In this document: one piece after another, positions 1 to 64,000 of the stretch
Numbering within the stretch: the stretch's first letter is position 1
How the letters are laid out: every line of letters starts with the position of its first letter
Source: a virus
Taxonomy: Duplodnaviria > Caudoviricetes
IMG/VR virus record: IMGVR_UViG_3300046839_000055
Location: 64,001 to 128,000 of that record
Strand: one strand, 5' to 3'
Length of the DNA: 64,000 nt
Notes under the pieces: generated by a model
Seen by the model: only the letters and a program-made list of their open reading frames with translations
Databases searched by the model: none
What the model was told of the DNA's origin: nothing
Program-made: the position numbers and the translations under genes

Positions 1-174
1 CCTTGCAAGCAGGAATTCTTCTGCAGTGGTCTCCGGCTGACACGCATATGCCGTGATAAGCTCTCCGTCTTCCGTCTTTTCCGGATTCTGTGAATATTCA
101 AGCCGCTCATGCATGCTTGCAGATGCACCTTTACTCTTGTTCACATGCAGAGCGATCAGTCTTGTCGCTGCCAT
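1..174 (-). CDS. MOBP-type relaxase, N-terminal part (runs off window)
   Basis: Hand translation from ATG 174 after RBS AGGAGG: MAATRLIALHVNKSKG...LEYSQNPEKTEDGELITAYACQPETTAEEFLL; lies downstream of mobC. Confidence 0.85.
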   Translation of the reverse strand, partial: MAATRLIALHVNKSKGASASMHERLEYSQNPEKTEDGELITAYACQPETTAEEFLLAR

Positions 175-264
175 TTTCTCCTCCTGATAAGCATAAAAAA
201 CGGGGACCATCCCACCAAAAGAAGCGGAATAGTCCCCGGAAAATCATGATTTTATGTTGGTACG

Positions 265-558
265 TTACGAGCGGATGAATCCTCCGATGCCCTCCCTTGC
301 AAGCTCCAGCAGAACAATGACAACAGCTGCTGCAAAGATCACGAGGAAGCCGGCCACTGCCATTCCTGTCAGGATCAGGCATTGCGTCCATTTCTGTACG
401 AACAGGAACCAGATATCCCAGCCGATGATAAAGAACATCAGCGGTCCGATGACATAGCTCGAAAGATTGGTCAGAAACTTAAACAGAAGCTCAACAGTCC
501 CGACAATCAGAAACAGCGGAACTGCGAGGATTTTGAAAATGATGCGAATCGCCAGCAT
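265..558 (-). CDS. CD1845-family small membrane protein
   Basis: Hydrophobic MLAIRIIFKILAVPL...; position between mobC and relaxase. Confidence 0.7.
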   Translation of the reverse strand: MLAIRIIFKILAVPLFLIVGTVELLFKFLTNLSSYVIGPLMFFIIGWDIWFLFVQKWTQCLILTGMAVAGFLVIFAAAVVIVLLELAREGIGGFIRS

Positions 559-636
559 GGTTTCTCTGCCTCCTTTTCCATTGCTGGTTTCAGTAAAACA
601 GAGCAATCTGATGATTGCAAGGATGTCGATGCGGAA

Positions 637-966
637 TTACCGCACCGCAGAGAGCGCCTCGAGAATTCCTTTTCCCGCCTCCAAGATCCTGCCAAACTGT
701 TCCTGCAGATCCCGGATGTCCTCTTCATAAATGCTGCCGTCGGTATTTGCACGTTTTGCGTACTGATTCAGGTTGTTCCCGCAGCGCTGCAGAAGGTATA
801 CCAGCTGTCGGATATCCTTCAGATCCAGATGAATGCAGTAACCCTCCATGACCATCTTGCGGATATATGCGCTTCGATTCTGAATGCCAAGTTCCTTCAT
901 CCTCTCGTCGATCCGCTGCAATTCCTCACCAGTAAACCGAAAGCAGATGATCTCCTCTCTCTTCAT
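637..966 (-). CDS. mobC: Relaxosome accessory protein MobC
   Basis: RHH-like N-terminus; LQRCGNNLNQYAKRAN motif. Confidence 0.9.
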   Translation of the reverse strand: MKREEIICFRFTGEELQRIDERMKELGIQNRSAYIRKMVMEGYCIHLDLKDIRQLVYLLQRCGNNLNQYAKRANTDGSIYEEDIRDLQEQFGRILEAGKGILEALSAVR

Positions 967-1166
967 GGCTCCTGCATACCGATGCTTTCAAACTCCTGCT
1001 CAGAGATTTGCTGCAATTTTCCAATCACACTGGCAAGCATCTGGTCCAGATCTGTCTCATCCGCCTGCAGTTTCCCCTGTACTTTCTTCATGGCAATGAT
1101 GGTATCCTGCAGGCTGTTCTCTCCATAAAGCATCAGCAGAATCTTTTCATCCTGATTCCATTCCAT
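963..1166 (-). CDS. Transposon-transfer assisting (TnpW-like) protein
   Basis: 67 aa, MEWNQDEKILLMLYG...KLQQISEQEF pattern; adjacent to mobC. Confidence 0.7.
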   Translation of the reverse strand: MEWNQDEKILLMLYGENSLQDTIIAMKKVQGKLQADETDLDQMLASVIGKLQQISEQEFESIGMQEP

Positions 1167-1174
1167 ATCCTCTC

Positions 1175-1789
1175 CTATTCCCTGTTCCTCTCCGGAGGCT
1201 TCAGCCCGAAAAACGGAGATGTTTCCTTCTCACGCATCCCATTCAGTTGCTCCAGAACAGATTCCTTTTTCTTCTCGCATTTGCACGGCATCGTTTCCTC
1301 CGGAATGTTGTTCACCACACCGTCGAGCATATTATCATTCTGCTCCAGCATGTCCTCCAGTGTGCGGAGGTGGTTCTTCTGAGAATAAAAGCCCTCGAGC
1401 GGCGTGAATCCTACTGCATCCACATAATGCGCGGAAACCAATCCGTTCTGCCGCAGCATCACCACGTCGCTGACCGAGAGACTATGCCCATAGAAATCAT
1501 CCGGACGAGCTACGTTGAATTTCTCATACAATTTTTCCAGCATCACATTCTGATCGGTAAACGGCAGGAGCGGTGCTGCATAGACGACCTCATAGTGATC
1601 AATATCCGGTTCTCTCCCAGCATTCCGCAGACGCTCATAGGACTCAAACCGCACGTCCCTTGTCTCCTCAGAATGACGAAGCTGAAGAATCGCATACGTG
1701 TCGGTACTGTTTGTCAGAAACGCTTCGATCCGGTCCTCCTCCGCTCTTCCGTTGACCTCATCCCATTTCACAATATCTCTGCTCATCAC
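1175..1789 (-). CDS. YodL-domain protein with DUF4316-like tail
   Basis: YAILQL...LEKLYEKFNVARPDDFYGHSLSVSDVV...HYVDAVGF; NHLRTLEDMLEQNDNMLDGVVNN. Confidence 0.85.
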   Translation of the reverse strand: MMSRDIVKWDEVNGRAEEDRIEAFLTNSTDTYAILQLRHSEETRDVRFESYERLRNAGREPDIDHYEVVYAAPLLPFTDQNVMLEKLYEKFNVARPDDFYGHSLSVSDVVMLRQNGLVSAHYVDAVGFTPLEGFYSQKNHLRTLEDMLEQNDNMLDGVVNNIPEETMPCKCEKKKESVLEQLNGMREKETSPFFGLKPPERNRE

Positions 1790-2097
1790 AGTTCCTCCAT
1801 GACTGCAAACGGCGAGCCATATACCTTCGCTCTCTCCTTTGCGGCGATACTCTGCTGATGTCTTCGCTCTTCACTGTACGGCTGTCGGATACCGATGCTG
1901 CTTTTCGGCACCGTAAACCGCAGACAGTTCTGCAATCCCTGCTCCTGCAGAATGAAAAGTTCCGGATACTTGATCGAAAGTTTCAAAAGACGCTTTCCGA
2001 TCCTTCGGTCATGGGTATAGATCTCTGCGGTATCGAGTTCATTGTCCCAGCAGATAATTGTCTCCTGCTCTGCGGGAGACAGATGATAATTCTTCAT
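1786..2097 (-). CDS. Conserved ICE hypothetical protein
   Basis: LSPAEQETII...AEIYTHD pattern; overlapping start/stop with neighbours. Confidence 0.65.
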   Translation of the reverse strand: MKNYHLSPAEQETIICWDNELDTAEIYTHDRRIGKRLLKLSIKYPELFILQEQGLQNCLRFTVPKSSIGIRQPYSEERRHQQSIAAKERAKVYGSPFAVMEEL

Positions 2098-2462
2098 CGC
2101 ATATCCTCCTTGACAAGCACGCAGCTCTCCTTTGCCAGCGCCGGTTTATGTTTCGAGAGTTCCTCAATCCGATCCAGTATCGACTGCTTTTGTTCATGAG
2201 TGAGCTTTCCTCTGCTCTCATAACGGTCCATCAGTCGCAGAATATCTTCCGCTTCCCCGGCAAAATCGCCTTCTTCCTCGACGACCTCCTTCAGATACTC
2301 CCGGAATCCGGAAAGATGTCCTTTCCGCAATTCTTCCCGGATCTGCTCAAAGCCCTCTTCTCTTGTTTCCACAGCGTCCATATAGCCATAGGGATCAAAG
2401 TCATACCCGAACTGATCCAGCTTCGCTGCCAGCTCGTCCAGCGTTACATTTCCTTCTTTCAT
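2094..2462 (-). CDS. Hypothetical protein
   Basis: Acidic helical ORF, translationally coupled to both neighbours. Confidence 0.6.
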   Translation of the reverse strand: MKEGNVTLDELAAKLDQFGYDFDPYGYMDAVETREEGFEQIREELRKGHLSGFREYLKEVVEEEGDFAGEAEDILRLMDRYESRGKLTHEQKQSILDRIEELSKHKPALAKESCVLVKEDMR

Positions 2463-4528
2463 GTGCTCCTCTTTTCAAATTCCATGCGGAAGGCCGGCCT
2501 CTGCTGATCGTCTGCTGTCATATATAGCATTGCGTTGTACTTCTTCCCTGTCCGCTGGGAAAAGCAGCCCTTCAGGAACGTATGCCCCTCTGACAACAGT
2601 TCCCTGATCATCGGTTCTCTCAGTTCCTGACCAATCTTCCTGAAATACGCATTGTTCTTCCAGAGTCCGAAGCGGCAGCCATCATTGTTGCAGAACCATC
2701 CTTTCTGGGACTCCCTGACCTCTGCCCCGCATACAGGGCATTTTCCTACTGTCTTTCTTTCGTCCATCTTCACAACCTCCTTCTGACCCGTTTCCTGAAC
2801 GATGTTTTTTACCAGCGCTGCAATCTCGCGCATAAAGTCCTCCGGCTGCATCTGGCTCTTTTCGACCTGCAATAGCTTCTGCTCCCATTCTGCGGTCATG
2901 GCTGGAGACCGGATGATCTCCGGCACTGCTTCAATCAGTGCGGTTCCTGTTGCGGTCGGAATCAGGTGTTTCACCTTCTTGTCAGAGACACGCTCCAGAA
3001 AGCTCTTCGAAACCAGCTTCTCGATGATCGCTGCCCTCGTTGCAGGTGTACCCAGTCCTTTCCGCTCCGCCTCATCCGGTGTCTCTCTCGCCCCTGCCTT
3101 CTCCATTGCCGCAAGCAGAGAATCTTCCGTGTAATGCTTTGGCGGTTCTGTCTTTCCCTCCCGGCATTCGGCCTTTGAAAACGGAAGAATAGTTCCTTCC
3201 GGCAGCTTGGGAAGCACCGAAGCTTCCTTTTTCTTCTTGTTGTCAAAGTGCTCTTCAATATGCCTCCAGCCTGCATCCTGCAATGTCTTACCAGCAGCGG
3301 TGAAGGTATCTCCGCCTGCCGTAAGAACTGCTTTTGTCTGCGTATAACTCAGGGGACCGGCAACTGCAGTAAGAAGGCGGCATGCAACCAGCGTCAGCAC
3401 TTCCTTCTCTCCCTTGGAAAGTGAATCAAGCTCTGCGCCTGCCATTGTCTTTGTCGGAATCACCGCATGATGGTCTGAGACCTTGCTACTGTTGATAACC
3501 TGCTCCGGATGAACAGCAAGCTCTCCGGTCCAGCCAAACTTCGCTGCTACAGACTGGCAGAGTTCCGGCAGGATCTCCGCCATATCTCCTGTCAGATATC
3601 TGCTGTCTGTGCGGGGATAGGTGACAAGCTTCTTTTCATATAGGCTCTGCAGATAATCCAGCGTCTGCTTTGCGGTGTAGCCAAGTATTCGGTTTGCTTC
3701 CCGCTGCAGACTCGTGAGATCAAAAAGCTGCGGAGGCTTCTCCGTCTTGCTATGCTCCTCGATCTTCTTTACAAGAGCCTTTCGTTCTTGCATGCATCGT
3801 TCCAGCAGCATTGCTGCCTCATTCTGTACTGCAAATCGCCTGCTCACAGCATCAAAACCGGGCAGATGGAGCGTTACCGTGTAAAACGGGACAGGAACGA
3901 AAGATGCGATTTCCTTTTCCCGTTCCACGGTCAGTGCCAGAGTCGGCGTCATGACTCTGCCAATATTCAGCGTCTTTCCATACAGACATGAAAAAAGCCG
4001 GGTTGCATTGATCCCGACAATCCAGTCGGCACGTTCCCGGCATAGCGCTGATTGGTACAGCGCATCATATGCAGTTGAAGACTGTAGCTTTGCAAATCCT
4101 TCCCGGATCGCCGCATCCTCCATCGAGGAAATCCAGAGGCGATCAAATGGCTTCCGGCATCCGCTCTGCAGGTAGACGAGCCGGAAGATCAGTTCTCCCT
4201 CTCTTCCGGCATCGGTTGCCTCCACAATGCTGTCTACATCCTTTCGCTCCATCAGCTTTTTCAGCAGGCTGTACTGCTTTCGTGTTCCGGAAGAGACGCG
4301 GTACTTCCAATGCTCCGGAAGAATCGGAAGACTCTCCATGTTCCATGTTTTGAAACGAGAATCATACTCCTGCGGCTCTGCAAGCTCTATGAGATGTCCG
4401 AAACACCAGCTCACAAGATATCCGTTTCCCTCAAGATAACCATCCTTCCGGTCACCTGCGTCGATCACTCTGGCAATGCTATGGGCAACGGATGGCTTTT
4501 CCGCTATAACGAGTTTGAATCCCATCAC
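2459..4528 (-). CDS. topB: DNA topoisomerase III
   Basis: IAEKPSVA, ATDAGREGE, catalytic TYPRTDS, GLGTPATRA, C-terminal Zn ribbon. Confidence 0.95.
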   Translation of the reverse strand: MMGFKLVIAEKPSVAHSIARVIDAGDRKDGYLEGNGYLVSWCFGHLIELAEPQEYDSRFKTWNMESLPILPEHWKYRVSSGTRKQYSLLKKLMERKDVDSIVEATDAGREGELIFRLVYLQSGCRKPFDRLWISSMEDAAIREGFAKLQSSTAYDALYQSALCRERADWIVGINATRLFSCLYGKTLNIGRVMTPTLALTVEREKEIASFVPVPFYTVTLHLPGFDAVSRRFAVQNEAAMLLERCMQERKALVKKIEEHSKTEKPPQLFDLTSLQREANRILGYTAKQTLDYLQSLYEKKLVTYPRTDSRYLTGDMAEILPELCQSVAAKFGWTGELAVHPEQVINSSKVSDHHAVIPTKTMAGAELDSLSKGEKEVLTLVACRLLTAVAGPLSYTQTKAVLTAGGDTFTAAGKTLQDAGWRHIEEHFDNKKKKEASVLPKLPEGTILPFSKAECREGKTEPPKHYTEDSLLAAMEKAGARETPDEAERKGLGTPATRAAIIEKLVSKSFLERVSDKKVKHLIPTATGTALIEAVPEIIRSPAMTAEWEQKLLQVEKSQMQPEDFMREIAALVKNIVQETGQKEVVKMDERKTVGKCPVCGAEVRESQKGWFCNNDGCRFGLWKNNAYFRKIGQELREPMIRELLSEGHTFLKGCFSQRTGKKYNAMLYMTADDQQRPAFRMEFEKRST

Positions 4529-4934
4529 AGCACCTCTTCCCGGTTAGTGAGCGACGGTTTCTTTGCCGGTGCGGACTTCTTGTTTACCGACGCTTTCAGC
4601 TCTGCGCAGATAGACTTTTTCGGATGGTCTGCATTTACACCGACATTTAGACCGACATTTCTTCCGACATTTGTACCGACATCTGCCCGGGTTTCAGTTG
4701 TTGCCGCCACTTCCACAATAGATTCCTTGCCCTTTGCTTTCTCCTTCTGAAGATCGAACAGATGCCCGTCAATCTTTCCGATCAGATCACTTGCTGCAGA
4801 GCGGATCGTCTCAAGCGATGCCTTCAGCTCTGTCGTTTCACGTCCCGTGGACCAACCGGCGATATACCCGAAGGAGTAGTCCGAGGTTTCAATGCCGTAA
4901 TGCTGGCAGACGGTATAGGCAACACTCTCCGCCT
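4525..4934 (-). pseudogene. 3' fragment of RadC-ArdC/LtrC-like gene, separated by the RIT insertion
   Basis: AESVAYTVCQHYGIETSDYSFGYIAGWS continues in frame from ...RTKEVQ at 9083-9100. Confidence 0.85.
4640..4684. repeat. Four CCGACAT(T/C)T units at 12-bp period (encode NVGx)
   Basis: Units at 4640, 4652, 4664, 4676. Confidence 0.85.
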
Positions 4935-5046
4935 CAAATGGATACATTAACATTTGAGGCGTTATACTCAGCATTCCAAAATGTTAATCATTTTAAAGAA
5001 TGCTGAGAAATAAGACGTTTTACTACTAAAAAATGAGCATTATTCG

Positions 5047-6084
5047 TTAGCGCAATCCACAAAGTCTTGCCATTTCATCTTCGTTGCCCTCCCACATTGG
5101 TGCTTCATCAGATACAGGTGTTGGAACAGATTCCATTGCGTCTCTAAGCTGTTCAACCGATGGCTTTGCATAGTAGCTTTTGGTTGTATCAGTTCTGGCA
5201 TGTCCTAATACTGTAGAAACAAGCTCAATGGCGATTCCATCCTGATAAAGATTTGTGGCTCTGGTCCGGCGGAACATGTGACAGTGAACCGAATTCGGAA
5301 GGCTAATCCCTGTTTCACTGACAAGAGCTGCATATTTTTTTATAATCCGCTGGACATTTCCAACGGACATCCTGTCTGTTACACCTTTTATCGTTGTGGA
5401 AAATAAATATGCTTCTTTGGAAGAATTACTGTGATATACACGTATATATTCCCTAAGGTGTTCGACTGCTTTAGCTGTTAATTGTATGGTTCTCTCTTTG
5501 TTACCTTTGCCGGTTATGAAAATATTGGGATATTTTGATTCCATTGCGATATCACATAAGCGAATGTTAAGCAGCTCACTGATTCTTACAGCTGTATCGT
5601 AGAGAAGAATCAAAATAGCACGGTCTCGTACACCGAATTTCGTATTCGGCGGTGCGGACAGTATTGCAGCAAGTGCATCATCGGACAGAATAGGTTTTTC
5701 TTTTTTAATGGTTTTGCATGGTGAGATCTGACTGATTGCCAGGGCAACTGATTGGATTGATATGTCCATATCCGAGGCATAGTTCAGATAGGCACGGATA
5801 GCCGCAACTCTTACATTTACAGTGGATGGCTGGCTGCCATTTGCAAGCAGATATTCTCTAAAATTATAAATACATTCTTTGGTGCAATCGGAAAACTGAA
5901 AGGTACTTATGGACTTACCTAATTCACCTACAAGGTAGTTTTTAAATATTGTAAGGGAATCCCTGTAGGATTCTGCTGTAGCCTGACTGCGCCCGGCCTG
6001 CTTTACCAAATAAACATTTAGAAAGTTCCATGTTTGAGAAAAGAACAGCTGGTCAGTCGATATCTTTGCTGATTTATTCTTCAT
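5047..6084 (-). CDS. Tyrosine recombinase (RIT C)
   Basis: R-ISE, GKGNKER, HCHMFRRTRAT, LGH...YY. Confidence 0.93.
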   Translation of the reverse strand: MKNKSAKISTDQLFFSQTWNFLNVYLVKQAGRSQATAESYRDSLTIFKNYLVGELGKSISTFQFSDCTKECIYNFREYLLANGSQPSTVNVRVAAIRAYLNYASDMDISIQSVALAISQISPCKTIKKEKPILSDDALAAILSAPPNTKFGVRDRAILILLYDTAVRISELLNIRLCDIAMESKYPNIFITGKGNKERTIQLTAKAVEHLREYIRVYHSNSSKEAYLFSTTIKGVTDRMSVGNVQRIIKKYAALVSETGISLPNSVHCHMFRRTRATNLYQDGIAIELVSTVLGHARTDTTKSYYAKPSVEQLRDAMESVPTPVSDEAPMWEGNEDEMARLCGLR

Positions 6085-7042
6085 AGGGAATCACCTCCGG
6101 AATGACCTTTCCAGACACTGAATCTTTCTCTCGGATAGTATCAAATGCCTTTTCTACAAGATGATAGTAATAATACGTTTCATCAGGACTTTTGTGTCCA
6201 AGGTATCTGCTTAAATATGGGAGCATAGTGTTTGTATCAATTCCCTGATGCATCCACTCATTAAATCTCTCTACTACAAAAGCATGGCGTAAACAGTGGG
6301 GTGTCGGATGTTTATCAATCATCTTGGCAACCGGAAGCATAGCCCAATGGCGGTTAAAACTTGATTCCACTCCAGAGCACGAAACAGGCTTATGTGGATC
6401 TTTTCCCGGAAAAGCCCAGTCAATTCCGGGGAAAAGCATTTCCTGATGTTCTTTATAGTTTTTAAGTACCGGAAGGCTATCCTGTGGAAGATATACAAGG
6501 CGGTCCTTGTTACCTTTTGAGCCAAGGACAGTAAGGATTCCTTTATCCAAGTCTATGTGCTCCCATTTTAGCAATCGCCCTTCTGACAGACGCAGACCAC
6601 AGCAAAATAACAAGAGAAAAAGAATCTTGCACTCTCTATCGAGTCTAAATTGTTCTGAATTATGAGACGTGCGGATATCCATTTTCTGTAGCAGTTCCTT
6701 AACTTCCTCTTTTGATGGAATGTAAAGAACCGGACGATAAGCCTTGCAGAAAAAATTAGGAATGTATGCTTCCTGACCAAGGGAAAGAATATATTCACTC
6801 AGCACTTTCACTATCGACATACGGCGATTATGATAGGCATCTCCTTCGCCTGGTCTGGCTTCAGACCATTTGGCTGCCATTTCATAGGTGACTGTTGTCA
6901 GTTCCGGATAATTCTGTACGCAAAAGGTATCAAAGCGTTTTAACAGCTTTTCTTCGGAATTATAGGCATATCCATCAGCTCTCTTTTGCTGTATAAGTCC
7001 TTCGATATGATGTGCCAGACCGCTCTCAAAAATGTATGTCAT
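6074..7042 (-). CDS. Tyrosine recombinase (RIT B)
   Basis: GLRLSE, SKGNKDR, HCLRHAF, YLGH...YY. Confidence 0.93.
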   Translation of the reverse strand: MTYIFESGLAHHIEGLIQQKRADGYAYNSEEKLLKRFDTFCVQNYPELTTVTYEMAAKWSEARPGEGDAYHNRRMSIVKVLSEYILSLGQEAYIPNFFCKAYRPVLYIPSKEEVKELLQKMDIRTSHNSEQFRLDRECKILFLLLFCCGLRLSEGRLLKWEHIDLDKGILTVLGSKGNKDRLVYLPQDSLPVLKNYKEHQEMLFPGIDWAFPGKDPHKPVSCSGVESSFNRHWAMLPVAKMIDKHPTPHCLRHAFVVERFNEWMHQGIDTNTMLPYLSRYLGHKSPDETYYYYHLVEKAFDTIREKDSVSGKVIPEVIPYEE

Positions 7043-8940
7043 GATAAAACACCTCCAAATTCCAGAGGGCAGAGCCTCATTTTATCTTCGTCACGTTCAA
7101 GATATACCTCAGCAGTTTCCTGACGTGCATGCCCGAGAGCATTAGAAATATCATCAAGTTTGTTGTCTGCCCGAAGCATTCTTGTGGCAAATGTTTTTCG
7201 TGTCATATGAAAGCCCTGACCAGCAGATAATTCAAATCCATATTCAGCAAGTATTCTTTTTAAAGCTCCACGGCACGCCGTTGTAACTTTAAGCGGGAAA
7301 TATGGTGCCTGATGGCGGATAAATATATATCCGTTGCCTGTGACAGCCGATTCCGGGCGTCCATTCATGATGTATTTATATACTGAATTACCTACATCTG
7401 TTGGAACTGGAAGCGTTATTGCTTTTCTTGTTTTCTGCTGAATGAAAGAAACCGTTTTGTTTTTCCAGTCAAAATCATTTACCTGAAGCTTTAGGATGTC
7501 TGCTCCCCTGATACCCATTCGAAGTCCAAGCATGACCATGGCTGTGTCCCTGAGTTCCATGGGAGTAGAAGCTTTCTCACGATATTCATATATTTTCTCG
7601 ACCATATCATCGCTCAGAACATCAACTATGCTGCGATGAGGAGCACAGCTTGCAGATACTGCAAAAGCAAGTGTTGGTGAAATCAGATCCTGGTCAGCCA
7701 TGTACCGTAGAAGCTGACGAAGCTTGGTTCCATATGCATTTTTACTTTCCGGGGTCGAATGGACATCATGGTTATGAAATGCTTTAACTACATCGGGTGT
7801 TATGGAAACTGGATTATCTATTCCATTGTCTTCAAGATATTTGAAGAAACGGCATCCGGCTGCCCTGCACATGGTAAGTGTCTTATCGGTCATTCCATCC
7901 CGCCTGCGGCTTTCTATGAAACCATCAAGGATGCTTTTACTCCATGATGGAAGATGATCAGACGCACGCTTCGGCTCAGCGATTATGTTGGATTCCATTA
8001 TGCCCTGGAGATACTTTTCAAACATTCTGATAGTGTGTGAACGATGAGCTGATACGGAACAGCTGGCTTTGATCTGATTCGGACAATCCGGAAGTATATC
8101 TATCCATGATGTCACAGTTCCTGCCGAGTGTTCCAGATGGTTAAGTTCCAGGAACATGAAATACCATGTGAAATCATTGCGATAAACAGCTTTTGATGAT
8201 TCCCTATATTTCCAATCGTCCAGAGCGTCAAGATATTCATCAGCTTTAAGCTCAAGAGGTACACTCGGATGAAATGCGGTACCTGTTTTAGAAAGTCTCA
8301 TATTAAGCAGTTTTTCAACGTTCTCACCAAAAAGAACCAGCTGATAACACTCTGGAACATCACCTCTGCGGTGAAGATATTTCATAAGTGCTGTCATGGC
8401 ACATACGGCGTTCTGACGTCTGGCAAGAGATTTACGGGATTTGCAGTAAGTATTCCAGTATTCGATAAGAGTATCTATTGTTATTGCTTCCGGCTCTGTA
8501 ACTCCAAGGGAAGTAGCAAGCCTAAAGAACTCTTTGATGGCAACAGAATACGTATGGTAATAGCAGGGATTCTGTGTGGTCGCATAGTATTCTTCCAACT
8601 CATATGTCAGGCGAAAAAAGGATTCCGACATTCCGCTTCGGCAGAAAAAACTGTCTTCTGAGCGGCAGAAAGAATTTTTGATATTTCCAAAGAGCAGGTA
8701 ATGCTCAAGACGGAACAGGGCATTTCTATATTGAGAACACGTCTCATGGGAAATTTCCTGTTTTTTAATCTCAAGCCAGTCCAGTGCGGCATCCATTGAA
8801 AAAGGAATGCCCTTATCCATCAGGTACTTGAAGAGTGTAGTATAACAGGTTCTGTGCATGTCTATATTTTTACATGCACTGTCTGGCTGCTTCATCATAT
8901 TAAGAACTGATGAAATAGCATCTAAATAGTTTATTTGCAT
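7039..8940 (-). CDS. Tyrosine recombinase (RIT A), long 633 aa form
   Basis: MGIRGADI, QQKT, HMTRKTFAT, LGH...VY in C-terminal domain; extended N-terminus. Confidence 0.9.
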   Translation of the reverse strand: MQINYLDAISSVLNMMKQPDSACKNIDMHRTCYTTLFKYLMDKGIPFSMDAALDWLEIKKQEISHETCSQYRNALFRLEHYLLFGNIKNSFCRSEDSFFCRSGMSESFFRLTYELEEYYATTQNPCYYHTYSVAIKEFFRLATSLGVTEPEAITIDTLIEYWNTYCKSRKSLARRQNAVCAMTALMKYLHRRGDVPECYQLVLFGENVEKLLNMRLSKTGTAFHPSVPLELKADEYLDALDDWKYRESSKAVYRNDFTWYFMFLELNHLEHSAGTVTSWIDILPDCPNQIKASCSVSAHRSHTIRMFEKYLQGIMESNIIAEPKRASDHLPSWSKSILDGFIESRRRDGMTDKTLTMCRAAGCRFFKYLEDNGIDNPVSITPDVVKAFHNHDVHSTPESKNAYGTKLRQLLRYMADQDLISPTLAFAVSASCAPHRSIVDVLSDDMVEKIYEYREKASTPMELRDTAMVMLGLRMGIRGADILKLQVNDFDWKNKTVSFIQQKTRKAITLPVPTDVGNSVYKYIMNGRPESAVTGNGYIFIRHQAPYFPLKVTTACRGALKRILAEYGFELSAGQGFHMTRKTFATRMLRADNKLDDISNALGHARQETAEVYLERDEDKMRLCPLEFGGVLS

Positions 8941-9082
8941 ATCAAATGCGCTCCTTTCCGGTTTCCCATTCGAAGAGAAACCTAATAATAGCGTATCTGA
9001 TAATGCTCATCTTTTTTACAAGAAAGTGAGGATTTATGGGAAATAATTTAAAAAATCAACATTATAAAAACATGGGTATAAT

Positions 9083-10308
9083 GCCTGTACCTCTTTCGTC
9101 CTGGCATCCACATCTTCCTTGTCTTTTCCTGCATGGGGCGTTGCATGAGCGATCTCGTGAATCAGTGTCTTCACGGTCTGGATCTCGCTCATGCCGCTCT
9201 GAATGGCAATCCGATTATCCGCGGTATGAAAATACCCCTTGGCACCTCCCCGGATCTCTTCAAAGCCAACCGGAACCGGCGAGGTTTTCTCCAGCGCAGT
9301 GAGCAGACTGCTGTACCCATCGACGGATCCGATCAGTTCTTCGGTGCCAAGCGTTGGAAGCTCTTTTCCTTCGGTCTGGCTGATATCAAAGACCGTCGCA
9401 ACCCGGAAAGAAGGACGTTCCACCTCCACGGTTTCTTTCTTCGGTTTGCCGTCTGTATCCAATAGAGGCTGCCTTGTCTTTGGATCAATGACATTCTGCT
9501 CCGTCTTGACCTTATACGGTGCCGGTGCAATAATCTTGATCCCCTTTTCGCCGCGCTTTACCTGCCTGCCATGGTTTTTCTTCCACGACTGGTACCCGGC
9601 AACAAGCGTGGCATCCGGTTTCTGCATGCTGATGAGGATCGTATTATTCAAAGAATAGTTGTGGAACTTAGCCATGGTGGCAAGATACTGTCGGTACCTC
9701 TCACTGTTGAACAGATCGTGAACCCCCTGTTCCAGCTTGTCCGTGATCTCTGCGATGGTCTGCTGCGGCTTCTTCGCTGCAGGTTCCGATACCGTCTCTG
9801 CGCCAAGATGAAGATCCGACACATCTCTGGCATATTCCAGAGAAGGAACCTTTAATATTTTGTTTTCCTGAAACGAGTAGTAATGATCGTCATTGCCGAT
9901 GATGATATGGTCCACAATCGGTGTTCCAAGCAGCTCACAGATCTTTGCCATGCGGTCCGTCAGGGAAATATCATCCGGAGACGGCGTAAGGTTTCCACTC
10001 GGGTGGTTATGAAACAGCATGACCGATCCTGCGTTGGAGAGAATGATGCTCTTTAGGATCTCCCGCGGATGCGCAAGTGACTGGTTTAGTGTCCCGATGG
10101 AGACAATATTCATGTTAATTGGCTTCAGATCATTCCGAAGATTCACAACCGCCAGCACTTCCCGGTCATACCCCCTCAGCGTTTCCGACATCAGCCGGAC
10201 GGCGGCCTGCGGAGAGTTGACCGGTTCCGCGCTATAAAGCGGCGGCTCCTTGACCATCCGGATACCTACCTGATCCAGCTTATAGGGTTTACTGGAACTC
10301 ATCTGCAT
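9083..10308 (-). pseudogene. 5' part of RadC(JAB)-ArdC-like fusion interrupted by RIT
   Basis: JAB motif HNHPSGNLTPSPDD...VDHIII; ArdC-like FHNYSLNNTILI...QVKRGEKG; HEIAH metallopeptidase motif; the ORF reads on into the RIT end to a stop at 9034. Confidence 0.85.
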
Positions 10309-10426
10309 CTCCTCCGATCGGGATCACAAGAACAACCTCCTGATCCTTCATTTTCTCCATGGCATCCCGAATGGTTCCTGTCGTCGAAATGGCCTCATCC
10401 AAAACAGACTTCTCTTCTTCACGCAT
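10289..10426 (-). CDS. Small hypothetical protein (45 aa)
   Basis: Hand translation MREEEKSVLDEAISTTG...VLVIPIGGDADEFQ; RBS AAGGAG; overlaps next start. Confidence 0.5.
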   Translation of the reverse strand: MREEEKSVLDEAISTTGTIRDAMEKMKDQEVVLVIPIGGDADEFQ

Positions 10427-10510
10427 ATTCCTTCTCCTTTCCACCATGAGAAAAGGCCGTCTGCCTTTTCTGCAAACGGTCCTAACTCACAGCGCATATG
10501 GTGTTCCGCC

Positions 10511-11224
10511 TCATTTTTCTTCCGTCGTGTTTTCGGAGTCTTCTTCCAAATCCTCTTCTTCCGGAAAATCGTATCCATCGTCATCCTCTCGATAATCTGC
10601 ATCCGGATCAGGCTGATCCGCTGGCTTCTTTTTCTTCTTTGCCTGCAGGAAGACCCAGACCCCTGTGCCGCCAATGACAATGATCAGCACACCGGCGGCC
10701 GCAAAGAGACTCAGGTTCTGCTTCTTTTCCACGGTTTCTGCCGCCGGTTGTGTAGTCTCCTTCTCCGGCTCTTTCATGGGTTTCTGTAGCTCTTCTGTTC
10801 CTTCCTCCGGCGCCTTCTGCTCATTCATGGCTTCCTGAACTGCCTTGGCATCCTCCTCGTCCATCAGGTTGAACAGGTCTTCTTCATCAACCTGATTCAG
10901 GAAATGAACGGTCTGATTGCCCTCGTCATCGCGGTCGATGATGAGATAGAAATAGTTGTTATTCTTGGTGACCACGGTGATAAACTGCTTTCCGCTCTCT
11001 GTCGAGATATCATCCACCAACGTCAGGTTTCCTTCTGGTGTAAGCGGTGGAAGCTCTTCCGGCTCCTCTGCCTCTTCCTTGGTAACCAGTTCTTCTGCCG
11101 GCGCTGCTTCCGCAGATGCAGCAGCTGCTTCCGGTTCATTTGTCTGCGCAAATGCAGTTGTACAACAGAGTCCGCAGCAGAGCATCGCTGCCAGCAGTGC
11201 TGCAAGTAAATTACGCTTTCTCAT
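10511..11224 (-). CDS. DUF4366 / CD1107-like membrane-anchored ICE protein
   Basis: Signal peptide; LTPEGNLTLVDD...KQFITVVTKNNNYFYLIIDRD; C-terminal TM and acidic tail. Confidence 0.85.
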   Translation of the reverse strand: MRKRNLLAALLAAMLCCGLCCTTAFAQTNEPEAAAASAEAAPAEELVTKEEAEEPEELPPLTPEGNLTLVDDISTESGKQFITVVTKNNNYFYLIIDRDDEGNQTVHFLNQVDEEDLFNLMDEEDAKAVQEAMNEQKAPEEGTEELQKPMKEPEKETTQPAAETVEKKQNLSLFAAAGVLIIVIGGTGVWVFLQAKKKKKPADQPDPDADYREDDDGYDFPEEEDLEEDSENTTEEK

Positions 11225-11486
11225 AATCTGCCTCCTGTTCTGTCGCTGTGCTTTTCTCTGATGATGCCGACTCCGGAAGTTTTGCCGGAGCATTGCTCCT
11301 GCAGCTCTGCAGAAATTCCCGCAGTTCTTCTGGCGTCAGGTTGAAGGAGCGCACGACCTCATGGATCTCTGTGTTTTCTTCCTCCGTGTACTTCTGTTCC
11401 AGTTCTTTTACACGCTGATCCCATATCGCAAGCCTTTCACGGGCTTTTGCAAGGTCAGCTTCGATTCGTTCCAGCCTCTTACTCAT
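11211..11486 (-). CDS. DUF4315-family protein
   Basis: Coiled coil, ENTEIHEVVRSFNLTPEEL. Confidence 0.8.
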   Translation of the reverse strand: MSKRLERIEADLAKARERLAIWDQRVKELEQKYTEEENTEIHEVVRSFNLTPEELREFLQSCRSNAPAKLPESASSEKSTATEQEADYEKA

Positions 11487-11495
11487 GAAACCTCC

Positions 11496-13268
11496 TCAAT
11501 TTAGTCTGCCGTAGCAGTAGAAATGCTGTCTGAAATATGATGAATTGACGGAAGCGTACTGGATCGGGTTGCCGCAGTGGATCATCATGCCGTTACCGAC
11601 ATAGATGCCAACGTGGCTGGCACCCGGTGTGTCATACGTTCCCTGAAAAAAGATTATGTCTCCCGGTTTTGCCTCACTAGCCGGGATGATATTCAGCTGC
11701 TGTCTGAGTCCTTCCGCTGTTGTTCTGCCGACATTCCAGCCATTGCCACAATGATTGATCACCCAGCAGACAAAACCGGAACAGTCAAAGCTCGTGGAGG
11801 GACTGGATCCGCCCCAGACATAGGGATAGCCAAGATACTTCTCTGCCTCCTGCATCATGTTGGCAAACTTCGCATCACTGAGCGCCTCCGTCGGGATGTC
11901 ATAATCCGTGTATTCCCCTGCAGAAGGATTCGCGTAGATATCATTTTCAAACAGATACTCCCTGTTTCCTCTGGTCTGATTCAGGAGCAGATACCGCTCC
12001 TTCTGCACCTCACTCAGACTGCTCTGGTCGATGCATGCCTCCAGCGTGTTGTTGACGAGCTTCACATGCAGAATCCGGTATTCGTATTCCACCTCGACCT
12101 CATAGGTGTATTCCTCCGTCGTGGTTTCACCGGTCTTTGGATCTGTCACGATCCGGTGTCCTGTCCGCTCTTCTGTCCGCGTTCGGATCTGAATCTCCTC
12201 CCGGTACGTCAGGTTGTACTGCGCCGAAAACAATTCCCGCAGCTTGTCTCGGACTTCCTCCCTCGAATAGTCCTCATAGAGAACCGTCAGATAGGAAGTC
12301 AGAACATAGGGATTATGGTTAATATTGGCAAGATCAAACTGATATTCGTCATAGCCGGGATGCATCGTCCTTACGCGGTCAATCTCTGCCTGCAGGTCCG
12401 CTTCCATCGCCTGATAGTCACTGTTAGCACCCCGGATATCTGCATCCTCTGCCGTATACGTGCCACTGAGAATACCATTGCCAGTTCCTGCCCCGAGCAT
12501 GGAACAGGAAGAGAACGAACTGATGATCAGCAGAAAGACCAGTCCCAGAATGCTGCATGTCAGCAGCATCCCCGGATGTTCTGTCACAAACTTCTGAATG
12601 CTTGCCCCGATGTCCTGAAGTCCCTTGGATAACGTGCCGGATTCCGAAGATTTTCCAGACACTGATTGGAAAATCTGAGAAACTGAATTTCCTGTCCCCG
12701 CTCCGGATTTTCGTGCTGCGGCATACTGCTTCTTAAGGTCCTGTTTCTGCCGCCAGCGTGAATAGAAACTGGCATTACCGGAGTGCTCTCCTGCACTCTG
12801 TCCTGCAGGGCCCGCTTCCTTTTCCGGATTTTCCCTCCGCGAAGTATATACGCCCTCCGATTGAAGCTTCTCTGCATTCTTATAAGCCTTCAGCTTTTTG
12901 GAGTACCGTGTCTTACCAGCAAAGCTGCTTACGGATCTTCCGGCGCCTTCTGCCATCTCACTTCCACGGTTTAATGCCTTTCCTCCGGCGTTATCATCCT
13001 GATTCTCCGATGCGGCGGCAGAGTGCATTCTTGCGGACAGTGCCGCAGATGCTGCACGGTTTCTCGAGGCCTTTGGCTTTTCCAGCGCCTTCTTTCCGAA
13101 TCGCAGCTTCTTACCGTACTCCGTGTTCCCTTGGAACCGGGATTTCTTCTTGGTTCTGGTATACCCTTTCTCAGAAGGGAGCTTGATTCCTTTTGCTTCC
13201 GGAGCATCTCTGGCTGTTCCCTCTGTCATGCCCTCCCGGAAGCGGATGGTGCTTTTCTTTTTTGACAA
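11496..13268 (-). CDS. NlpC/P60 (C40) conjugative peptidoglycan hydrolase
   Basis: YVWGG...FDCSGFV...SHVGIY; one TM segment. Confidence 0.9.
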   Translation of the reverse strand: MSKKKSTIRFREGMTEGTARDAPEAKGIKLPSEKGYTRTKKKSRFQGNTEYGKKLRFGKKALEKPKASRNRAASAALSARMHSAAASENQDDNAGGKALNRGSEMAEGAGRSVSSFAGKTRYSKKLKAYKNAEKLQSEGVYTSRRENPEKEAGPAGQSAGEHSGNASFYSRWRQKQDLKKQYAAARKSGAGTGNSVSQIFQSVSGKSSESGTLSKGLQDIGASIQKFVTEHPGMLLTCSILGLVFLLIISSFSSCSMLGAGTGNGILSGTYTAEDADIRGANSDYQAMEADLQAEIDRVRTMHPGYDEYQFDLANINHNPYVLTSYLTVLYEDYSREEVRDKLRELFSAQYNLTYREEIQIRTRTEERTGHRIVTDPKTGETTTEEYTYEVEVEYEYRILHVKLVNNTLEACIDQSSLSEVQKERYLLLNQTRGNREYLFENDIYANPSAGEYTDYDIPTEALSDAKFANMMQEAEKYLGYPYVWGGSSPSTSFDCSGFVCWVINHCGNGWNVGRTTAEGLRQQLNIIPASEAKPGDIIFFQGTYDTPGASHVGIYVGNGMMIHCGNPIQYASVNSSYFRQHFYCYGRLN

Positions 13269-15713
13269 TCACGACACCTCCTGCTTCTGACGGGAAACCT
13301 CACCCGGTTTGGTTGTCATGATCCGGTACAGTTCCAGATCCGTCGGGAAGTGATCCACAAACGGCAGAATGACATTCCCATAAAACAGAAGCCCTTCCCC
13401 TGCACCGGATTGGGTTACATAGGAGAGCTGATGCGGGGAAATGTTGAGCTGTCTGGCAAGAATGGCACGGTCACCGGATGCCTGGTTGAGCATATAGATG
13501 AAGTCTGAGTTCTCGAAGATGTTCTCAACTTCCCGACTGGAAAGAAGATCCTTGATGTTCTGGGTAATCCCGGTCGGAATGCCTCCCCACTTGCGGAATC
13601 GCTTCCAGATCTCTACAGAATAGGCTGCTGTCTGCTCTTCCTTGAGGAGCAGATGAAACTCATCCATGTAGTAGCGGGTAGCCTTTCCGGCCTCCCGGTT
13701 CGCCGTCACTCTGCCCCAGACCTGATCCTGTACCACGAGCATTCCAAGCTTTTTCAATTGCTTGCCAAGTTCCTTGATGTTGTAGCAGACCAGCCGGTTG
13801 CTGATGTCAACATTGGTGCGGTGATTGAATAGATTCAGCGATCCTTTGACGTAGATCTCAAGAGCGGTTGCCACATGATGCGCTTCCTTCTCTTCCTGCG
13901 ACAGCAGCACGTAATACAGATCTTCCAGGATCGGCATGTTCTCCGGCACCGGATCATCGAAGTACTTCTGATAAATCTGATGCACGCAACGATCGATCAC
14001 AGTCTTCTCCACTGGCTGCAGTCCCTCTTTGCCTCCTACTACGAGTTCACACAGCGACAGGATAAAATCCGCCTTCAGCGCGATCGGATTATCTTCTTCT
14101 GAGTAATTTGCATTGATGTCCATCGGATTGATGCACTGGCTGCTGGTTGGTGAGATCCTGATCACCTGTCCCTTTAACCGTTCCACCAGCGGCGCATATT
14201 CTGCCTCCGGATCGCAGATGATGATGTCGTCGTCCGTGACCAGAAAGGCATTGGCGATCTCCCGCTTGGCGCTGAATGACTTGCCGGATCCCGGTGTGCC
14301 AAGGATCAGCCCATTCGGGTTCTTCAGCATCTTCCGGTCCACCATGATCAGGTTGTTGGAAAGCGCATTGAGGCCGTAGTAGAGAGCCTCCCTGCCGCTC
14401 TGGAACAATTCCTGCGTCGTGAATGGAACAAAGATCGCCGTACTGGATGTCGTCAGTCCACGTTCGATCTCGATCTCATTGTGTGCCAGCGGCAGCGAAC
14501 TCATCAGTCCCTGCTCCTGCTGGAAATCCAGTCTTCGCAGGTTGCAGTTGTTCTGCTGCGCAATGCTCAATGCCTGAAAAATGTTGTTGTCCAGTTCCTG
14601 CTTCGTCTTCCCTGTATTGAGGATCAGGAACGTTACCATGAACATGCGCTCGTTCTGGCTCTGCAGCTCCTGCAAAAGACTTTTGGCGTCCTTTCCATAC
14701 GTTGCAAGATCGGACGGAATGATATCCATGTCGTATCCTGCACGAACTGCTTTTTTCTGCTCCTCGATCTTGGAACGGTCCAGATCCGTAATCGTATGTT
14801 TGATCTTCTTGATTGCCTCTGTCTGATCGACCGACCGGATATGCATCGTGATCACCTGTGAGGACTCCATCTCCAGAAGATCCTTCAGCAGCCGGTCAGA
14901 AAGGTTTGAAGCTGTTATGGACAGATATGACATTGCCCCATACAGATCTCCCATCCGAAACATGCGCCCACCGGGAAATTCAAATGAAGTCGGAGCAATA
15001 AAGTCCTTTACGGAGAGTCCAGACTCCGGGAGCCAGTTCCAGTCAAAGTAAAACCTGTCCTTGTCTCCCATATGAAACATGTCGTGCATAACCCGAAGGC
15101 GCTCCTTGCCATTCAGGACTATCGCAGCGACTCCTAGTCTACGAAAGTTATTTAAGAGGTCCGTCTGGATGTGAATCAGGCGCGGTTTTGCCTGCTTTAT
15201 CGACTCCGCCTTGATGCCAAACGTAAGATACTTGGTTTTGGTCAGGCCATTGTTGCCCTGCGCCAACTGCGTCCGCAGCATTCTGCTGTACTCGTCCCGC
15301 ACTTCATTGAATCCATCATTCTTTTCCGGAATACAGATGCTTTTTTCAAAGCTCTCCGTACCTGTGCAAAGATTCATGAACGAAATTTCAAAACGTACCG
15401 AGCTGTCAAAGAAATTCAGGAAACCGCACCACTCTTCAAAGATGGCGGTCTTATCCTCATCCTGCGCCAGCCGGTAATTGATATCCTGAAACTGAATCGT
15501 CTTGGTGTAATAGCTGCCGTCCACCCGGCAGATACCATCCTGAAACATCCGCTCAAATGGAATGGACTGCTGTGCAGTCCGCGGGATTCCGTCATCACGC
15601 TTTGCTTCTTTCCAGATCTTTTCGATCTTTCGCCTTTCCTTTCGTGTCAGGTTTTCGGGCAGCTTTACGCTTTCTGCCTCTCTGTCTTTTTTCCGCTTCC
15701 AGAACAATCTCAT
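13269..15713 (-). CDS. virB4: VirB4-like conjugative ATPase
   Basis: Walker A GTPGSGKS, Walker B YMDEFH, RFRKWGG. Confidence 0.95.
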   Translation of the reverse strand: MRLFWKRKKDREAESVKLPENLTRKERRKIEKIWKEAKRDDGIPRTAQQSIPFERMFQDGICRVDGSYYTKTIQFQDINYRLAQDEDKTAIFEEWCGFLNFFDSSVRFEISFMNLCTGTESFEKSICIPEKNDGFNEVRDEYSRMLRTQLAQGNNGLTKTKYLTFGIKAESIKQAKPRLIHIQTDLLNNFRRLGVAAIVLNGKERLRVMHDMFHMGDKDRFYFDWNWLPESGLSVKDFIAPTSFEFPGGRMFRMGDLYGAMSYLSITASNLSDRLLKDLLEMESSQVITMHIRSVDQTEAIKKIKHTITDLDRSKIEEQKKAVRAGYDMDIIPSDLATYGKDAKSLLQELQSQNERMFMVTFLILNTGKTKQELDNNIFQALSIAQQNNCNLRRLDFQQEQGLMSSLPLAHNEIEIERGLTTSSTAIFVPFTTQELFQSGREALYYGLNALSNNLIMVDRKMLKNPNGLILGTPGSGKSFSAKREIANAFLVTDDDIIICDPEAEYAPLVERLKGQVIRISPTSSQCINPMDINANYSEEDNPIALKADFILSLCELVVGGKEGLQPVEKTVIDRCVHQIYQKYFDDPVPENMPILEDLYYVLLSQEEKEAHHVATALEIYVKGSLNLFNHRTNVDISNRLVCYNIKELGKQLKKLGMLVVQDQVWGRVTANREAGKATRYYMDEFHLLLKEEQTAAYSVEIWKRFRKWGGIPTGITQNIKDLLSSREVENIFENSDFIYMLNQASGDRAILARQLNISPHQLSYVTQSGAGEGLLFYGNVILPFVDHFPTDLELYRIMTTKPGEVSRQKQEVS

Positions 15714-16062
15714 TCACCTCCTTCTGCGCTTCTGTCATCCGCATCAATGCGGAATAATAGTTGTCCGTCTTGTATGGCCGCACTTTCGGCCGCACGAATT
15801 TTGCCTCGATGAAATGCTGCAAGAGCACTTCCGGCGGCATGCCGTCTCTCTCGTACATGGCGAGGAAAAAGAACGGCAGCATCGTCAGAATCATCCCCAT
15901 GGAAGCCAGACTCATATTTCCGGTTCTTCTGATCAAAAAGAAAGACGGTACTCCGATGAGCGCCGCCACAGAAAAACAAATCAGCTGTCTTTTCGTCAGA
16001 TTGAAAAGCACTTTTGACTTCACACGGGTAAGATCTCTTGGTACCGAAACATAAGGATCCAA
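15595..16062 (-). CDS. prgI: PrgI-family protein
   Basis: VPRDLTRVKSKVLFNLTKRQLICF, two TM segments. Confidence 0.9.
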   Translation of the reverse strand: MDPYVSVPRDLTRVKSKVLFNLTKRQLICFSVAALIGVPSFFLIRRTGNMSLASMGMILTMLPFFFLAMYERDGMPPEVLLQHFIEAKFVRPKVRPYKTDNYYSALMRMTEAQKEVNEIVLEAEKRQRGRKRKAARKPDTKGKAKDRKDLERSKA

Positions 16063-16079
16063 GTGATATTCCTCCCTTC

Positions 16080-16946
16080 TCAGTGTGCATTAAACACAGA
16101 TTTTGCAAGGCTTCCCGTCTTGAAGAGCGTAAAGCAGAGAAGAACGGTATAGCCAAGAACTCCCCAGACCGAAGCTATGATGTCATTGGAGAATGCAATG
16201 TTCTGAATCAGCACTGCATAGATGCCGACACAGATCATGATCAGGAATCCCTGAAAGCCCAGCGCACAGATGGAACGGAAATAGTTCTGACCGATCTGAC
16301 TCTGTTCCCGGTTTGCAAAGGTTGCAAACGGAATCGGGGCAAGGCTGGTCATCAGGTAGATCTCGATCATGCGTCCGTAAATGATGACAAAGATAATGAT
16401 CGACATGATCCACATGGCAACATGCAGCAAGAGTGACTGCATAAAGATGCCCAGTAACGGTCCAAGTTCCATCGCCATAAGCGTATCTTCCATCTGCGAG
16501 AGCGCATCGCTGCTGACCGCTGTAGAGCCGGAGATTATGCCGGCACTGCTTGCGATGACCTGCTGGGCCACATCAAATACCGCCATTACGATATTGAACG
16601 TGTTCGTGATCAGCATGACCGCCACGAAGGTCTTGAAGATCCACTTGAAGAAAATCCATGTTTCAAAGTTTGCCAGATTGTTGTGATCAATAATCAGCTG
16701 AATCAGCTCGTAACAGGCAATGAAGGTCAGGATCATCCCCGCGATGGGGATGATCACCGACTCTGACACATTCCGGATCATAGAAAAGACGCCCGGAGAG
16801 AAATTCGCGGGCGTCGTCCCTACCTGTGAAGCGATACTGCCAACCTGCTGATTGACAGTATCGAAGATGCCGGTGAAGTTGTTCATGATCCCGCCCACGA
16901 GAATTTTCTTCAGCCAATCTGCGATCTGCTGAAGGATCGTGTCCAT
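16080..16946 (-). CDS. VirB6/TrbL-like conjugal transfer membrane protein
   Basis: Multi-TM, GRMIEIYLMTSLAPIPFAT. Confidence 0.88.
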   Translation of the reverse strand: MDTILQQIADWLKKILVGGIMNNFTGIFDTVNQQVGSIASQVGTTPANFSPGVFSMIRNVSESVIIPIAGMILTFIACYELIQLIIDHNNLANFETWIFFKWIFKTFVAVMLITNTFNIVMAVFDVAQQVIASSAGIISGSTAVSSDALSQMEDTLMAMELGPLLGIFMQSLLLHVAMWIMSIIIFVIIYGRMIEIYLMTSLAPIPFATFANREQSQIGQNYFRSICALGFQGFLIMICVGIYAVLIQNIAFSNDIIASVWGVLGYTVLLCFTLFKTGSLAKSVFNAH

Positions 16947-16969
16947 CTAGCGGTCTCCTCCCTCCTGTC

Positions 16970-17053
16970 TCAGTCAAACAGCCCGGTAAGAAGCGGAACA
17001 AGAATCGTTCCGATCAGGGCGACACCGCCGCCTGCCATCAGCTGTTTCATCCC
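16970..17053 (-). pseudogene. 3' fragment of Maff2-family gene
   Basis: Hand translation GMKQLMAGGGVALIGTILVPLLTGLFD*, completing the 5' part at 29546-29704. Confidence 0.85.
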
Positions 17054-17144
17054 CAATTAGGTGTAAAAACTCTGCTCGATGGCGGGCGGCGGCGTACAAA
17101 AAATCTATATGGTGTTGTTAAGAGAACCGTCCCGGCGGGACAGG

Positions 17145-18815
17145 TCAGGCAGTGACCTGTTCCACCTCCGGGATGGGTTTGAGATTAAAATGAATTTCGA
17201 TAGAAATGTGTCTTGTTTTATCTTCGTCAATGCGCTCATGCACAACGATTTCTTTGATTAAGCGGTTGAGGGTGGCTGCGTCCAGCTCTGTGATGTTGGC
17301 GTATTCCTGAATGGCTTCCACCCATTGTTTTGCATCATTGGCAAGCTGGACTTCATCGGACAGCCGCTTTCTGCCCTCGGACACTTTTGTTTTAAGCTCC
17401 GTCTGCTCGGTCTGTGTCTTTTCCAGCATGGTGTTGAAATTCTGCTCACTGATACGCCCTGCAATCATATCCTCATAAAGCCGCATGACCATTTTGTCCA
17501 GAACCTCAATCCGTTCCTCGTCCCTTGTAAGGGAGCGTTCCATTGCTTCCCGCTGTTCCCGCTGCTCGGCTTCACAGGTATTGGTCAGGCGGTCGGCAAC
17601 CGCTTCCCCGTCCATCAGGGCAGCTCTGGCACATTCCCGGATTTTCCGCAGCACATGGCTGTAAAGGGTGTCATAATCAATCCGGTGCTGGGTGCAGTGG
17701 TTCTTTCCAAAGGCATTGTAGGTCTTGCAGGAGTAAATCCGCTGGGGATGTTTAGCGTTTGTGTAGCGTACCGTCAGCGACTTCCCACACTCGCCGCATT
17801 TTAACAGTCCGGCAAACAGGCTGATTTCATTGGTCTGCCCCGGACGCTGGCGGGATTTCAGCTTGTTCTGCACAATGTCAAAGCTCATGCTGTCAATCAG
17901 CGGTTCATGCTGTCCCTCCACCACAATCCAGTCCTCCGGCTTCTTTTCCCCAATCGTGCCGATTTTGAAGCGGTAGTCCTTTTTCTGGGAAGCAATCGCC
18001 CCGGTGTAGACGGGATTCATCAAAAGGTCTTTGATAACGGAGAAGTCCCACATATACCGCCCGTTTTCTGGGTCTTTCCTTTCCCATTTGGTGCGGGTAT
18101 TGCGAAGCCCCCGTTCCCGGTTCCACCATGTAGGGCAGGGGATTTTTTCTTTCTCCAGCCGTCTGCGGATATAGTTCGGACCATGACCGTTCAGGGCATA
18201 TCCGAAAATCAGCCGCACAATCGGGGCGGTTTCCTCGTCAATGAGCAGATGGTTTTTGTCCTCCGGGTCTTTCCGATACCCAAACGGGGCAAGACACCCG
18301 GTAAACTGTCCTTTCTGCGCTTTCAGAAGATAAGAGGAATGGACTTTCTTGGAAATATCCTTGCTGTACATCTCGTTCAGGATATTCTTGAACGGGGCAA
18401 TGTCGTTGTTATCCCGCAGGGTGTCGATGCCGTCATTCATGGCGATATAGCGGACACCGTTTCTTGGGAAAAAGTCCTCAATCAAATGCCCGGTTTGCAG
18501 ATAATTACGCCCCAGTCGGCTGAGGTCTTTCGTGATGACAAGGTTGATCTGCCTGCGCTCAATGGCTCTCAACATTCTCTGTAGGTCAGGACGCTCCATG
18601 TTAAGACCTGTGAAGCCATCGTCCTGATAGACTGCCACAACCTCCCATCCCTGCTTTTCGCAGTATTTTTCCAGCATATCACGCTGGTTTGCGATACTGG
18701 CACTTTCGCCTTGCAGGTCATCGTCCTTTGACAGCCTGCAATAGACCGCCGCACGATAACCCCCGGCAAGTGCCGAACCGATTGTTCTGTATTCCATTTC
18801 GTTCATCATAGCCAT
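17145..18815 (-). CDS. Large serine recombinase (TnpX-like)
   Basis: YCRLSKDD, KDLSRLGR, recombinase domain, Zn ribbon CGECG, coiled coil. Confidence 0.95.
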   Translation of the reverse strand: MAMMNEMEYRTIGSALAGGYRAAVYCRLSKDDDLQGESASIANQRDMLEKYCEKQGWEVVAVYQDDGFTGLNMERPDLQRMLRAIERRQINLVITKDLSRLGRNYLQTGHLIEDFFPRNGVRYIAMNDGIDTLRDNNDIAPFKNILNEMYSKDISKKVHSSYLLKAQKGQFTGCLAPFGYRKDPEDKNHLLIDEETAPIVRLIFGYALNGHGPNYIRRRLEKEKIPCPTWWNRERGLRNTRTKWERKDPENGRYMWDFSVIKDLLMNPVYTGAIASQKKDYRFKIGTIGEKKPEDWIVVEGQHEPLIDSMSFDIVQNKLKSRQRPGQTNEISLFAGLLKCGECGKSLTVRYTNAKHPQRIYSCKTYNAFGKNHCTQHRIDYDTLYSHVLRKIRECARAALMDGEAVADRLTNTCEAEQREQREAMERSLTRDEERIEVLDKMVMRLYEDMIAGRISEQNFNTMLEKTQTEQTELKTKVSEGRKRLSDEVQLANDAKQWVEAIQEYANITELDAATLNRLIKEIVVHERIDEDKTRHISIEIHFNLKPIPEVEQVTA

Positions 18816-19013
18816 TTACCCACACAATCCAGACGGTATCTGGCTCTTTTGAACCTCATCTTCATTATAGCCTATATCTTTCTTTTTAGCAAGATATTCT
18901 TTTGCATTTGTCTTTCCGTATTTCTGGGAAATCAGGCTGACGAACACATCAGTGGCGTCAAGCTCCCCGTCAAATACAGTGGTCACATGAATCTCTGTTT
19001 TGTTTTTTGCCAT
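18816..19013 (-). CDS. Small hypothetical protein (possible directionality factor)
   Basis: 65 aa, RBS GGAGG, abuts the recombinase. Confidence 0.55.
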   Translation of the reverse strand: MAKNKTEIHVTTVFDGELDATDVFVSLISQKYGKTNAKEYLAKKKDIGYNEDEVQKSQIPSGLCG

Positions 19014-19057
19014 AGGCAGTTATCCTCCATACATGAAAATAGCCAGACAGAGGGTGT

Positions 19058-19337
19058 CGGCAACGAAGTCCGGCAACGGACTTCAAAAGACCTTGCAAAC
19101 AATCTCAATCTGGCGATGGTTACTATTTATACTTTTCTTTTATTTTTTTGTTGTTTTGGTTGTTATAAGGGAGAAAAGCCCGGAAATAAGGGGTTTTTCC
19201 CGGCAACCGGCTCGGCAACGGGATAACAACAGGGGGTGCAACGGGCTGTCCTTTTCAGAATGGAAGCTCCATCTGTTCTGTGACCTCCACAAAACCGTCC
19301 ATCGTTTTTTCAGACGGGTTGCCGGAGTCCGTTGCCG
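19058..19337. repeat. CGGCAAC repeats around an AT-rich spacer; candidate IME replication origin
   Basis: Direct copies at 19058, 19071, 19201, 19213; inverted GTTGCCG at 19318, 19331; at the 3' end of the VirE helicase gene. Confidence 0.6.
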
Positions 19338-20649
19338 GGTTTTCACGCTCCCAGCCCTTTTGTCTGCCATATTCGGAAAACATTCTTGGGTTTGGGAAGT
19401 ACCGCCAGCTGGAAATGCACTGGTTCATAATCTCGTTGATTTCCCGGATTTCCCATTGCTTCGGCTCGTCAAAAGCATGGTTCAAGGCTTCCTTATAGAG
19501 CTGCTTGGAGCAGACCATGCTCCCGGTGTATTTATCAAGATACGCCTGTATCATCCCGGCTTTGGTGTCCTCCGGCATAAAATCCCGCTGGTGTTCTTTG
19601 AGATACCGCTGCATGGCGGGGCTGAAAGCCAGCTTGAACCTGCCGCTTTTATAAATCTCCATCGCTTCCGCCCACATCTGCCCGATATAGGCTCTGGAAG
19701 CGGCTTCATCCTCCAAAATGTGAACTTCCGCCTGCTCCGGGTACACCATGACCGGGATAAAGCGGCGGTTGCCGGAACGGTCAAGGGGCAGGAAGTCAAG
19801 GGCATTGGAAGTGCCGCCAAACACGCACTGACGGGGGCGGTCTGCCGGGTGGGTTTCATAAGGTATCTTGTAGACCTCTTTCTGCCGGCTTAAAAATGAC
19901 TTGATTTCCTCAATGCTCTTGGCGTTGGCGGTTGCCATCATTTCCGACATTTCAATAATCCAGTGACCTTGCAGCTTGCGGTACACATTGTCATCGTCCA
20001 GCTTCCGCAAATCATCGGAGAACCACTCGTCCCGGACTGCCAGCAGCCGGAAGAAGGTGGACTTTCCAGCCCCCTGACCGCCTACCAGACAGAGCATGAT
20101 TTCAAACTTGCACCCCGGCTGAAAGGCTCGTGAGATTGCACCCAGCAGGAACAGCTTCAACGCTTCATAGGTGTAATCGTCTGCGTCAGCCCCCAGAAAG
20201 TGCCGCAGGCAGAAGCGGATTCGCTCTGTCCCGTCCCACACAAGGGTATTGAGATAGTCCCGGATGGGATGGTACTTGTTTTCATTCGCCACAATCCCGA
20301 TGGCGTTATCAATCTTTTTCTCATTGGTAAGCCCGTAGGTTTCTTCCAGATAAAGAAGCAGATACTTCATGTCCGTATCGTTCAGGGCGGTGCTTTCTCT
20401 GTGAAAACCGATGGGCTTTATGATGTCCTTGCGGTCAGTCAGGATGTTGTATGCGATAGCCCCTGAAAGCAGAGGGTCACGTTGGAATACGGTCAGGCAG
20501 TTCCGTATGCTCTGACGGACACCGCCTTTCTCGGTGGTTTCCAGCCCCGCCTTGATTTCCTCAACGCTCTGGGGCGGCTGCATGGCGTTCATAGTGTTTT
20601 TTAGTTCTTGCTGCGTCTGCGGCTGCAAGTTCTGCCATTCGCTGTTCAA
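19255..20649 (-). CDS. Virulence-associated E (VirE) family P-loop helicase/ATPase
   Basis: YHPIRDYL, GGQGAGKS, WIIEMSE, FLPLDRSGNRRF. Confidence 0.9.
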   Translation of the reverse strand: MNSEWQNLQPQTQQELKNTMNAMQPPQSVEEIKAGLETTEKGGVRQSIRNCLTVFQRDPLLSGAIAYNILTDRKDIIKPIGFHRESTALNDTDMKYLLLYLEETYGLTNEKKIDNAIGIVANENKYHPIRDYLNTLVWDGTERIRFCLRHFLGADADDYTYEALKLFLLGAISRAFQPGCKFEIMLCLVGGQGAGKSTFFRLLAVRDEWFSDDLRKLDDDNVYRKLQGHWIIEMSEMMATANAKSIEEIKSFLSRQKEVYKIPYETHPADRPRQCVFGGTSNALDFLPLDRSGNRRFIPVMVYPEQAEVHILEDEAASRAYIGQMWAEAMEIYKSGRFKLAFSPAMQRYLKEHQRDFMPEDTKAGMIQAYLDKYTGSMVCSKQLYKEALNHAFDEPKQWEIREINEIMNQCISSWRYFPNPRMFSEYGRQKGWERENPATDSGNPSEKTMDGFVEVTEQMELPF

Positions 20650-21205
20650 GCTGTATCACATCCTTTCCGTAGTCCGTAATCAAATCCGCTTTTTCCTCTG
20701 TTTCCCCGAACAGCAGCACATCCAGCAGATATTCCACTTGGGCTTGCTTCTGTAAGGCTTCCACAAACCGGGGATGAAAGGCTTCCTCCGGGGAGTGCGG
20801 GGCGTAGTCCGTTCTCCATGCCATCAGCAGATGGAGATAATCGGCAAGAATACGGAAGCAGCGATTCTTTGCTTCCTGAAACTGTTCCTCCGGGGATTTC
20901 TGCCGGGTCTTGGGCTTTTTTACCTTTCCCGGCGGTTTCCAGTCCTCATAGGAAAGCCCGAAGTCCTGTGCCAGCTGTACGGCGGCTTCTTTCTTTCCCA
21001 GCCCATACAGGGCGGCGGCAAAATCAATCACATCCCCATCCGCACCGCAGCCGAAGCAATGGTAACGCCGATCCAGCTTCATGCTTGGGGTTTTATCGTT
21101 ATGGAACGGGCAGCAAGCCATCCCGTTCCGACCTACATGGATTCCATAATACTCCGCAGCCTGTCTTGTTGTGACGGACTGCTTCACAGCTTCGAATACA
21201 TTCAA
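20561..21205 (-). CDS. CHC2 zinc-finger primase-like protein
   Basis: CCPFHNDKTPSM...YHCFGCGADGDVIDF. Confidence 0.9.
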   Translation of the reverse strand: MNVFEAVKQSVTTRQAAEYYGIHVGRNGMACCPFHNDKTPSMKLDRRYHCFGCGADGDVIDFAAALYGLGKKEAAVQLAQDFGLSYEDWKPPGKVKKPKTRQKSPEEQFQEAKNRCFRILADYLHLLMAWRTDYAPHSPEEAFHPRFVEALQKQAQVEYLLDVLLFGETEEKADLITDYGKDVIQLEQRMAELAAADAARTKKHYERHAAAPER

Positions 21206-21270
21206 ATCTATCCCTCCTTGAAAATAAGAAAAGCACCTGACATTCTCTAATTGAAAATGGCAAGTGCCTG

Positions 21271-22851
21271 TTAAAGTTCCATATCCTGTTGTCTGTGTTT
21301 CTCCTGTGCCGGGGCGGTTCTTTGTGCTTTTTTCTCGTCAGTCTTATCCTGCAAGACTTCTTTGATGGGCTGCTTCTTGGGCGGCTCTTTGCTTTCCTCT
21401 GTGCCGGGTGTGGCTTTCCGTACCCAGTAGCGGATGTCCCGCAGCTTCTTCAAATCCTCCTGTACCTCGGTCAGTGGTACTTTCAGCTCTGCGATTTCGC
21501 TGAGAAGCGTTTCCTGCTCCTGTTGCAACTCATTTTTCGTTTTATCCTTATCGTCCGGGTGCTTGGCAAGGTAGTCAGCGGCTTTCTCATACCGGGCAAC
21601 CTCCGGGTGTTCCTGTTTGAATTTCCCCTTTATTTTCTTAAAAAATATCTTCTGGTACTTCTCATAGACAGCCTTACATTCCTTGCAGTCTGTCCGGCTG
21701 GCAAGAATCCCGTCAATCACTTTGCTCTGGGCTTCCTTTGGCTTCATCTGATTGCGGTAATCTGCGGCTGATTTCCCGGAAGATTCCAGAAACGCTTCTA
21801 AGTCCTCCACAGTGGAAAGCCCCTTTTGCCGGAGATAGGACAGGGCTTCGCTGACTGCCTTTAAGTCCTGTGAAGTTCCCCGGTTCTGTCCAGCCCTTGT
21901 CCAGTCCTTCCGTTCTTCCTTTCGTATCTCCATATACTTCATCAGCAGATTGGGAAGAAGTGTCGCTTCCTCCGCCGCCTTTTGTGCAAGCAGCTCCTTC
22001 CGTTTTTCTCCCAGCTCGGTAATCCAGCCTTTGAGGTTTTGGATAAGCTGCCGGATGGACTTCATCAGGCGGTTGGCGGCTCTGATTTCCCGGTTCAGGT
22101 TGCCGATATTCGTCTGGATACCTCGCTTTTCCATCTGCCGGACAGCAGTCCCCTCATGGACAGTGGGGACTATATCAAGCCCCTGTCTGGCATAGGAACG
22201 CAAGTCCACACGCTCCGGGCGGTCATTGGCGTCCAGATAGCGGTTCTGGATAACCTCCCATTCATGCCGCCAGATTTCACAATACTTCTGGTCGTTCCAG
22301 TCCACCGTATCCTCCTTGTGGCTTTTCCACCTGCCGGACGGCAGCTTTATCCGTTCCCCATTCTCGTCAAGGTCATAAACCTTGCGGCTCTTGGGAAGCC
22401 ATTTTCCATGTTCATCCATTGCCCGCATGGTCAGCAGGACATGGGCGTGGGGATTGTGTCCCGGCGGATGGGGGTCATGGATGGCAAAATCAGCAATCAT
22501 GCCTTTGGAAACAAACTGCTGTTCACAAAACTCCCGTACAAGGACAGCGTACTGGTCGGGCGGTATCTCTCTGGGAATGGTAAGCACCCACCGCCTTGCA
22601 AGCTGGGAGTTCCATTGCTTTTCCACCGCTTCGGCGGCATTCCATAAAGTATTGCGGTCTGCATATTCCTGTGGAGCATTTGCCGGGAGCAGGATTTCAT
22701 TGTGGACGATACCACGCTTTTCCGGGTAGTGCTTTACTTGCTGGTCGTATTCACAGAACAGCTTTTCGCCGCTTTGGTAAGCAGCGGCGGCAACCGCAGA
22801 CTGCCGCTGGCTGCGCTGAACAATCGTGATTTCGTTGTGTGGACAAGGCAT
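21271..22851 (-). CDS. MobA/MobL (MOBQ) relaxase
   Basis: SAVAAAAYQSG, FAIHD...NPHAHVLLTMR, RVDLRSYARQG. Confidence 0.93.
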   Translation of the reverse strand: MPCPHNEITIVQRSQRQSAVAAAAYQSGEKLFCEYDQQVKHYPEKRGIVHNEILLPANAPQEYADRNTLWNAAEAVEKQWNSQLARRWVLTIPREIPPDQYAVLVREFCEQQFVSKGMIADFAIHDPHPPGHNPHAHVLLTMRAMDEHGKWLPKSRKVYDLDENGERIKLPSGRWKSHKEDTVDWNDQKYCEIWRHEWEVIQNRYLDANDRPERVDLRSYARQGLDIVPTVHEGTAVRQMEKRGIQTNIGNLNREIRAANRLMKSIRQLIQNLKGWITELGEKRKELLAQKAAEEATLLPNLLMKYMEIRKEERKDWTRAGQNRGTSQDLKAVSEALSYLRQKGLSTVEDLEAFLESSGKSAADYRNQMKPKEAQSKVIDGILASRTDCKECKAVYEKYQKIFFKKIKGKFKQEHPEVARYEKAADYLAKHPDDKDKTKNELQQEQETLLSEIAELKVPLTEVQEDLKKLRDIRYWVRKATPGTEESKEPPKKQPIKEVLQDKTDEKKAQRTAPAQEKHRQQDMEL

Positions 22852-23047
22852 TTCGTGTCCCTCCTTTCGCTAATTGGTGGATGGGGTGGCGTTTTACCAC
22901 CTCATTTTGGGCAGAAAAAAAGCAGGAGACCTTTTTCAGATTTCCTGCTCGGTGTGCCACTGTGTGAGCGGCGGGTATTTAGTTGTAAAAGTTCGGGACA
23001 AGTTGACCCGATGTAAAGCTAACAAACTGGAATTGCACCAAAACAAT

Positions 23048-23593
23048 CTAAGACAACAACGCTGCCCTACTTGCGATTTTTTCTTGTACTGCGGAAACAG
23101 TTTCTTGAATGGAATAAGTGGTCGTATCTATAACATTCGATTCATATATTCCCAGATTGCAAAATTGCTCCCACATGGTTTCTACCAATTCGATATTTGT
23201 CTTTCGGTCTAACTTTGAGCGTTCAACAGCTCGCTTCAAGGTTTCTTCCTTACTTGCCCTTAAAATAATATAATGCACCTCATAATGTTCCCGAACAAGA
23301 CTTTGCCACGGCTTTAAAAACCACGGTCCGATAATACCGTCAACAATTACATCATATCCACCACGAGCATATCGCTTCGCAGCTTCTAAAAACGCTTCAA
23401 TGACAATCAAATTTTGCTCATTTGATTCTGGCAAATGCGGTGGTATTGCCCCTTTACTCAAATAATGATAAAAGTCATCTGTGTGCATATGCACAGACTT
23501 TTCCAAATCTGATTCTTTTGCAACAGCAGATGCCGTTGTAGTTTTTCCTGTCCCCGGCGCACCTGTGATTACAATAATTCTACCTTGATTCAT
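23048..23593 (-). CDS. P-loop kinase / AAA_33-like protein
   Basis: GAPGTGKTT, VIVDG, ETLKRAVER lid; AT-rich cargo. Confidence 0.8.
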   Translation of the reverse strand: MNQGRIIVITGAPGTGKTTTASAVAKESDLEKSVHMHTDDFYHYLSKGAIPPHLPESNEQNLIVIEAFLEAAKRYARGGYDVIVDGIIGPWFLKPWQSLVREHYEVHYIILRASKEETLKRAVERSKLDRKTNIELVETMWEQFCNLGIYESNVIDTTTYSIQETVSAVQEKIASRAALLS

Positions 23594-23807
23594 CTATATT
23601 TTACCTCCACAAATTACGATTTTCTTAATTCTACAAACTGGAATTTGAGTCTCTGTAAAGCTGGAATTAACCCATACAATTATTTTAATTTAGAGGTTCT
23701 TACGCAATTATCCGTATTTTGTAATTTTTCAATACTGGAATGCCAGTGTAAATCAGCATTCTCCATTTTTATTAAAGCGAAAAACGTAAAATTGCGGAAG
23801 AACCAAT

Positions 23808-25268
23808 TTAGATATTCACAATTTTACTTGCCACAGTATCTCGAAAAACACTGTCATGTTCTACCAGGAGCATGGTCGGGGCAAACTCCGTTATGAGTTG
23901 TTCAATCTGCATACGTGAGTACACATCAATAAAGTTGAGCGGTTCATCCCATACATACAAGTGTGCCTTTTCACAAAGGCTTTTCGCAATTAGGACTTTC
24001 TTCTTTTGCCCGCCAGAAAAGTCTTTAATATCCTTTTCAAACTGTACACGCTCAAAGTCCATTTTCCTAAGAATTGCCTTGAACAAACTTTCATCAAGGT
24101 TGTTTTCTTCTGCAAACTCGGAAAGGGTTCCACATAAATACGATGTATCCTGTGGCACATAAGAAATTACAAGCCCAGAGCCAAGTGTTACTGTACCCGT
24201 ATAATCTATGGACTGCCCGACTACCAACTTTAACAGGCTACTTTTGCCACTGCCGTTCTTTCCATCAAGCACAATGCGTTCTCCCTGTCTTATTTCAAAC
24301 GAAACGGGTTCACAAACTGAAATGCCATCATAATAAACTACTACATTCGATAATGATGCAAGCAAATCTGTATGGTAATTAAGCGGTTGTATCTTGAGGG
24401 CTTCTGCGGTTTCCATATTTTTCAGCAATGCTGATTTTTGTTCGATTGTCTGTTGTTGTCTCGCTTCTATAGATTTTGAACGCTTCATCATTTTGGCGGC
24501 TTTATGACCGACATAACCTTTATCTGCTGCCCCAATTTTGGAAGCTTCTACACGTTCAGACCATACTGCAGCGCGTTTTGCCGACTGCTGTAATCGTCTG
24601 ATGTCCTTTTGCAAACGTTCGTTCTGAGCCAGTTCAAATTCTTGCTGTCGCTCAAAATTTGACATCCATGATGAAAAGTTTCCTCTTTGCACTTCGATAT
24701 TCGCTCGGTTAATCGATAGAATATAGTCAACACAATCGTCAAGAAAGCGACGATCGTGAGAAACTAAGATGAATCCCTTTTTCTTTTTCAGATATGCCGC
24801 CACACTTTTTCTCGCTTTGGCATCCAAATGGTTGGTAGGTTCATCAATCAGTAGGAAATGCCCTTCATTAAGAAAAAGAGCGGCAATCAAAACCTTTGTC
24901 TGCTCTCCGTTGGAAAGTGTTTCAAAAGGTCGCCAAAGCACATCGACATCAACATCAAGATAAGAAAGTTCTCGCATAAGTTCCCATTCTTCCGCAAGTG
25001 GGCAAATCTCCTGCAATATATCCTCTGTAATACGATTCTTATCTGAAACGGGATAAGGAAAATAATCAAACTGTACGGATGATAGGATTTTTCCACTATA
25101 CTCATATTTCCCAAGCAGAAGATTCAGAAAGGTTGTTTTACCTCGTCCGTTTCTGCCCACAAAACCAAGCTTCCAATCGGTATCAACCTGGAAACTGACA
25201 TTTTCAAAAACATTATCATAACTTGTCGGATATGAAAACGTAAGGTTTTCAATTTTAATCATTGACAT
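23808..25268 (-). CDS. lsa: Lsa-family ABC-F ribosomal protection protein
   Basis: Two ABC domains (GRNGRGKT/LSNGEQ/DEPTNHLD; GKNGSGKS/FSGGQ/DEPLN), no TM; DTDWKLGF and DKGYVGHKAAKMMKR typical of Lsa(B)/(E); allele not assigned. Confidence 0.88.
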   Translation of the reverse strand: MSMIKIENLTFSYPTSYDNVFENVSFQVDTDWKLGFVGRNGRGKTTFLNLLLGKYEYSGKILSSVQFDYFPYPVSDKNRITEDILQEICPLAEEWELMRELSYLDVDVDVLWRPFETLSNGEQTKVLIAALFLNEGHFLLIDEPTNHLDAKARKSVAAYLKKKKGFILVSHDRRFLDDCVDYILSINRANIEVQRGNFSSWMSNFERQQEFELAQNERLQKDIRRLQQSAKRAAVWSERVEASKIGAADKGYVGHKAAKMMKRSKSIEARQQQTIEQKSALLKNMETAEALKIQPLNYHTDLLASLSNVVVYYDGISVCEPVSFEIRQGERIVLDGKNGSGKSSLLKLVVGQSIDYTGTVTLGSGLVISYVPQDTSYLCGTLSEFAEENNLDESLFKAILRKMDFERVQFEKDIKDFSGGQKKKVLIAKSLCEKAHLYVWDEPLNFIDVYSRMQIEQLITEFAPTMLLVEHDSVFRDTVASKIVNI

Positions 25269-25413
25269 AAATATTATCCTCCTTTGCATGTCATACGATA
25301 CAAAGTCGGTTCGGTGAATGTTTACTACGTATAGATTTCACCAAAAGGAACCGACACTATACGGAGTGAATCATGTGTAACTATCTGTTCTGCACTATTC
25401 ATAAAGCACCTCC

Positions 25414-25455
25414 AAAACAAAATAAGAGCCACAAGAAAGTTTATCCTTGCAGCTC
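25414..25455 (-). terminator. Intrinsic terminator in the lsa leader (attenuator)
   Basis: GAGCTGCAAG...CTTGTGGCTC followed by TTATTTTGTTTT. Confidence 0.75.
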
Positions 25456-25581
25456 GTCATAGCATAAAATAACACCACTAAGCAAAAGTGGCAACAGCAC
25501 TATATTGAGTAAGATAGACATATAACTTTCTTGCAATAGACACAATAATGCCAAAGTATAGCACTACCGCATATTTTGATT

Positions 25582-25605
25582 TTATTTGCAAGAAAAGTTA
25601 ATCAT
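25582..25605 (-). promoter_or_regulatory. Leader uORF MINFSCK
   Basis: RBS AAGAGGTGG, ATG ATT AAC TTT TCT TGC AAA TAA; complementary to 25523-25536. Confidence 0.7.
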
Positions 25606-25633
25606 CTTCCCACCTCTTTCTAAATTTCAAAAT

Positions 25634-25662
25634 ATTATACCATAAATCGCAGGCAAATACAA
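25634..25662 (-). promoter_or_regulatory. SigA-type promoter for lsa
   Basis: TTGTAT-17 bp-TATAAT with extended TG. Confidence 0.7.
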
Positions 25663-25971
25663 GTGGTTATAAAAATTTAACAAATCGCTTATAATACAAT
25701 CATATAACTTTACGCATTCCTTACTGACCGTAAAATTCCGATTTATTGCTGACTTTATTATACTTTATTGCCTATCGAAAAGATAGCATATTTTATGAAA
25801 CTTGTCGGCTGGGAACAGCTTGCAACGCAAGGTGTCCCCAGATGACAAGTCCACAAAAGGGTAGCTGGCGGTAGCCAGCGCAGGGGAAGCGTAGCGTCCC
25901 CTGTATGATTTGGAGCAGACCATGACTGCGAAAAATCACAGCCCTCCGGCAAGGAGCCTTCGGAGAACGCA

Positions 25972-26007
25972 ATGCACCAACCTTTGGGTGGTGTATAATT
26001 GCGCCCT
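25972..26007 (+). other. Candidate MOBQ oriT
   Basis: Imperfect IR (CACCA..TGGTG) followed by TAATTGCGCCCT, one mismatch to the RSF1010/pIP501-type nic motif TAAGTGCGCCCT. Confidence 0.65.
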
Positions 26008-26014
26008 TAGTAAA

Positions 26015-26311
26015 CTAAGGGGTTTCCGGCTTCTCACGTTCCAGCAGTTTCTTCAATAGTTCCTGCGTGTCCTGCCTGTGAAAAATGAGTGTCAACAACA
26101 GCATGACATCATCATCTGTCAGGCGTTCCGGCTCTTGCAGAAAACTTTCCAGCATACCGCCACGAGTACAGAGCCGGTGTGTCCGTTCTTTTCGGGTAAG
26201 CTGCTTTAGCTGGTGCTGCAATGCCTTTTCATCATTGATGGCTTTCCGCAGTTTCTTTTCACTCTTTTCCAACTCTCGGTTGAGCTTTTCCAGCTTTGAG
26301 GTATCAGGCAA
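26015..26311 (-). CDS. DUF3847-family protein
   Basis: RKERTHRLCTRGGMLESFL. Confidence 0.85.
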   Translation of the reverse strand: MPDTSKLEKLNRELEKSEKKLRKAINDEKALQHQLKQLTRKERTHRLCTRGGMLESFLQEPERLTDDDVMLLLTLIFHRQDTQELLKKLLEREKPETP

Positions 26312-26645
26312 GGGCAGCGTCCTCCTTTCCCGGTATCAGCACATAAATCCTGTTTGGTTCTCCAACGCCCTGACGCACTCGCATGATCAGTCCGGCGGTT
26401 TCCAGTTCATTCAGAGAACGCTTGACCGTCATGGGGCTGCGGGACAGGACTGCGGCAATGGCTGTGACAGGGAAGCAGATAAACAGGATTCCGTTCTCGT
26501 CCTCCTGTCCGTTGGATAGCATAGCGTCCAACATCCGGCAGTACATGACCTTTGCGGTGCTGCTGACTGGAAATCCTGTCAACGCTCTGGGAAAGGGCAT
26601 ACAGGGCGGCAACGGTGTGCCTATCGTCATAAATTCAAAATTCAT
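26304..26645 (-). CDS. RepA_N-like winged-helix protein
   Basis: SSTAKVMYCRMLD...DENG...LNELETAGLIMRVRQGVGEPNRIY. Confidence 0.75.
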   Translation of the reverse strand: MNFEFMTIGTPLPPCMPFPRALTGFPVSSTAKVMYCRMLDAMLSNGQEDENGILFICFPVTAIAAVLSRSPMTVKRSLNELETAGLIMRVRQGVGEPNRIYVLIPGKEDAALA

Positions 26646-26830
26646 TCGGTGTGTTCCTCCTTTTTCTTTGCTCTTTTGGATAAATAACGGGGGCAGTCAA
26701 CCACAACCGCCCGGAAGCTCTGCTTGCACCCATGCTTGCATTTCCGGCATAATTCGTTGTAAGTGACACGCCCCCGGTCATTGAGGTAAAAAGAAAGCTC
26801 ATGCTTCCTCTTTTTGCTCATTCTCGGCAT
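26642..26830 (-). CDS. Small Cys-rich basic protein
   Basis: CRKCKHGCKQSFRAVVVDCPRY; RBS GGAGG. Confidence 0.6.
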   Translation of the reverse strand: MPRMSKKRKHELSFYLNDRGRVTYNELCRKCKHGCKQSFRAVVVDCPRYLSKRAKKKEEHTE

Positions 26831-27313
26831 ATTGCGTTTCCTCCCGTTTTAGTGTATAGTTTCGGGGCGATTTTCGGCAAAATTACGGTCATAGAGCCGT
26901 CTAAAATCTCCAGAAGTATCAGCAATAGGGTAGACTATCCCCCTATCAGATTGTCGTGTTTCGGTATCATTTCGGTATCAGTTCGCCAGTTCTCCCCGGT
27001 GTCGTTCCTCCCCTGAATCTCACAGCGGCGTATTGCTCCCTTTGGTACGCTCGTTTCGGTCAGGGTTCCTCCATATCCCTGCCAAAAGTCATGGCGCTAC
27101 ATCGCCGGGGAAGCATATCCCACACAGGCTGGTCATTCGATTGGAATAATCCATCGATGAACTACCTGTATCATAGAACATTTTTGTGCCCTGTGCCGTA
27201 TGTCCACAAAGTAGGAATTAAGGGTAAAAATCAGAAATTTCCACGATTGCGGAAAGTATGATACAATCCAGTTAAGCGGCAGTAATGAAACCGCCGGAAA
27301 GGAGCGTGCGCCC

Positions 27314-28120
27314 ATGAAAGGAGCGACAAGCATACAGGAACGCCTTTGGGAACTCCGCAAGGACAAAGGCTTAAATCTGGAAGAATTATCAGAGCTGACG
27401 GGCATTTCCAAATCAGCTCTTGGCAGTTATGAAAAAGAGGATTATAAGGAAATCAATCATGGCAACCTTATCACGCTGGCAGACTTCTATGGGGTTTCCG
27501 TTGATTATCTGCTGTGCCGGACAGAGAACCGGGAGCAGATCAACACGCCACTAACAGAGCTGCATTTGAATGATGAGATGGTGGCACTTCTGAAAGGCGG
27601 TCGGATTAACAACCGTCTGCTCTGTGAGCTTGCCACTCATAAGGACTTTATCAAGTTTCTTGCGGACATTGAGATTTATGTAGATGGGATTGCCACCATG
27701 CAGATTCAAAACCTCAACGCCCTTGTCGATACTGTCCGGCATGAAATCATTGAACGGTATCGCCCCGGCGAAGACGACCCGCATTTGAAAGTGCTGCAAG
27801 CCGCCCATATCAGCGATGATGAATATTTCAGCCACATGGTTCTTGATGACCTCAATCTCATTATCCGGGATATTCGGGAAGCCCACAAAAAGGACAGCGA
27901 GAGTGCGCCCCAGACCACCGTTGCCGATGAATTGAAAGAAAATTTGGAAGCGGTTGAAAATTTCAAGGGCAGTCGGGATGAAAAGCTGGTTGTCCTTTAC
28001 TGCAAGCAGCTCGGCATCAACTATAAAAATCTGTCAGACGAAGAATTTCGCTGGCTCATTCGGATTCTACAAAAATCAAAGAAAACAGGAACTCCTATCA
28101 GTCAAAGGAAAAAACGGTAA
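27314..28120 (+). CDS. Xre-family HTH regulator
   Basis: LRKDKGLNLEELSELTGISKSALGSYE...YGVSVDYLL. Confidence 0.9.
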   Translation: MKGATSIQERLWELRKDKGLNLEELSELTGISKSALGSYEKEDYKEINHGNLITLADFYGVSVDYLLCRTENREQINTPLTELHLNDEMVALLKGGRINNRLLCELATHKDFIKFLADIEIYVDGIATMQIQNLNALVDTVRHEIIERYRPGEDDPHLKVLQAAHISDDEYFSHMVLDDLNLIIRDIREAHKKDSESAPQTTVADELKENLEAVENFKGSRDEKLVVLYCKQLGINYKNLSDEEFRWLIRILQKSKKTGTPISQRKKR

Positions 28121-28238
28121 AGAAAAACCGCTGTTGCATGGTTGTGTTTGCTTCCATGTAGCAGCGGTTGGTGCTATACTTATTCAGTTAAAATTTCAAA
28201 GCGATAAAGTGGAATTTATCTTAGAAATTACAGCAATG

Positions 28239-28730
28239 TTATTTTGATAAACTTTCAAGAATTGAAATATCATGCTTATCTTTATCTCTTAATTCATAAC
28301 CTGAATGGAAAACTCTTTGGCCTTTTAAGGATATACAAGGAATTGTTTTTCCTTCAAAAAAAGCACTACCAAAGTAATCTTTTTCAAACTCATACCAGCC
28401 ACCCTCTAAATCAGCTTGTTTTGAAGTTCCGTCCTCACTTAAAACGAACGGGTGAATGTCTAAGTAACCAAGTTCATCACTATATAACTCTATTCTAACC
28501 GGTTTCCAGTCTGTATCAATTTTATAGCCCAGATTCAAAAGCACATTTAACAATTTTTCCGTATGTTGAGCATCAAAATTTATATCTATATCTCTATGAA
28601 TTCTTGTTTGTTTACCAGCTAAAATATCTACACCCCATCCGCCATCCAACCAGTATGTAATTCCAGTATTTTCGAATAATTCTATTACTTTCATTAAATC
28701 TTCTTTTGTTGTTATTTCTTTTCTACCCAT
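28239..28730 (-). CDS. lnu: Lincosamide nucleotidyltransferase, Lnu(A)-like
   Basis: YWLDGGWGVD...HRDIDINFDAQHT...GYLDIHP...IPCIS...FHSGY closely parallels Lnu(A) as recalled; allele not assigned. Confidence 0.85.
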   Translation of the reverse strand: MGRKEITTKEDLMKVIELFENTGITYWLDGGWGVDILAGKQTRIHRDIDINFDAQHTEKLLNVLLNLGYKIDTDWKPVRIELYSDELGYLDIHPFVLSEDGTSKQADLEGGWYEFEKDYFGSAFFEGKTIPCISLKGQRVFHSGYELRDKDKHDISILESLSK

Positions 28731-28781
28731 ACAAAGTCTCCTTTACAACTTCTAATTTGTAATAATCATTCTACCATACCG

Positions 28782-29159
28782 TTATGAATAAATCATCTCA
28801 TGTAAAACAATTTCTTCTGCCCGGTTGTGAATGTTATTGCAACGCTGCACCCATTCCATTTGACGGGTACGCTTCAATTCCTCGGTCACGCCCTCGGCAG
28901 CTTTCATCTGCTCCATGATGGTGTCTAACCGTTTCTGTGCCTGTTCGTTCAGGTCTGCAAGATATGTCCACAATTCCCCGGTCAGGGTCAATGTGTGTAA
29001 TCTGGCTGGGCAGACTTCTCTTAAATATTCCCGGTGCATCCGTCCGTACTTTCCGATGGGGCGGTGTTCCTCCGGCAACTTCAAGTCCGGGATGTAGTAA
29101 TCTCCAACAAGGATATAATCAATTCCGTTTTCTTTTATTCTTGGTTTCAATTCGCTCAT
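28782..29159 (-). CDS. tnpV: TnpV-family protein
   Basis: GDYYIPDL...IGKYGRMHREYL...MEWVQRCNNI. Confidence 0.9.
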   Translation of the reverse strand: MSELKPRIKENGIDYILVGDYYIPDLKLPEEHRPIGKYGRMHREYLREVCPARLHTLTLTGELWTYLADLNEQAQKRLDTIMEQMKAAEGVTEELKRTRQMEWVQRCNNIHNRAEEIVLHEMIYS

Positions 29160-29391
29160 GTTCCTTACCTCCTGTGGAAGCAGGCTCGTCTGGTACTAAC
29201 TCAATCACATCGGTAATCTCACAATTCAGCGTTTCGCAGATACGGGCTAATGTATCCATGCTGATGTGCTTTCCCTCTTTGCTCATGTTGGCAATCATAT
29301 TTGTTGTCATACCAGCGGCAAGCCTTAAATCCTCTTTTCTCATATCACGCTCTAACAGTGTGTGCCAGAGTGGTTTATAGCTGATGTGCAT
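29119..29391 (-). CDS. Cro/CI-like HTH_26 regulator
   Basis: ISYKPLWHTLLER...LARICETLNCEITDVIE. Confidence 0.85.
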   Translation of the reverse strand: MHISYKPLWHTLLERDMRKEDLRLAAGMTTNMIANMSKEGKHISMDTLARICETLNCEITDVIELVPDEPASTGGKEHERIETKNKRKRN

Positions 29392-29545
29392 ATTGTTTTC
29401 CTGCCTTTCTATCCATACCACCGGAGCGGCTGCCCCGGCAGGAACTTTTCTCTTATTATAGCACCAATCTTGTGAAATCACAATTTATTCTTGTAGCCTG
29501 CCGCTGATACCGTCTGGATTGGCTTTTCCTTTCTTTTTGTTCCCT

Positions 29546-29704
29546 TTAATTAGCCATGAACTGTTTCATGCCCTGAGACTTTGCGCCGGGGTTGTCATTG
29601 CCGTATCCTTCCATGAGATTAATGACACCCCAGATACCAAGACCTGCACCAAGAGCAATCACGAGTGTCTGAAGTACGCCTACTGCTGAGTTGAAAAATT
29701 CCAT
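29546..29704 (-). pseudogene. 5' part of Maff2-family gene, truncated by the IME
   Basis: MEFFNSAVGVLQTLVIALGAGLGIWGVINLMEGYGNDNPGAKSQGMKQFMAN*. Confidence 0.88.
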
Positions 29705-30008
29705 AAGTTCCTCCTTTGATCTGTGCCTTTTTGGCAATGCATATGGATGTGATTCTCTGTTTTCTGTCTCTGGTGATGCAAAGGATTTCTATCCTCTCGT
29801 GCGTCTGCACCATTCCTGATCACCCAGATCCTGAAAACAAAACAAGCAGCCAGATGCCTTCACAGGTGACGTCTGACTGCCATGTATTCCGCATCTGATG
29901 ATGCGGTATCGATTTGCCCGATATTTCCGGGAAATAAGAAACCGGAGAGCTCTGCAATGAGTGTCTCCGGCTAAAGTAGGTATTCATTTGTATGCGGCAA
30001 TTTGATAT

Positions 30009-30210
30009 TCACAGTTTTTGCTGGATATTCTTTAATGTTTCTTCAACCTGAATCTGTGTGATCCCAAAGCACTTCTTTCCAGCATCTTTCAGTGAAGTAC
30101 CAACATGATACACTGCTTTATAGTCTAAAATCAGGAAGCATAGCTATACCACTTTCTGTAAACACATAGTCCATATTCACTTGAGGTCGCAATTTGCGAC
30201 CTCAAGATTT
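30009..30210 (-). pseudogene. Internally deleted ORF6N-domain gene remnant
   Basis: Three juxtaposed fragments in different frames: LRSQIATSS, YVFTESGIAML, YHVGTSLKDAGKKCFGI. Confidence 0.6.
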
Positions 30211-30222
30211 GCCATTAACAGT

Positions 30223-32061
30223 TCACATACGCTTTGCTGCAAGATCTTCATTCACCACCTCATATTCCTCGCCCGGCTTCAACTTCATCTGCCGGTTCAG
30301 GAACTTCTCAATGTCAAACAGGTTCTTCTTGTCGCAGTCCCCGGTCAGGTAATAGTTCGGATGCTTCGTCAGATCATACTTGGATGATAGGAATGGCCGG
30401 ACACCTCTGAGCTGCAAAATGCACTTGGATCCATCCAGCACCGCGAGTTCATCAACGGACAGAAGATCATGCCCAAGCTTCTGATAGTTCAGACTGTGGG
30501 ACAGTTCCCGTCCCCGGTTCTCTCCGGTGTTGTAGGTATCGATCGTCTCTTTGCCGAGCGCCTGATTCAGCTCCTTTAGTGTTGTTGGTTCCGTGCCGCC
30601 AAGGAAGATCCGCGAATCCATGTTGCCGATGATCGTATCTGCGTTGTCCTTGTAGATCGCCTTGAGCTGCGACTGCGCCTGCAGCACCAGACAGGCAGAG
30701 ATCTCACGGCTGCGGATCGTTGCAACCAGCTTTTCCAGATTCGGGATCTGACCGATGTTGGCAGCCTCATCAATGAGACACCGCACATGCACCGGCAGGC
30801 GTCCTCCGTAGACATCATCCGCCTTCTCACAGAGCAGGTTGAACATCTGCGTGTAGATCATAGCGATCAGAAAGTTAAATGTGGCATCGGTATCCGACAT
30901 GATCAGAAAGAGCGCCGTCTTCCGGTCTCCCAGCGTATCCAGCTCCAGTTCATCGTACATGGTGATATCCCGGACTTCCTGAATGTCAAATGGAGCAAGT
31001 CTTGCGCCGCAGCTCACAAGTATACTTTTCAGGGTCTTGCCGGCAGCCATCTTGAACTTCACATACTGTCTTATCGCAAAATGATTGGGATTCTTCTCTT
31101 TCAGCCGCTCAAAAAGGATATCCACCGGGTTCTGGTACTCTTCATCATCTTCCCGGACATCCATCGAATTGAGCATCTCCAGAAGTGTCGCAAAGTTCTG
31201 TTCTTCTTCCGGTGCCTCGTAATGAATGTATCCGATCAGCGCCGTGTAGAGCAGCGTCTCCGCCTTGGTCCAGAACTCATCCCCGGCTTTTCCTTCTCCT
31301 TTCGTATTGGCGATGAGCGCTGTAACGAGCTTCAGGATGTCCTTCTCCGAGTGAATATAGGCAAAGGGATTGTATTTCATCGATTTCCTGAAATTGATCG
31401 TATTGAAGACCTTGATGACATACGGTTCCCGGATCACCATGCCCTTCTTATCCTTCAGGGGATTGCCTTTCTCATCCAATTTTGGAGCACCGTGCAGAAG
31501 TGCATTCCCGCATTCTACCAAAACACTGCCTTTTGGATCTGTGATCACATAAGAGCTATGCATCTGGAGAAGATTCGGCTTCAGCCAGAACCTTGTCTTA
31601 CCGCTGCCAGAACCGCCAACGATCAGGACGTTCTTGTTCCGGGCATTACCGGGATTCTTCGGGCGATTGCTCATCATGAGCAGCTCTGTTTTCGTCAGAA
31701 TCACGTTGTTCTGGAAAACCGGATCTTCAAACGGTGCAATATCCTGATGCGTTCCCCATCTTGCCGAGCCATATTCTGTATTGTGACGGTACTTCTTCGC
31801 GTTCTTGCCCCTCATATAGACGGCAAACCGGAACAGGCAGGCACAGCAGAGACCAATCAAAAGATCAAGCGAATGCACGCTGGGAAGTGGATTTTCAAAT
31901 GCCATTCCAAGCGTTGTCATCAATGACGCTGCCTTTTCAGATGCATCCGCTCCCTCCGCAAGCCGCCAAGCTTCTCCGAAGTTGGTACAGACGAGTCCAA
32001 AGATGAGATAGGGAATGCTCAGAATCAGTTTTTTCCTGCGGTCACCAGCGTTCAATTCCAT
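30223..32061 (-). CDS. virD4: VirD4-like coupling protein
   Basis: YGSARWG, GGSGSGKT, TDPKG, LIDEAAN, RSREIS. Confidence 0.95.
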   Translation of the reverse strand: MELNAGDRRKKLILSIPYLIFGLVCTNFGEAWRLAEGADASEKAASLMTTLGMAFENPLPSVHSLDLLIGLCCACLFRFAVYMRGKNAKKYRHNTEYGSARWGTHQDIAPFEDPVFQNNVILTKTELLMMSNRPKNPGNARNKNVLIVGGSGSGKTRFWLKPNLLQMHSSYVITDPKGSVLVECGNALLHGAPKLDEKGNPLKDKKGMVIREPYVIKVFNTINFRKSMKYNPFAYIHSEKDILKLVTALIANTKGEGKAGDEFWTKAETLLYTALIGYIHYEAPEEEQNFATLLEMLNSMDVREDDEEYQNPVDILFERLKEKNPNHFAIRQYVKFKMAAGKTLKSILVSCGARLAPFDIQEVRDITMYDELELDTLGDRKTALFLIMSDTDATFNFLIAMIYTQMFNLLCEKADDVYGGRLPVHVRCLIDEAANIGQIPNLEKLVATIRSREISACLVLQAQSQLKAIYKDNADTIIGNMDSRIFLGGTEPTTLKELNQALGKETIDTYNTGENRGRELSHSLNYQKLGHDLLSVDELAVLDGSKCILQLRGVRPFLSSKYDLTKHPNYYLTGDCDKKNLFDIEKFLNRQMKLKPGEEYEVVNEDLAAKRM

Positions 32062-32076
32062 TCGCCTCCTTCCTGC

Positions 32077-32586
32077 TCACAGGGAATGCTCCTGTTCCTT
32101 GTTTCTCACCTTGTTCGGAATCGCCGCAGCGATTGCCTTCAGCTTCGACAGTTGCTTCAGCAGAGATGGCCTCTCCTTCCGGCGCAGCTGCTTCTGCGTA
32201 TAATCCTCTACAATCGCTGTCAGCGCATCGGCGTCCTTAGCCTTAAAGAATATTGTGTACTTCGGAGGAATCTGGTTTTTATCCTTGGTCACAGCAAAAT
32301 CTACGCCGTACTTTCTTGCTGACCGCTCAAAATCCCGGATCCGGCTGTCATCCAGCGGGATAGAGCTGACTCCCTGTTCCTTGCCGATCAGTTCCTTCAC
32401 CGTCATCTTGCCATGCGGTCCTTCGGCATTCTTTGCCAGTTTCTGACTCTTCGCCTTTGCCCTGTGATTCAGATAGGTTCTGATTCCTGCAATGATGGTA
32501 TGTCCTGCCAAACGAGTCGTCGTGATCGCAAGGTTAATGGTCCTGTTTTCGATCTCTTCCTGCACTCTGATCACCCCTCCCCGCAC
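32077..32586 (-). CDS. pcfB: PcfB-family protein
   Basis: QEEIENRT...HGKMTVKEL...ARKYGVDFAV...FFKAKDADAL. Confidence 0.88.
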   Translation of the reverse strand: MRGGVIRVQEEIENRTINLAITTTRLAGHTIIAGIRTYLNHRAKAKSQKLAKNAEGPHGKMTVKELIGKEQGVSSIPLDDSRIRDFERSARKYGVDFAVTKDKNQIPPKYTIFFKAKDADALTAIVEDYTQKQLRRKERPSLLKQLSKLKAIAAAIPNKVRNKEQEHSL

Positions 32587-32913
32587 GACTGCTTTCCTTC
32601 CTGCTCAACAGCAATGCATACTGATGGAGCCTTGCCCTGTTTCTGATTCTGCTTAGTTCCTCAGCGTACATCTGCAGATGTCTTTTCATATGTCCTCTTC
32701 GTCCTCCTCAAACTCCTGCAGCATTCGTATTTTGCTGCACAGCTCATCTCCGACATACAGGGAAAAGCTGGCTGTATGCGATCATAAGCTCCTCAAAATC
32801 ATCCGTCATCTGCTCTAAGAGTTCTGCGCACCGCTCGACCGCATCGCGCCTTGCTTCGGCTGCCCTGCTTCTGTTCTGGAAAAACTCTGATGTTTTCACC
32901 TACATCTCCTCCT

Positions 32914-33723
32914 TCACAATTCCATTTCGCTTTTATTTCGTACTGCCTTCTCCGCCGATGCCTTTAGGGCCGTCTTGTTCGAAGACAGCTCTGTGAGAAC
33001 GGAGTGTCTGTCTTCCTTCTCGTGGAGCTTACGTTCCTGGAACTTTTCTCCAATCTCCAGCTTCCGTTGTGTAGCGTCGAAGTGATAAACGTTATCCGAA
33101 AGAAAATCTTCATGGGAAACCTCGGACCGGTTCACGGAACGGACGATCTCCTCCATATCCTCCAGCGCAATAGAACCGTCATCTTTAAGAAGCAGTACCT
33201 CATGAACCGATGAAGGAATCACATAGAAATCACCGCCAAGCTCCTGTGCTGCCTTCTCCATAAAATGGGGATAGAGGATGACGCCTGCACCATTAGCCAT
33301 GTCCGGCATGGATGCGACGTAGAGTTCTGCCGCAGTCCCTTCCTCAACGACGAGAAAGGAACTGAGCTTCGCCATGCCTGCAGGATAGTTTCTCTCCGAT
33401 GCAGCAATGGCATCTTTCATGAATTGTTCTCTGTCAATTTCCATTGCATTAAGGGCATTAGCCGTAACAACAAGATTCTTGGTTATCCCTTCGCTCTGCG
33501 GCACGAATGCATGTACGATCACGGAGAGATCTTCAACCTCCTTATGGACTGCGGTCTTCAGTAATTCTCTATGTGCTTCCGTCGGTACAAGTGCTATCCG
33601 AAGCTGACTCATCAAGCGGCTATATTGTTCTTCACTAACCACTCTTTGCGATGCATTCATTTCTCCGCTATTAGCGCTGATTGTCTGATCTTCGCTATAA
33701 TTCTTCATATCTTTTGCCTTCAT
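32914..33723 (-). CDS. DUF5688-family protein
   Basis: NGAGVILYP...GDFYVIPSSVHEVLL...LSDNVYHFD. Confidence 0.8.
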   Translation of the reverse strand: MKAKDMKNYSEDQTISANSGEMNASQRVVSEEQYSRLMSQLRIALVPTEAHRELLKTAVHKEVEDLSVIVHAFVPQSEGITKNLVVTANALNAMEIDREQFMKDAIAASERNYPAGMAKLSSFLVVEEGTAAELYVASMPDMANGAGVILYPHFMEKAAQELGGDFYVIPSSVHEVLLLKDDGSIALEDMEEIVRSVNRSEVSHEDFLSDNVYHFDATQRKLEIGEKFQERKLHEKEDRHSVLTELSSNKTALKASAEKAVRNKSEMEL

Positions 33724-33789
33724 TCATTTTTTCCTTTAAAAAAGACGCCTCACCCTGAAGGTAAAGCGTCTGTACTAAAAAGTGATGTA

Positions 33790-34731
33790 TTATCGCTCCA
33801 TGCTGCGATCTCGTTTTTTCATCCACTGATCCAGCAGTTTGAAAATCGTGTCCTCCATTTGCCTTGGCGTGTAGGATTTCGGAAAATATTTCCGAATCTC
33901 ACTTCCATTTAGAACCAAACGATCCGCAGGATTCTTTTTTTCCTCATCCATCACACTGCGCATGGTGGCCAGGGTGCATTTTCCTTCCTGGCTTGCCTTC
34001 TTCAGCCTCTGTGCCTGAGAGAGCGATGGTGAGGTCTGTGCTTCCTCCATCGCCTGCACAAACTCCCTCTGCTCTTCCTTTGGCAGGTAGGAAAGCTCAA
34101 CGGCAGGATTGAAAGCAATCTTTTTGTCATCGACCAGATCCAGAATCTCCGGGATCAGGTTGTTCAGGCGCATATAGCGCTGAACCTGACGCCCGCTTTC
34201 CCCTGTTTCTTTTCCAATCGCATCCGCAACTTTTAACTTGTCGACAACTTGTCGACAAGTTCCATCCTCACCTTTCTGAAGATCCTTCCGCTCTCCCTGA
34301 TGTTTCAACGCCTCCATCTTCATCTGGTAGGCTTTAGCCCGCTCGCTTGGAAGAATATGTTCTCGCTGGAGGTTGGAATCCACCATGAGAATCGTTGCGG
34401 TGTCATCATCCATCTCCCTGATGATCACCGGCATGGTCTCTTTCCCGGCAAGCATGGATGCATACCTTCTGCGATGACCGGAGATCATTTCATACTCACC
34501 GTTCTCCATTGGCCGTACAATCGCCGGGACTAGAACACCGTATTCCCGGATACTGTCTGCTGTCTTGCGCATGTCCTCATCGTCAGTCACCTTGAACGGA
34601 TGATTTTTGAACGGATGGATCTTCTCCAGATTCATCATAATGACATGCTCGCCTGTATCATTTCTGGCTTCATCGGTCTTGAAGATGTCATCGTAGCTGT
34701 TCAAGCTGATGTTTGCGCCTTTTCTCGGCAT
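33790..34731 (-). CDS. parB: ParB/Spo0J partition protein
   Basis: HPFKNHPF, YEMISGHRR, MVDSNLQRE. Confidence 0.92.
   Translation of the reverse strand: MPRKGANISLNSYDDIFKTDEARNDTGEHVIMMNLEKIHPFKNHPFKVTDDEDMRKTADSIREYGVLVPAIVRPMENGEYEMISGHRRRYASMLAGKETMPVIIREMDDDTATILMVDSNLQREHILPSERAKAYQMKMEALKHQGERKDLQKGEDGTCRQVVDKLKVADAIGKETGESGRQVQRYMRLNNLIPEILDLVDDKKIAFNPAVELSYLPKEEQREFVQAMEEAQTSPSLSQAQRLKKASQEGKCTLATMRSVMDEEKKNPADRLVLNGSEIRKYFPKSYTPRQMEDTIFKLLDQWMKKRDRSMER
34235..34261. repeat. Perfect 27-bp palindrome inside parB
   Basis: AACTTGTCGACAA-C-TTGTCGACAAGTT. Confidence 0.9.
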
Positions 34732-35515
34732 TTCTCAGTACCTCCTTTATCGTCTCCTGATAGGCTTCCGCTACCTTGCCCTTGGGATCATAGGCAAATA
34801 TGCTTTTTCCTTCTGCACTGATCTCCGCAGCCCGGATGGAACGCGGAATCTCAGAATTAAAGATTCGGATTTTGGATCCATAGGTTGCCCGGATCAGGCT
34901 GCTGATGTCCTTTGCGTAATTCGTCCTGCCATCCACCATCGTCAGAAGAATCCCCTCGATCCGCAGCTTCGGATTGATCTGTCTTTTTACCTTGTTGATC
35001 GTCTGCAGAAGCTGCTCAAGGCCCTTGGCAGACAGGTAGTTGGCCTGTACCGGGATCAGTGCAGAATCCGCAGCGACGAGCGAATTCACTGTCAGCATCC
35101 CCAGACTCGGCATGCAGTCCAGCAGCACATAGTCGTATCTGCCCTTGATCGGTTCAAGAAACTGTTTCAAAACCCTCTCCCGGTTCATCGCATTGACCAG
35201 AGCCACCTCCAGTCCTGCCATCGCAATGTTGGATGGGATCAGGTCTACTCCTTCCTGCTGGTGAAGAATGCCCTTTGATATGTCTACGTAGTTGTCATTG
35301 ATCAGCGACGCAAGCATATCGGCCAATGTCATCTCCAGATCATCCGGCTTCGGATAGCCGAGACAGATCGTCAGCGATGCCTGCGGATCAACATCCACAA
35401 GCAGCACCTTCTTCCCGCATCTGGCAAGTCCGATCCCGAGATTCTCCACCGTTGTAGTTTTTGCTGTGCCACCCTTCTGATTGACGACAGCCATTACTGT
35501 AGTTTTGTCTTTCAT
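34688..35515 (-). CDS. parA: ParA/Soj ATPase
   Basis: NQKGGTAKTTT, DVDPQ, LLDCMPSLG. Confidence 0.93.
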   Translation of the reverse strand: MKDKTTVMAVVNQKGGTAKTTTVENLGIGLARCGKKVLLVDVDPQASLTICLGYPKPDDLEMTLADMLASLINDNYVDISKGILHQQEGVDLIPSNIAMAGLEVALVNAMNRERVLKQFLEPIKGRYDYVLLDCMPSLGMLTVNSLVAADSALIPVQANYLSAKGLEQLLQTINKVKRQINPKLRIEGILLTMVDGRTNYAKDISSLIRATYGSKIRIFNSEIPRSIRAAEISAEGKSIFAYDPKGKVAEAYQETIKEVLRNAEKRRKHQLEQLR

Positions 35516-35535
35516 CTGCCTTTCTCGCTTTCTTA

Positions 35536-36534
35536 TCACGTCCCGTACAAATCGTGATTGACCTGTGCCCGGTAGTAGTGGTCAATCGTCAGCGGTGCGT
35601 TATACAGCATCGTCAGCATATATGCCCTGATATTGCGGATATCTGAGGTCTGATCACGAAAGCAGTTCAAAATGTATTCCATGTGACTGTAATCCAGCTT
35701 CATGATCTGGCTTTTTACCAAAGCTGCCGGCTTATCCTCCCGGTTCACCCGGATTACAGGACTGGTACTGCACATGATGTCCACGCACATATCTAGTAGC
35801 TCGTCCACGGTCTGCGTCTCAAACTGACGATTCTGCTTCAGACTTTCAATTTCCAGCTTTTCCCGGAAGTAATCCTGATATTCCTTTCTCGTTTGCAAAG
35901 AATCATGTGATATCCCATCGATCTCATCGTTTCCTGTTCCGTATTGCTCCAGAGGTTCTTCGCGCGGGGTAGTATCTGGATAGATAGGATTGATAGGATT
36001 CATATTATTAATTTCAGTCTGGTTATTATCAGTCTTATTAGTGTGTGATTCGCACACTTCCAGAGATGTGATATTCACACCCGCAGAAATGTGATTTTCA
36101 CACTTCTGGACCTCCTCATTTGCTTCAGAAGTGTGATTTTCACACTTCTTGAAATGTGATTCTGAAGTATGGTCTGAACTTCCTGTGGAAAACTTCAGAA
36201 CATAGGTCAGAGACGGCTTTCCAAGTCCCTGCCGCTTGCGTCTGATCAGTCCTGCCTTTTTCTCCAGCTCACTCAGCAGCTTCACCGCTTTCTGGTTACC
36301 GCACTGCAGATCGCTCATGATGTCTTCCACTGTGTAAATGATGTATGCTCTGTTCTGATCATCAAACCATCCATTTTTCATCGACAGGGACAGGCGATCC
36401 AGCATCAGCCCGTATAAAAGTTTTGCTTCAACGGAAACTTCGCGGAATTCTTCGCCGGTGATCAATGTCTTCGGAATCCGGTAGAACAGAAACTGTTCCG
36501 CATCTTCCTGTCCGTAGAAATAATCGAATGCCAT
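35536..36534 (-). CDS. repA: RepA_N replication initiator with DUF6017-like C-terminus
   Basis: FYRIPK...AKLLYGLMLDR...RQGLGKP; NIRAYMLTMLYNAP. Confidence 0.9.
   Translation of the reverse strand: MAFDYFYGQEDAEQFLFYRIPKTLITGEEFREVSVEAKLLYGLMLDRLSLSMKNGWFDDQNRAYIIYTVEDIMSDLQCGNQKAVKLLSELEKKAGLIRRKRQGLGKPSLTYVLKFSTGSSDHTSESHFKKCENHTSEANEEVQKCENHISAGVNITSLEVCESHTNKTDNNQTEINNMNPINPIYPDTTPREEPLEQYGTGNDEIDGISHDSLQTRKEYQDYFREKLEIESLKQNRQFETQTVDELLDMCVDIMCSTSPVIRVNREDKPAALVKSQIMKLDYSHMEYILNCFRDQTSDIRNIRAYMLTMLYNAPLTIDHYYRAQVNHDLYGT
36043..36165. repeat. Iteron-like repeats RTGTGAT-N-TCACAC inside repA
   Basis: Copies near 36043, 36066, 36089, 36131, partial at 36154. Confidence 0.8.
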
Positions 36535-36563
36535 CGTCTTTCCCTCCTTTCCTGAATTTCTGC

Positions 36564-36612
36564 AAAGAAAAAGGACGCCAATCTACTGGAAATGCCAGTA
36601 AACTAACGTCCT
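36564..36612 (-). terminator. Terminator-like hairpin just upstream of repA
   Basis: AGGACGTTAGTTTACTGG-CATTT-CCAGTAGATTGGCGTCCT followed by a T-tract. Confidence 0.7.
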
Positions 36613-36781
36613 CTAATGACTATGTATATTTGTCTGTTCTGAATCTGGTTTTACATTGCTACTGTAACGAGGTCTAAAGCTATCACCACTGTGATGTACT
36701 TTTCCACCCGTTTTCCGCGGTCAGACCAAGCCGTTTTGTCGAAGGTGAAATGTTCGAAAAAGTGCTTGAATTCAGCGATTT

Positions 36782-36826
36782 CTACGAGTTTGTGCGTGAT
36801 AGCAACACAATGGTCTCCACGTGGCT
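36782..36826 (-). other. att-site remnant: orphan 3' end of rumA/rlmD
   Basis: Hand translation SHVETIVLLSRTNS*; HVETxVLLS is the RlmD C-terminal motif, with no upstream gene body. Confidence 0.75.
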
Positions 36827-37073
36827 CGATTGCTCCAGATTGATGTCAAGTATGTAGCCAAATTCGCGTTCGTTCGCGGGAATTTATCAAAGAGTGTTTT
36901 TGCCGTAAAACACACCGATTTTTACCCCTGTACGTTCTCGGAAACAGGTCAAAGACCTTGCTCCTACCTATATTATGCAAATCCACAGATTTGCCGACCG
37001 CTTCAAGACTTCGCTCCGAGGGAACAAGTCCGAAATCCCATCGCCTCAACTCTAATCTTCCGTTCCCGAATGT

Positions 37074-38252
37074 TCAGAATGGAAGTGCTGCTCGCTTTAA
37101 AAAAGTATCATCATCTGATACAGATACAGTTTGCAAGTCAAAGAAAGGATTCGCATGATAAAATTTTCCAGTTCCGTCCTGCATAGACTTAATCATTGCT
37201 ATCTGAGGATCGGCTGTAGAAGTATCCTTGATATATTTCCTATACTTTACTATGTTATCTTTTCCTACCGTATCATCGGCTGTTGCAACATATCTACCTA
37301 CAGCAGTTTTATAATCATCCGCTGAAGTGATAAGTATCGATGTAAAAGGACAATCCGCTGCTTTTATTTCACCTTCATTATTTCTTAGGAGAAGTACATA
37401 AATCTCATTGGGCATTGCATCGAAATGTTGTTGTGAAACAATATATGGTAATGAGAAGGATGATAGCTCGCTATCCTTCATATACTGCTGATAAACTTTG
37501 ATGCCATCATGATAACGTCCCGAAACATGGAGGTCATTCTTAAACTCCGCAGAAAAAAACGTAAGAAATTCTATATAGCTATCCTCCGTGAATTTTATCG
37601 CTTGCTGCATCTTATCTTTAAGATCGGCCTTTTCATGCTGCTCACCGTTTCTGAGAAAAGCTCCCATGTTCATCTTGTTCTCGCAGCCAAACAATCCTAT
37701 CGAAATCTGATTATTTATAAAGGCTGTATGCTTCACACGATTACATACAGCATCAATATACTTGAATTCATCATCGCTATCAGTCTTTGAAAACCATGCT
37801 GATGTAAGCGGAAATTCTCCAGAGTACGTTTGCTGTTGAAATCTATCCTTCATTGCCGGGAAGTCTGTTTTGTCTACTTTCTTCCCTTTATTAGCCAACA
37901 ATCCAGCGTTTGCAATTTGTCCGATACTATCAAAACTATTTCTAAGATACTGATAAAAATCCCGTATTAGTTTCTGTATCAAGAAAAAACCATCGACATC
38001 ATTGCCTGCGATATCTATTAAAAAGTCTGGTAGATCCGCATCAGTTATAGCAACACTCTTGTGGTTTATTATTTTCTCTGATATTTCCTCGTTGTTCTTA
38101 TGTGCATCTTCAGTCATTTTTGCAGAAATCGCTGTGATGGTGTCCAGACAATACTGTGCTACCCTTATATTTGCATTCGTATTTTCAATAAATTGCCAAG
38201 CCGTATAAACTTTGTGCTCAGCAAGTTCTTTTTTTAACACATTAAAATCCAT
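37074..38252 (-). CDS. Hypothetical protein with HEPN-like (Cthe_2314-type) N-terminal domain
   Basis: DFYQYLRNSFDSIGQIAN and YIDAVCNRVKH patterns; AT-rich; last gene of the defence cluster. Confidence 0.55.
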   Translation of the reverse strand: MDFNVLKKELAEHKVYTAWQFIENTNANIRVAQYCLDTITAISAKMTEDAHKNNEEISEKIINHKSVAITDADLPDFLIDIAGNDVDGFFLIQKLIRDFYQYLRNSFDSIGQIANAGLLANKGKKVDKTDFPAMKDRFQQQTYSGEFPLTSAWFSKTDSDDEFKYIDAVCNRVKHTAFINNQISIGLFGCENKMNMGAFLRNGEQHEKADLKDKMQQAIKFTEDSYIEFLTFFSAEFKNDLHVSGRYHDGIKVYQQYMKDSELSSFSLPYIVSQQHFDAMPNEIYVLLLRNNEGEIKAADCPFTSILITSADDYKTAVGRYVATADDTVGKDNIVKYRKYIKDTSTADPQIAMIKSMQDGTGKFYHANPFFDLQTVSVSDDDTFLKRAALPF

Positions 38253-38266
38253 TGTCAGACATCCTC

Positions 38267-38677
38267 TCACTCAATCCGCTTCAACAGTTCCTTTGGCGAC
38301 AGTTTCCAGAGCCCTCTCTCTTGCCGGAGTAAGTCTACCGTGCCATGATTGATGATATAATCCTGAGCCTCCTGCTGCGATAATCCTTCCGTGCTCATAA
38401 GATAAGACTCCAGTTCGCGGCATGGGTAATTAATCGTTCTCTCAATTCTGATCTGTTCCTGAGCTTCATTTTCTCTAAGGCCATAGTACTTCTGGAGAAG
38501 ACGAACTATTTCAGCGTCTTTTGTTTTAGATTCATAAAGTGCCGCCGTCAAAATCGATATCCCAGCTTCTCGCTCCTGCTGCGCTGTCTCATCGTCATGC
38601 CTCAAAACCGCTTCTCGCGTAGTGTCGAGCAAAAAGTATCCAGCACCTGCCAGAAAATCCGTAAAATTTCGTCCCAT
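38267..38677 (-). CDS. Hypothetical helical protein
   Basis: 136 aa; two similar units LQKYYGLRENEAQEQI / LMSTEGLSQQEAQDYI. Confidence 0.7.
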   Translation of the reverse strand: MGRNFTDFLAGAGYFLLDTTREAVLRHDDETAQQEREAGISILTAALYESKTKDAEIVRLLQKYYGLRENEAQEQIRIERTINYPCRELESYLMSTEGLSQQEAQDYIINHGTVDLLRQERGLWKLSPKELLKRIE

Positions 38678-38696
38678 ATATGCTCACCCGCTTTCT

Positions 38697-40760
38697 TTAT
38701 TCATCAGCTTGTTTACTGTATGACTGCTCGATCAGTTCCATCACATCGTCAATCTCTGACGTATGTTCAAAAAACACCTCAACATCACCATTGCCCCATC
38801 TGCCAAGACCGGTGATGTCTTTGCACAGTCCTTTTGGATCATGAATCTCTGAAAACTTCATATTCAAAGAAATTCGAAGGCGCTGTTTCTGAACAACGAT
38901 ATCAACGAAATTGGTATCCAACTTGTAGGCGATATACAGCTTCTTAAACTCACGCTTCACATCCGGTGACAGATTACAAATTCGTCTGTCGAGCATATCA
39001 AAAAGCGTCCGTGTAAATGCATTGATATCGTAAGAGTCAATCGTGTATTTCTGGGCAGGCTTTTCCTCTACCTGATATGGCGCAAGTTCAGCAGCAGTAA
39101 TCTCAGGATAAGTCCATATCTGTTCTGCCTTTTCGGCCAGCAACTTTGCACGTTCTTTTATGTGCTGTTCATTCCACTCTGTCAGCTTTACCAGATAGGC
39201 ATTAAGACGCAGAGCGCTTTCTTTGAATCCACCCTCCATATCCATTTTTACCATAAATGGATTATCGCTCATTTCCGAGTTATAAGCTGTTAGTGTCAGG
39301 TTTCCTATTGTATGCAGATAGGTCTTCTGAACCTCTTTCCAATTTGCGCCAAGCATAGTCTTCCACTCGTCACGTGGATTGCTGTTCTGTGGCATAATGT
39401 GTTCAATCGTATAATTCTCGATAATGATTGGAGCTTTGTTACCGAAGTTTTCAAGGTGGCTGAGAATGAAGTTTCTGGAACGCATATTGTAAATGTCACG
39501 GGACACAAATGCCTTCTCGAATTTCTCATCATCCGGGAACTCTTTATAGTCATCGCGCAGTACGAAGAAGGCCTTAATAGAATTCATATAATCATCGGTC
39601 TTGATTTCATTACGCAGCGTCGCAAACGTCTTATTAAGCGAATTCGTCGGAATGTCGCAGATGCTTCTACGAAATACATAACTGATGCACATCTTGATAA
39701 TCTCAATAAGATCATCTTCCGTGATAACGCCCTCTGTGCAATCGTTATGCACTTTGAGCAAGAACGGGAATGCTACTTCCATGCGAAGATCGCCAATATC
39801 TGAGTACAAAGATTTTAAGACAGGCTTGTCACTCCTGCGGAATACCATGTTTGTATAGTATGTAGCATAGGTCAGCAGGTCGGCGCAAAGTTCCCGAATC
39901 GTGCTGAATTCACAATTCAAGTGATAGGCTTTGAATCCCTCATAAACCCGGTCGATCTTCGGGATACGCGTAGTCTTCATCGTCAGGTAATCACGGAAAA
40001 ATCTATCCATGACAGAGTCCTGCTTCTCATAATCAAAGAGCAGCTCCATCGGTCTCCACATGTGCTCATATACATATCGTTGTTCTGACGGTTCAAGCCC
40101 CATCAGCACATAGTTTCGGATTAAGTCAGATTCAGACAATTCTTTACCTGTAGAGTTCAAGCTCTCGAAAATTGCCTGCGCATCATCCACATTTCGATCA
40201 AGCGTAATATTGACAATCTGTAGTTTACCTATAGCCTCGTAGACATCTTTCGGCTGCAACTCCATATCAGCTATTTTACCGGCAAAAAAGTTATAGTTCG
40301 ACAAGATGCGCGACAGACCGGGATCACTAATTGGCTTCTTCTCAACGAGACTAATCAGCAGGTCACGGTCAGTTTCTGTAAGAAGCAATTTGTACCTCTC
40401 GTCACCATCCTCATATTCGTTCTTCAGAAGCATATTATCGATGCGACGAGCATTGATAGTGCCATCTTCCGGATGTTCTTCCGCATAGTCGCGGAGGGCA
40501 ATCAGCAGCAAGCTCAGCGTGGTTAACTGCCCATCAATTATCATATATTTCTGAACACCAGTCGGCATTGCCTGTTCCGCAATATTTACGATAGAGCCAA
40601 CAAAGTGACCGACCTTATCCTTTTTCTGCATGTCAACGATATCATTCCAAAGGCGACTGCATTGTTCCGTCTCCCAACTGTAGTATCTCTGATATACAGG
40701 AATGAGAAACTGCTTATTTCCATTTAAGATGGCGTAGATATTACCTTTTGTCGCGTCCAT
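38697..40760 (-). CDS. GmrSD-like DUF262 + DUF1524 (HNH) + DUF5655 protein
   Basis: IPVYQRYYSW, IIDGQLTT, IFESLNSTG, TIEHIMPQ, IGNLTL..YN, YIAYKLDTNFVDI. Confidence 0.88.
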   Translation of the reverse strand: MDATKGNIYAILNGNKQFLIPVYQRYYSWETEQCSRLWNDIVDMQKKDKVGHFVGSIVNIAEQAMPTGVQKYMIIDGQLTTLSLLLIALRDYAEEHPEDGTINARRIDNMLLKNEYEDGDERYKLLLTETDRDLLISLVEKKPISDPGLSRILSNYNFFAGKIADMELQPKDVYEAIGKLQIVNITLDRNVDDAQAIFESLNSTGKELSESDLIRNYVLMGLEPSEQRYVYEHMWRPMELLFDYEKQDSVMDRFFRDYLTMKTTRIPKIDRVYEGFKAYHLNCEFSTIRELCADLLTYATYYTNMVFRRSDKPVLKSLYSDIGDLRMEVAFPFLLKVHNDCTEGVITEDDLIEIIKMCISYVFRRSICDIPTNSLNKTFATLRNEIKTDDYMNSIKAFFVLRDDYKEFPDDEKFEKAFVSRDIYNMRSRNFILSHLENFGNKAPIIIENYTIEHIMPQNSNPRDEWKTMLGANWKEVQKTYLHTIGNLTLTAYNSEMSDNPFMVKMDMEGGFKESALRLNAYLVKLTEWNEQHIKERAKLLAEKAEQIWTYPEITAAELAPYQVEEKPAQKYTIDSYDINAFTRTLFDMLDRRICNLSPDVKREFKKLYIAYKLDTNFVDIVVQKQRLRISLNMKFSEIHDPKGLCKDITGLGRWGNGDVEVFFEHTSEIDDVMELIEQSYSKQADE

Positions 40761-40764
40761 TAGG

Positions 40765-43700
40765 TTAGTCCTCCTTCTTTGTTCCGTATGGCGCAGGTTC
40801 TTCCGCTACCATCTGTAAATCCTGTGCTTTTTTACTGAAAGCCTCAGCATAGTTAACTACCCGATGCTCCATATCGTTATTGTCTGTCCATAGCTCACAC
40901 TGAAGCATTACTGTAGCAACCGCATCATCCATGCCCTCCGGCGGATATTTATGTTTCTTAAGAAGTCTCTTAATCATCATGCGCATCTTGGCACGCGCTG
41001 AATCACGCTTTTGCCAATCGATGGATCGATTCTTTCGTAGTGCCTCTGTAAGCTCTTTTGTTATAGCAATCAGCTCATCATTTTCATAGAAGTCCTTAAT
41101 CGCCTGCGGCTTGGTAAGAGCATCATAGAATGCCAGCTCATCTTCAGAGAGACCAAGCTCATCTCCTGCATCGTGAGCCTCTCGGATATGCTGTGCCATT
41201 TTCAGGAGTTCTTCGATGACTTCCTCATTGGTAAGCATTCCGTTCAGATACCGGTTCATGACGCCCTGTATTATTTCACTGAACTTTTCGGATTTGACCA
41301 CATTTGTTCGTCTGTAGATCTGTATCTGCTCGGCGATCAGCTTTTTCAATAGTTCAACAGCAAGGTTTTTCTCCTTCATCTTTGAGATTTCCTCAAGGAA
41401 TTTAGGATCAAACAGGGAGAACTCCTCTTTAACATCAGAGAACAAATTTATAACACCATCGCTCTTGATGCTTGATTTCAGAAGCTCATTGATACGAGCG
41501 TTCATTTCCGGCAGAGATATCTTCTTACCCTCGCCCTGATTCATCAAGCGCATAACAAGCACGCGGACAGATTCAAAGAATGCCGCCTCGACACGTAGGT
41601 CACGCTCTACAAGAGATGAGCATAGAGATAAAGCCTGACGCAACAACAGTGCCTCTTTGATGAAGTCTTCGCGTTCTCTTTCCTTGTCAGTGCCTACAAT
41701 GAAGTTAACCGCACCGGTGATAGCCTTTGAGCGTTCAAGATCGGTGCCGTTCGTAAACTTGGAATAGTCATATCCGTGGAATAGATCACGGCAAACGGAA
41801 AGCTTCTCAAGAAACTTCGGATACGCAACTTTGGCGATATCGGTATCACCATAGTTCTTTTTATCACGAGCTGTGTAGTCATTCATGGCCTGCTTCAATG
41901 CTGACGCAATGCCAACATAGTCGACGATTAAACCGCCCTCTTTATCTTGAAAGACACGATTGACGCGGGCAATGGCCTGCATCAGGTTATAGCCCTGCAT
42001 TGGCTTATAGACATACATCGTTGCAAGAGAAGGAACATCAAATCCGGTCAGCCACATATCAACGACTATGGCGATCTTCATTTCGCTATTATTGTCTTTG
42101 AATTCCTTGGCGAGCTCATCCCTGCGGCGCTTATTTCCAATAACAGCACGCCACTCTTCTGGATCTTTATTGCTCTCGGTCATTACAACCTTAACCTTTT
42201 CTTTCCAGCTTGGGCGCAGTTCAAGAATACGGTTATAAATCTTCATAGCGATTGCACGGGAATACGCGACAACCATAGCTTTTCCTGTCAGGAGCTCGGC
42301 TCGGTAATTTTCATAGTGATCAAGAATATCATTAACCAGTGAATCTATGGTAGCGTCATTTCCGAGAACAGCCTCCATTTGACCAAGCTCTTTCTTGCTC
42401 TTTTCAACCACTTCAGGATCAGCATTATTTGCCATGATGTCATATTCCTGATCGATCAGATGAAGCGTAGCCTCATCGAATTTCAGCTTGATTACGCGGC
42501 TCTCATAATAGACCGGTCTCGTAGCGCCGTCCTCTACGGCCTGCGTCATGTCATAAATATCGATATAGTCGCCGAAAACCTCACGGGTATTTCTATCCTT
42601 TGCAGCTATAGGTGTTCCGGTAAACCCAATATATGTAGCATTTGGAAGGCTGTCACGAATGATACGTGCCGTTCCGACCTTTATCTCGCCGGTCTTGGCG
42701 TCAACTTTTTCCTTCAATCCATACTGGCTACGATGCGCCTCATCAGCCATAACGATGATGTTGCGGCGCTCTGAAAGCGGCTCTGATGATTCTTCAAACT
42801 TCTGCATCGTCGTAAAAATGATGCCGTTTGCCTGCCTACCGTCCAGCCAGTCCTTCAATCCTATATCATTCTTACCGGAAGTCTCTGTCAATTTCCTGCA
42901 GGTAGCATGCACCGGTTCCTGACGCAGAAAATCTTTGCACTTAGCAAACTGTCCGTAAAGCTGATCATCAAGATCGTTACGGTCGGTAATTACTACGATA
43001 GTTGGGCTATCCAGCGCTTCCTGTAGAAGGTGTGCATAAAAGACCATAGACAGAGATTTTCCGCTGCCCTGTGTATGCCAGAATACGCCACCTTTACCAT
43101 CAGTTACTGTCGCGTTCTTTGTAGATTCGATAGCCTTTCGAACTGCAAAATACTGGTGATAGCCAGCCAGAATCTTAAACTTCTTCAATCCCTCATTGGA
43201 GAAGCAGATGAAGTTTTTGATGATGTCCAGCAGGCGCTCTTTTTCAAACATTCCCTCAAAGAACGTATCAAACTGAGCGTATTGCGTATTTTCATAGCTG
43301 CCGTCTTTTGTTTTCCATTCCATGAAGCGATCCTCACCGGAAGTGATGGTTCCGGCCTTGCTGGTCAGATGATCGCTGATGACGCAGATGCAGTTATAAA
43401 TAAACATTGACGGGATTTCCTGCATATAGTTTCTGATCTGCAGATAGCCCTCGGAAGCATCTGTTTCCTCACGAGATGGCGACTTCAGCTCAATAAGCAC
43501 GACCGGCAGACCATTCAGGAACAGAAGTACATCTGGACGCTTGTTGCTATTTTCAATGAAAGTCCACTGGTTTGCTACGACAAAGGAGTTATTCTCAGGA
43601 TTTTTATAGTCGACAATATAGACGAGGCCGGAGCGCTCCTCGCCCTTAACGAAATACCGGACTTCGATCCCATGCTGAAGATAATCCATAAAAAGTTCAT

Positions 43701-43935
43701 TTTTCTGGACAAGTTCAGCATTTTCAAAATTCTTCAACTTGAACAGCGCGTCCGTAATAGCATCCTCCGGCAATTTCGGATTCAGCCTGTGCAACGCTGA
43801 TACCAACTCTTCTTCATATAGAGGGCTACGGAAGTCACGCTCCAAATCCGGCGCGTAGACATACCTGTATCCCATGTTCTGGAATAATTCGATTATCGAA
43901 TTCTCATAGTCCGCTTCGGTATAAAATCCTGACAT
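40765..43935 (-). CDS. hsdR: Type I restriction subunit R
   Basis: RPD...IELKS, WHTQGSGKS, DEAHRSQY, GFTGTP, MWLTGFD, QAIARVNR. Confidence 0.96.
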   Translation of the reverse strand: MSGFYTEADYENSIIELFQNMGYRYVYAPDLERDFRSPLYEEELVSALHRLNPKLPEDAITDALFKLKNFENAELVQKNELFMDYLQHGIEVRYFVKGEERSGLVYIVDYKNPENNSFVVANQWTFIENSNKRPDVLLFLNGLPVVLIELKSPSREETDASEGYLQIRNYMQEIPSMFIYNCICVISDHLTSKAGTITSGEDRFMEWKTKDGSYENTQYAQFDTFFEGMFEKERLLDIIKNFICFSNEGLKKFKILAGYHQYFAVRKAIESTKNATVTDGKGGVFWHTQGSGKSLSMVFYAHLLQEALDSPTIVVITDRNDLDDQLYGQFAKCKDFLRQEPVHATCRKLTETSGKNDIGLKDWLDGRQANGIIFTTMQKFEESSEPLSERRNIIVMADEAHRSQYGLKEKVDAKTGEIKVGTARIIRDSLPNATYIGFTGTPIAAKDRNTREVFGDYIDIYDMTQAVEDGATRPVYYESRVIKLKFDEATLHLIDQEYDIMANNADPEVVEKSKKELGQMEAVLGNDATIDSLVNDILDHYENYRAELLTGKAMVVAYSRAIAMKIYNRILELRPSWKEKVKVVMTESNKDPEEWRAVIGNKRRRDELAKEFKDNNSEMKIAIVVDMWLTGFDVPSLATMYVYKPMQGYNLMQAIARVNRVFQDKEGGLIVDYVGIASALKQAMNDYTARDKKNYGDTDIAKVAYPKFLEKLSVCRDLFHGYDYSKFTNGTDLERSKAITGAVNFIVGTDKEREREDFIKEALLLRQALSLCSSLVERDLRVEAAFFESVRVLVMRLMNQGEGKKISLPEMNARINELLKSSIKSDGVINLFSDVKEEFSLFDPKFLEEISKMKEKNLAVELLKKLIAEQIQIYRRTNVVKSEKFSEIIQGVMNRYLNGMLTNEEVIEELLKMAQHIREAHDAGDELGLSEDELAFYDALTKPQAIKDFYENDELIAITKELTEALRKNRSIDWQKRDSARAKMRMMIKRLLKKHKYPPEGMDDAVATVMLQCELWTDNNDMEHRVVNYAEAFSKKAQDLQMVAEEPAPYGTKKED

Positions 43936-44028
43936 GAGTCTCACTCCTTCGTTTATTTCTTACATTATCCTCTTCTTAGAGGTGGTTTTCATTCATCTTT
44001 GCTCCGTTTCAAACAAGAATTTAGCAGC

Positions 44029-45270
44029 TTAAAGGTCAAGGTCGGAAGCATCAATTTCACCGGACATGAGCTTTGGTAGTAGAGCATCACGCATATTCGC
44101 AAGCTTTTCATTCTGGAGTCCATTTGCAAATATGACGTCAAAAACCGAATGACAAAATGCATCAAATTTTTCTACAAGCTCTACCGGCGGCAATATGATA
44201 GGTTCGGTCTCTATGAAACCGGAGATATCAAGGTTTTTAATACCTGTTGTCCCGTTTTCATACAGGAAGAAGACGTTTTTGTCATATAGATACTGCCAAT
44301 AGTAGTACACGAACATGCTATAACCCGATTTAGGTTTCATCGCTTTACAGAAATTTGTGCAAACCATACCTTTGTCGTAACGATCAAGGAGCGACTGGGA
44401 AATTGATGCAATCCTTCCTGTTGATTGTGTGGGACTTCCTCCGGAAATCTCTACAACAACATCGCCAGCGACGAGATGCTTTGCAACATAGTTCTTTGGC
44501 AAGATAAAGCGAGTAGGCATTTTACCTTTATTGCCGCTTTTGACATCAGGGATGTCAGCGCCTCGAATGCAATAGACCATCTCAGTATTGTTACCGAGTG
44601 GGGAATCCTTTCCCCAGTCACCGGCAATCATGGTATCAATAATGTCGCTAAAAGTGCCTGTTTCCCAAGAAGAGGATTCAGGTGCATCAATGAACCATGA
44701 TTTGAAGATAGATTGAGCTTGCGCTTCTAAATTCTTGTTTACCTCCGTATTCTGTGTTATTTTCCTATCCAAGCTACCAAGAACATCTGCAATCTTTTTC
44801 TGCGTGGCAAGATCAGGAATTTCTATTTCCAAATTCTCAATATCTGACGGCTTGATTGATGGATATGCAGATGTACTTTGCTCTGCAATTGCATGGAGCG
44901 CTTCCACAAGAGTAGCTTGCGTAAGCAGATAATAAAGAAAATCCGCATCTAACACTTGGGCATCTGTATCAATAACCGCAAATCCTGTCGACACAAGAAA
45001 GTTCTCCGGCTGTGATTTAACGATTCCAAAGTGGCGCTGATTCGGGCGCACCGTAGAATATATGATGCTGTCCTTTTTAACTTTCCTTCTTGCCCTGCTT
45101 GGGAGTTTTTCGTTCTTTACATCTATATACTGAATGGAATCAATCTTATTATCGGTAATGTTACCAGTATCCAGATAATTGACAAAATTCCACTCTTCTT
45201 TAGGAGAATACGAATCCATATTTGTTTTGCAAACATCACCTAATCTGATTTTTCTCCATGCTTCCATCAT
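44029..45270 (-). CDS. hsdS: Type I specificity subunit (two TRDs)
   Basis: TRD1...PDLATQKKIADVLGSLDRKI..NKNLEAQAQ...TRD2...RDALLPKLMSGEI. Confidence 0.93.
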   Translation of the reverse strand: MMEAWRKIRLGDVCKTNMDSYSPKEEWNFVNYLDTGNITDNKIDSIQYIDVKNEKLPSRARRKVKKDSIIYSTVRPNQRHFGIVKSQPENFLVSTGFAVIDTDAQVLDADFLYYLLTQATLVEALHAIAEQSTSAYPSIKPSDIENLEIEIPDLATQKKIADVLGSLDRKITQNTEVNKNLEAQAQSIFKSWFIDAPESSSWETGTFSDIIDTMIAGDWGKDSPLGNNTEMVYCIRGADIPDVKSGNKGKMPTRFILPKNYVAKHLVAGDVVVEISGGSPTQSTGRIASISQSLLDRYDKGMVCTNFCKAMKPKSGYSMFVYYYWQYLYDKNVFFLYENGTTGIKNLDISGFIETEPIILPPVELVEKFDAFCHSVFDVIFANGLQNEKLANMRDALLPKLMSGEIDASDLDL

Positions 45271-45279
45271 GTCACCGTC

Positions 45280-46269
45280 CTAACCTATATATTTTCTGTG
45301 TGCCAATTTTACATTGCTTTGTTTTACCATCGCATATTGCAGCGTCGTATCAATCCGCTTATGACCAAGCAGCTGCTGCAGCTGTTCAATCGGCATCCCT
45401 TTGTCAATTGCCATCGTAGCAAGTGTACGGCGGAACTTGTGCGGATGTACTTTCTCTATATCCAACCTTTTCCCAAGCTCTCGAAGCCTACGCTCAATGC
45501 CGCCGATCTTCAGCCTCTCATGCGGAGCCCGGAGCGATACAAACAGTGCCGGATTATCATCAGTGCGTTCTTGCAGGTAGTTCTGTAAATGAATCTTAGC
45601 CCGTGCGTCAAAGTACACCATCCGTTCTTTGCTACCTTTACCGAACACAACACATTCCCGTTCCTCGAAGTTGATGTCATCCCTGTTAAGCAAAACCAGC
45701 TCTCCGACACGCATCCCCGTTGAGGCAAGCATATCTATCAGTGCCAGATCTCTTGGCTCCTCGCAATTGTCGCGCATTTTCTCCAAGGCCTCATCGGTAT
45801 ATGTCTCCTTGATAGTCAAGGCTGCCTTCACCTTATGGATACGGCGTGCCGGGCTCTTTAGGATATAATCCTCATCCTCCAGCCAAGAGAAGAAGCTCGA
45901 CAGAATTCTTCTGATATTGTCCACCGTGACCTTGCTGGAGTTTTTCTCCCGCTGATATTCTGTCAGGTACGTACGCAGGTCATCCGTTTCCATCTCTCGG
46001 ACATTCTTTTTAACCTTTGCTGTCATCGTTTCTATCGTAGTCCGATAATAAGTCAACGACTTTTCAGAACATCCCTCGATCCGCTTTGCCGCGAGAAAAT
46101 TATCCAAAAGCTGTTCATTTGTTAACGTCGCATTTACTTCTTCCTCCGTCTCGCTTACTTGCTTATGGAACAATGCGTGTTCCAGCACTTCTTGCAGTCT
46201 TTCCAACTGCACATTGTTGAGGCAGCCGAGCATGCCCTGCATAACCTCGTTGATTACTTTCTGTTTCAT
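45280..46269 (-). CDS. Tyrosine recombinase (hsdS invertase)
   Basis: TGMRVGEL, GKGSKER, HPHKFRRTLAT, LLGH...QY; embedded among hsdS segments. Confidence 0.92.
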   Translation of the reverse strand: MKQKVINEVMQGMLGCLNNVQLERLQEVLEHALFHKQVSETEEEVNATLTNEQLLDNFLAAKRIEGCSEKSLTYYRTTIETMTAKVKKNVREMETDDLRTYLTEYQREKNSSKVTVDNIRRILSSFFSWLEDEDYILKSPARRIHKVKAALTIKETYTDEALEKMRDNCEEPRDLALIDMLASTGMRVGELVLLNRDDINFEERECVVFGKGSKERMVYFDARAKIHLQNYLQERTDDNPALFVSLRAPHERLKIGGIERRLRELGKRLDIEKVHPHKFRRTLATMAIDKGMPIEQLQQLLGHKRIDTTLQYAMVKQSNVKLAHRKYIG

Positions 46270-46357
46270 AGTCTGTTCTCCTTTTCTATCGTAGAGAAAG
46301 ACTACGGAGTGGCAATCCCTCTTTTTAACTCTTGCCACTCGCAAGAGTTATGGTTGT

Positions 46358-47005
46358 ATGTTAAACAAGAATTTACTTGAGCAAGTACGGGCACTGTACA
46401 AAGATCGCTTTATAGACCTAATGCCATTTGGTGGTTCTATGCCTTCAGATTGGCATCTCGGCACTGTGTCCGAAATCATCGAGCTTCACGATTCGAAGCG
46501 AATCCCACTTTCAAGTCGTGAACGCGCAGAGTTGGATAAAATTTATCCATACTACGGCGCAACCTCTGTAATGGACTATGTGGACAGGTACCTTTTCGAT
46601 GGAATCTATCTGCTCCTCGGAGAGGATGGTACTGTTATTGACGGGCAAGGTTTCCCAATCCTTCAGTATGTTGAGGGTAAATTCTGGGTTAATAACCATG
46701 CCCACATAATCACTGGTAAGAACGGATTCACAGTCGAACTGCTATACCTTTTATTCAGTTTAACAAATGTGCAGTCCATTGTTACCGGAGCCGTTCAACC
46801 GAAGATCAGTCAAGCCAATCTGAATAAGGTTCCTATCGTTATTCCGTCAGAAGCAGAACTAAAAGCATTTGATGAGAGTATCCAGCCGTTCTTTGCAGAA
46901 ATCCGTAATTTACGGGCTGAAAACGATAGGCTTGCTACTGTACGAGATAGCATGTTACCACGCTTAATGTCCGGAGAGCTTGACGTATCCGATCTGGATT
47001 TTTAA
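46358..47005 (+). CDS. hsdS: Inverted silent hsdS C-terminal TRD segment
   Basis: Starts at NKNL site; WVNNHAH, GAVQPKI, RDSMLPRLMSGEL; opposite strand to the operon. Confidence 0.88.
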   Translation: MLNKNLLEQVRALYKDRFIDLMPFGGSMPSDWHLGTVSEIIELHDSKRIPLSSRERAELDKIYPYYGATSVMDYVDRYLFDGIYLLLGEDGTVIDGQGFPILQYVEGKFWVNNHAHIITGKNGFTVELLYLLFSLTNVQSIVTGAVQPKISQANLNKVPIVIPSEAELKAFDESIQPFFAEIRNLRAENDRLATVRDSMLPRLMSGELDVSDLDF

Positions 47006-47538
47006 GCTGCTAAATTCTTGTTTATCTCAGTGTTCAGTTGAATCTTGTCATCTAATGCCTTCAGCAATCCTCCTATTTTCTTTTGCTCATCGAAATCGGG
47101 AACAGCTATTCGCAAGTTAGCCACCACGTCAGTTTGAACTCTTTGCCTACCGGAAGACCCAACCATAGATTTAATCGCCGGATCACGTACAAGCGGACTG
47201 CAAATCAGATAGTACAAATAGTCCGGATCGGTTCCTTCTTTTGCTCTGAAAACAATGTATTCAGTGGAGCCAAAGCCGACTTCTCCATTATCAAGGCATC
47301 TGACCTGAGCGGTTTTCCCGTTCTCAAGGCAAGGAGTAATTCTTGCCATGATCGTATCCATGTTCCTGAACTTTGTCCCGCCTTTGAATTCCTCCATCTG
47401 ATAGCCGGGAACATCTCTCGTAAAAGGTTGAAGCACGTCCATAGGGATTTTCTTCGCTACTGATCCTTTGCTTATTGACTCACGAGGATTTATCTGGGCG
47501 ATGTCAGAAATGCTTCTTGTTATCCATTCAGATTTCAT
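47002..47538 (-). CDS. hsdS: Half-size hsdS (N-terminal TRD only in this state)
   Basis: ARITPCLENGK, GSSGRQRV, QKKIGGLLKALDDKI..NKNLAA*; overlaps the hsdM stop. Confidence 0.88.
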   Translation of the reverse strand: MKSEWITRSISDIAQINPRESISKGSVAKKIPMDVLQPFTRDVPGYQMEEFKGGTKFRNMDTIMARITPCLENGKTAQVRCLDNGEVGFGSTEYIVFRAKEGTDPDYLYYLICSPLVRDPAIKSMVGSSGRQRVQTDVVANLRIAVPDFDEQKKIGGLLKALDDKIQLNTEINKNLAA

Positions 47539-49036
47539 ACCCAATCGCCCCCAGCTTCTTTCTGATCTCGTCCTCAAGTTCATGAGACTTCTTGAACATC
47601 TCGGAAAGCTCAGAAGTCAGGCGGTCCATTTTCTCCTCGAACGGTTCGCCGTCGTCTTCCTGCTCCTCGATGCCGACATACCGGCCCGGTGTCAGAATGT
47701 AGTCCTGCTTTGCGATGTCCTGCGTGGTGGCAACGGCGCAGAATCCCTTCACGTCCTCGAGTGTTCCATACTGGAAAGCCGAGAAGGTGTCAGCGAGCTT
47801 CTGGATGTCCTCGTCTGTGAAGTCGCGGTGCTTCCGGTCGACCATATGCCCCATCTTCCGGGCGTCGATGAAGACCGTCTTGCCTTTCTGTTTCTTGTTT
47901 TTCGTGATGAACCAGAGCGTGACCGGGATCGTGACGCTGTAGAAGAGCTGCGTCGGCATGGCGACGATGCCTTCGATCAGGTCGTCATTGATGATGTTTT
48001 TGCGGATCTCACCCTCGCCACTCGACTGCGTAGAGAGAGCGCCATTCGCCAGCACCAGACCGATCTTGCCGTTTGGAGCAAGGTGGAAGATCATGTGCTG
48101 AATCCACGCATAGTTGGCGTTCCCGGCAGGCGGCAGGCCATACTTCCAGCGCTTGTCTTCCTTCAGGTCTTCCTGCCCCCACGGATGATAGTTGAAGGGA
48201 GGATTTGCGAGGATGTAATCTGCCTTCAAAGTCGGATGCAGGTCGTTGGTGAAGGTGTCCGCATTGTATGGCCCGAGGTCAGCGTCGATTCCACGGATGG
48301 CCATGTTCATCTTCGCCATCTTCCAGGTATCCGGATTTGCCTCTTGACCATACACAGAAATCACGCCGCGATTATGGCTGTGACCCTCCGCGAATCGTTC
48401 ACTCTGTACAAACATTCCACCGCTGCCACAGCAACAATCGTATACGCGGGAATTCGGCTCCGGCTTGAGTATTGCGACCAGCGTTTTGACGATGCTGGAC
48501 GGCGTATAGAATTCGCCGCCGCCGACGCCTTCCTTCTCCGCAAACTGCGCAATGCAATACTCATACGTGCGCCCGAGCAGATCTTCACTCGCCTGCGTAT
48601 CAGACATGTCGATGTTGTTCGTGAAGATGTCCACGACATCGCCAAGGACCTTCTTATCCAGATCCGGCGAAGCGTAGTTCTTCGGCAGCACGCCTTTCAG
48701 ACTCTTGTTGTCATCCTCGATAGCGCGCATCGCCTTGTCGATGACTGTTCCGATCTCCGGTGTATGAGCAGCTGCAGCGATGGTTTCCCAGCGCGCTTCC
48801 TTTGGCACGAAGAAGATGTTGTCCATCAGGTAGGCGTCCGGATCATCCTCGAACCCATCGCCGTCCTCGACCAGCTTCTTGTACTGCGCCTCGAACGCAG
48901 CCGAAATGTAGCGAAGGAAGATAAGGCCGATGATGACCTTCCTGTACTCCGCCGCCGGAATGTGTCCCCACAGGACGCACGCCGCATCCCATATCTGTTT
49001 CTCAAAGCCAATATTGGCATTCGTCTTTTCAGCCAT
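47528..49036 (-). CDS. hsdM: Type I N6-adenine methyltransferase
   Basis: GEFYTP, DCCCGSGGMF, ANPPF. Confidence 0.96.
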   Translation of the reverse strand: MAEKTNANIGFEKQIWDAACVLWGHIPAAEYRKVIIGLIFLRYISAAFEAQYKKLVEDGDGFEDDPDAYLMDNIFFVPKEARWETIAAAAHTPEIGTVIDKAMRAIEDDNKSLKGVLPKNYASPDLDKKVLGDVVDIFTNNIDMSDTQASEDLLGRTYEYCIAQFAEKEGVGGGEFYTPSSIVKTLVAILKPEPNSRVYDCCCGSGGMFVQSERFAEGHSHNRGVISVYGQEANPDTWKMAKMNMAIRGIDADLGPYNADTFTNDLHPTLKADYILANPPFNYHPWGQEDLKEDKRWKYGLPPAGNANYAWIQHMIFHLAPNGKIGLVLANGALSTQSSGEGEIRKNIINDDLIEGIVAMPTQLFYSVTIPVTLWFITKNKKQKGKTVFIDARKMGHMVDRKHRDFTDEDIQKLADTFSAFQYGTLEDVKGFCAVATTQDIAKQDYILTPGRYVGIEEQEDDGEPFEEKMDRLTSELSEMFKKSHELEDEIRKKLGAIGYEI

Positions 49037-49042
49037 TTGTGA

Positions 49043-49291
49043 TTACTCCTCGTTTTCCGTTTTCTTTATTGATTCAACCGCCGGTTCTTCATCCTTTACG
49101 ATCTCCATAATGTCGGAGACTTCGCAGTTGAGGGCTACGCATATTCGGAGAAGGACATCAGTGTTCACGTTGCCGCCTTTAGCGAGTTTTGCGATTGAGG
49201 TGGCGCTGACTCCGCTCATTTCCCGTAGCTGTTTCTTTTTAATGTTTCTGTCGATCAATAGCTTGAACAATCTGTTATAGCTAAAGCGCAT
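49043..49291 (-). CDS. Cro/CI-like HTH_26 regulator
   Basis: FSYNRLFKLLIDR...LLRICVALNCEVSDIME. Confidence 0.85.
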   Translation of the reverse strand: MRFSYNRLFKLLIDRNIKKKQLREMSGVSATSIAKLAKGGNVNTDVLLRICVALNCEVSDIMEIVKDEEPAVESIKKTENEE

Positions 49292-49338
49292 ATCGTTGCC
49301 TCCGTACTTTCACCCTTCTATATAGCTATGAATGCTTA

Positions 49339-51165
49339 TTACTTCACATCATTTAAAAACCCATACCGTTTACCCGGTTCCTCGACTTTCTCGAACGTGG
49401 TGACAGTCGCACCGCTGCCTTCATAATCCAGGTTCGGAATATGGTCGAGATTTTCTATAATGATGAGCTGTCCCTCGTCCTGATGATTCATGAAATAACG
49501 GTAGAGTCCAGCCCGCATGCTTTCTGGCATGCCTTCATCCACGCCGTCGTCGAATCCGTGGAGTGGTGTGTCGATGATGAATGTGTGCGGATCGAACTTT
49601 GCAAAATTGGCCAGGTATTTTCTGATCATCAGAATCATTACCGTGTTCAGATATGACCGGTATCCTTTTCCGTGACTTGTTCCCTTATCCTCGCCATTGA
49701 CCATGATGTCGAACTTCGTGAAGTTGAATGTTGCCTTCAACAGATCAGAGTAATGGCATTCCTTGAGGATCGTCTGTGCATATTCCGACATGGTCGGAAC
49801 GAAATCGTCGCTGAAGTATTCCTTCGGATGGTACTCGGTCGTCGTGTCGTTTTTCTGCTCGTTTTCAAGATCATCCAGATCGCTGCCAAAATCCTCTGCA
49901 TAGGAATCGATGAGACTCATTTCCGTTTCAATCCGCAGGTAGGCCTTGTAGGAATTCACGATGTTCATCTGCTGAGACTCCTGTGGCCGGAGTTCCTTTT
50001 TGATTCTGGATTCAAGCGAATCACGTTGCTCTTTGAGTTTCCGGAGATCCTCCTGTACTTCCTTCTTCTGGTCATCCACGTCCTTTTCAGTTTCTTGAAG
50101 GCCGGACAGCTGGGACATCGTTCGCTCCATAGTGATACGAGCTGACTGCATGTAGGACTTTCGCTTACGCGGATTGACCGGATTGTCACAGTACGGACAA
50201 ATGAGCGGCTGCTGCACATTCTGGTATGCTTCCTCGCCCTCGGCGATAAGAGAAAGCCTCTGAATATCGCCTTTATACTGACTTGCAAGTTTCTGGTATC
50301 GGTTCAGAAGAACATTGCATTCTGCGATCTGCTGTTCGTCATCAAGAATGGCTGCGAGGATCTTCTGTCTTTCCTCCAGAGCCTGATCTATCTTTTTTCG
50401 CGTTTCATCAAGTGCCGCTGTAGCTTCAGCAATCTGAGCTTCCACATCTACGCCATCAAAGATGTGCAGATCCTCTTCGAGTTTTTTCTTCCGGTCCGTC
50501 GCATTCTGAATCTTCTGATTCACGTAGTCCTTGACTGCCTTGCGGCGGGCCTTCTTTATTTCCTTTTTCTCCTGCGCATCTGTTTCGGTAAATGTCCGGC
50601 CAGTAATCAGATATAGGAGCGCCGACAGAAAGAGAGTGTTTTCCATATAACGATGGCTCGGTTCCACAATGGAATCGATGTCGTCCACACGGCCTTCATC
50701 CAGATAGAAGACGCGCAGCAGGTTCTTCCAAGTGAGGCGCTTTGTCTCGAACCGGGCATTTGTCACGATCATGACTTCTGGCTCTATGCCGATAAGCCGA
50801 AGCCATACATCATTCAGCGGAGGATTCTTGGCGTTCTTCCTATAGTTAATGTCGTAGGTTCCGCTGTCAATTCCTGATATTGTGCTTGTGACGTCAACCT
50901 GGTTTTTCCCTACGGTACGACGAAGCGTTATTTCTCCGGGCTTGTCATTCGATCCCACGATCATGGTCACGCTATCGTACTTTGCCGAATCCTTGAACGG
51001 CTTGCTCACAGAGCCGCCGTATATAAAGTCGATGCAGTTTGCAACACACGTCTTTCCGCTGTCTGAGCGGCCCTGAATGATGTTCAGGCCCGTGCCGAAG
51101 GTAACGCTGGCATCGCCTTTTTCGGCGCTGTTCGCTATGACTCTTTTGATATAGAATCCCGCCAC
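49339..51165 (-). CDS. ABC three-component / Lamassu LmuB-like SbcC-type ATPase
   Basis: Walker A GRSDSGKT, coiled coils with zinc hook CPYC, HGKGY, Walker B FIIDTP, IIIEN. Confidence 0.85.
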   Translation of the reverse strand: MAGFYIKRVIANSAEKGDASVTFGTGLNIIQGRSDSGKTCVANCIDFIYGGSVSKPFKDSAKYDSVTMIVGSNDKPGEITLRRTVGKNQVDVTSTISGIDSGTYDINYRKNAKNPPLNDVWLRLIGIEPEVMIVTNARFETKRLTWKNLLRVFYLDEGRVDDIDSIVEPSHRYMENTLFLSALLYLITGRTFTETDAQEKKEIKKARRKAVKDYVNQKIQNATDRKKKLEEDLHIFDGVDVEAQIAEATAALDETRKKIDQALEERQKILAAILDDEQQIAECNVLLNRYQKLASQYKGDIQRLSLIAEGEEAYQNVQQPLICPYCDNPVNPRKRKSYMQSARITMERTMSQLSGLQETEKDVDDQKKEVQEDLRKLKEQRDSLESRIKKELRPQESQQMNIVNSYKAYLRIETEMSLIDSYAEDFGSDLDDLENEQKNDTTTEYHPKEYFSDDFVPTMSEYAQTILKECHYSDLLKATFNFTKFDIMVNGEDKGTSHGKGYRSYLNTVMILMIRKYLANFAKFDPHTFIIDTPLHGFDDGVDEGMPESMRAGLYRYFMNHQDEGQLIIIENLDHIPNLDYEGSGATVTTFEKVEEPGKRYGFLNDVK

Positions 51166-51169
51166 GCCA

Positions 51170-51616
51170 TTACCTCCTTAATACCTTCGTAGACTGTTTA
51201 TTGATGATTCCGGATAGCTCGACTTCTGACTTATTCCGGTATCGCCTGTGAACCTGTTTTATCACCTTCCTGTACATGGCCGCATATTCAGACTGGAATT
51301 TCCTGCTCATGGCAAGGCCTGAACTGGAAAGCGAATAGATAATCCCTTCCATGCTGTCGGAGGCGGTGACAAGGCCGTCGAGTACCAGATCCTTGATGGC
51401 TTCCTTCATCAGCTTGCGCTTTGCAGTCAGTTCACTGAATGCGAATCCATTGTCGCCGTTCAGGGATTCGGCTTTGAATCCGAAGTCTGGCGCGTACACT
51501 GCTATGAAATCATAGTCTGTTATCCGCTCGATGGTGAATCCGCCGCCGACGGAATCCAGGAGAAGCAGGATATGAAGCGACTGTTCAAACGGCGTGTTGA
51601 AAAGTTTATCAGCCAT
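51170..51616 (-). CDS. ABC three-component middle component (LmuC-like)
   Basis: LFNTPFE..LHILLLL...YDFIAVY..DFG...LNGD...KDLVLDGLV. Confidence 0.8.
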   Translation of the reverse strand: MADKLFNTPFEQSLHILLLLDSVGGGFTIERITDYDFIAVYAPDFGFKAESLNGDNGFAFSELTAKRKLMKEAIKDLVLDGLVTASDSMEGIIYSLSSSGLAMSRKFQSEYAAMYRKVIKQVHRRYRNKSEVELSGIINKQSTKVLRR

Positions 51617-52586
51617 CGACTGTCACCCACGACTCAATTACGCCGTCATTAACCAGAATGTGGCAAATGCCTTTCTTTTCAAGATTCCCGATCAGGTTTC
51701 GCATCTGGCTTAGTACAGAGCCATCAAGTGAAGTGCTCGTAATCTTCTCCAGCACAGCATTCAGTCTTGCATAGCCGTCCGGGTATTCCTTCCAGTAAGT
51801 AGTGTTGATGCCGTCCCATGCATCGTCTTTCAGCCTTTGGAATTCATCCTCGCCCTCGTCGAATACATCCCGCACAGAGCGTTCGATACTGACGGCGCTG
51901 TAATACGCTTTCCGCTGCTCCCGGTAGTTTGCCTTCATACTTTTCGGGAGCAGGTCTAAATCGTCTCCAGTAAATGTTTCCCTGTGCAGCTTCTCCGCGA
52001 AGACCTCGTAGAGAGCTCGTATGTAGTCGAGTTCCTGCTCGGCTATGTTGTCCGGTACGAGAGCCCGGTCAATTGTTATAACCTCGCCTGCAATATGTAG
52101 TTTGTCGCCTCTGCGTTCAATTGACGCAGGGGCGATATTTTTTAGCAGCTGACCTGATTCATAGCGCTTGTAGTCCAGCTTGACTACTTCGTCGGAAAGG
52201 CCCTCGGAGCGCCGCTTAATCATCTGCGCGAGGATGTTCGCCAAAGCTCTGCCTACGTCATAGGAAGGCACATCGAATCCGTATTCTGCCAGCTTATCCC
52301 TTACATGATCCAGCGCATCCATCGAGTAGGTCTCTACGAAACCTGCAAATGTCTCTTCGGAAAGTCGCGGAACAATCTGGGCTGCCTTCTTTTGTGAAAT
52401 GGGGCGCCTGCCACTGTAGTAAGCCTCAAGTGTGGATTTTCCGAGTCCATAAAGAGGATTCGGAGCGTCCTTTTCCAGCGCTGCATCGTCAAGGATGGCG
52501 TCAATCAATATGACGACGAATTCGCCAGCTTTTGCTTTTTCTTCATAGTTGTCGTGCATGAGCTTTGCGAACTCACAGAACCTCAC
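51609..52586 (-). CDS. ABC three-component CTD protein (LmuA-like) with HTH-like N-terminus
   Basis: CTD: QRKAYYSA..RSVRD..EFQRLKDD..DGYARLNAVL..KKGICHILVNDG..W; GTG start after AGGAGG. Confidence 0.78.
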   Translation of the reverse strand: MRFCEFAKLMHDNYEEKAKAGEFVVILIDAILDDAALEKDAPNPLYGLGKSTLEAYYSGRRPISQKKAAQIVPRLSEETFAGFVETYSMDALDHVRDKLAEYGFDVPSYDVGRALANILAQMIKRRSEGLSDEVVKLDYKRYESGQLLKNIAPASIERRGDKLHIAGEVITIDRALVPDNIAEQELDYIRALYEVFAEKLHRETFTGDDLDLLPKSMKANYREQRKAYYSAVSIERSVRDVFDEGEDEFQRLKDDAWDGINTTYWKEYPDGYARLNAVLEKITSTSLDGSVLSQMRNLIGNLEKKGICHILVNDGVIESWVTVDG

Positions 52587-52606
52587 GGCGCTCTCCTCCT
52601 TTCCGG

Positions 52607-52637
52607 ATGTAGGCATTCATGTAGGCAGATGTAGGCA
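52607..52637. promoter_or_regulatory. Three ATGTAGGCA direct repeats (operator candidates)
   Basis: 52607, 52619, 52629, just upstream of the RBS in the divergent intergenic region. Confidence 0.6.
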
Positions 52638-52928
52638 AACGTACGAATTTCAAAATGCCGATTTCGTAAACTCATATTAGCGATTGAAAGTTACTGGGTA
52701 ACACCGCAATCGCTGAAGACAGGAATACAAGATAATTTTACCACGCTCGCACGCAAAAATCTATTTAATTTTGTGAACGCGAAATAAATTTTAACTTCCT
52801 GTCACTGACTCAAGCGTTCCGGCTGCGCACTGACCGATCACCAGTGGCCCACACACCAGAGCGCAAACCAATTCATTAAAGGCGTGCCTATGGGCAGGAA
52901 CGCCACATTACGTCACGGAGGAAAAACG

Positions 52929-53120
52929 ATGACAAAAACTGACAAGGAAATGTGGCGTATCAACATCGAGAACGACGCAGACGAAGTTTGCTCCATCTAT
53001 GGAGCGGCGGCTGTCGATGGCGTGTTCCAGCGCTACGACGCGACCTGCTTCGACGATCTCAGCCCTTCCTATTACGAGGAAGTGTTCGGGGATCTGGAGC
53101 TGATGATTTACGACAACTGA
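52929..53120 (+). CDS. Small acidic protein, first gene of the phage-direction operon
   Basis: MTKTDKEMWRINIEN...EEVFGDLELMIYDN; RBS GGAGG. Confidence 0.7.
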   Translation: MTKTDKEMWRINIENDADEVCSIYGAAAVDGVFQRYDATCFDDLSPSYYEEVFGDLELMIYDN

Positions 53121-53409
53121 GAATCTCCTATGAAACATATCGGAAAAGGGCTCCAAAACAGCCCGCAAAGCTCCATATGTTAAGAGGTTCGGATTTGCCC
53201 TGAGCAAGGCGTTAAAAGGCTCACTGCCATAGCCGTTCACCCCGGTGCACAGAGGTGGCTCGAGCGGCTGTAGCGGTCACAAGTGAATAGGAAACCAGTC
53301 TACGAGCGTGGCTGGCCGAACGAAACGAGTTGATTCCCGTTCCGTCTGGCCTGTCACGCTCCTTTTTGTGCGGCCTCCGGTTCGGGAGAAGCGAACGGAG
53401 GTATCGCAC

Positions 53410-53910
53410 ATGAAAACCAATGACAATCAGAGTAAACGCATCTACGACAAGACCACAAAGCAGTGGTACGAAATCCCGGAGGACCAGTATAGGGAGTATG
53501 ACCGCTCGCGCACCGCTCTTCGGAAACGCATGCAGTATCGAGGCGAGTGCTTCTGCCCGCGCAGCAAGTGGTGGCTGTGCGACGGCAACTGCCTCGACTG
53601 CGAATTTCACAACAACACGACCGTCTCTCTTGACGATCCGCTGCCGGACGGCGATGGAACGCTCGCCGACTATGTACCGGATGACGCTCCTCTTATTGAA
53701 GAGGTGCTTTCCGAGAAGGCGGAGCTGGATCAGCTGTTCGCACGTCTGCAGGAGCTCATGCCGGAGGCCAAGCGTATCGGCGAGCTCAGGGAGGAAGGCC
53801 TCTCCGACGAGGCCATCGCCGACATCATCGGCATCAAGCGCACGACATTCCTGTCACGCCTGAAGAAAGCCAAGGAAAAGCTGGCTAAGGAATTCCCCGA
53901 CTGGTTCTGA
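53410..53910 (+). CDS. Phage sigma-70 region 4-like factor with Cys cluster
   Basis: CFCP...CDGNCLDCEF, SLDDP, C-terminal HTH EGLSDEAIADIIGIKRTTFLSRLKK. Confidence 0.8.
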   Translation: MKTNDNQSKRIYDKTTKQWYEIPEDQYREYDRSRTALRKRMQYRGECFCPRSKWWLCDGNCLDCEFHNNTTVSLDDPLPDGDGTLADYVPDDAPLIEEVLSEKAELDQLFARLQELMPEAKRIGELREEGLSDEAIADIIGIKRTTFLSRLKKAKEKLAKEFPDWF

Positions 53911-53917
53911 TTCATCT

Positions 53918-53951
53918 GCTCCGGCTGCCATCAAGGTAGCCGGAGCTTTTT
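53918..53951 (+). terminator. Intrinsic terminator after the sigma-like gene
   Basis: GCTCCGGCTGCC-ATCAA-GGTAGCCGGAGC-TTTTT. Confidence 0.85.
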
Positions 53952-53970
53952 CTGAAATTTCTCTTTTTCC

Positions 53971-54006
53971 TTCGTCAAAACGGTCTGCCCACCTCCAGTG
54001 GGAAGT
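53971..54006 (+). promoter_or_regulatory. Candidate phage-sigma promoter, copy 1
   Basis: TTCGTCAAAA-N11-CCTCCAGTGGGAAGT, repeated with identical spacing at 58513. Confidence 0.65.
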
Positions 54007-54049
54007 GTAAGGAGCACGAAAACAGGATGCTCCGGATTGGAGGCAAGCG

Positions 54050-54256
54050 ATGAACAAGACACGCAACAGAAGTCCCGCGGACACGGAGGCTATCGCAGTC
54101 CTTATTGCGATAAGCCATGTATCCGCAAGGCTGGCAAGGAACCTCTCGATTCTTGCCGCAGACAGACAACTCATGGAAGGAGGTAAAGAGAATGTCAAAA
54201 ATGGCAGAAATGGATCAGACCATCAAGGAACTGCGCGATGCCGCCGCTGCTATTAA
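54050..54256 (+). CDS. Hypothetical phage protein
   Basis: RBS GGAGG; LIAISHVSARLARNL. Confidence 0.6.
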   Translation: MNKTRNRSPADTEAIAVLIAISHVSARLARNLSILAADRQLMEGGKENVKNGRNGSDHQGTARCRRCY

Positions 54257-54524
54257 CAGCGCAGCCGACTGGCTCTACCAGCAGTTCTCCGGCAACGACG
54301 AGGAGCCCGCTCCGCAGCCTGAAACTGCGCAGGCCGAGCCTGAGCCGAAGAAGGAGCTGAAGCTGGAGGATGTGAGGAAGGTTCTCGCCGAACGTTCCCG
54401 CGCAGGCTATACGGCGCAGATCCGCGAGCTTCTCCATAAGTACGGTGCGAGCAAGCTGTCGGCTGTCGATCCGAAGGACTACGAGGCCCTGCTCTTTGAT
54501 GTGGAGGGACTCAATGAATTCTGA
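54192..54524 (+). CDS. Conserved phage protein
   Basis: MSKMAEMD...LEDVRKVLAERSRAG...LLHKYGASKLSAVDP. Confidence 0.75.
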   Translation: MSKMAEMDQTIKELRDAAAAINSAADWLYQQFSGNDEEPAPQPETAQAEPEPKKELKLEDVRKVLAERSRAGYTAQIRELLHKYGASKLSAVDPKDYEALLFDVEGLNEF

Positions 54525-55656
54525 AAGACAGCATGCGGTCCTCTCCGCATCAAGCTCCGACCGGTGGATTCACTGCCCGCCGTCGGTACGGCTTAGCGAG
54601 GGATTCGAGGACAAGGAAAGCGACTACGCACTGGAAGGCACCTGCGCTCACGCGCTCGCCGAATACAAGCTCCGCAAGGCGCTCGGCTACCCGGCACAGG
54701 ACCCGACCGAGGCCCTTGCCTTCTACAACGAGGAGATGGAGGAAGCAACAGATGGCTATGTCAGCTACGTACTGGAAAAGGTCGAGGCCGCAAAAGAGGC
54801 CTGCTCTGATCCGGTTGTTCTGGTCGAGCAGCGCGTGGACTACTCCCGCTGGGTGAGACAGGGCTTCGGCACATCCGATGCGCTGATCATCGCGGATGGC
54901 ACGCTTTGGATCATCGATCTGAAGTACGGCACCGGCATCGCCGTGTCGGCGGAGGACAATCCGCAGCTCAAATGCTACTCGCTTGGAGCCTTGGATCTGT
55001 TCGACGGCATCTACGACATCGACACCGTCAGCATGACGATTTACCAGCCGAGACGGCAGAACGTCAGCGAATGGCAGATCAGCAAGAATGACCTGCTCGC
55101 ATGGGCGGACGAGGTTCTGAAGCCTATGGCGGAGCTGGCGTGGGACGGCAAGGGGGAATTCTCCTGCGGCCCGTGGTGCCGGTTCTGCAAGGCGAAGACC
55201 ATCTGCCGGAAGCGGGCCGAGGAGAACCTGAAGCTCGCGCAGCATGAGTTCAGGCTGCCGCCGGAGCTCTCCGACGCGGAGATCGAGGTCATCCTTTCCC
55301 AGGTGGACGAGCTGGTCTCGTGGGCGTCCGACATCAAGGAGTACGCGCTCCAACAGGCGCTCTCCGGCAAGGAGTGGCATGGCTTCAAGCTCGTCGAAGG
55401 CCGCTCCATCCGCAAGTACATCGACGAGAACGCCGTCGCCAAGACGGTCGAAGACGCCGGATTCGATCCATTCGAGAGGAAGCTGCTCGGCATCACCGCC
55501 ATGCAGAAGCTCCTCGGAAAGAACCGATTCAATGAACTCCTGTCAGGCCTCGTTGAGAAGCCGCAGGGCAAACCAACACTCGTCCCGGACTCGGATAAGC
55601 GTCCGGCGATGAATACAGCAAAAAACGATTTTATGGAGGTCAAAAACTATGAGTAA
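54514..55656 (+). CDS. DUF2800 PD-(D/E)XK (Cas4-like) exonuclease
   Basis: HAVLSASSSDRWIHCPPS, FGTSD, IIDLKYG, WCRFCKAKTIC. Confidence 0.9.
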   Translation: MNSERQHAVLSASSSDRWIHCPPSVRLSEGFEDKESDYALEGTCAHALAEYKLRKALGYPAQDPTEALAFYNEEMEEATDGYVSYVLEKVEAAKEACSDPVVLVEQRVDYSRWVRQGFGTSDALIIADGTLWIIDLKYGTGIAVSAEDNPQLKCYSLGALDLFDGIYDIDTVSMTIYQPRRQNVSEWQISKNDLLAWADEVLKPMAELAWDGKGEFSCGPWCRFCKAKTICRKRAEENLKLAQHEFRLPPELSDAEIEVILSQVDELVSWASDIKEYALQQALSGKEWHGFKLVEGRSIRKYIDENAVAKTVEDAGFDPFERKLLGITAMQKLLGKNRFNELLSGLVEKPQGKPTLVPDSDKRPAMNTAKNDFMEVKNYE

Positions 55657-56227
55657 GACAACTATGCACAATCCGATGAAGGTTATCACCGGTCCGAACA
55701 CCCGCTGGTCCTACGCCAACGTGTGGGAGCCGAAGTCCATCAACGGAGGCACACCAAAGTACAGCGTGAGCCTCATCATCCCGAAGTCCGACACCGTGAC
55801 GGTCGCCAAGATCAAGGCTGCCATTGATGCCGCCTACAAGGAGGGCGAGGCCAAGCTCAAGGGCAACAGCCGCAGCGTTCCTGCGCTCTCTGCGATCAAG
55901 ACGCCTCTTCGTGACGGCGACGCGGAGCGCCCGGACGACGAAGCCTACCGCAACGCCTACTTCGTGAATGCGAACGCCACGACCGCTCCAGGCATCGTGG
56001 ATGCGGATCTGAATCCGATCATGAGCCGCAGCGAGGTGTACTCCGGCGTGTACGGCAGAGCCAGCATCACCTTCTATGCATTCAACAGCTCCGGCAACCG
56101 CGGCATCGCCTGCGGGCTCAACAACCTGCAGAAGATCCGTGACGGCGAGCCGCTCGGCAGCAAGGCCAGCGCTGAATCCGACTTCGCTGACTTCGCAACC
56201 GACGACGACAGCGATTTTCTGAACTAA
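55649..56227 (+). CDS. DUF2815 phage ssDNA-binding protein
   Basis: RWSYANVWEP, PLRDGD, GLNNLQKIRDGEPLG, acidic tail. Confidence 0.9.
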   Translation: MSKTTMHNPMKVITGPNTRWSYANVWEPKSINGGTPKYSVSLIIPKSDTVTVAKIKAAIDAAYKEGEAKLKGNSRSVPALSAIKTPLRDGDAERPDDEAYRNAYFVNANATTAPGIVDADLNPIMSRSEVYSGVYGRASITFYAFNSSGNRGIACGLNNLQKIRDGEPLGSKASAESDFADFATDDDSDFLN

Positions 56228-56239
56228 GGAGGTGCCACC

Positions 56240-56437
56240 ATGAAGGACATTATGGAAATCATCCTCTACATCATCATGGCAGTCGGCGGCATCGCAGGAA
56301 TCGGACTCCTGCTCTCCATGACGGTTCTCGCGATCCGCTCCGGCAAGGAGGAGCAGGCGCGTGAGGCTCGTCAGGAGGAGCGCGACAAGGAGTACCACGA
56401 GCGCCGCATGAAGGAGCTCGAAGCGCACCGCGACTGA
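56240..56437 (+). CDS. Small membrane protein
   Basis: One TM helix plus charged tail; RBS AGGAGG. Confidence 0.6.
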   Translation: MKDIMEIILYIIMAVGGIAGIGLLLSMTVLAIRSGKEEQAREARQEERDKEYHERRMKELEAHRD

Positions 56438-56508
56438 TCCAGCAAGACCATAAATGCAATGGCGGGCGGCAGGGACTTATCTCTCTGCCGCCTTATTCGT
56501 GAATTGAG

Positions 56509-58506
56509 GTGAAAAATGTGAAAACCATCAGCATAGACATTGAGACGTACAGCGATGTCGATCTGGGCAAATGCGGCGTCTACAAGTACTCGGAATCTCC
56601 GGCTTTCGAGATTCTCCTGTTCGGCTACAGCGTGGACGGCGGACCCGTGCAGGTCATCGACCTTGCATCCGGCGAAGACATCCCCGAAGACATTCTCGAC
56701 GCACTTACAGATGAGACAGTCGTCAAGTGGGCGTTTAACGCTAACTTCGAGCGCGTCTGCCTGTCACGCTACCTGCGCGACCGGGGACGCAGCCTTGACC
56801 CGTTCCATGACAACCATCCACTGACATTGGGGCCCGCGCGGTTTCTGAATCCGGAGGGCTGGCGCTGTTCGATGGTCTGGGCGGCGACAATGGGACTCCC
56901 GCTCAGCCTGAAGGGCGTCGGCGCAGTCCTCAAGCTCGAGGACCAGAAGATGGATGAAGGCAAGGCGCTCATCCGCTACTTCTCCGTCCCCTGCGCACCC
57001 ACCAAGGCGAACGGCGGCAGAACGCGCAACCTGCCCTCCGACGATCCCGGCAAATGGGAAACCTTCAAAAAGTACAACCAGCGCGACGTCGAGGTCGAGA
57101 TGTCAATCCAGCGGAAGCTACGGAACTTCCCGGTGCCGGACTTCGTGTGGGACGAGTACCACATCGACCAGGAGATCAATGACCGCGGTGTGCGCATCGA
57201 CATGGACCTTGTGGAGAAGGCCATTGATATGGACACCCGCTCCCGCGGCGAGCTCACCGAGAAGATGCAGAAGCTGACCAATCTCGACAATCCGAACAGC
57301 GTGCAGCAGATGAAGCAGTGGCTCTCCGACAACGGCATGGAGGTCGACAGCCTCGGAAAGAAGGCCGTCGCAGCGCTCCTCAAGACCGCGCCGCCGGAGC
57401 TGGCCGAGGTTCTGGAGCTTCGTCAGCAGCTCGCCAAATCATCCGTGAAGAAGTATCAGACGATGCAGCGGGCCGTGTGCGATGACAGCCGGGCTCGCGG
57501 CATGTTCATGTTCTACGGAGCAAACCGCACCGGGCGCTGGGCCGGACGGCTCATCCAGCTGCAGAACCTGCCGCAGAACCACCTGCCTGACATGGATGCG
57601 GCGCGGGCTCTGGTGAAGTCCGGCGACTACGACGCGGTGAAGCTTCTCTATGAGGATGTGCCTGATACGCTCAGCCAGCTGATCCGCACTGCGTTCATTC
57701 CGCGTGACGGCTGCCGGTTCTATGTGGCGGACTTCTCCGCCATCGAAGCCCGCGTCATCGCATGGTACGCAGGCGAGCAGTGGAAATCCGACGCGTTCGC
57801 GAACGGCGAGGACATCTACTGCAGCACAGCAAGCCGCATGTTCCATAAGCCGGTCGTCAAGCACGGCGTCAACGGCGAGCTCCGCGCCAAGGGCAAGATC
57901 GCGGAACTGGCCTGTGGCTATGGTGGCTCGACCGGAGCGTTGAAGGCGATGGGCGCACTGGAGATGGGGCTCACGGAGGATGAGCTTCCGGACATTGTCT
58001 CCTCGTGGCGGGATGCAAACCAGCAGATCGTGAAATTCTGGTGGGATGTCGACAAGGCCGTCATGGCCGCCGTCAAGAACCACAAGACCACCCGGCTCGG
58101 AAAGCTCGTGTTCTTCTGGCAGGCGGGCATGCTGTTCATCACCCTGCCGTCCGGACGGAACCTTGCATATGTGAAGCCGAAGGTCGGCATGAACCGTTTC
58201 GGCGGCGAGTGCATCACCTATGAGGGCGTAGGCGGCACGAAGAAATGGGAGCGCCTCGAATCGTACGGTCCGAAGTTCGTGGAGAACATCGTGCAGGCCA
58301 CCAGCCGTGACATCCTGTGCAACAGCATGAAGACGCTCCGCTGCTGTGATATCTGCATGCATATCCATGACGAGCTTGTCATCGAAGCCGATCCACGCGT
58401 CTCCCTCGAAGCCCTGTGTGAGCAGATGGGCCGCGTCCCCGCATGGGCGGATGGTCTCGTGCTTCGTGCGGACGGGTATGCCTGCGATTTCTATAAGAAA
58501 GATTAA
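56509..58506 (+). CDS. Phage family A DNA polymerase
   Basis: DIETYS exonuclease motif, TGRW..QLQNLP, ADFSAIEARV, KIAELACGYGG, HIHDE. Confidence 0.95.
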   Translation: MKNVKTISIDIETYSDVDLGKCGVYKYSESPAFEILLFGYSVDGGPVQVIDLASGEDIPEDILDALTDETVVKWAFNANFERVCLSRYLRDRGRSLDPFHDNHPLTLGPARFLNPEGWRCSMVWAATMGLPLSLKGVGAVLKLEDQKMDEGKALIRYFSVPCAPTKANGGRTRNLPSDDPGKWETFKKYNQRDVEVEMSIQRKLRNFPVPDFVWDEYHIDQEINDRGVRIDMDLVEKAIDMDTRSRGELTEKMQKLTNLDNPNSVQQMKQWLSDNGMEVDSLGKKAVAALLKTAPPELAEVLELRQQLAKSSVKKYQTMQRAVCDDSRARGMFMFYGANRTGRWAGRLIQLQNLPQNHLPDMDAARALVKSGDYDAVKLLYEDVPDTLSQLIRTAFIPRDGCRFYVADFSAIEARVIAWYAGEQWKSDAFANGEDIYCSTASRMFHKPVVKHGVNGELRAKGKIAELACGYGGSTGALKAMGALEMGLTEDELPDIVSSWRDANQQIVKFWWDVDKAVMAAVKNHKTTRLGKLVFFWQAGMLFITLPSGRNLAYVKPKVGMNRFGGECITYEGVGGTKKWERLESYGPKFVENIVQATSRDILCNSMKTLRCCDICMHIHDELVIEADPRVSLEALCEQMGRVPAWADGLVLRADGYACDFYKKD

Positions 58507-58512
58507 CCGGTT

Positions 58513-58548
58513 TTCGTCAAAAGCGGTCCGTCTCCTCCAGTGGGAAGT
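58513..58548 (+). promoter_or_regulatory. Candidate phage-sigma promoter, copy 2
   Basis: TTCGTCAAAA-N11-CCTCCAGTGGGAAGT. Confidence 0.65.
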
Positions 58549-58602
58549 AGAGGCGGGCCGCTTTGTTTTGTCCGCCTGAATTTTTGAAAGGAGGATACCG
58601 GT

Positions 58603-59025
58603 TTGGATTACAGAAACTTTGAGGGCTATCCGGACCCGACATGCTGCGAGGCCTTGAGCCGCATCGAAATGGCGGAACGCAAGGCGCTCCGCGCGTTCCG
58701 GCCCATCATCTACGTCTGCTCGCCATACGCAGGAGACATCAAACACAACGTGGAGGCCGCACGCCGCTACTGCCGGTTCGCAGTCGAACAGGGATACATT
58801 CCGATTGCGCCGCATCTGCTGTTTCCGCAGTTCCTTGACGACACCGATCCGACTGAGCGTGAGCTCGGATTGTTCTTCGGCAATGCGCTGATGAGCAAGT
58901 GTACGGAGGTCTGGGTGTTCGGAAGACACATTTCTCGCGGCATGGCTGCGGAGATCCGGCGAGCCAGATGGAAAGGCCATCGCCTCCGCTACTTCACGGA
59001 GGATCTGAAGGAGGTGTACGACTGA
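58603..59025 (+). CDS. DUF4406-like (nucleoside deoxyribosyltransferase-like fold) protein
   Basis: YVCSPYAGD, PIAPHLLFPQF, CTEVWVFG..ISRGMAAEI. Confidence 0.75.
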   Translation: MDYRNFEGYPDPTCCEALSRIEMAERKALRAFRPIIYVCSPYAGDIKHNVEAARRYCRFAVEQGYIPIAPHLLFPQFLDDTDPTERELGLFFGNALMSKCTEVWVFGRHISRGMAAEIRRARWKGHRLRYFTEDLKEVYD

Positions 59026-61277
59026 TGTTCACCATCTATACGTCCGACGCCTACCAGCAGGAATCCAACTGCACCTACCCGCACCTAGTCCAGGTCACCG
59101 ACGAGGCGAGCTTCAGGAAAGCCGTCTCGCACGACCACGTGTGCGCCAAGTACAGGAACAACTACCGCGGCAACGAGAACTTCATCTCCTCGGACTGCCT
59201 GCCGGTCGACTGCGACAACGACCACTCAGAGAACCCGGCGGACTGGAAGACGCCAAGGGATATCGAGGCGGCGCTGCCCGGCGTGTTCTTCGCCGTCCAC
59301 TACAGCCGCCACAACAACCGGCCCAAGGACGGCAAATCCGCAAGGCCGCGCTTCCACATCTTCTTCCAGATCGACCCGATCTCAAACTACGAAGCGTATG
59401 CCGCATTGAAGCAGCTCCTACACGACATATTCCCCTACTTGGACGGGAATGCGCTCGACGCGGCACGCTTCCTCTACGGGACAAGGAACCCGGAGGTCGA
59501 GTTCCATCCCGGAGGCAAGACGCTCACGGACTTCCTGTTCGGCGACGAGTTCGACAGGGACATGCCGGGCGGCTACGAGAAGCAGGCCACGATTCCGGAG
59601 GGCAGCCGGAACAACACGATGTTCCACTGGGCAGTACGCTCCATGAAACGCTATGGCGATTCAGAGGAATCCAAGAACGCGTATTTCACGGAAGCGGAGA
59701 AATGCCAGCCGCCGCTCTCCACGGAGGAGCTGAACCACATCTGGAGAAGCGCACAGAAATACTATGCGAAGATCGCAAGCCAGCCCGGCTACGTGAGCCC
59801 GCAGGAGTACAACAATCCGGACACCGGATGGAGCGAGCCGCTGCCGTTCTCACGGTACACGATGGCGCCCTTCCCGGTCGACGCACTCCCGCAGGCGATA
59901 GCCGACTATGTTCGTGCTGTCGCGGAGAGCACGCAGACCAGCGTCGACATGGCAGGCAGCATTGCAATCAGCGTCCTGTCGACCTGTCTTCAGAAGAAGT
60001 ACCGGATTCAGGGCAAGTCCGACTGGGTGGAGCCGCTCAACACCTACGTGATCGTCATCGCACCGCCGTCCGAGAGGAAGTCGTCGGTATTGCATCTGAT
60101 GCTGCAGCCGGTCAACGACTACGAGGTCGAATACAACAAGACCAACGCCGCTGCCGTCGAGGCGGGACGCATGCAGAAGCGCGTGCTGGAGCGCAGGCAG
60201 AAGGCCCTCGAGGAGAAGGTCGCCAAGGGCAACGCCGATCCGGAGGAGCTTGAGCGCATCGCGCAGGAGGTCGCCGACTTCGAGGAAGTGAATCCGCTGC
60301 AATTGTATGTGGATGATATTACGACCGAGAAGCTCGTCTCCGTCATCGCCAGCAACCACGGCCACGCCTCGCTGATCTCCAGTGAGGGCGGCATCTTCGA
60401 CACGCTCTCCGGCATCTACACGCGGAACGTGAACATCGACGTCATGCTCAAGGGCTACTCGGGAGACACGATCCGCGTCGACCGTATCGGGCGTGACAGT
60501 GAAAGCATCATGGACCCGGCGCTCACCATCCTCCTGATGGCGCAGCCGAACGTCGTCTCCGCGGTCCTCAGCAACACGACCTTCCGCGGACGAGGGCTCA
60601 CCGCGAGGTTCCTCTACAGCATGCCCGTCTCCAGTGTGGGAAGCAGGCGCTACCGGAGCGAGGCCGTGACCGACAGTATCTACCGCGCCTATGAGCGTCT
60701 GGTGGTGAACCTGCTGGACGACGAGTACCCGGAGAAGCCGCAGACCATCACGCTCAGCCCGGAAGCCGACCGCGAGCTTGAAGCATTCGCCAACTGGCTG
60801 GAGCCCAAGCTCACCACCGGCTATGCGGAGATGGCCGACTGGGCTGGAAAGCTCGTCGGCAACGTGCTGCGCATCGCCGGGCTCCTCTGCCGGGCAGCCA
60901 CCTATCAGAGCCACGACTTCCTCGACGTCCACAGCGCACTCACCGTATCGGGCGAGACCATGCAGAATGCGATCCGGCTTGGCAGGTACTTCCTGAACCA
61001 CGCGCAGGCCGCCTACTCCGTTCTTCCCGAGGATGCGATGTACAAGAACGCCGACATGATCCTCCAGAAGCTCAAGGAGCGGAACATCGACCACTTCGAC
61101 CGGCGTGACGCCATGCGTATGTGCCGGACCTTCAAGACCGTGGAGAGCATCCAGCCGGTTCTCGACTTCCTTGAGGACTACGGATACATCGCGCAGAGGC
61201 CGCAGAAGGCATCCGGGACCGGCAGACCGCCGCTTCCCAAGTATGCCGTCAATCCGTGGCTGAAGGAGCACAAGTGA
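59025..61277 (+). CDS. Primase (AEP-like + PriCT) fused to DUF3987/YfjI helicase-like domain
   Basis: DCDNDH, RPRFH, IPEGSRNNTM, FPVDALP, APPSERKS, DDITTEKL, GLTARFL. Confidence 0.8.
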   Translation: MFTIYTSDAYQQESNCTYPHLVQVTDEASFRKAVSHDHVCAKYRNNYRGNENFISSDCLPVDCDNDHSENPADWKTPRDIEAALPGVFFAVHYSRHNNRPKDGKSARPRFHIFFQIDPISNYEAYAALKQLLHDIFPYLDGNALDAARFLYGTRNPEVEFHPGGKTLTDFLFGDEFDRDMPGGYEKQATIPEGSRNNTMFHWAVRSMKRYGDSEESKNAYFTEAEKCQPPLSTEELNHIWRSAQKYYAKIASQPGYVSPQEYNNPDTGWSEPLPFSRYTMAPFPVDALPQAIADYVRAVAESTQTSVDMAGSIAISVLSTCLQKKYRIQGKSDWVEPLNTYVIVIAPPSERKSSVLHLMLQPVNDYEVEYNKTNAAAVEAGRMQKRVLERRQKALEEKVAKGNADPEELERIAQEVADFEEVNPLQLYVDDITTEKLVSVIASNHGHASLISSEGGIFDTLSGIYTRNVNIDVMLKGYSGDTIRVDRIGRDSESIMDPALTILLMAQPNVVSAVLSNTTFRGRGLTARFLYSMPVSSVGSRRYRSEAVTDSIYRAYERLVVNLLDDEYPEKPQTITLSPEADRELEAFANWLEPKLTTGYAEMADWAGKLVGNVLRIAGLLCRAATYQSHDFLDVHSALTVSGETMQNAIRLGRYFLNHAQAAYSVLPEDAMYKNADMILQKLKERNIDHFDRRDAMRMCRTFKTVESIQPVLDFLEDYGYIAQRPQKASGTGRPPLPKYAVNPWLKEHK

Positions 61278-61298
61278 GTTTTGTCATTTCGTCCTATG

Positions 61299-61484
61299 CC
61301 TGTCCTGACCTTCAGGACAGGTTCAGGGACACGAAAACATCAGCATCCATGCGGCTTTCAGGGTTTTGTCCCTTTTGTCCGAACCCCTATAAAAAGCAAA
61401 AAAGACTTATTTATTTATTATCAATTCTTCTACAAAACCATATGGAAATACGGATAGAGGGACAAAAGCGACAAAAGGGACAAA
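61299..61484. repeat. Inverted repeats around an AT-rich core; candidate origin
   Basis: CCTGTCCTGA/TCAGGACAGG (61299-61321); 15-bp IR TTTGTCCCTTTTGTC 61365-61379 / 61470-61484. Confidence 0.65.
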
Positions 61485-61521
61485 GCCTCAAAAACGTTGA
61501 AAGCACGGAGGTTTTAACACC

Positions 61522-62079
61522 ATGAACAATTCAGGACAAGTCTTAGGCATTGACGGCCTAAAGGACAAAAGCTATCTCGCCCGCTGCCAGAAGACACTAC
61601 GCAGCTGGGGAGCACCGTTCTCCGGATGGACATGCAAGGAGATCTACGACGTACGTGATGACGACTGGAACGCACCGCTCCACGCATGCGAGCTGTGCGG
61701 CTGCACCAAGGTCCGCTACGTTCACGTCATGACGCACCCGGACTACTTCGAGGATGTATCCGTCGGCTGCATCTGCGCCGGAATCATGGAAGGCGACATC
61801 CTCGCCGCCAAGGACCGCGAACGGCTGATGAGAAACCGCTCCAAGCGGAAACGCAGCTTCCCGAAACGCAAATGGACAAGGACGACAAACGGCTGGAGTC
61901 TCACCTACCACGGAGAGCAGATCCTCATCGGGCGCAGCCGCCACAACCCGGAGCGCCTCGGCGTCAAATACAACGGCCAGTGCGTCTGGACATACAAGGG
62001 AAAGCCGATCACCGACTTCCTCTCCGCAGCCTACGCCGCATTCAACCTGGCCGACCCGGTTCCGGAGGCGAAACCATGA
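61522..62079 (+). CDS. Hypothetical zinc-binding protein
   Basis: CELCGC and GCIC motifs; RBS GGAGG. Confidence 0.7.
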   Translation: MNNSGQVLGIDGLKDKSYLARCQKTLRSWGAPFSGWTCKEIYDVRDDDWNAPLHACELCGCTKVRYVHVMTHPDYFEDVSVGCICAGIMEGDILAAKDRERLMRNRSKRKRSFPKRKWTRTTNGWSLTYHGEQILIGRSRHNPERLGVKYNGQCVWTYKGKPITDFLSAAYAAFNLADPVPEAKP

Positions 62080-62363
62080 GAAGTGAAAAGCAGATCGAGC
62101 AGAAACTCGCCAGCGAGGTGAAGCGCCGCGGCGGCATCGCGCCGAAGTTCGTCTCACCCGGCTTCGACGGGATGCCGGACCGGATCATCCTGCTGCCCGG
62201 CGCACGCATCGCCTTCGCAGAGCTCAAGGCACCCGGAAAGAAGCCAAGAAGACTGCAATATGCACGGCACCGACTCCTGCGGAAACTCGGATTCCGCGTC
62301 TATGTCATCGACAATCCAGAACAGATCGGAGGTGTGATAGATGAAATTGAAAATAGTCTGTGA
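62076..62363 (+). CDS. VRR-NUC domain nuclease
   Basis: EKQIE...GMPDR...FAELKAPG. Confidence 0.9.
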   Translation: MRSEKQIEQKLASEVKRRGGIAPKFVSPGFDGMPDRIILLPGARIAFAELKAPGKKPRRLQYARHRLLRKLGFRVYVIDNPEQIGGVIDEIENSL

Positions 62364-62853
62364 TTGGTGCGGACGTGAATTCTTCCGAGATTCAGCCCAG
62401 CTTAAAGGCAAGAAGCACCACTTCTGCAGCAGACAATGCCTCGCGGATTTCAGCAGCAAAGCGAAGAACCCAGACGGCTATGCCAGCCTCAAGGACTTCA
62501 CTAACATAAGCCAGCACATAACAAAGCTAAACGAGGAACTCAACCCGGATCGTATGACGCCTGAGACCAAGGAGAAACTCAGAGAATCCCGCCTCGGAAA
62601 AGGCAGATGCGACGGTTATTCCAAAATCCATGGACTCGCCGCACATCGCGTCGTAGCTGAACAGATGCTTGGAAGGTCATTGATGCCCGGAGAAGTCGTA
62701 CACCATCGTGACGGAAACCGATACAACAATTCTCCCGAGAATCTGGTCGTTTTTCCGTCGCAAAGTGCACACGCTCACCACCACAGCGAATTGAGATGGT
62801 TCATCAAGCAGATAAAAGAAATGGAGGCCGAAGAAAATGCAAAAACTAAGTGA
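62341..62853 (+). CDS. HNH endonuclease with N-terminal zinc finger
   Basis: CDWCG..FCSRQC; HRVVAE...VVHHRDGNRYNNSPENL. Confidence 0.85.
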   Translation: MKLKIVCDWCGREFFRDSAQLKGKKHHFCSRQCLADFSSKAKNPDGYASLKDFTNISQHITKLNEELNPDRMTPETKEKLRESRLGKGRCDGYSKIHGLAAHRVVAEQMLGRSLMPGEVVHHRDGNRYNNSPENLVVFPSQSAHAHHHSELRWFIKQIKEMEAEENAKTK

Positions 62854-64000
62854 CCTTCATTCCTACCAGAAATACTGCGTCTCCTATATCGAGACTCACA
62901 ACACAGCTGCCATCTTCCTTGATTGCGGTCTTGGGAAAACCATCATCACGCTGACTGCTGCCGTCGACCTTCTGTTTGACAGCTTCGAGGTCAGCCGGAT
63001 TCTCGTAGTCGCGCCTCTTCGAGTGGCCCGCGACACCTGGCCCGCTGAAATCAGGAAATGGGAGCACCTCTCCGGTCTCACCTACGCCGTTGCAGTCGGA
63101 ACCGCACGGGAACGCAAGGCGGCACTCATGCAACAGGCGGATATTACGATCATCAACCGGGAGAACCTTGGATGGCTGATCGACGACTCCGGCATTCCCT
63201 TCACCTACGACATGGTGGTATTGGACGAGCTCTCCTCCTTCAAGAACCACAAGTCAAAGCGGTTCCGCGCCCTGATGAAGGTCAGGCCCAAGGTGAAGCG
63301 GATCATCGGCCTCACCGGCACGCCATCAAGCAACGGATTGATGGATCTGTGGGCGGAGTTCAAGGTGCTGGACAAGGGAGAACGTCTCGGACGCTTCATC
63401 ACCCAGTACCGGACGGCCTACTTCATGCCCGACAAGCGTAACGGCGAGATCGTCTACTCCTACAAGCCTTTGCCGCACGCAGAGGACTCCATCTACCGGA
63501 GAATCGGCGATATCACGATCAGCATGAAGTCCGCCGACCACCTCAAGATGCCGGAGCTCATCTCCACACAATACGAGGTGCAGCTGTCCGCCGACGAGCG
63601 CGAACGGTACGAGGAGCTGAAGAACGATCTGGTGCTGGAGCTTCGCGGCGACGAAATCACAGCCGCAAACGCTGCAACCCTGACCGGGAAGCTCTCCCAG
63701 CTCGCCAATGGAGCCATCTATTCCGATGACGGCAAGATCATCGAATTCCACGACCGGAAGCTCGACGCATTGGAGGACATCATCGAAGCCGCAAACGGCA
63801 AGCCGCTCCTCGTCGCCTACTGGTTCCGACACGACCTCGAGAGAATCCGCCGACGCTTCAACGTCCGGGAGATCAAGACATCCGCAGACATTGCGGACTG
63901 GAATGCCGGGAATATTCCCGTTGCGGTCATCCATCCTGCTTCTGCCGGGCATGGTCTCAACCTGCAGGCTGGCGGTTCGACACTTGTCTGGTTCGGGCTC
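62837..64000 (+). CDS. SNF2-family helicase (runs off window)
   Basis: Hand translation MQKLSDLHSYQ...FLDCGLGKT, LDELSSFK, GLTGTP, GHGLNLQ. Confidence 0.9.
   Translation, partial: MQKLSDLHSYQKYCVSYIETHNTAAIFLDCGLGKTIITLTAAVDLLFDSFEVSRILVVAPLRVARDTWPAEIRKWEHLSGLTYAVAVGTARERKAALMQQADITIINRENLGWLIDDSGIPFTYDMVVLDELSSFKNHKSKRFRALMKVRPKVKRIIGLTGTPSSNGLMDLWAEFKVLDKGERLGRFITQYRTAYFMPDKRNGEIVYSYKPLPHAEDSIYRRIGDITISMKSADHLKMPELISTQYEVQLSADERERYEELKNDLVLELRGDEITAANAATLTGKLSQLANGAIYSDDGKIIEFHDRKLDALEDIIEAANGKPLLVAYWFRHDLERIRRRFNVREIKTSADIADWNAGNIPVAVIHPASAGHGLNLQAGGSTLVWFGL

Follow-up and report, generated by a model that had tools for sequence, protein, structure and literature searches.

What does a Lamassu system do when its effector carries no recognisable enzyme? 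The current view of Lamassu is that of a sensor which sets a toxic enzyme free, and the question is raised by three genes in a 64,000-nucleotide stretch of viral DNA (the window), the first of which had been proposed, from the letters alone, to encode a DNA-binding repressor wired to prophage induction. In the reading that we put first, with confidence somewhat short of even, the N-terminal module of LmuA (N-dom) binds sequence-specifically to repeats in the leader of its own gene, and LmuA autoregulates the transcript that carries Lamassu and a downstream HTH_26 gene.

Judging from their profile matches, the three minus-strand genes form a genuine Lamassu operon of the short (type II) kind, arranged lmuA-lmuC-lmuB, an order common to more than 70 related loci, and they lie where the original prediction had placed a Lamassu/ABC-3C trio (Table 1). 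The lmuA stop and the lmuC start overlap by 8 nt, and lmuC is separated from lmuB by 4 nt. In LmuA, residues 195-330 match Pfam CTD6 (E 6.7e-37) and the PADLOC LmuA model PDLC03857 covers the full length (E 9.4e-99). An in-frame ATG lies upstream at 52616; the start is probably the GTG at 52586, since a Shine-Dalgarno sequence (AAGGAGGAG) precedes it and most homologues have 325 aa. LmuB is matched over its full length by PADLOC (E 2.4e-217) and also by AAA_23, and it carries the expected zinc hook (CPYC at residue 323) together with a Walker A motif (GRSDSGKT at residue 32), both kept in relatives, and a Walker B region (FIIDTP) whose DTP is kept across the family.

Table 1. Positions in the window of the Lamassu genes, the leader elements and the neighbouring phage genes.
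Feature	Coordinates	Strand	Basis or remark
HTH_26 gene (82-aa Cro/C1-type HTH)	49043..49291	-	Pfam HTH_26 E 1.1e-16; HTH_3 E 2.5e-6
lmuB (SMC/Rad50-like ABC ATPase, coiled coil and zinc hook)	49339..51165	-	PADLOC LmuB; AAA_23
lmuC (MC2 middle component)	51170..51616	-	Pfam MC2 E 2.7e-38; PADLOC LmuC E 2.4e-45
lmuA	ORF 51609-52616; 51609..52586 (325 aa from GTG 52586)	-	Pfam CTD6 and PADLOC LmuA
N-dom (about 135 aa, all-alpha, effector position of LmuA)	52182..52586	-	no Pfam match; profile search of relatives
lmuA ribosome-binding site GGAAAGGAGGAG	52593..52604	-	read from sequence
TGCCTACAT direct repeats (gene strand), three exact copies at intervals of 10 and 12 bp	52607..52637	-	sequence
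Imperfect palindrome TTTCGCG-TT-CACAAA	52770..52783		candidate HTH_26 operator; about 197 nt upstream of the lmuA start
63-aa acidic protein (pI 4.05), first gene of the rightward early transcript	52929..53120	+	divergent from lmuA
Sigma-like early gene	53420..53863	+	weak Sigma70 region 4 / HTH signal
Replication genes (DUF2800 PD-(D/E)XK, Enc34-type SSB, family A DNA polymerase)	54445..58506	+	Pfam

The C-terminal part of LmuA (residues ~156-325) consists of a beta-meander and the CTD6 domain, and its fold could be compared with solved structures through an AF2 model (mean pLDDT 84). The C-terminal half superposes on the solved LmuA CTD 9uxi_A with Z 12.2 (rmsd 2.8 Å, 130 residues), and 9uxi_A, 9nxx_A and 9hr5_C all align at Z 11-12 (rmsd 2.8-3.0 Å, ~130 residues), the best unrelated chain after the solved CTDs reaching Z 4.3. 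By its modelled fold, this half is a Lamassu CTD, its docking into the complex and its tetramerisation being themselves predicted. The two parts of LmuA can come apart: some related loci split it into an N-dom ORF and a CTD6-only ORF, and short CTD6-only LmuA proteins of 232-239 aa occur in related loci. At one such locus (L040) N-dom is encoded on a separate upstream ORF and is not lost, and at another (L078) a comparable 342-aa ORF precedes the short LmuA.

As had been noted from the letters, the N-terminus of LmuA holds no recognisable enzyme. N-dom belongs to no Pfam family and has no relative among solved structures by sequence or fold: Foldseek against the PDB returned a best match of only E 0.72, with no match to any nuclease or other toxin fold, and VIA-align reached at best Z 4.8 among PDB folds (Z 2.2 for an EspR chain). 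Conservation falls mostly on hydrophobic residues, Gly, Ala or Pro, and no set of conserved positions looks catalytic; the module is acidic overall (pI 4.9), and only residues 45-80 are basic (pI 9.7). The Xre-like segment seen in the original prediction is without statistical backing. A G-x-R-x-I-S...A motif resembles Xre helices 3-4 by eye only, Pfam finds nothing there, 11 stand-alone members match no HTH family in Pfam with the cut-off relaxed to E 10, hhalign gives 1% probability against the neighbouring HTH_26 family, and the profile and fold searches gave either no match or none that was clear.

A profile search returned 632 matches at E<=1e-3, and among those scanned N-dom heads CTD6, CTD11, NB-ARC/NACHT STAND (including NB-ARC/NACHT-TPR/WD40 proteins), TIR-VWA, HamA and PTH2 proteins, and also stands alone as proteins of 136-143 aa. 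From its sequence, N-dom thus looks like a modular, non-enzymatic replacement at the usual effector position. Presence on sensors (CTD6 or CTD11 LmuA, STAND), on effector fusions and on stand-alone proteins is the distribution typical of an adaptor. The splitting of LmuA at some loci also counts for this reading, in which N-dom might be an effector-associated (Death-like) domain that pairs homotypically with an N-dom protein bearing the real effector (N-dom-HamA, N-dom-PTH2 or N-dom-TIR, for instance) elsewhere in host or phage. We consider such pairing unlikely: hmmsearch at maximum sensitivity over the six frames of the 158-kb contig found LmuA as the sole N-dom copy, two host genomes with this LmuA type yielded only the Lamassu-linked copy, and an adaptor leaves the phased repeats of the leader unexplained.

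These repeats, which the original prediction had placed just upstream of the ribosome-binding site, are indeed present, as ATGTAGGCA on the strand shown, at 52607, 52619 and 52629. The array ends ~21 nt before the GTG, and a candidate degenerate fourth copy (CGTACGT) lies at ~52639-52645. ATGTAGGCA occurs nowhere else in the 158-kb contig, against a chance expectation of ~0.66 copies per strand, and the array is also unique in two whole host genomes; occurrence once per genome points to autoregulation and not to a regulon.

The arrangement recurs in the family. Three to five phased direct repeats precede the ribosome-binding site of N-dom genes for CTD6 LmuA, NB-ARC STAND and other proteins with an unknown C-terminus; the first interval is usually 10 bp and the second 12 bp, and ~20 nt separate the last copy from the start codon. 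When an array was defined as three copies with at least 6 of 8 identical columns and a spacing of 9-12 bp, arrays were found in 41% of 56 unique N-dom leaders, compared with 2% of 389 control leaders and 0.1% of shuffles. Repeats likewise precede another four N-dom genes, which were identified independently in genomes of Clostridia. The unit differs by clade (TGCCTACA, GCATACAT, GGACA, CGGTC, GGTAG, GATAATC) and the copies are alike within a locus. Repeat divergence follows N-dom divergence with r 0.87, a correlation confounded by shared ancestry, and no N-dom segment stands out as a recognition element (highest partial correlation 0.29).

The three repeats are thus a real conserved cis-element tied to N-dom, which makes nucleic-acid binding the most economical reading and a DNA-binding role for the LmuA N-terminus plausible, if on indirect grounds. 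Against such a role count the overall acidity of the module and the outcome of the fold and profile searches, which detected neither an HTH nor any other DNA-binding domain in it. Because the repeats lie in the transcribed leader beside the ribosome-binding site, RNA is also a possible target. The HTH_26 protein was considered as the binder and rejected, as the leader repeats differ between loci while its recognition helix (SATSIAKL) hardly changes. Repeats also precede the N-dom STAND genes of L096 and L098, which are without LmuC and show no HTH_26 in the available DNA. STAND and CTD11 loci encode a small basic protein divergently, which could be an alternative repeat binder there.

The module might still be a toxin. 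All the Lamassu parts are canonical, N-dom sits exactly at the effector position of both LmuA and STAND NTPases, and the trio could simply be a prophage moron, a standard Lamassu that acts by abortive infection, its N-dom an unrecognised toxin activated by CTD-driven tetramerisation as in Cap4 LmuA; the repeats, whoever binds them, would then just keep a dangerous protein low, and lysogeny would be run separately by HTH_26 or another phage regulator. The single repeat array in the contig and the two host genomes, which leaves no regulon, fits this account, and so do the RM, BREX and GmrSD genes that adjoin the trio here and in relatives; prophage arms are known hotspots of defence genes. A site confined to a gene's own leader accounts for autoregulation but supplies no output, and N-dom STAND proteins contain no second output domain, P0161 being without an operon partner as well; this suggests a further, effector-type activity of N-dom and counts against the reading we put first. 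We regard a toxin as quite possible, if not the reading we put first. Against it stand the lack of conserved catalytic-type residues and of any toxin-fold match, the fusion of N-dom to bona fide effectors (TIR-VWA, HamA, PTH2), which would be unexpected if N-dom were itself toxic, and the clade-specific phased repeats, which imply a sequence-specific binder diversifying together with N-dom.

Where the operon sits bears on what its regulation could control. As predicted, lmuA diverges from a phage early operon, which encodes the 63-aa protein, the sigma-like protein, DUF2800 (E 3.5e-163), an Enc34-type SSB (E 2.3e-74), PolA (family A DNA polymerase, E 3.8e-21), a DUF3987 primase and SNF2. Homologues of the 63-aa protein hold the same position in 21 loci before duplicate removal; of the 47 N-dom-type loci that are distinct, 10 have one there. 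For the sigma-like gene, a longer ORF (53308-53910) matches Sigma70_r4_2 at E 0.0025, below the curated cut-off, and its homologue in L010 weakly matches Sigma70_ECF. Terminase, portal, capsid, lysin and serine recombinases are encoded on the same contig, with the late genes, lysin and recombinases further right, and the PolA DNA is 73% identical to that of Acutalibacteraceae phage NatCom_11578, which is listed in its taxonomy line under Ca. Heliusvirales. By gene content, the phage is a Heliusvirales-like temperate one of gut Clostridia, and the trio sits in its leftward lysogeny/accessory arm. Among related loci, 34 lie on IMG/VR viral contigs. A divergent DUF2800 operon flanks 20 of the 42 distinct loci, so that the layout is recurrent, but not the constant association that the original prediction had proposed looking for, about half of the loci lying away from this phage operon.

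Next to this operon, the strongest form of the original prediction would make LmuA the prophage immunity repressor at the early promoter, with the Lamassu sensor as a RecA-independent induction switch. The divergent position recurs over 33-84% LmuA identity, and pairs of repeat and N-dom diversify as immunity specificities do. We nonetheless find a direct repressor role very unlikely. The proposed wiring to the early promoter finds no support in the repeats, which are confined to the leader of lmuA and follow a -10-like box; about half of the related loci have no such operon beside them, and the device of N-dom and repeats is also found in non-phage contexts. The locus moreover already has a conserved HTH gene of Cro/C1 type, and a conserved palindrome to go with it. 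None of the scanned ORFs of the prophage encodes an S24-type repressor, in keeping with the original prediction, but the absence of any conventional repressor is not supported: the HTH_26 gene, which that prediction did not mention, comes after lmuB at 35 of the 42 distinct loci, here at a distance of 47 nt and with hsdM next. A palindrome of the family consensus TTTGCG-N2-CGCAAA (<=2 mismatches) occurs in the divergent intergenic region of 33 of 54 N-dom leaders, compared with 12% of random 450-nt windows, at a mostly fixed distance (mode -197), and it was not found in clades without HTH_26. On this pattern, the HTH_26 protein is the likelier conventional repressor, acting at a putative palindromic operator.

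Returning to autoregulation by LmuA, a mechanism can be outlined. One transcript probably covers lmuA-lmuC-lmuB, the small HTH gene and a type I restriction system subject to phase variation. N-dom, most likely a sequence-specific nucleic-acid binder, would replace the usual nuclease or other enzyme of LmuA, its sole cognate site lying between the operon's own promoter and the ribosome-binding site, in the form of three or perhaps four phased copies of TGCCTACAT, and free or oligomerised LmuA would repress its own operon. In solved Lamassu systems, the LmuA monomer is sequestered, then released on DNA ends and tetramerised via its CTD (10.1101/2025.06.23.660979). By analogy, four N-doms would assemble on the phased repeats upon an alarm and silence the transcript, which would also make the HTH_26 protein, the likelier repressor at the palindrome between the divergent promoters. 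Autoregulation would be primary here, and any role in prophage induction, which is speculative, would be indirect. In a bolder version, which we think rather unlikely, the DNA-end-sensing Lamassu of a widespread family of gut Clostridia prophages would have exchanged killing for signalling: upon alarm, LmuA tetramers would clamp four leader repeats, synthesis of the HTH_26 repressor and of the restriction system would stop, and RecA-independent prophage induction or a change of defence state would follow, N-dom and phased repeats forming a new, portable 'oligomerisation-to-nucleic-acid-binding' output module of Lamassu and STAND sensors.

A large phage-borne branch of Lamassu with a probable nucleic-acid-binding effector module would show a regulatory output of SMC-type and STAND-type sensors. 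N-dom is a new domain family whose putative cognate cis-element can be read from sequence, and the pair offers a direct handle for experiments. We know of no description so far of the lysogeny control of Heliusvirales-like phages, at whose control region a defence sensor would here be placed. These phages are described as belonging to the most widespread lineages of human gut phages (PMC11283538).

The present locus shares the LmuA-LmuC-LmuB order and an SMC-like coiled-coil LmuB with Vibrio cholerae DdmABC (LmuACB) and Salmonella LmuACB, and its LmuA matches the CTD fold solved for type II Lamassu, the domain by which LmuA, in solved systems, is first retained in the complex and afterwards forms tetramers (10.1101/2025.06.23.660979). 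It differs from them in having phased leader repeats and a conserved terminal HTH_26 gene, in the zinc hook of its LmuB, V. cholerae LmuB being reported to lack one, and in its effector: type II Lamassu carry a Cap4 nuclease (or a Sir2, protease, lipase or the like), whereas here a helical module without enzyme signature takes this place. Lambda cI-rexA-rexB puts defence genes and a small repressor on one transcript that diverges from the early lytic operon, and the lysogen expresses these genes. The present locus likewise appears to carry defence genes and a small repressor gene on one transcript divergent from the early operon, but the repressor-like gene comes last and not first, the defence is Lamassu, and the leader has an extra cis-element, the phased repeats. 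In MalT-type STAND regulators, signal-induced oligomerisation puts several DNA-binding domains on an array of direct repeats. N-dom, which heads NB-ARC/NACHT-TPR/WD40 proteins, is a putative DNA binder; it is N-terminal and not a LuxR-type HTH, and its repeats lie in its own leader and not upstream of target promoters. Effector-associated (Death-like) adaptor domains are small helical N-terminal modules common to sensors and effector fusions, as N-dom is, but N-dom is without a paired copy nearby, has no Pfam EAD match and comes with a sequence-specific cis-element. Finally, clade O Lamassu, to which we liken the locus by description, have intact LmuB and LmuC and an LmuA without recognisable effector, and the short CTD6-only LmuA of related loci fit that description; unlike in the clade O description, N-dom is here present, conserved and common to other systems.

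The original prediction of a Lamassu/ABC-3C-like trio is borne out by domain matches and structure. The genes lmuA, lmuC and lmuB are closely packed on the minus strand, and in an AF2 model of LmuA (mean pLDDT 84) the C-terminal half (residues 166-333) aligns with the solved V. cholerae and Salmonella LmuA C-terminal domains at Z 11-12 (rmsd ~2.8 Å, 130 residues), the next unrelated chain reaching Z 4.3. Together with the Pfam and PADLOC matches (see table), this alignment identifies the trio as a short, type II Lamassu. LmuA probably starts at GTG 52586, given a AAGGAGGAG Shine-Dalgarno upstream and a length of 325 aa in most homologues. In LmuB, the Walker A motif (GRSDSGKT, residue 32) and a zinc hook (CPYC, residue 323) midway along the coiled coil are kept in relatives; its Walker B region (residues 529-536) reads FIIDTP, with Thr replacing the usual ABC-ATPase catalytic Glu, and this DTP is conserved in all checked relatives. 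The G+C content is ~0.50 across the trio vs ~0.59 in the phage genes.

Coordinates of the features discussed (L001, piece of the contig; other L numbers, related loci fetched for comparison)
Feature	Sequence	Position	Strand	Remark
lmuA	window	51609-52616	-	CTD6 (Pfam) at residues 195-330, E 6.7e-37; PADLOC LmuA model over the full length, E 9.4e-99
lmuC	window	51170-51616	-	MC2 middle component, E 2.7e-38
lmuB	window	49339-51165	-	PADLOC LmuB model over the full length, E 2.4e-217
HTH_26 gene	window	49043-49291	-	82-aa Cro/C1-type HTH; HTH_26, E 1.1e-16
Repeats TGCCTACAT	window	52607, 52619, 52629	gene strand	lmuA leader
Palindrome TTTCGCG-TT-CACAAA	window	52770-52783	+	
Acidic protein gene	window	52929-53120	+	63-64-aa family
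Acidic protein gene	L003	9490-9684		63-64-aa family
Acidic protein gene	L007	9538-9729		63-64-aa family
DUF2800 RNA match	window	52815-52909	+	sub-threshold, 29.9 bits; leader of 63-aa gene
DUF2800 RNA match	window	53224-53392	+	sub-threshold, 27.1 bits; leader of sigma-like gene
Type I restriction locus	window	44029-47583		
ParB, ParA, RepA_N/DUF6017 genes	window	33790-36534		left of defence cluster
Recombinase-in-trio element	L001	5056-8390	-	contig 133056-136390
342-aa ORF	L078	6799-7827		immediately upstream of short LmuA
Short LmuA	L078	7836-8555		
70-aa HTH_26 gene	L099	4977-5189		directly after N-dom-NACHT-WD40 gene
70-aa HTH_26 gene	L100	4698-4910		directly after N-dom-NACHT-WD40 gene
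Small basic divergent protein	L096	1899-2039	-	
Small basic divergent protein	L097	221-379	-	

The effector position of LmuA is occupied by an all-helical module (N-dom). The AF2 model of residues 11-190 (mean pLDDT 87) comprises eight helices and, after them, a small beta-meander assignable to the C-terminal CTD6 domain. Searched against the PDB, N-dom gave nothing above noise, either by Foldseek (best, a SaPI Stl chain at E 0.72 and probability 0.2) or by exhaustive VIA-align (best Z 4.8; second-look alignment Z ≤2.8), and the only BFVD matches were three uncharacterised siphovirus proteins from the gut that belong to this family. The N-dom profile matched no solved structure, Pfam gave no match, including for stand-alone members at E up to 10, and hhalign comparisons with HTH_26, MC2, the 63-aa family and the sigma-like gene stayed at a probability of ≤1% (1% for HTH_26). 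The proposal that the N-terminus contains an Xre-like segment is thus left without statistical support; by eye a G-x-R-x-I-S...A stretch does resemble helices 3-4 of Xre proteins, and the fold and profile searches retrieved no known DNA-binding fold. The same empty searches agree with the original prediction that this region has no recognisable enzyme motif.

A profile of the N-terminal 180 residues retrieved 632 proteins at E ≤1e-3 from 1.84 billion representatives. N-dom itself corresponds to the first ~130 residues and behaves as a mobile module, almost always N-terminal among the matches listed. It is joined to CTD6 and CTD11 LmuA proteins, to NB-ARC or NACHT STAND NTPases with TPR or WD40 repeats and, in one case each, to TIR-VWA, HamA and PTH2; it also stands alone in proteins of 136-143 aa. 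A branch with split LmuA (L078, L039, L040, L042, L044) has a short CTD6-only LmuA of 232-239 aa, which in L078 follows a separate 342-aa ORF and in L040 follows an ORF bearing N-dom and its own CGGTAG repeats. A 70-aa HTH_26 gene lies directly after the gene of a 1508-aa N-dom-NACHT-WD40 protein, and an Xre HTH gene precedes a stand-alone N-dom gene in an ICE-like context (L101); such pairing of N-dom with small Xre genes may be recurrent.

The three repeats noticed earlier just upstream of the lmuA ribosome-binding site proved real: TGCCTACAT occurs at no other site in the 158-kb virus record that contains the window, no second array was found in the contig with one mismatch allowed, and the architecture recurs in other N-dom leaders. 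Across the leaders of all N-dom genes collected, a unit of 8-9 bp is directly repeated three to five times, with a spacing that is nearly always 10 then 12 bp, the last copy ending ~20 nt ahead of the start codon and a -10-like TATAGA/TATAAA box lying ~28 nt upstream of the first. The unit varies among clades (TGCCTACA, GCATACAT, GGATACAT, GGACA, CGGTC, GGTAG, TGATAG, GATAATC, TGACC and GCGCAC, among others), and copies at one locus stay alike. Three phased copies with at least 6 of 8 identical columns were present in 41% of 56 unique N-dom leaders, vs 2% of 389 control leaders from the same loci and 0.1% of shuffled leaders. Two N-dom-NB-ARC-TPR genes without Lamassu (L096, L098) carry GGACA-type triplets, and an independent search of 400 Clostridia genomes turned up four more N-dom genes, with AGACA/GGACA, GGATACA, GGTAGGC and GATACA arrays. 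Judged from these leaders, the repeat device is independent of Lamassu.

N-dom is the sole component common to all repeat-bearing loci and hence the putative repeat binder, the simplest reading of the sequences being that protein and site diversify together. Repeat and N-dom divergence are correlated (r 0.87), a relation inseparable from shared ancestry, and no recognition segment stands out in a sliding partial-correlation scan of N-dom. The device is not tied to HTH_26, because loci with unrelated repeats share a nearly identical HTH_26 recognition helix (SATSIAKL), and repeats are still present in clades without HTH_26. The N-dom STAND and CTD11 loci encode a different small divergent protein (46-52 aa, basic, seemingly beta-rich and somewhat AbrB-like), which could be an alternative repeat binder there. 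The 10-12-bp phasing favours DNA as the target. RNA may be bound instead, since the repeats are part of the transcribed leader and adjoin the ribosome-binding site; the lmuA leader has no Rfam match and its fold is not unusually stable (z -0.72). UACAU repeat cores were also considered as MazF-type cleavage sites and rejected, since other clades use the unrelated CGGTC, GGTAG and GATAATC. In two host genomes (3.2 and 3.8 Mb) the tandem repeat pair was found in the lmuA leader only, and neither a regulon nor second arrays were detected in the contig or these two genomes.

Solved Lamassu complexes hold one LmuA monomer via its C-terminal domain, and DNA ends trigger LmuA release, tetramerisation and activation of its nuclease domains (10.1101/2025.06.23.660979). 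Here, the same C-terminal domain bears N-dom in place of the nuclease domain. We tentatively favour an autoregulatory, nucleic-acid-binding function: as comparative evidence suggests, N-dom would bind the phased repeats in its own leader and, going by position and homology, free or tetrameric LmuA would repress the lmuACB-HTH_26 transcript, a repression that the alarm would strengthen. The weak point is output, as a site only in its own leader gives feedback, not effect; output would come either through the probably co-transcribed genes (HTH_26, restriction) or through a second, effector-type activity of N-dom. This weakness is why autoregulation is put forward with reserve, and why an ordinary abortive Lamassu, with N-dom as an unrecognised toxin, is a doubtful yet serious candidate. 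A toxin would fit the N-dom STAND proteins, which carry no other effector domain and one of which (L096) has no operon partner, but it sits poorly with the best-conserved N-dom positions. Among these, Phe, Leu, Gly, Ala and Pro predominate, joined by one Asn, two Asp and one Cys, and they look nothing like a catalytic set. With the output problem in mind, we consider it improbable that N-dom is an adaptor, no second N-dom copy having been found on the contig, and more improbable still that LmuA itself is the prophage repressor, which is the strong form of the original proposal.

The recurrence of the locus was assessed in related loci from IMG/VR viral contigs (34), genomes (44) and metagenomes (several), and synteny was counted in the 42 distinct ones that have this LmuA type and 3 kb or more of sequence upstream. 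Divergence of the trio from an early phage operon, part of the original prediction, holds here and in 20 of the 42, where a DUF2800/SSB/PolA operon is divergent from lmuA (LmuA identity 33-84%), but not in the remaining loci. The HTH_26 gene directly follows lmuB in 35/42, with variable genes downstream (BREX, or restriction systems of type I or II). In the closest relative (95% identity), the early operon is replaced by two serine recombinases and a smaller complement of small divergent genes. The leader, lmuACB and HTH_26 therefore form a unit that often, not always, adjoins this phage's early operon. Two Bifidobacterium contigs (L051, L058; LmuA identity 75-77%) and many Clostridia carry the same cassette, which indicates transfer across phyla; in these two contigs the repeats have become GGACAT, and in LmuA the segment KSTLEA is replaced by ANTRLA.

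The absence of a conventional CI with an S24 peptidase holds in that no S24 peptidase or LexA-like domain was found among the prophage ORFs scanned, but the original prediction had missed the HTH_26 gene. A palindrome, TTTGCG-N2-CGCAAA, is found with ≤2 mismatches in 33/54 leaders vs 12% of random windows, for the most part at a constant distance from the lmuA start (mode about -197); it is present in most loci with HTH_26, and none was found in clades without it. As the conserved palindrome pairs with the conserved recognition helix, HTH_26 is the most obvious Cro/CI-type candidate to regulate the divergent promoters. Against this, relatives without Lamassu have the HTH_26 gene at the head of a helicase/methylase cluster distant from the early promoter, and no palindrome was found in them (NatCom_11578 lacks it), so HTH_26 may instead control the downstream restriction or BREX genes.

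To the right of lmuA, the opposite strand encodes the 63-aa acidic protein, a sigma-like gene, DUF2800, an Enc34-type SSB and a family A DNA polymerase, with a DUF3987 primase, an HNH gene and an SNF2 gene in the same rightward set; the polymerase DNA shares 73% identity with a phage carrying the taxonomy line Ca. Heliusvirales. The 63-64-aa proteins, very acidic (pI ~4), form a conserved family that is the first to diverge from lmuA in 21 loci and is kept even where other phage-operon genes are absent; they could be DNA mimics, anti-defence proteins or cassette partners. Two matches to the Rfam DUF2800 RNA cis-regulatory motif, both below its gathering score of 60.2 bits, lie in leaders of this operon, which may thus be under RNA-level control. 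Farther along the contig are a methylase, an inserted tyrosine-recombinase trio, terminase, portal, capsid, a GH25 lysin and two serine recombinases, the trio (three tyrosine recombinase genes in succession) being a recombinase-in-trio element between the replication and packaging modules of the prophage. To the left of lmuB, HTH_26 is followed by a type I restriction system with an hsdS shufflon, GmrSD, two further genes, then RepA_N, ParA and ParB. The restriction locus, with a tyrosine recombinase between several hsdS halves on both strands, is by its arrangement a phase-variable specificity shufflon, and the partition and replication genes mean that the virus record contains plasmid- or ICE-like maintenance genes.

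Our literature search found no paper linking LmuA to HTH or prophage control, and none on lysogeny control in Heliusvirales. The Lamassu papers list Cap4, Mrr, protease, Sir2, HNH, SMEK, lipase and FMO effectors, and speak of one clade of short Lamassu as having 'seemingly lost the effector domain'. The N-dom family, the repeat device and the placement at the phage's divergent control region appear undescribed, in a system that is itself of a known kind, since PADLOC already detects this LmuA type.
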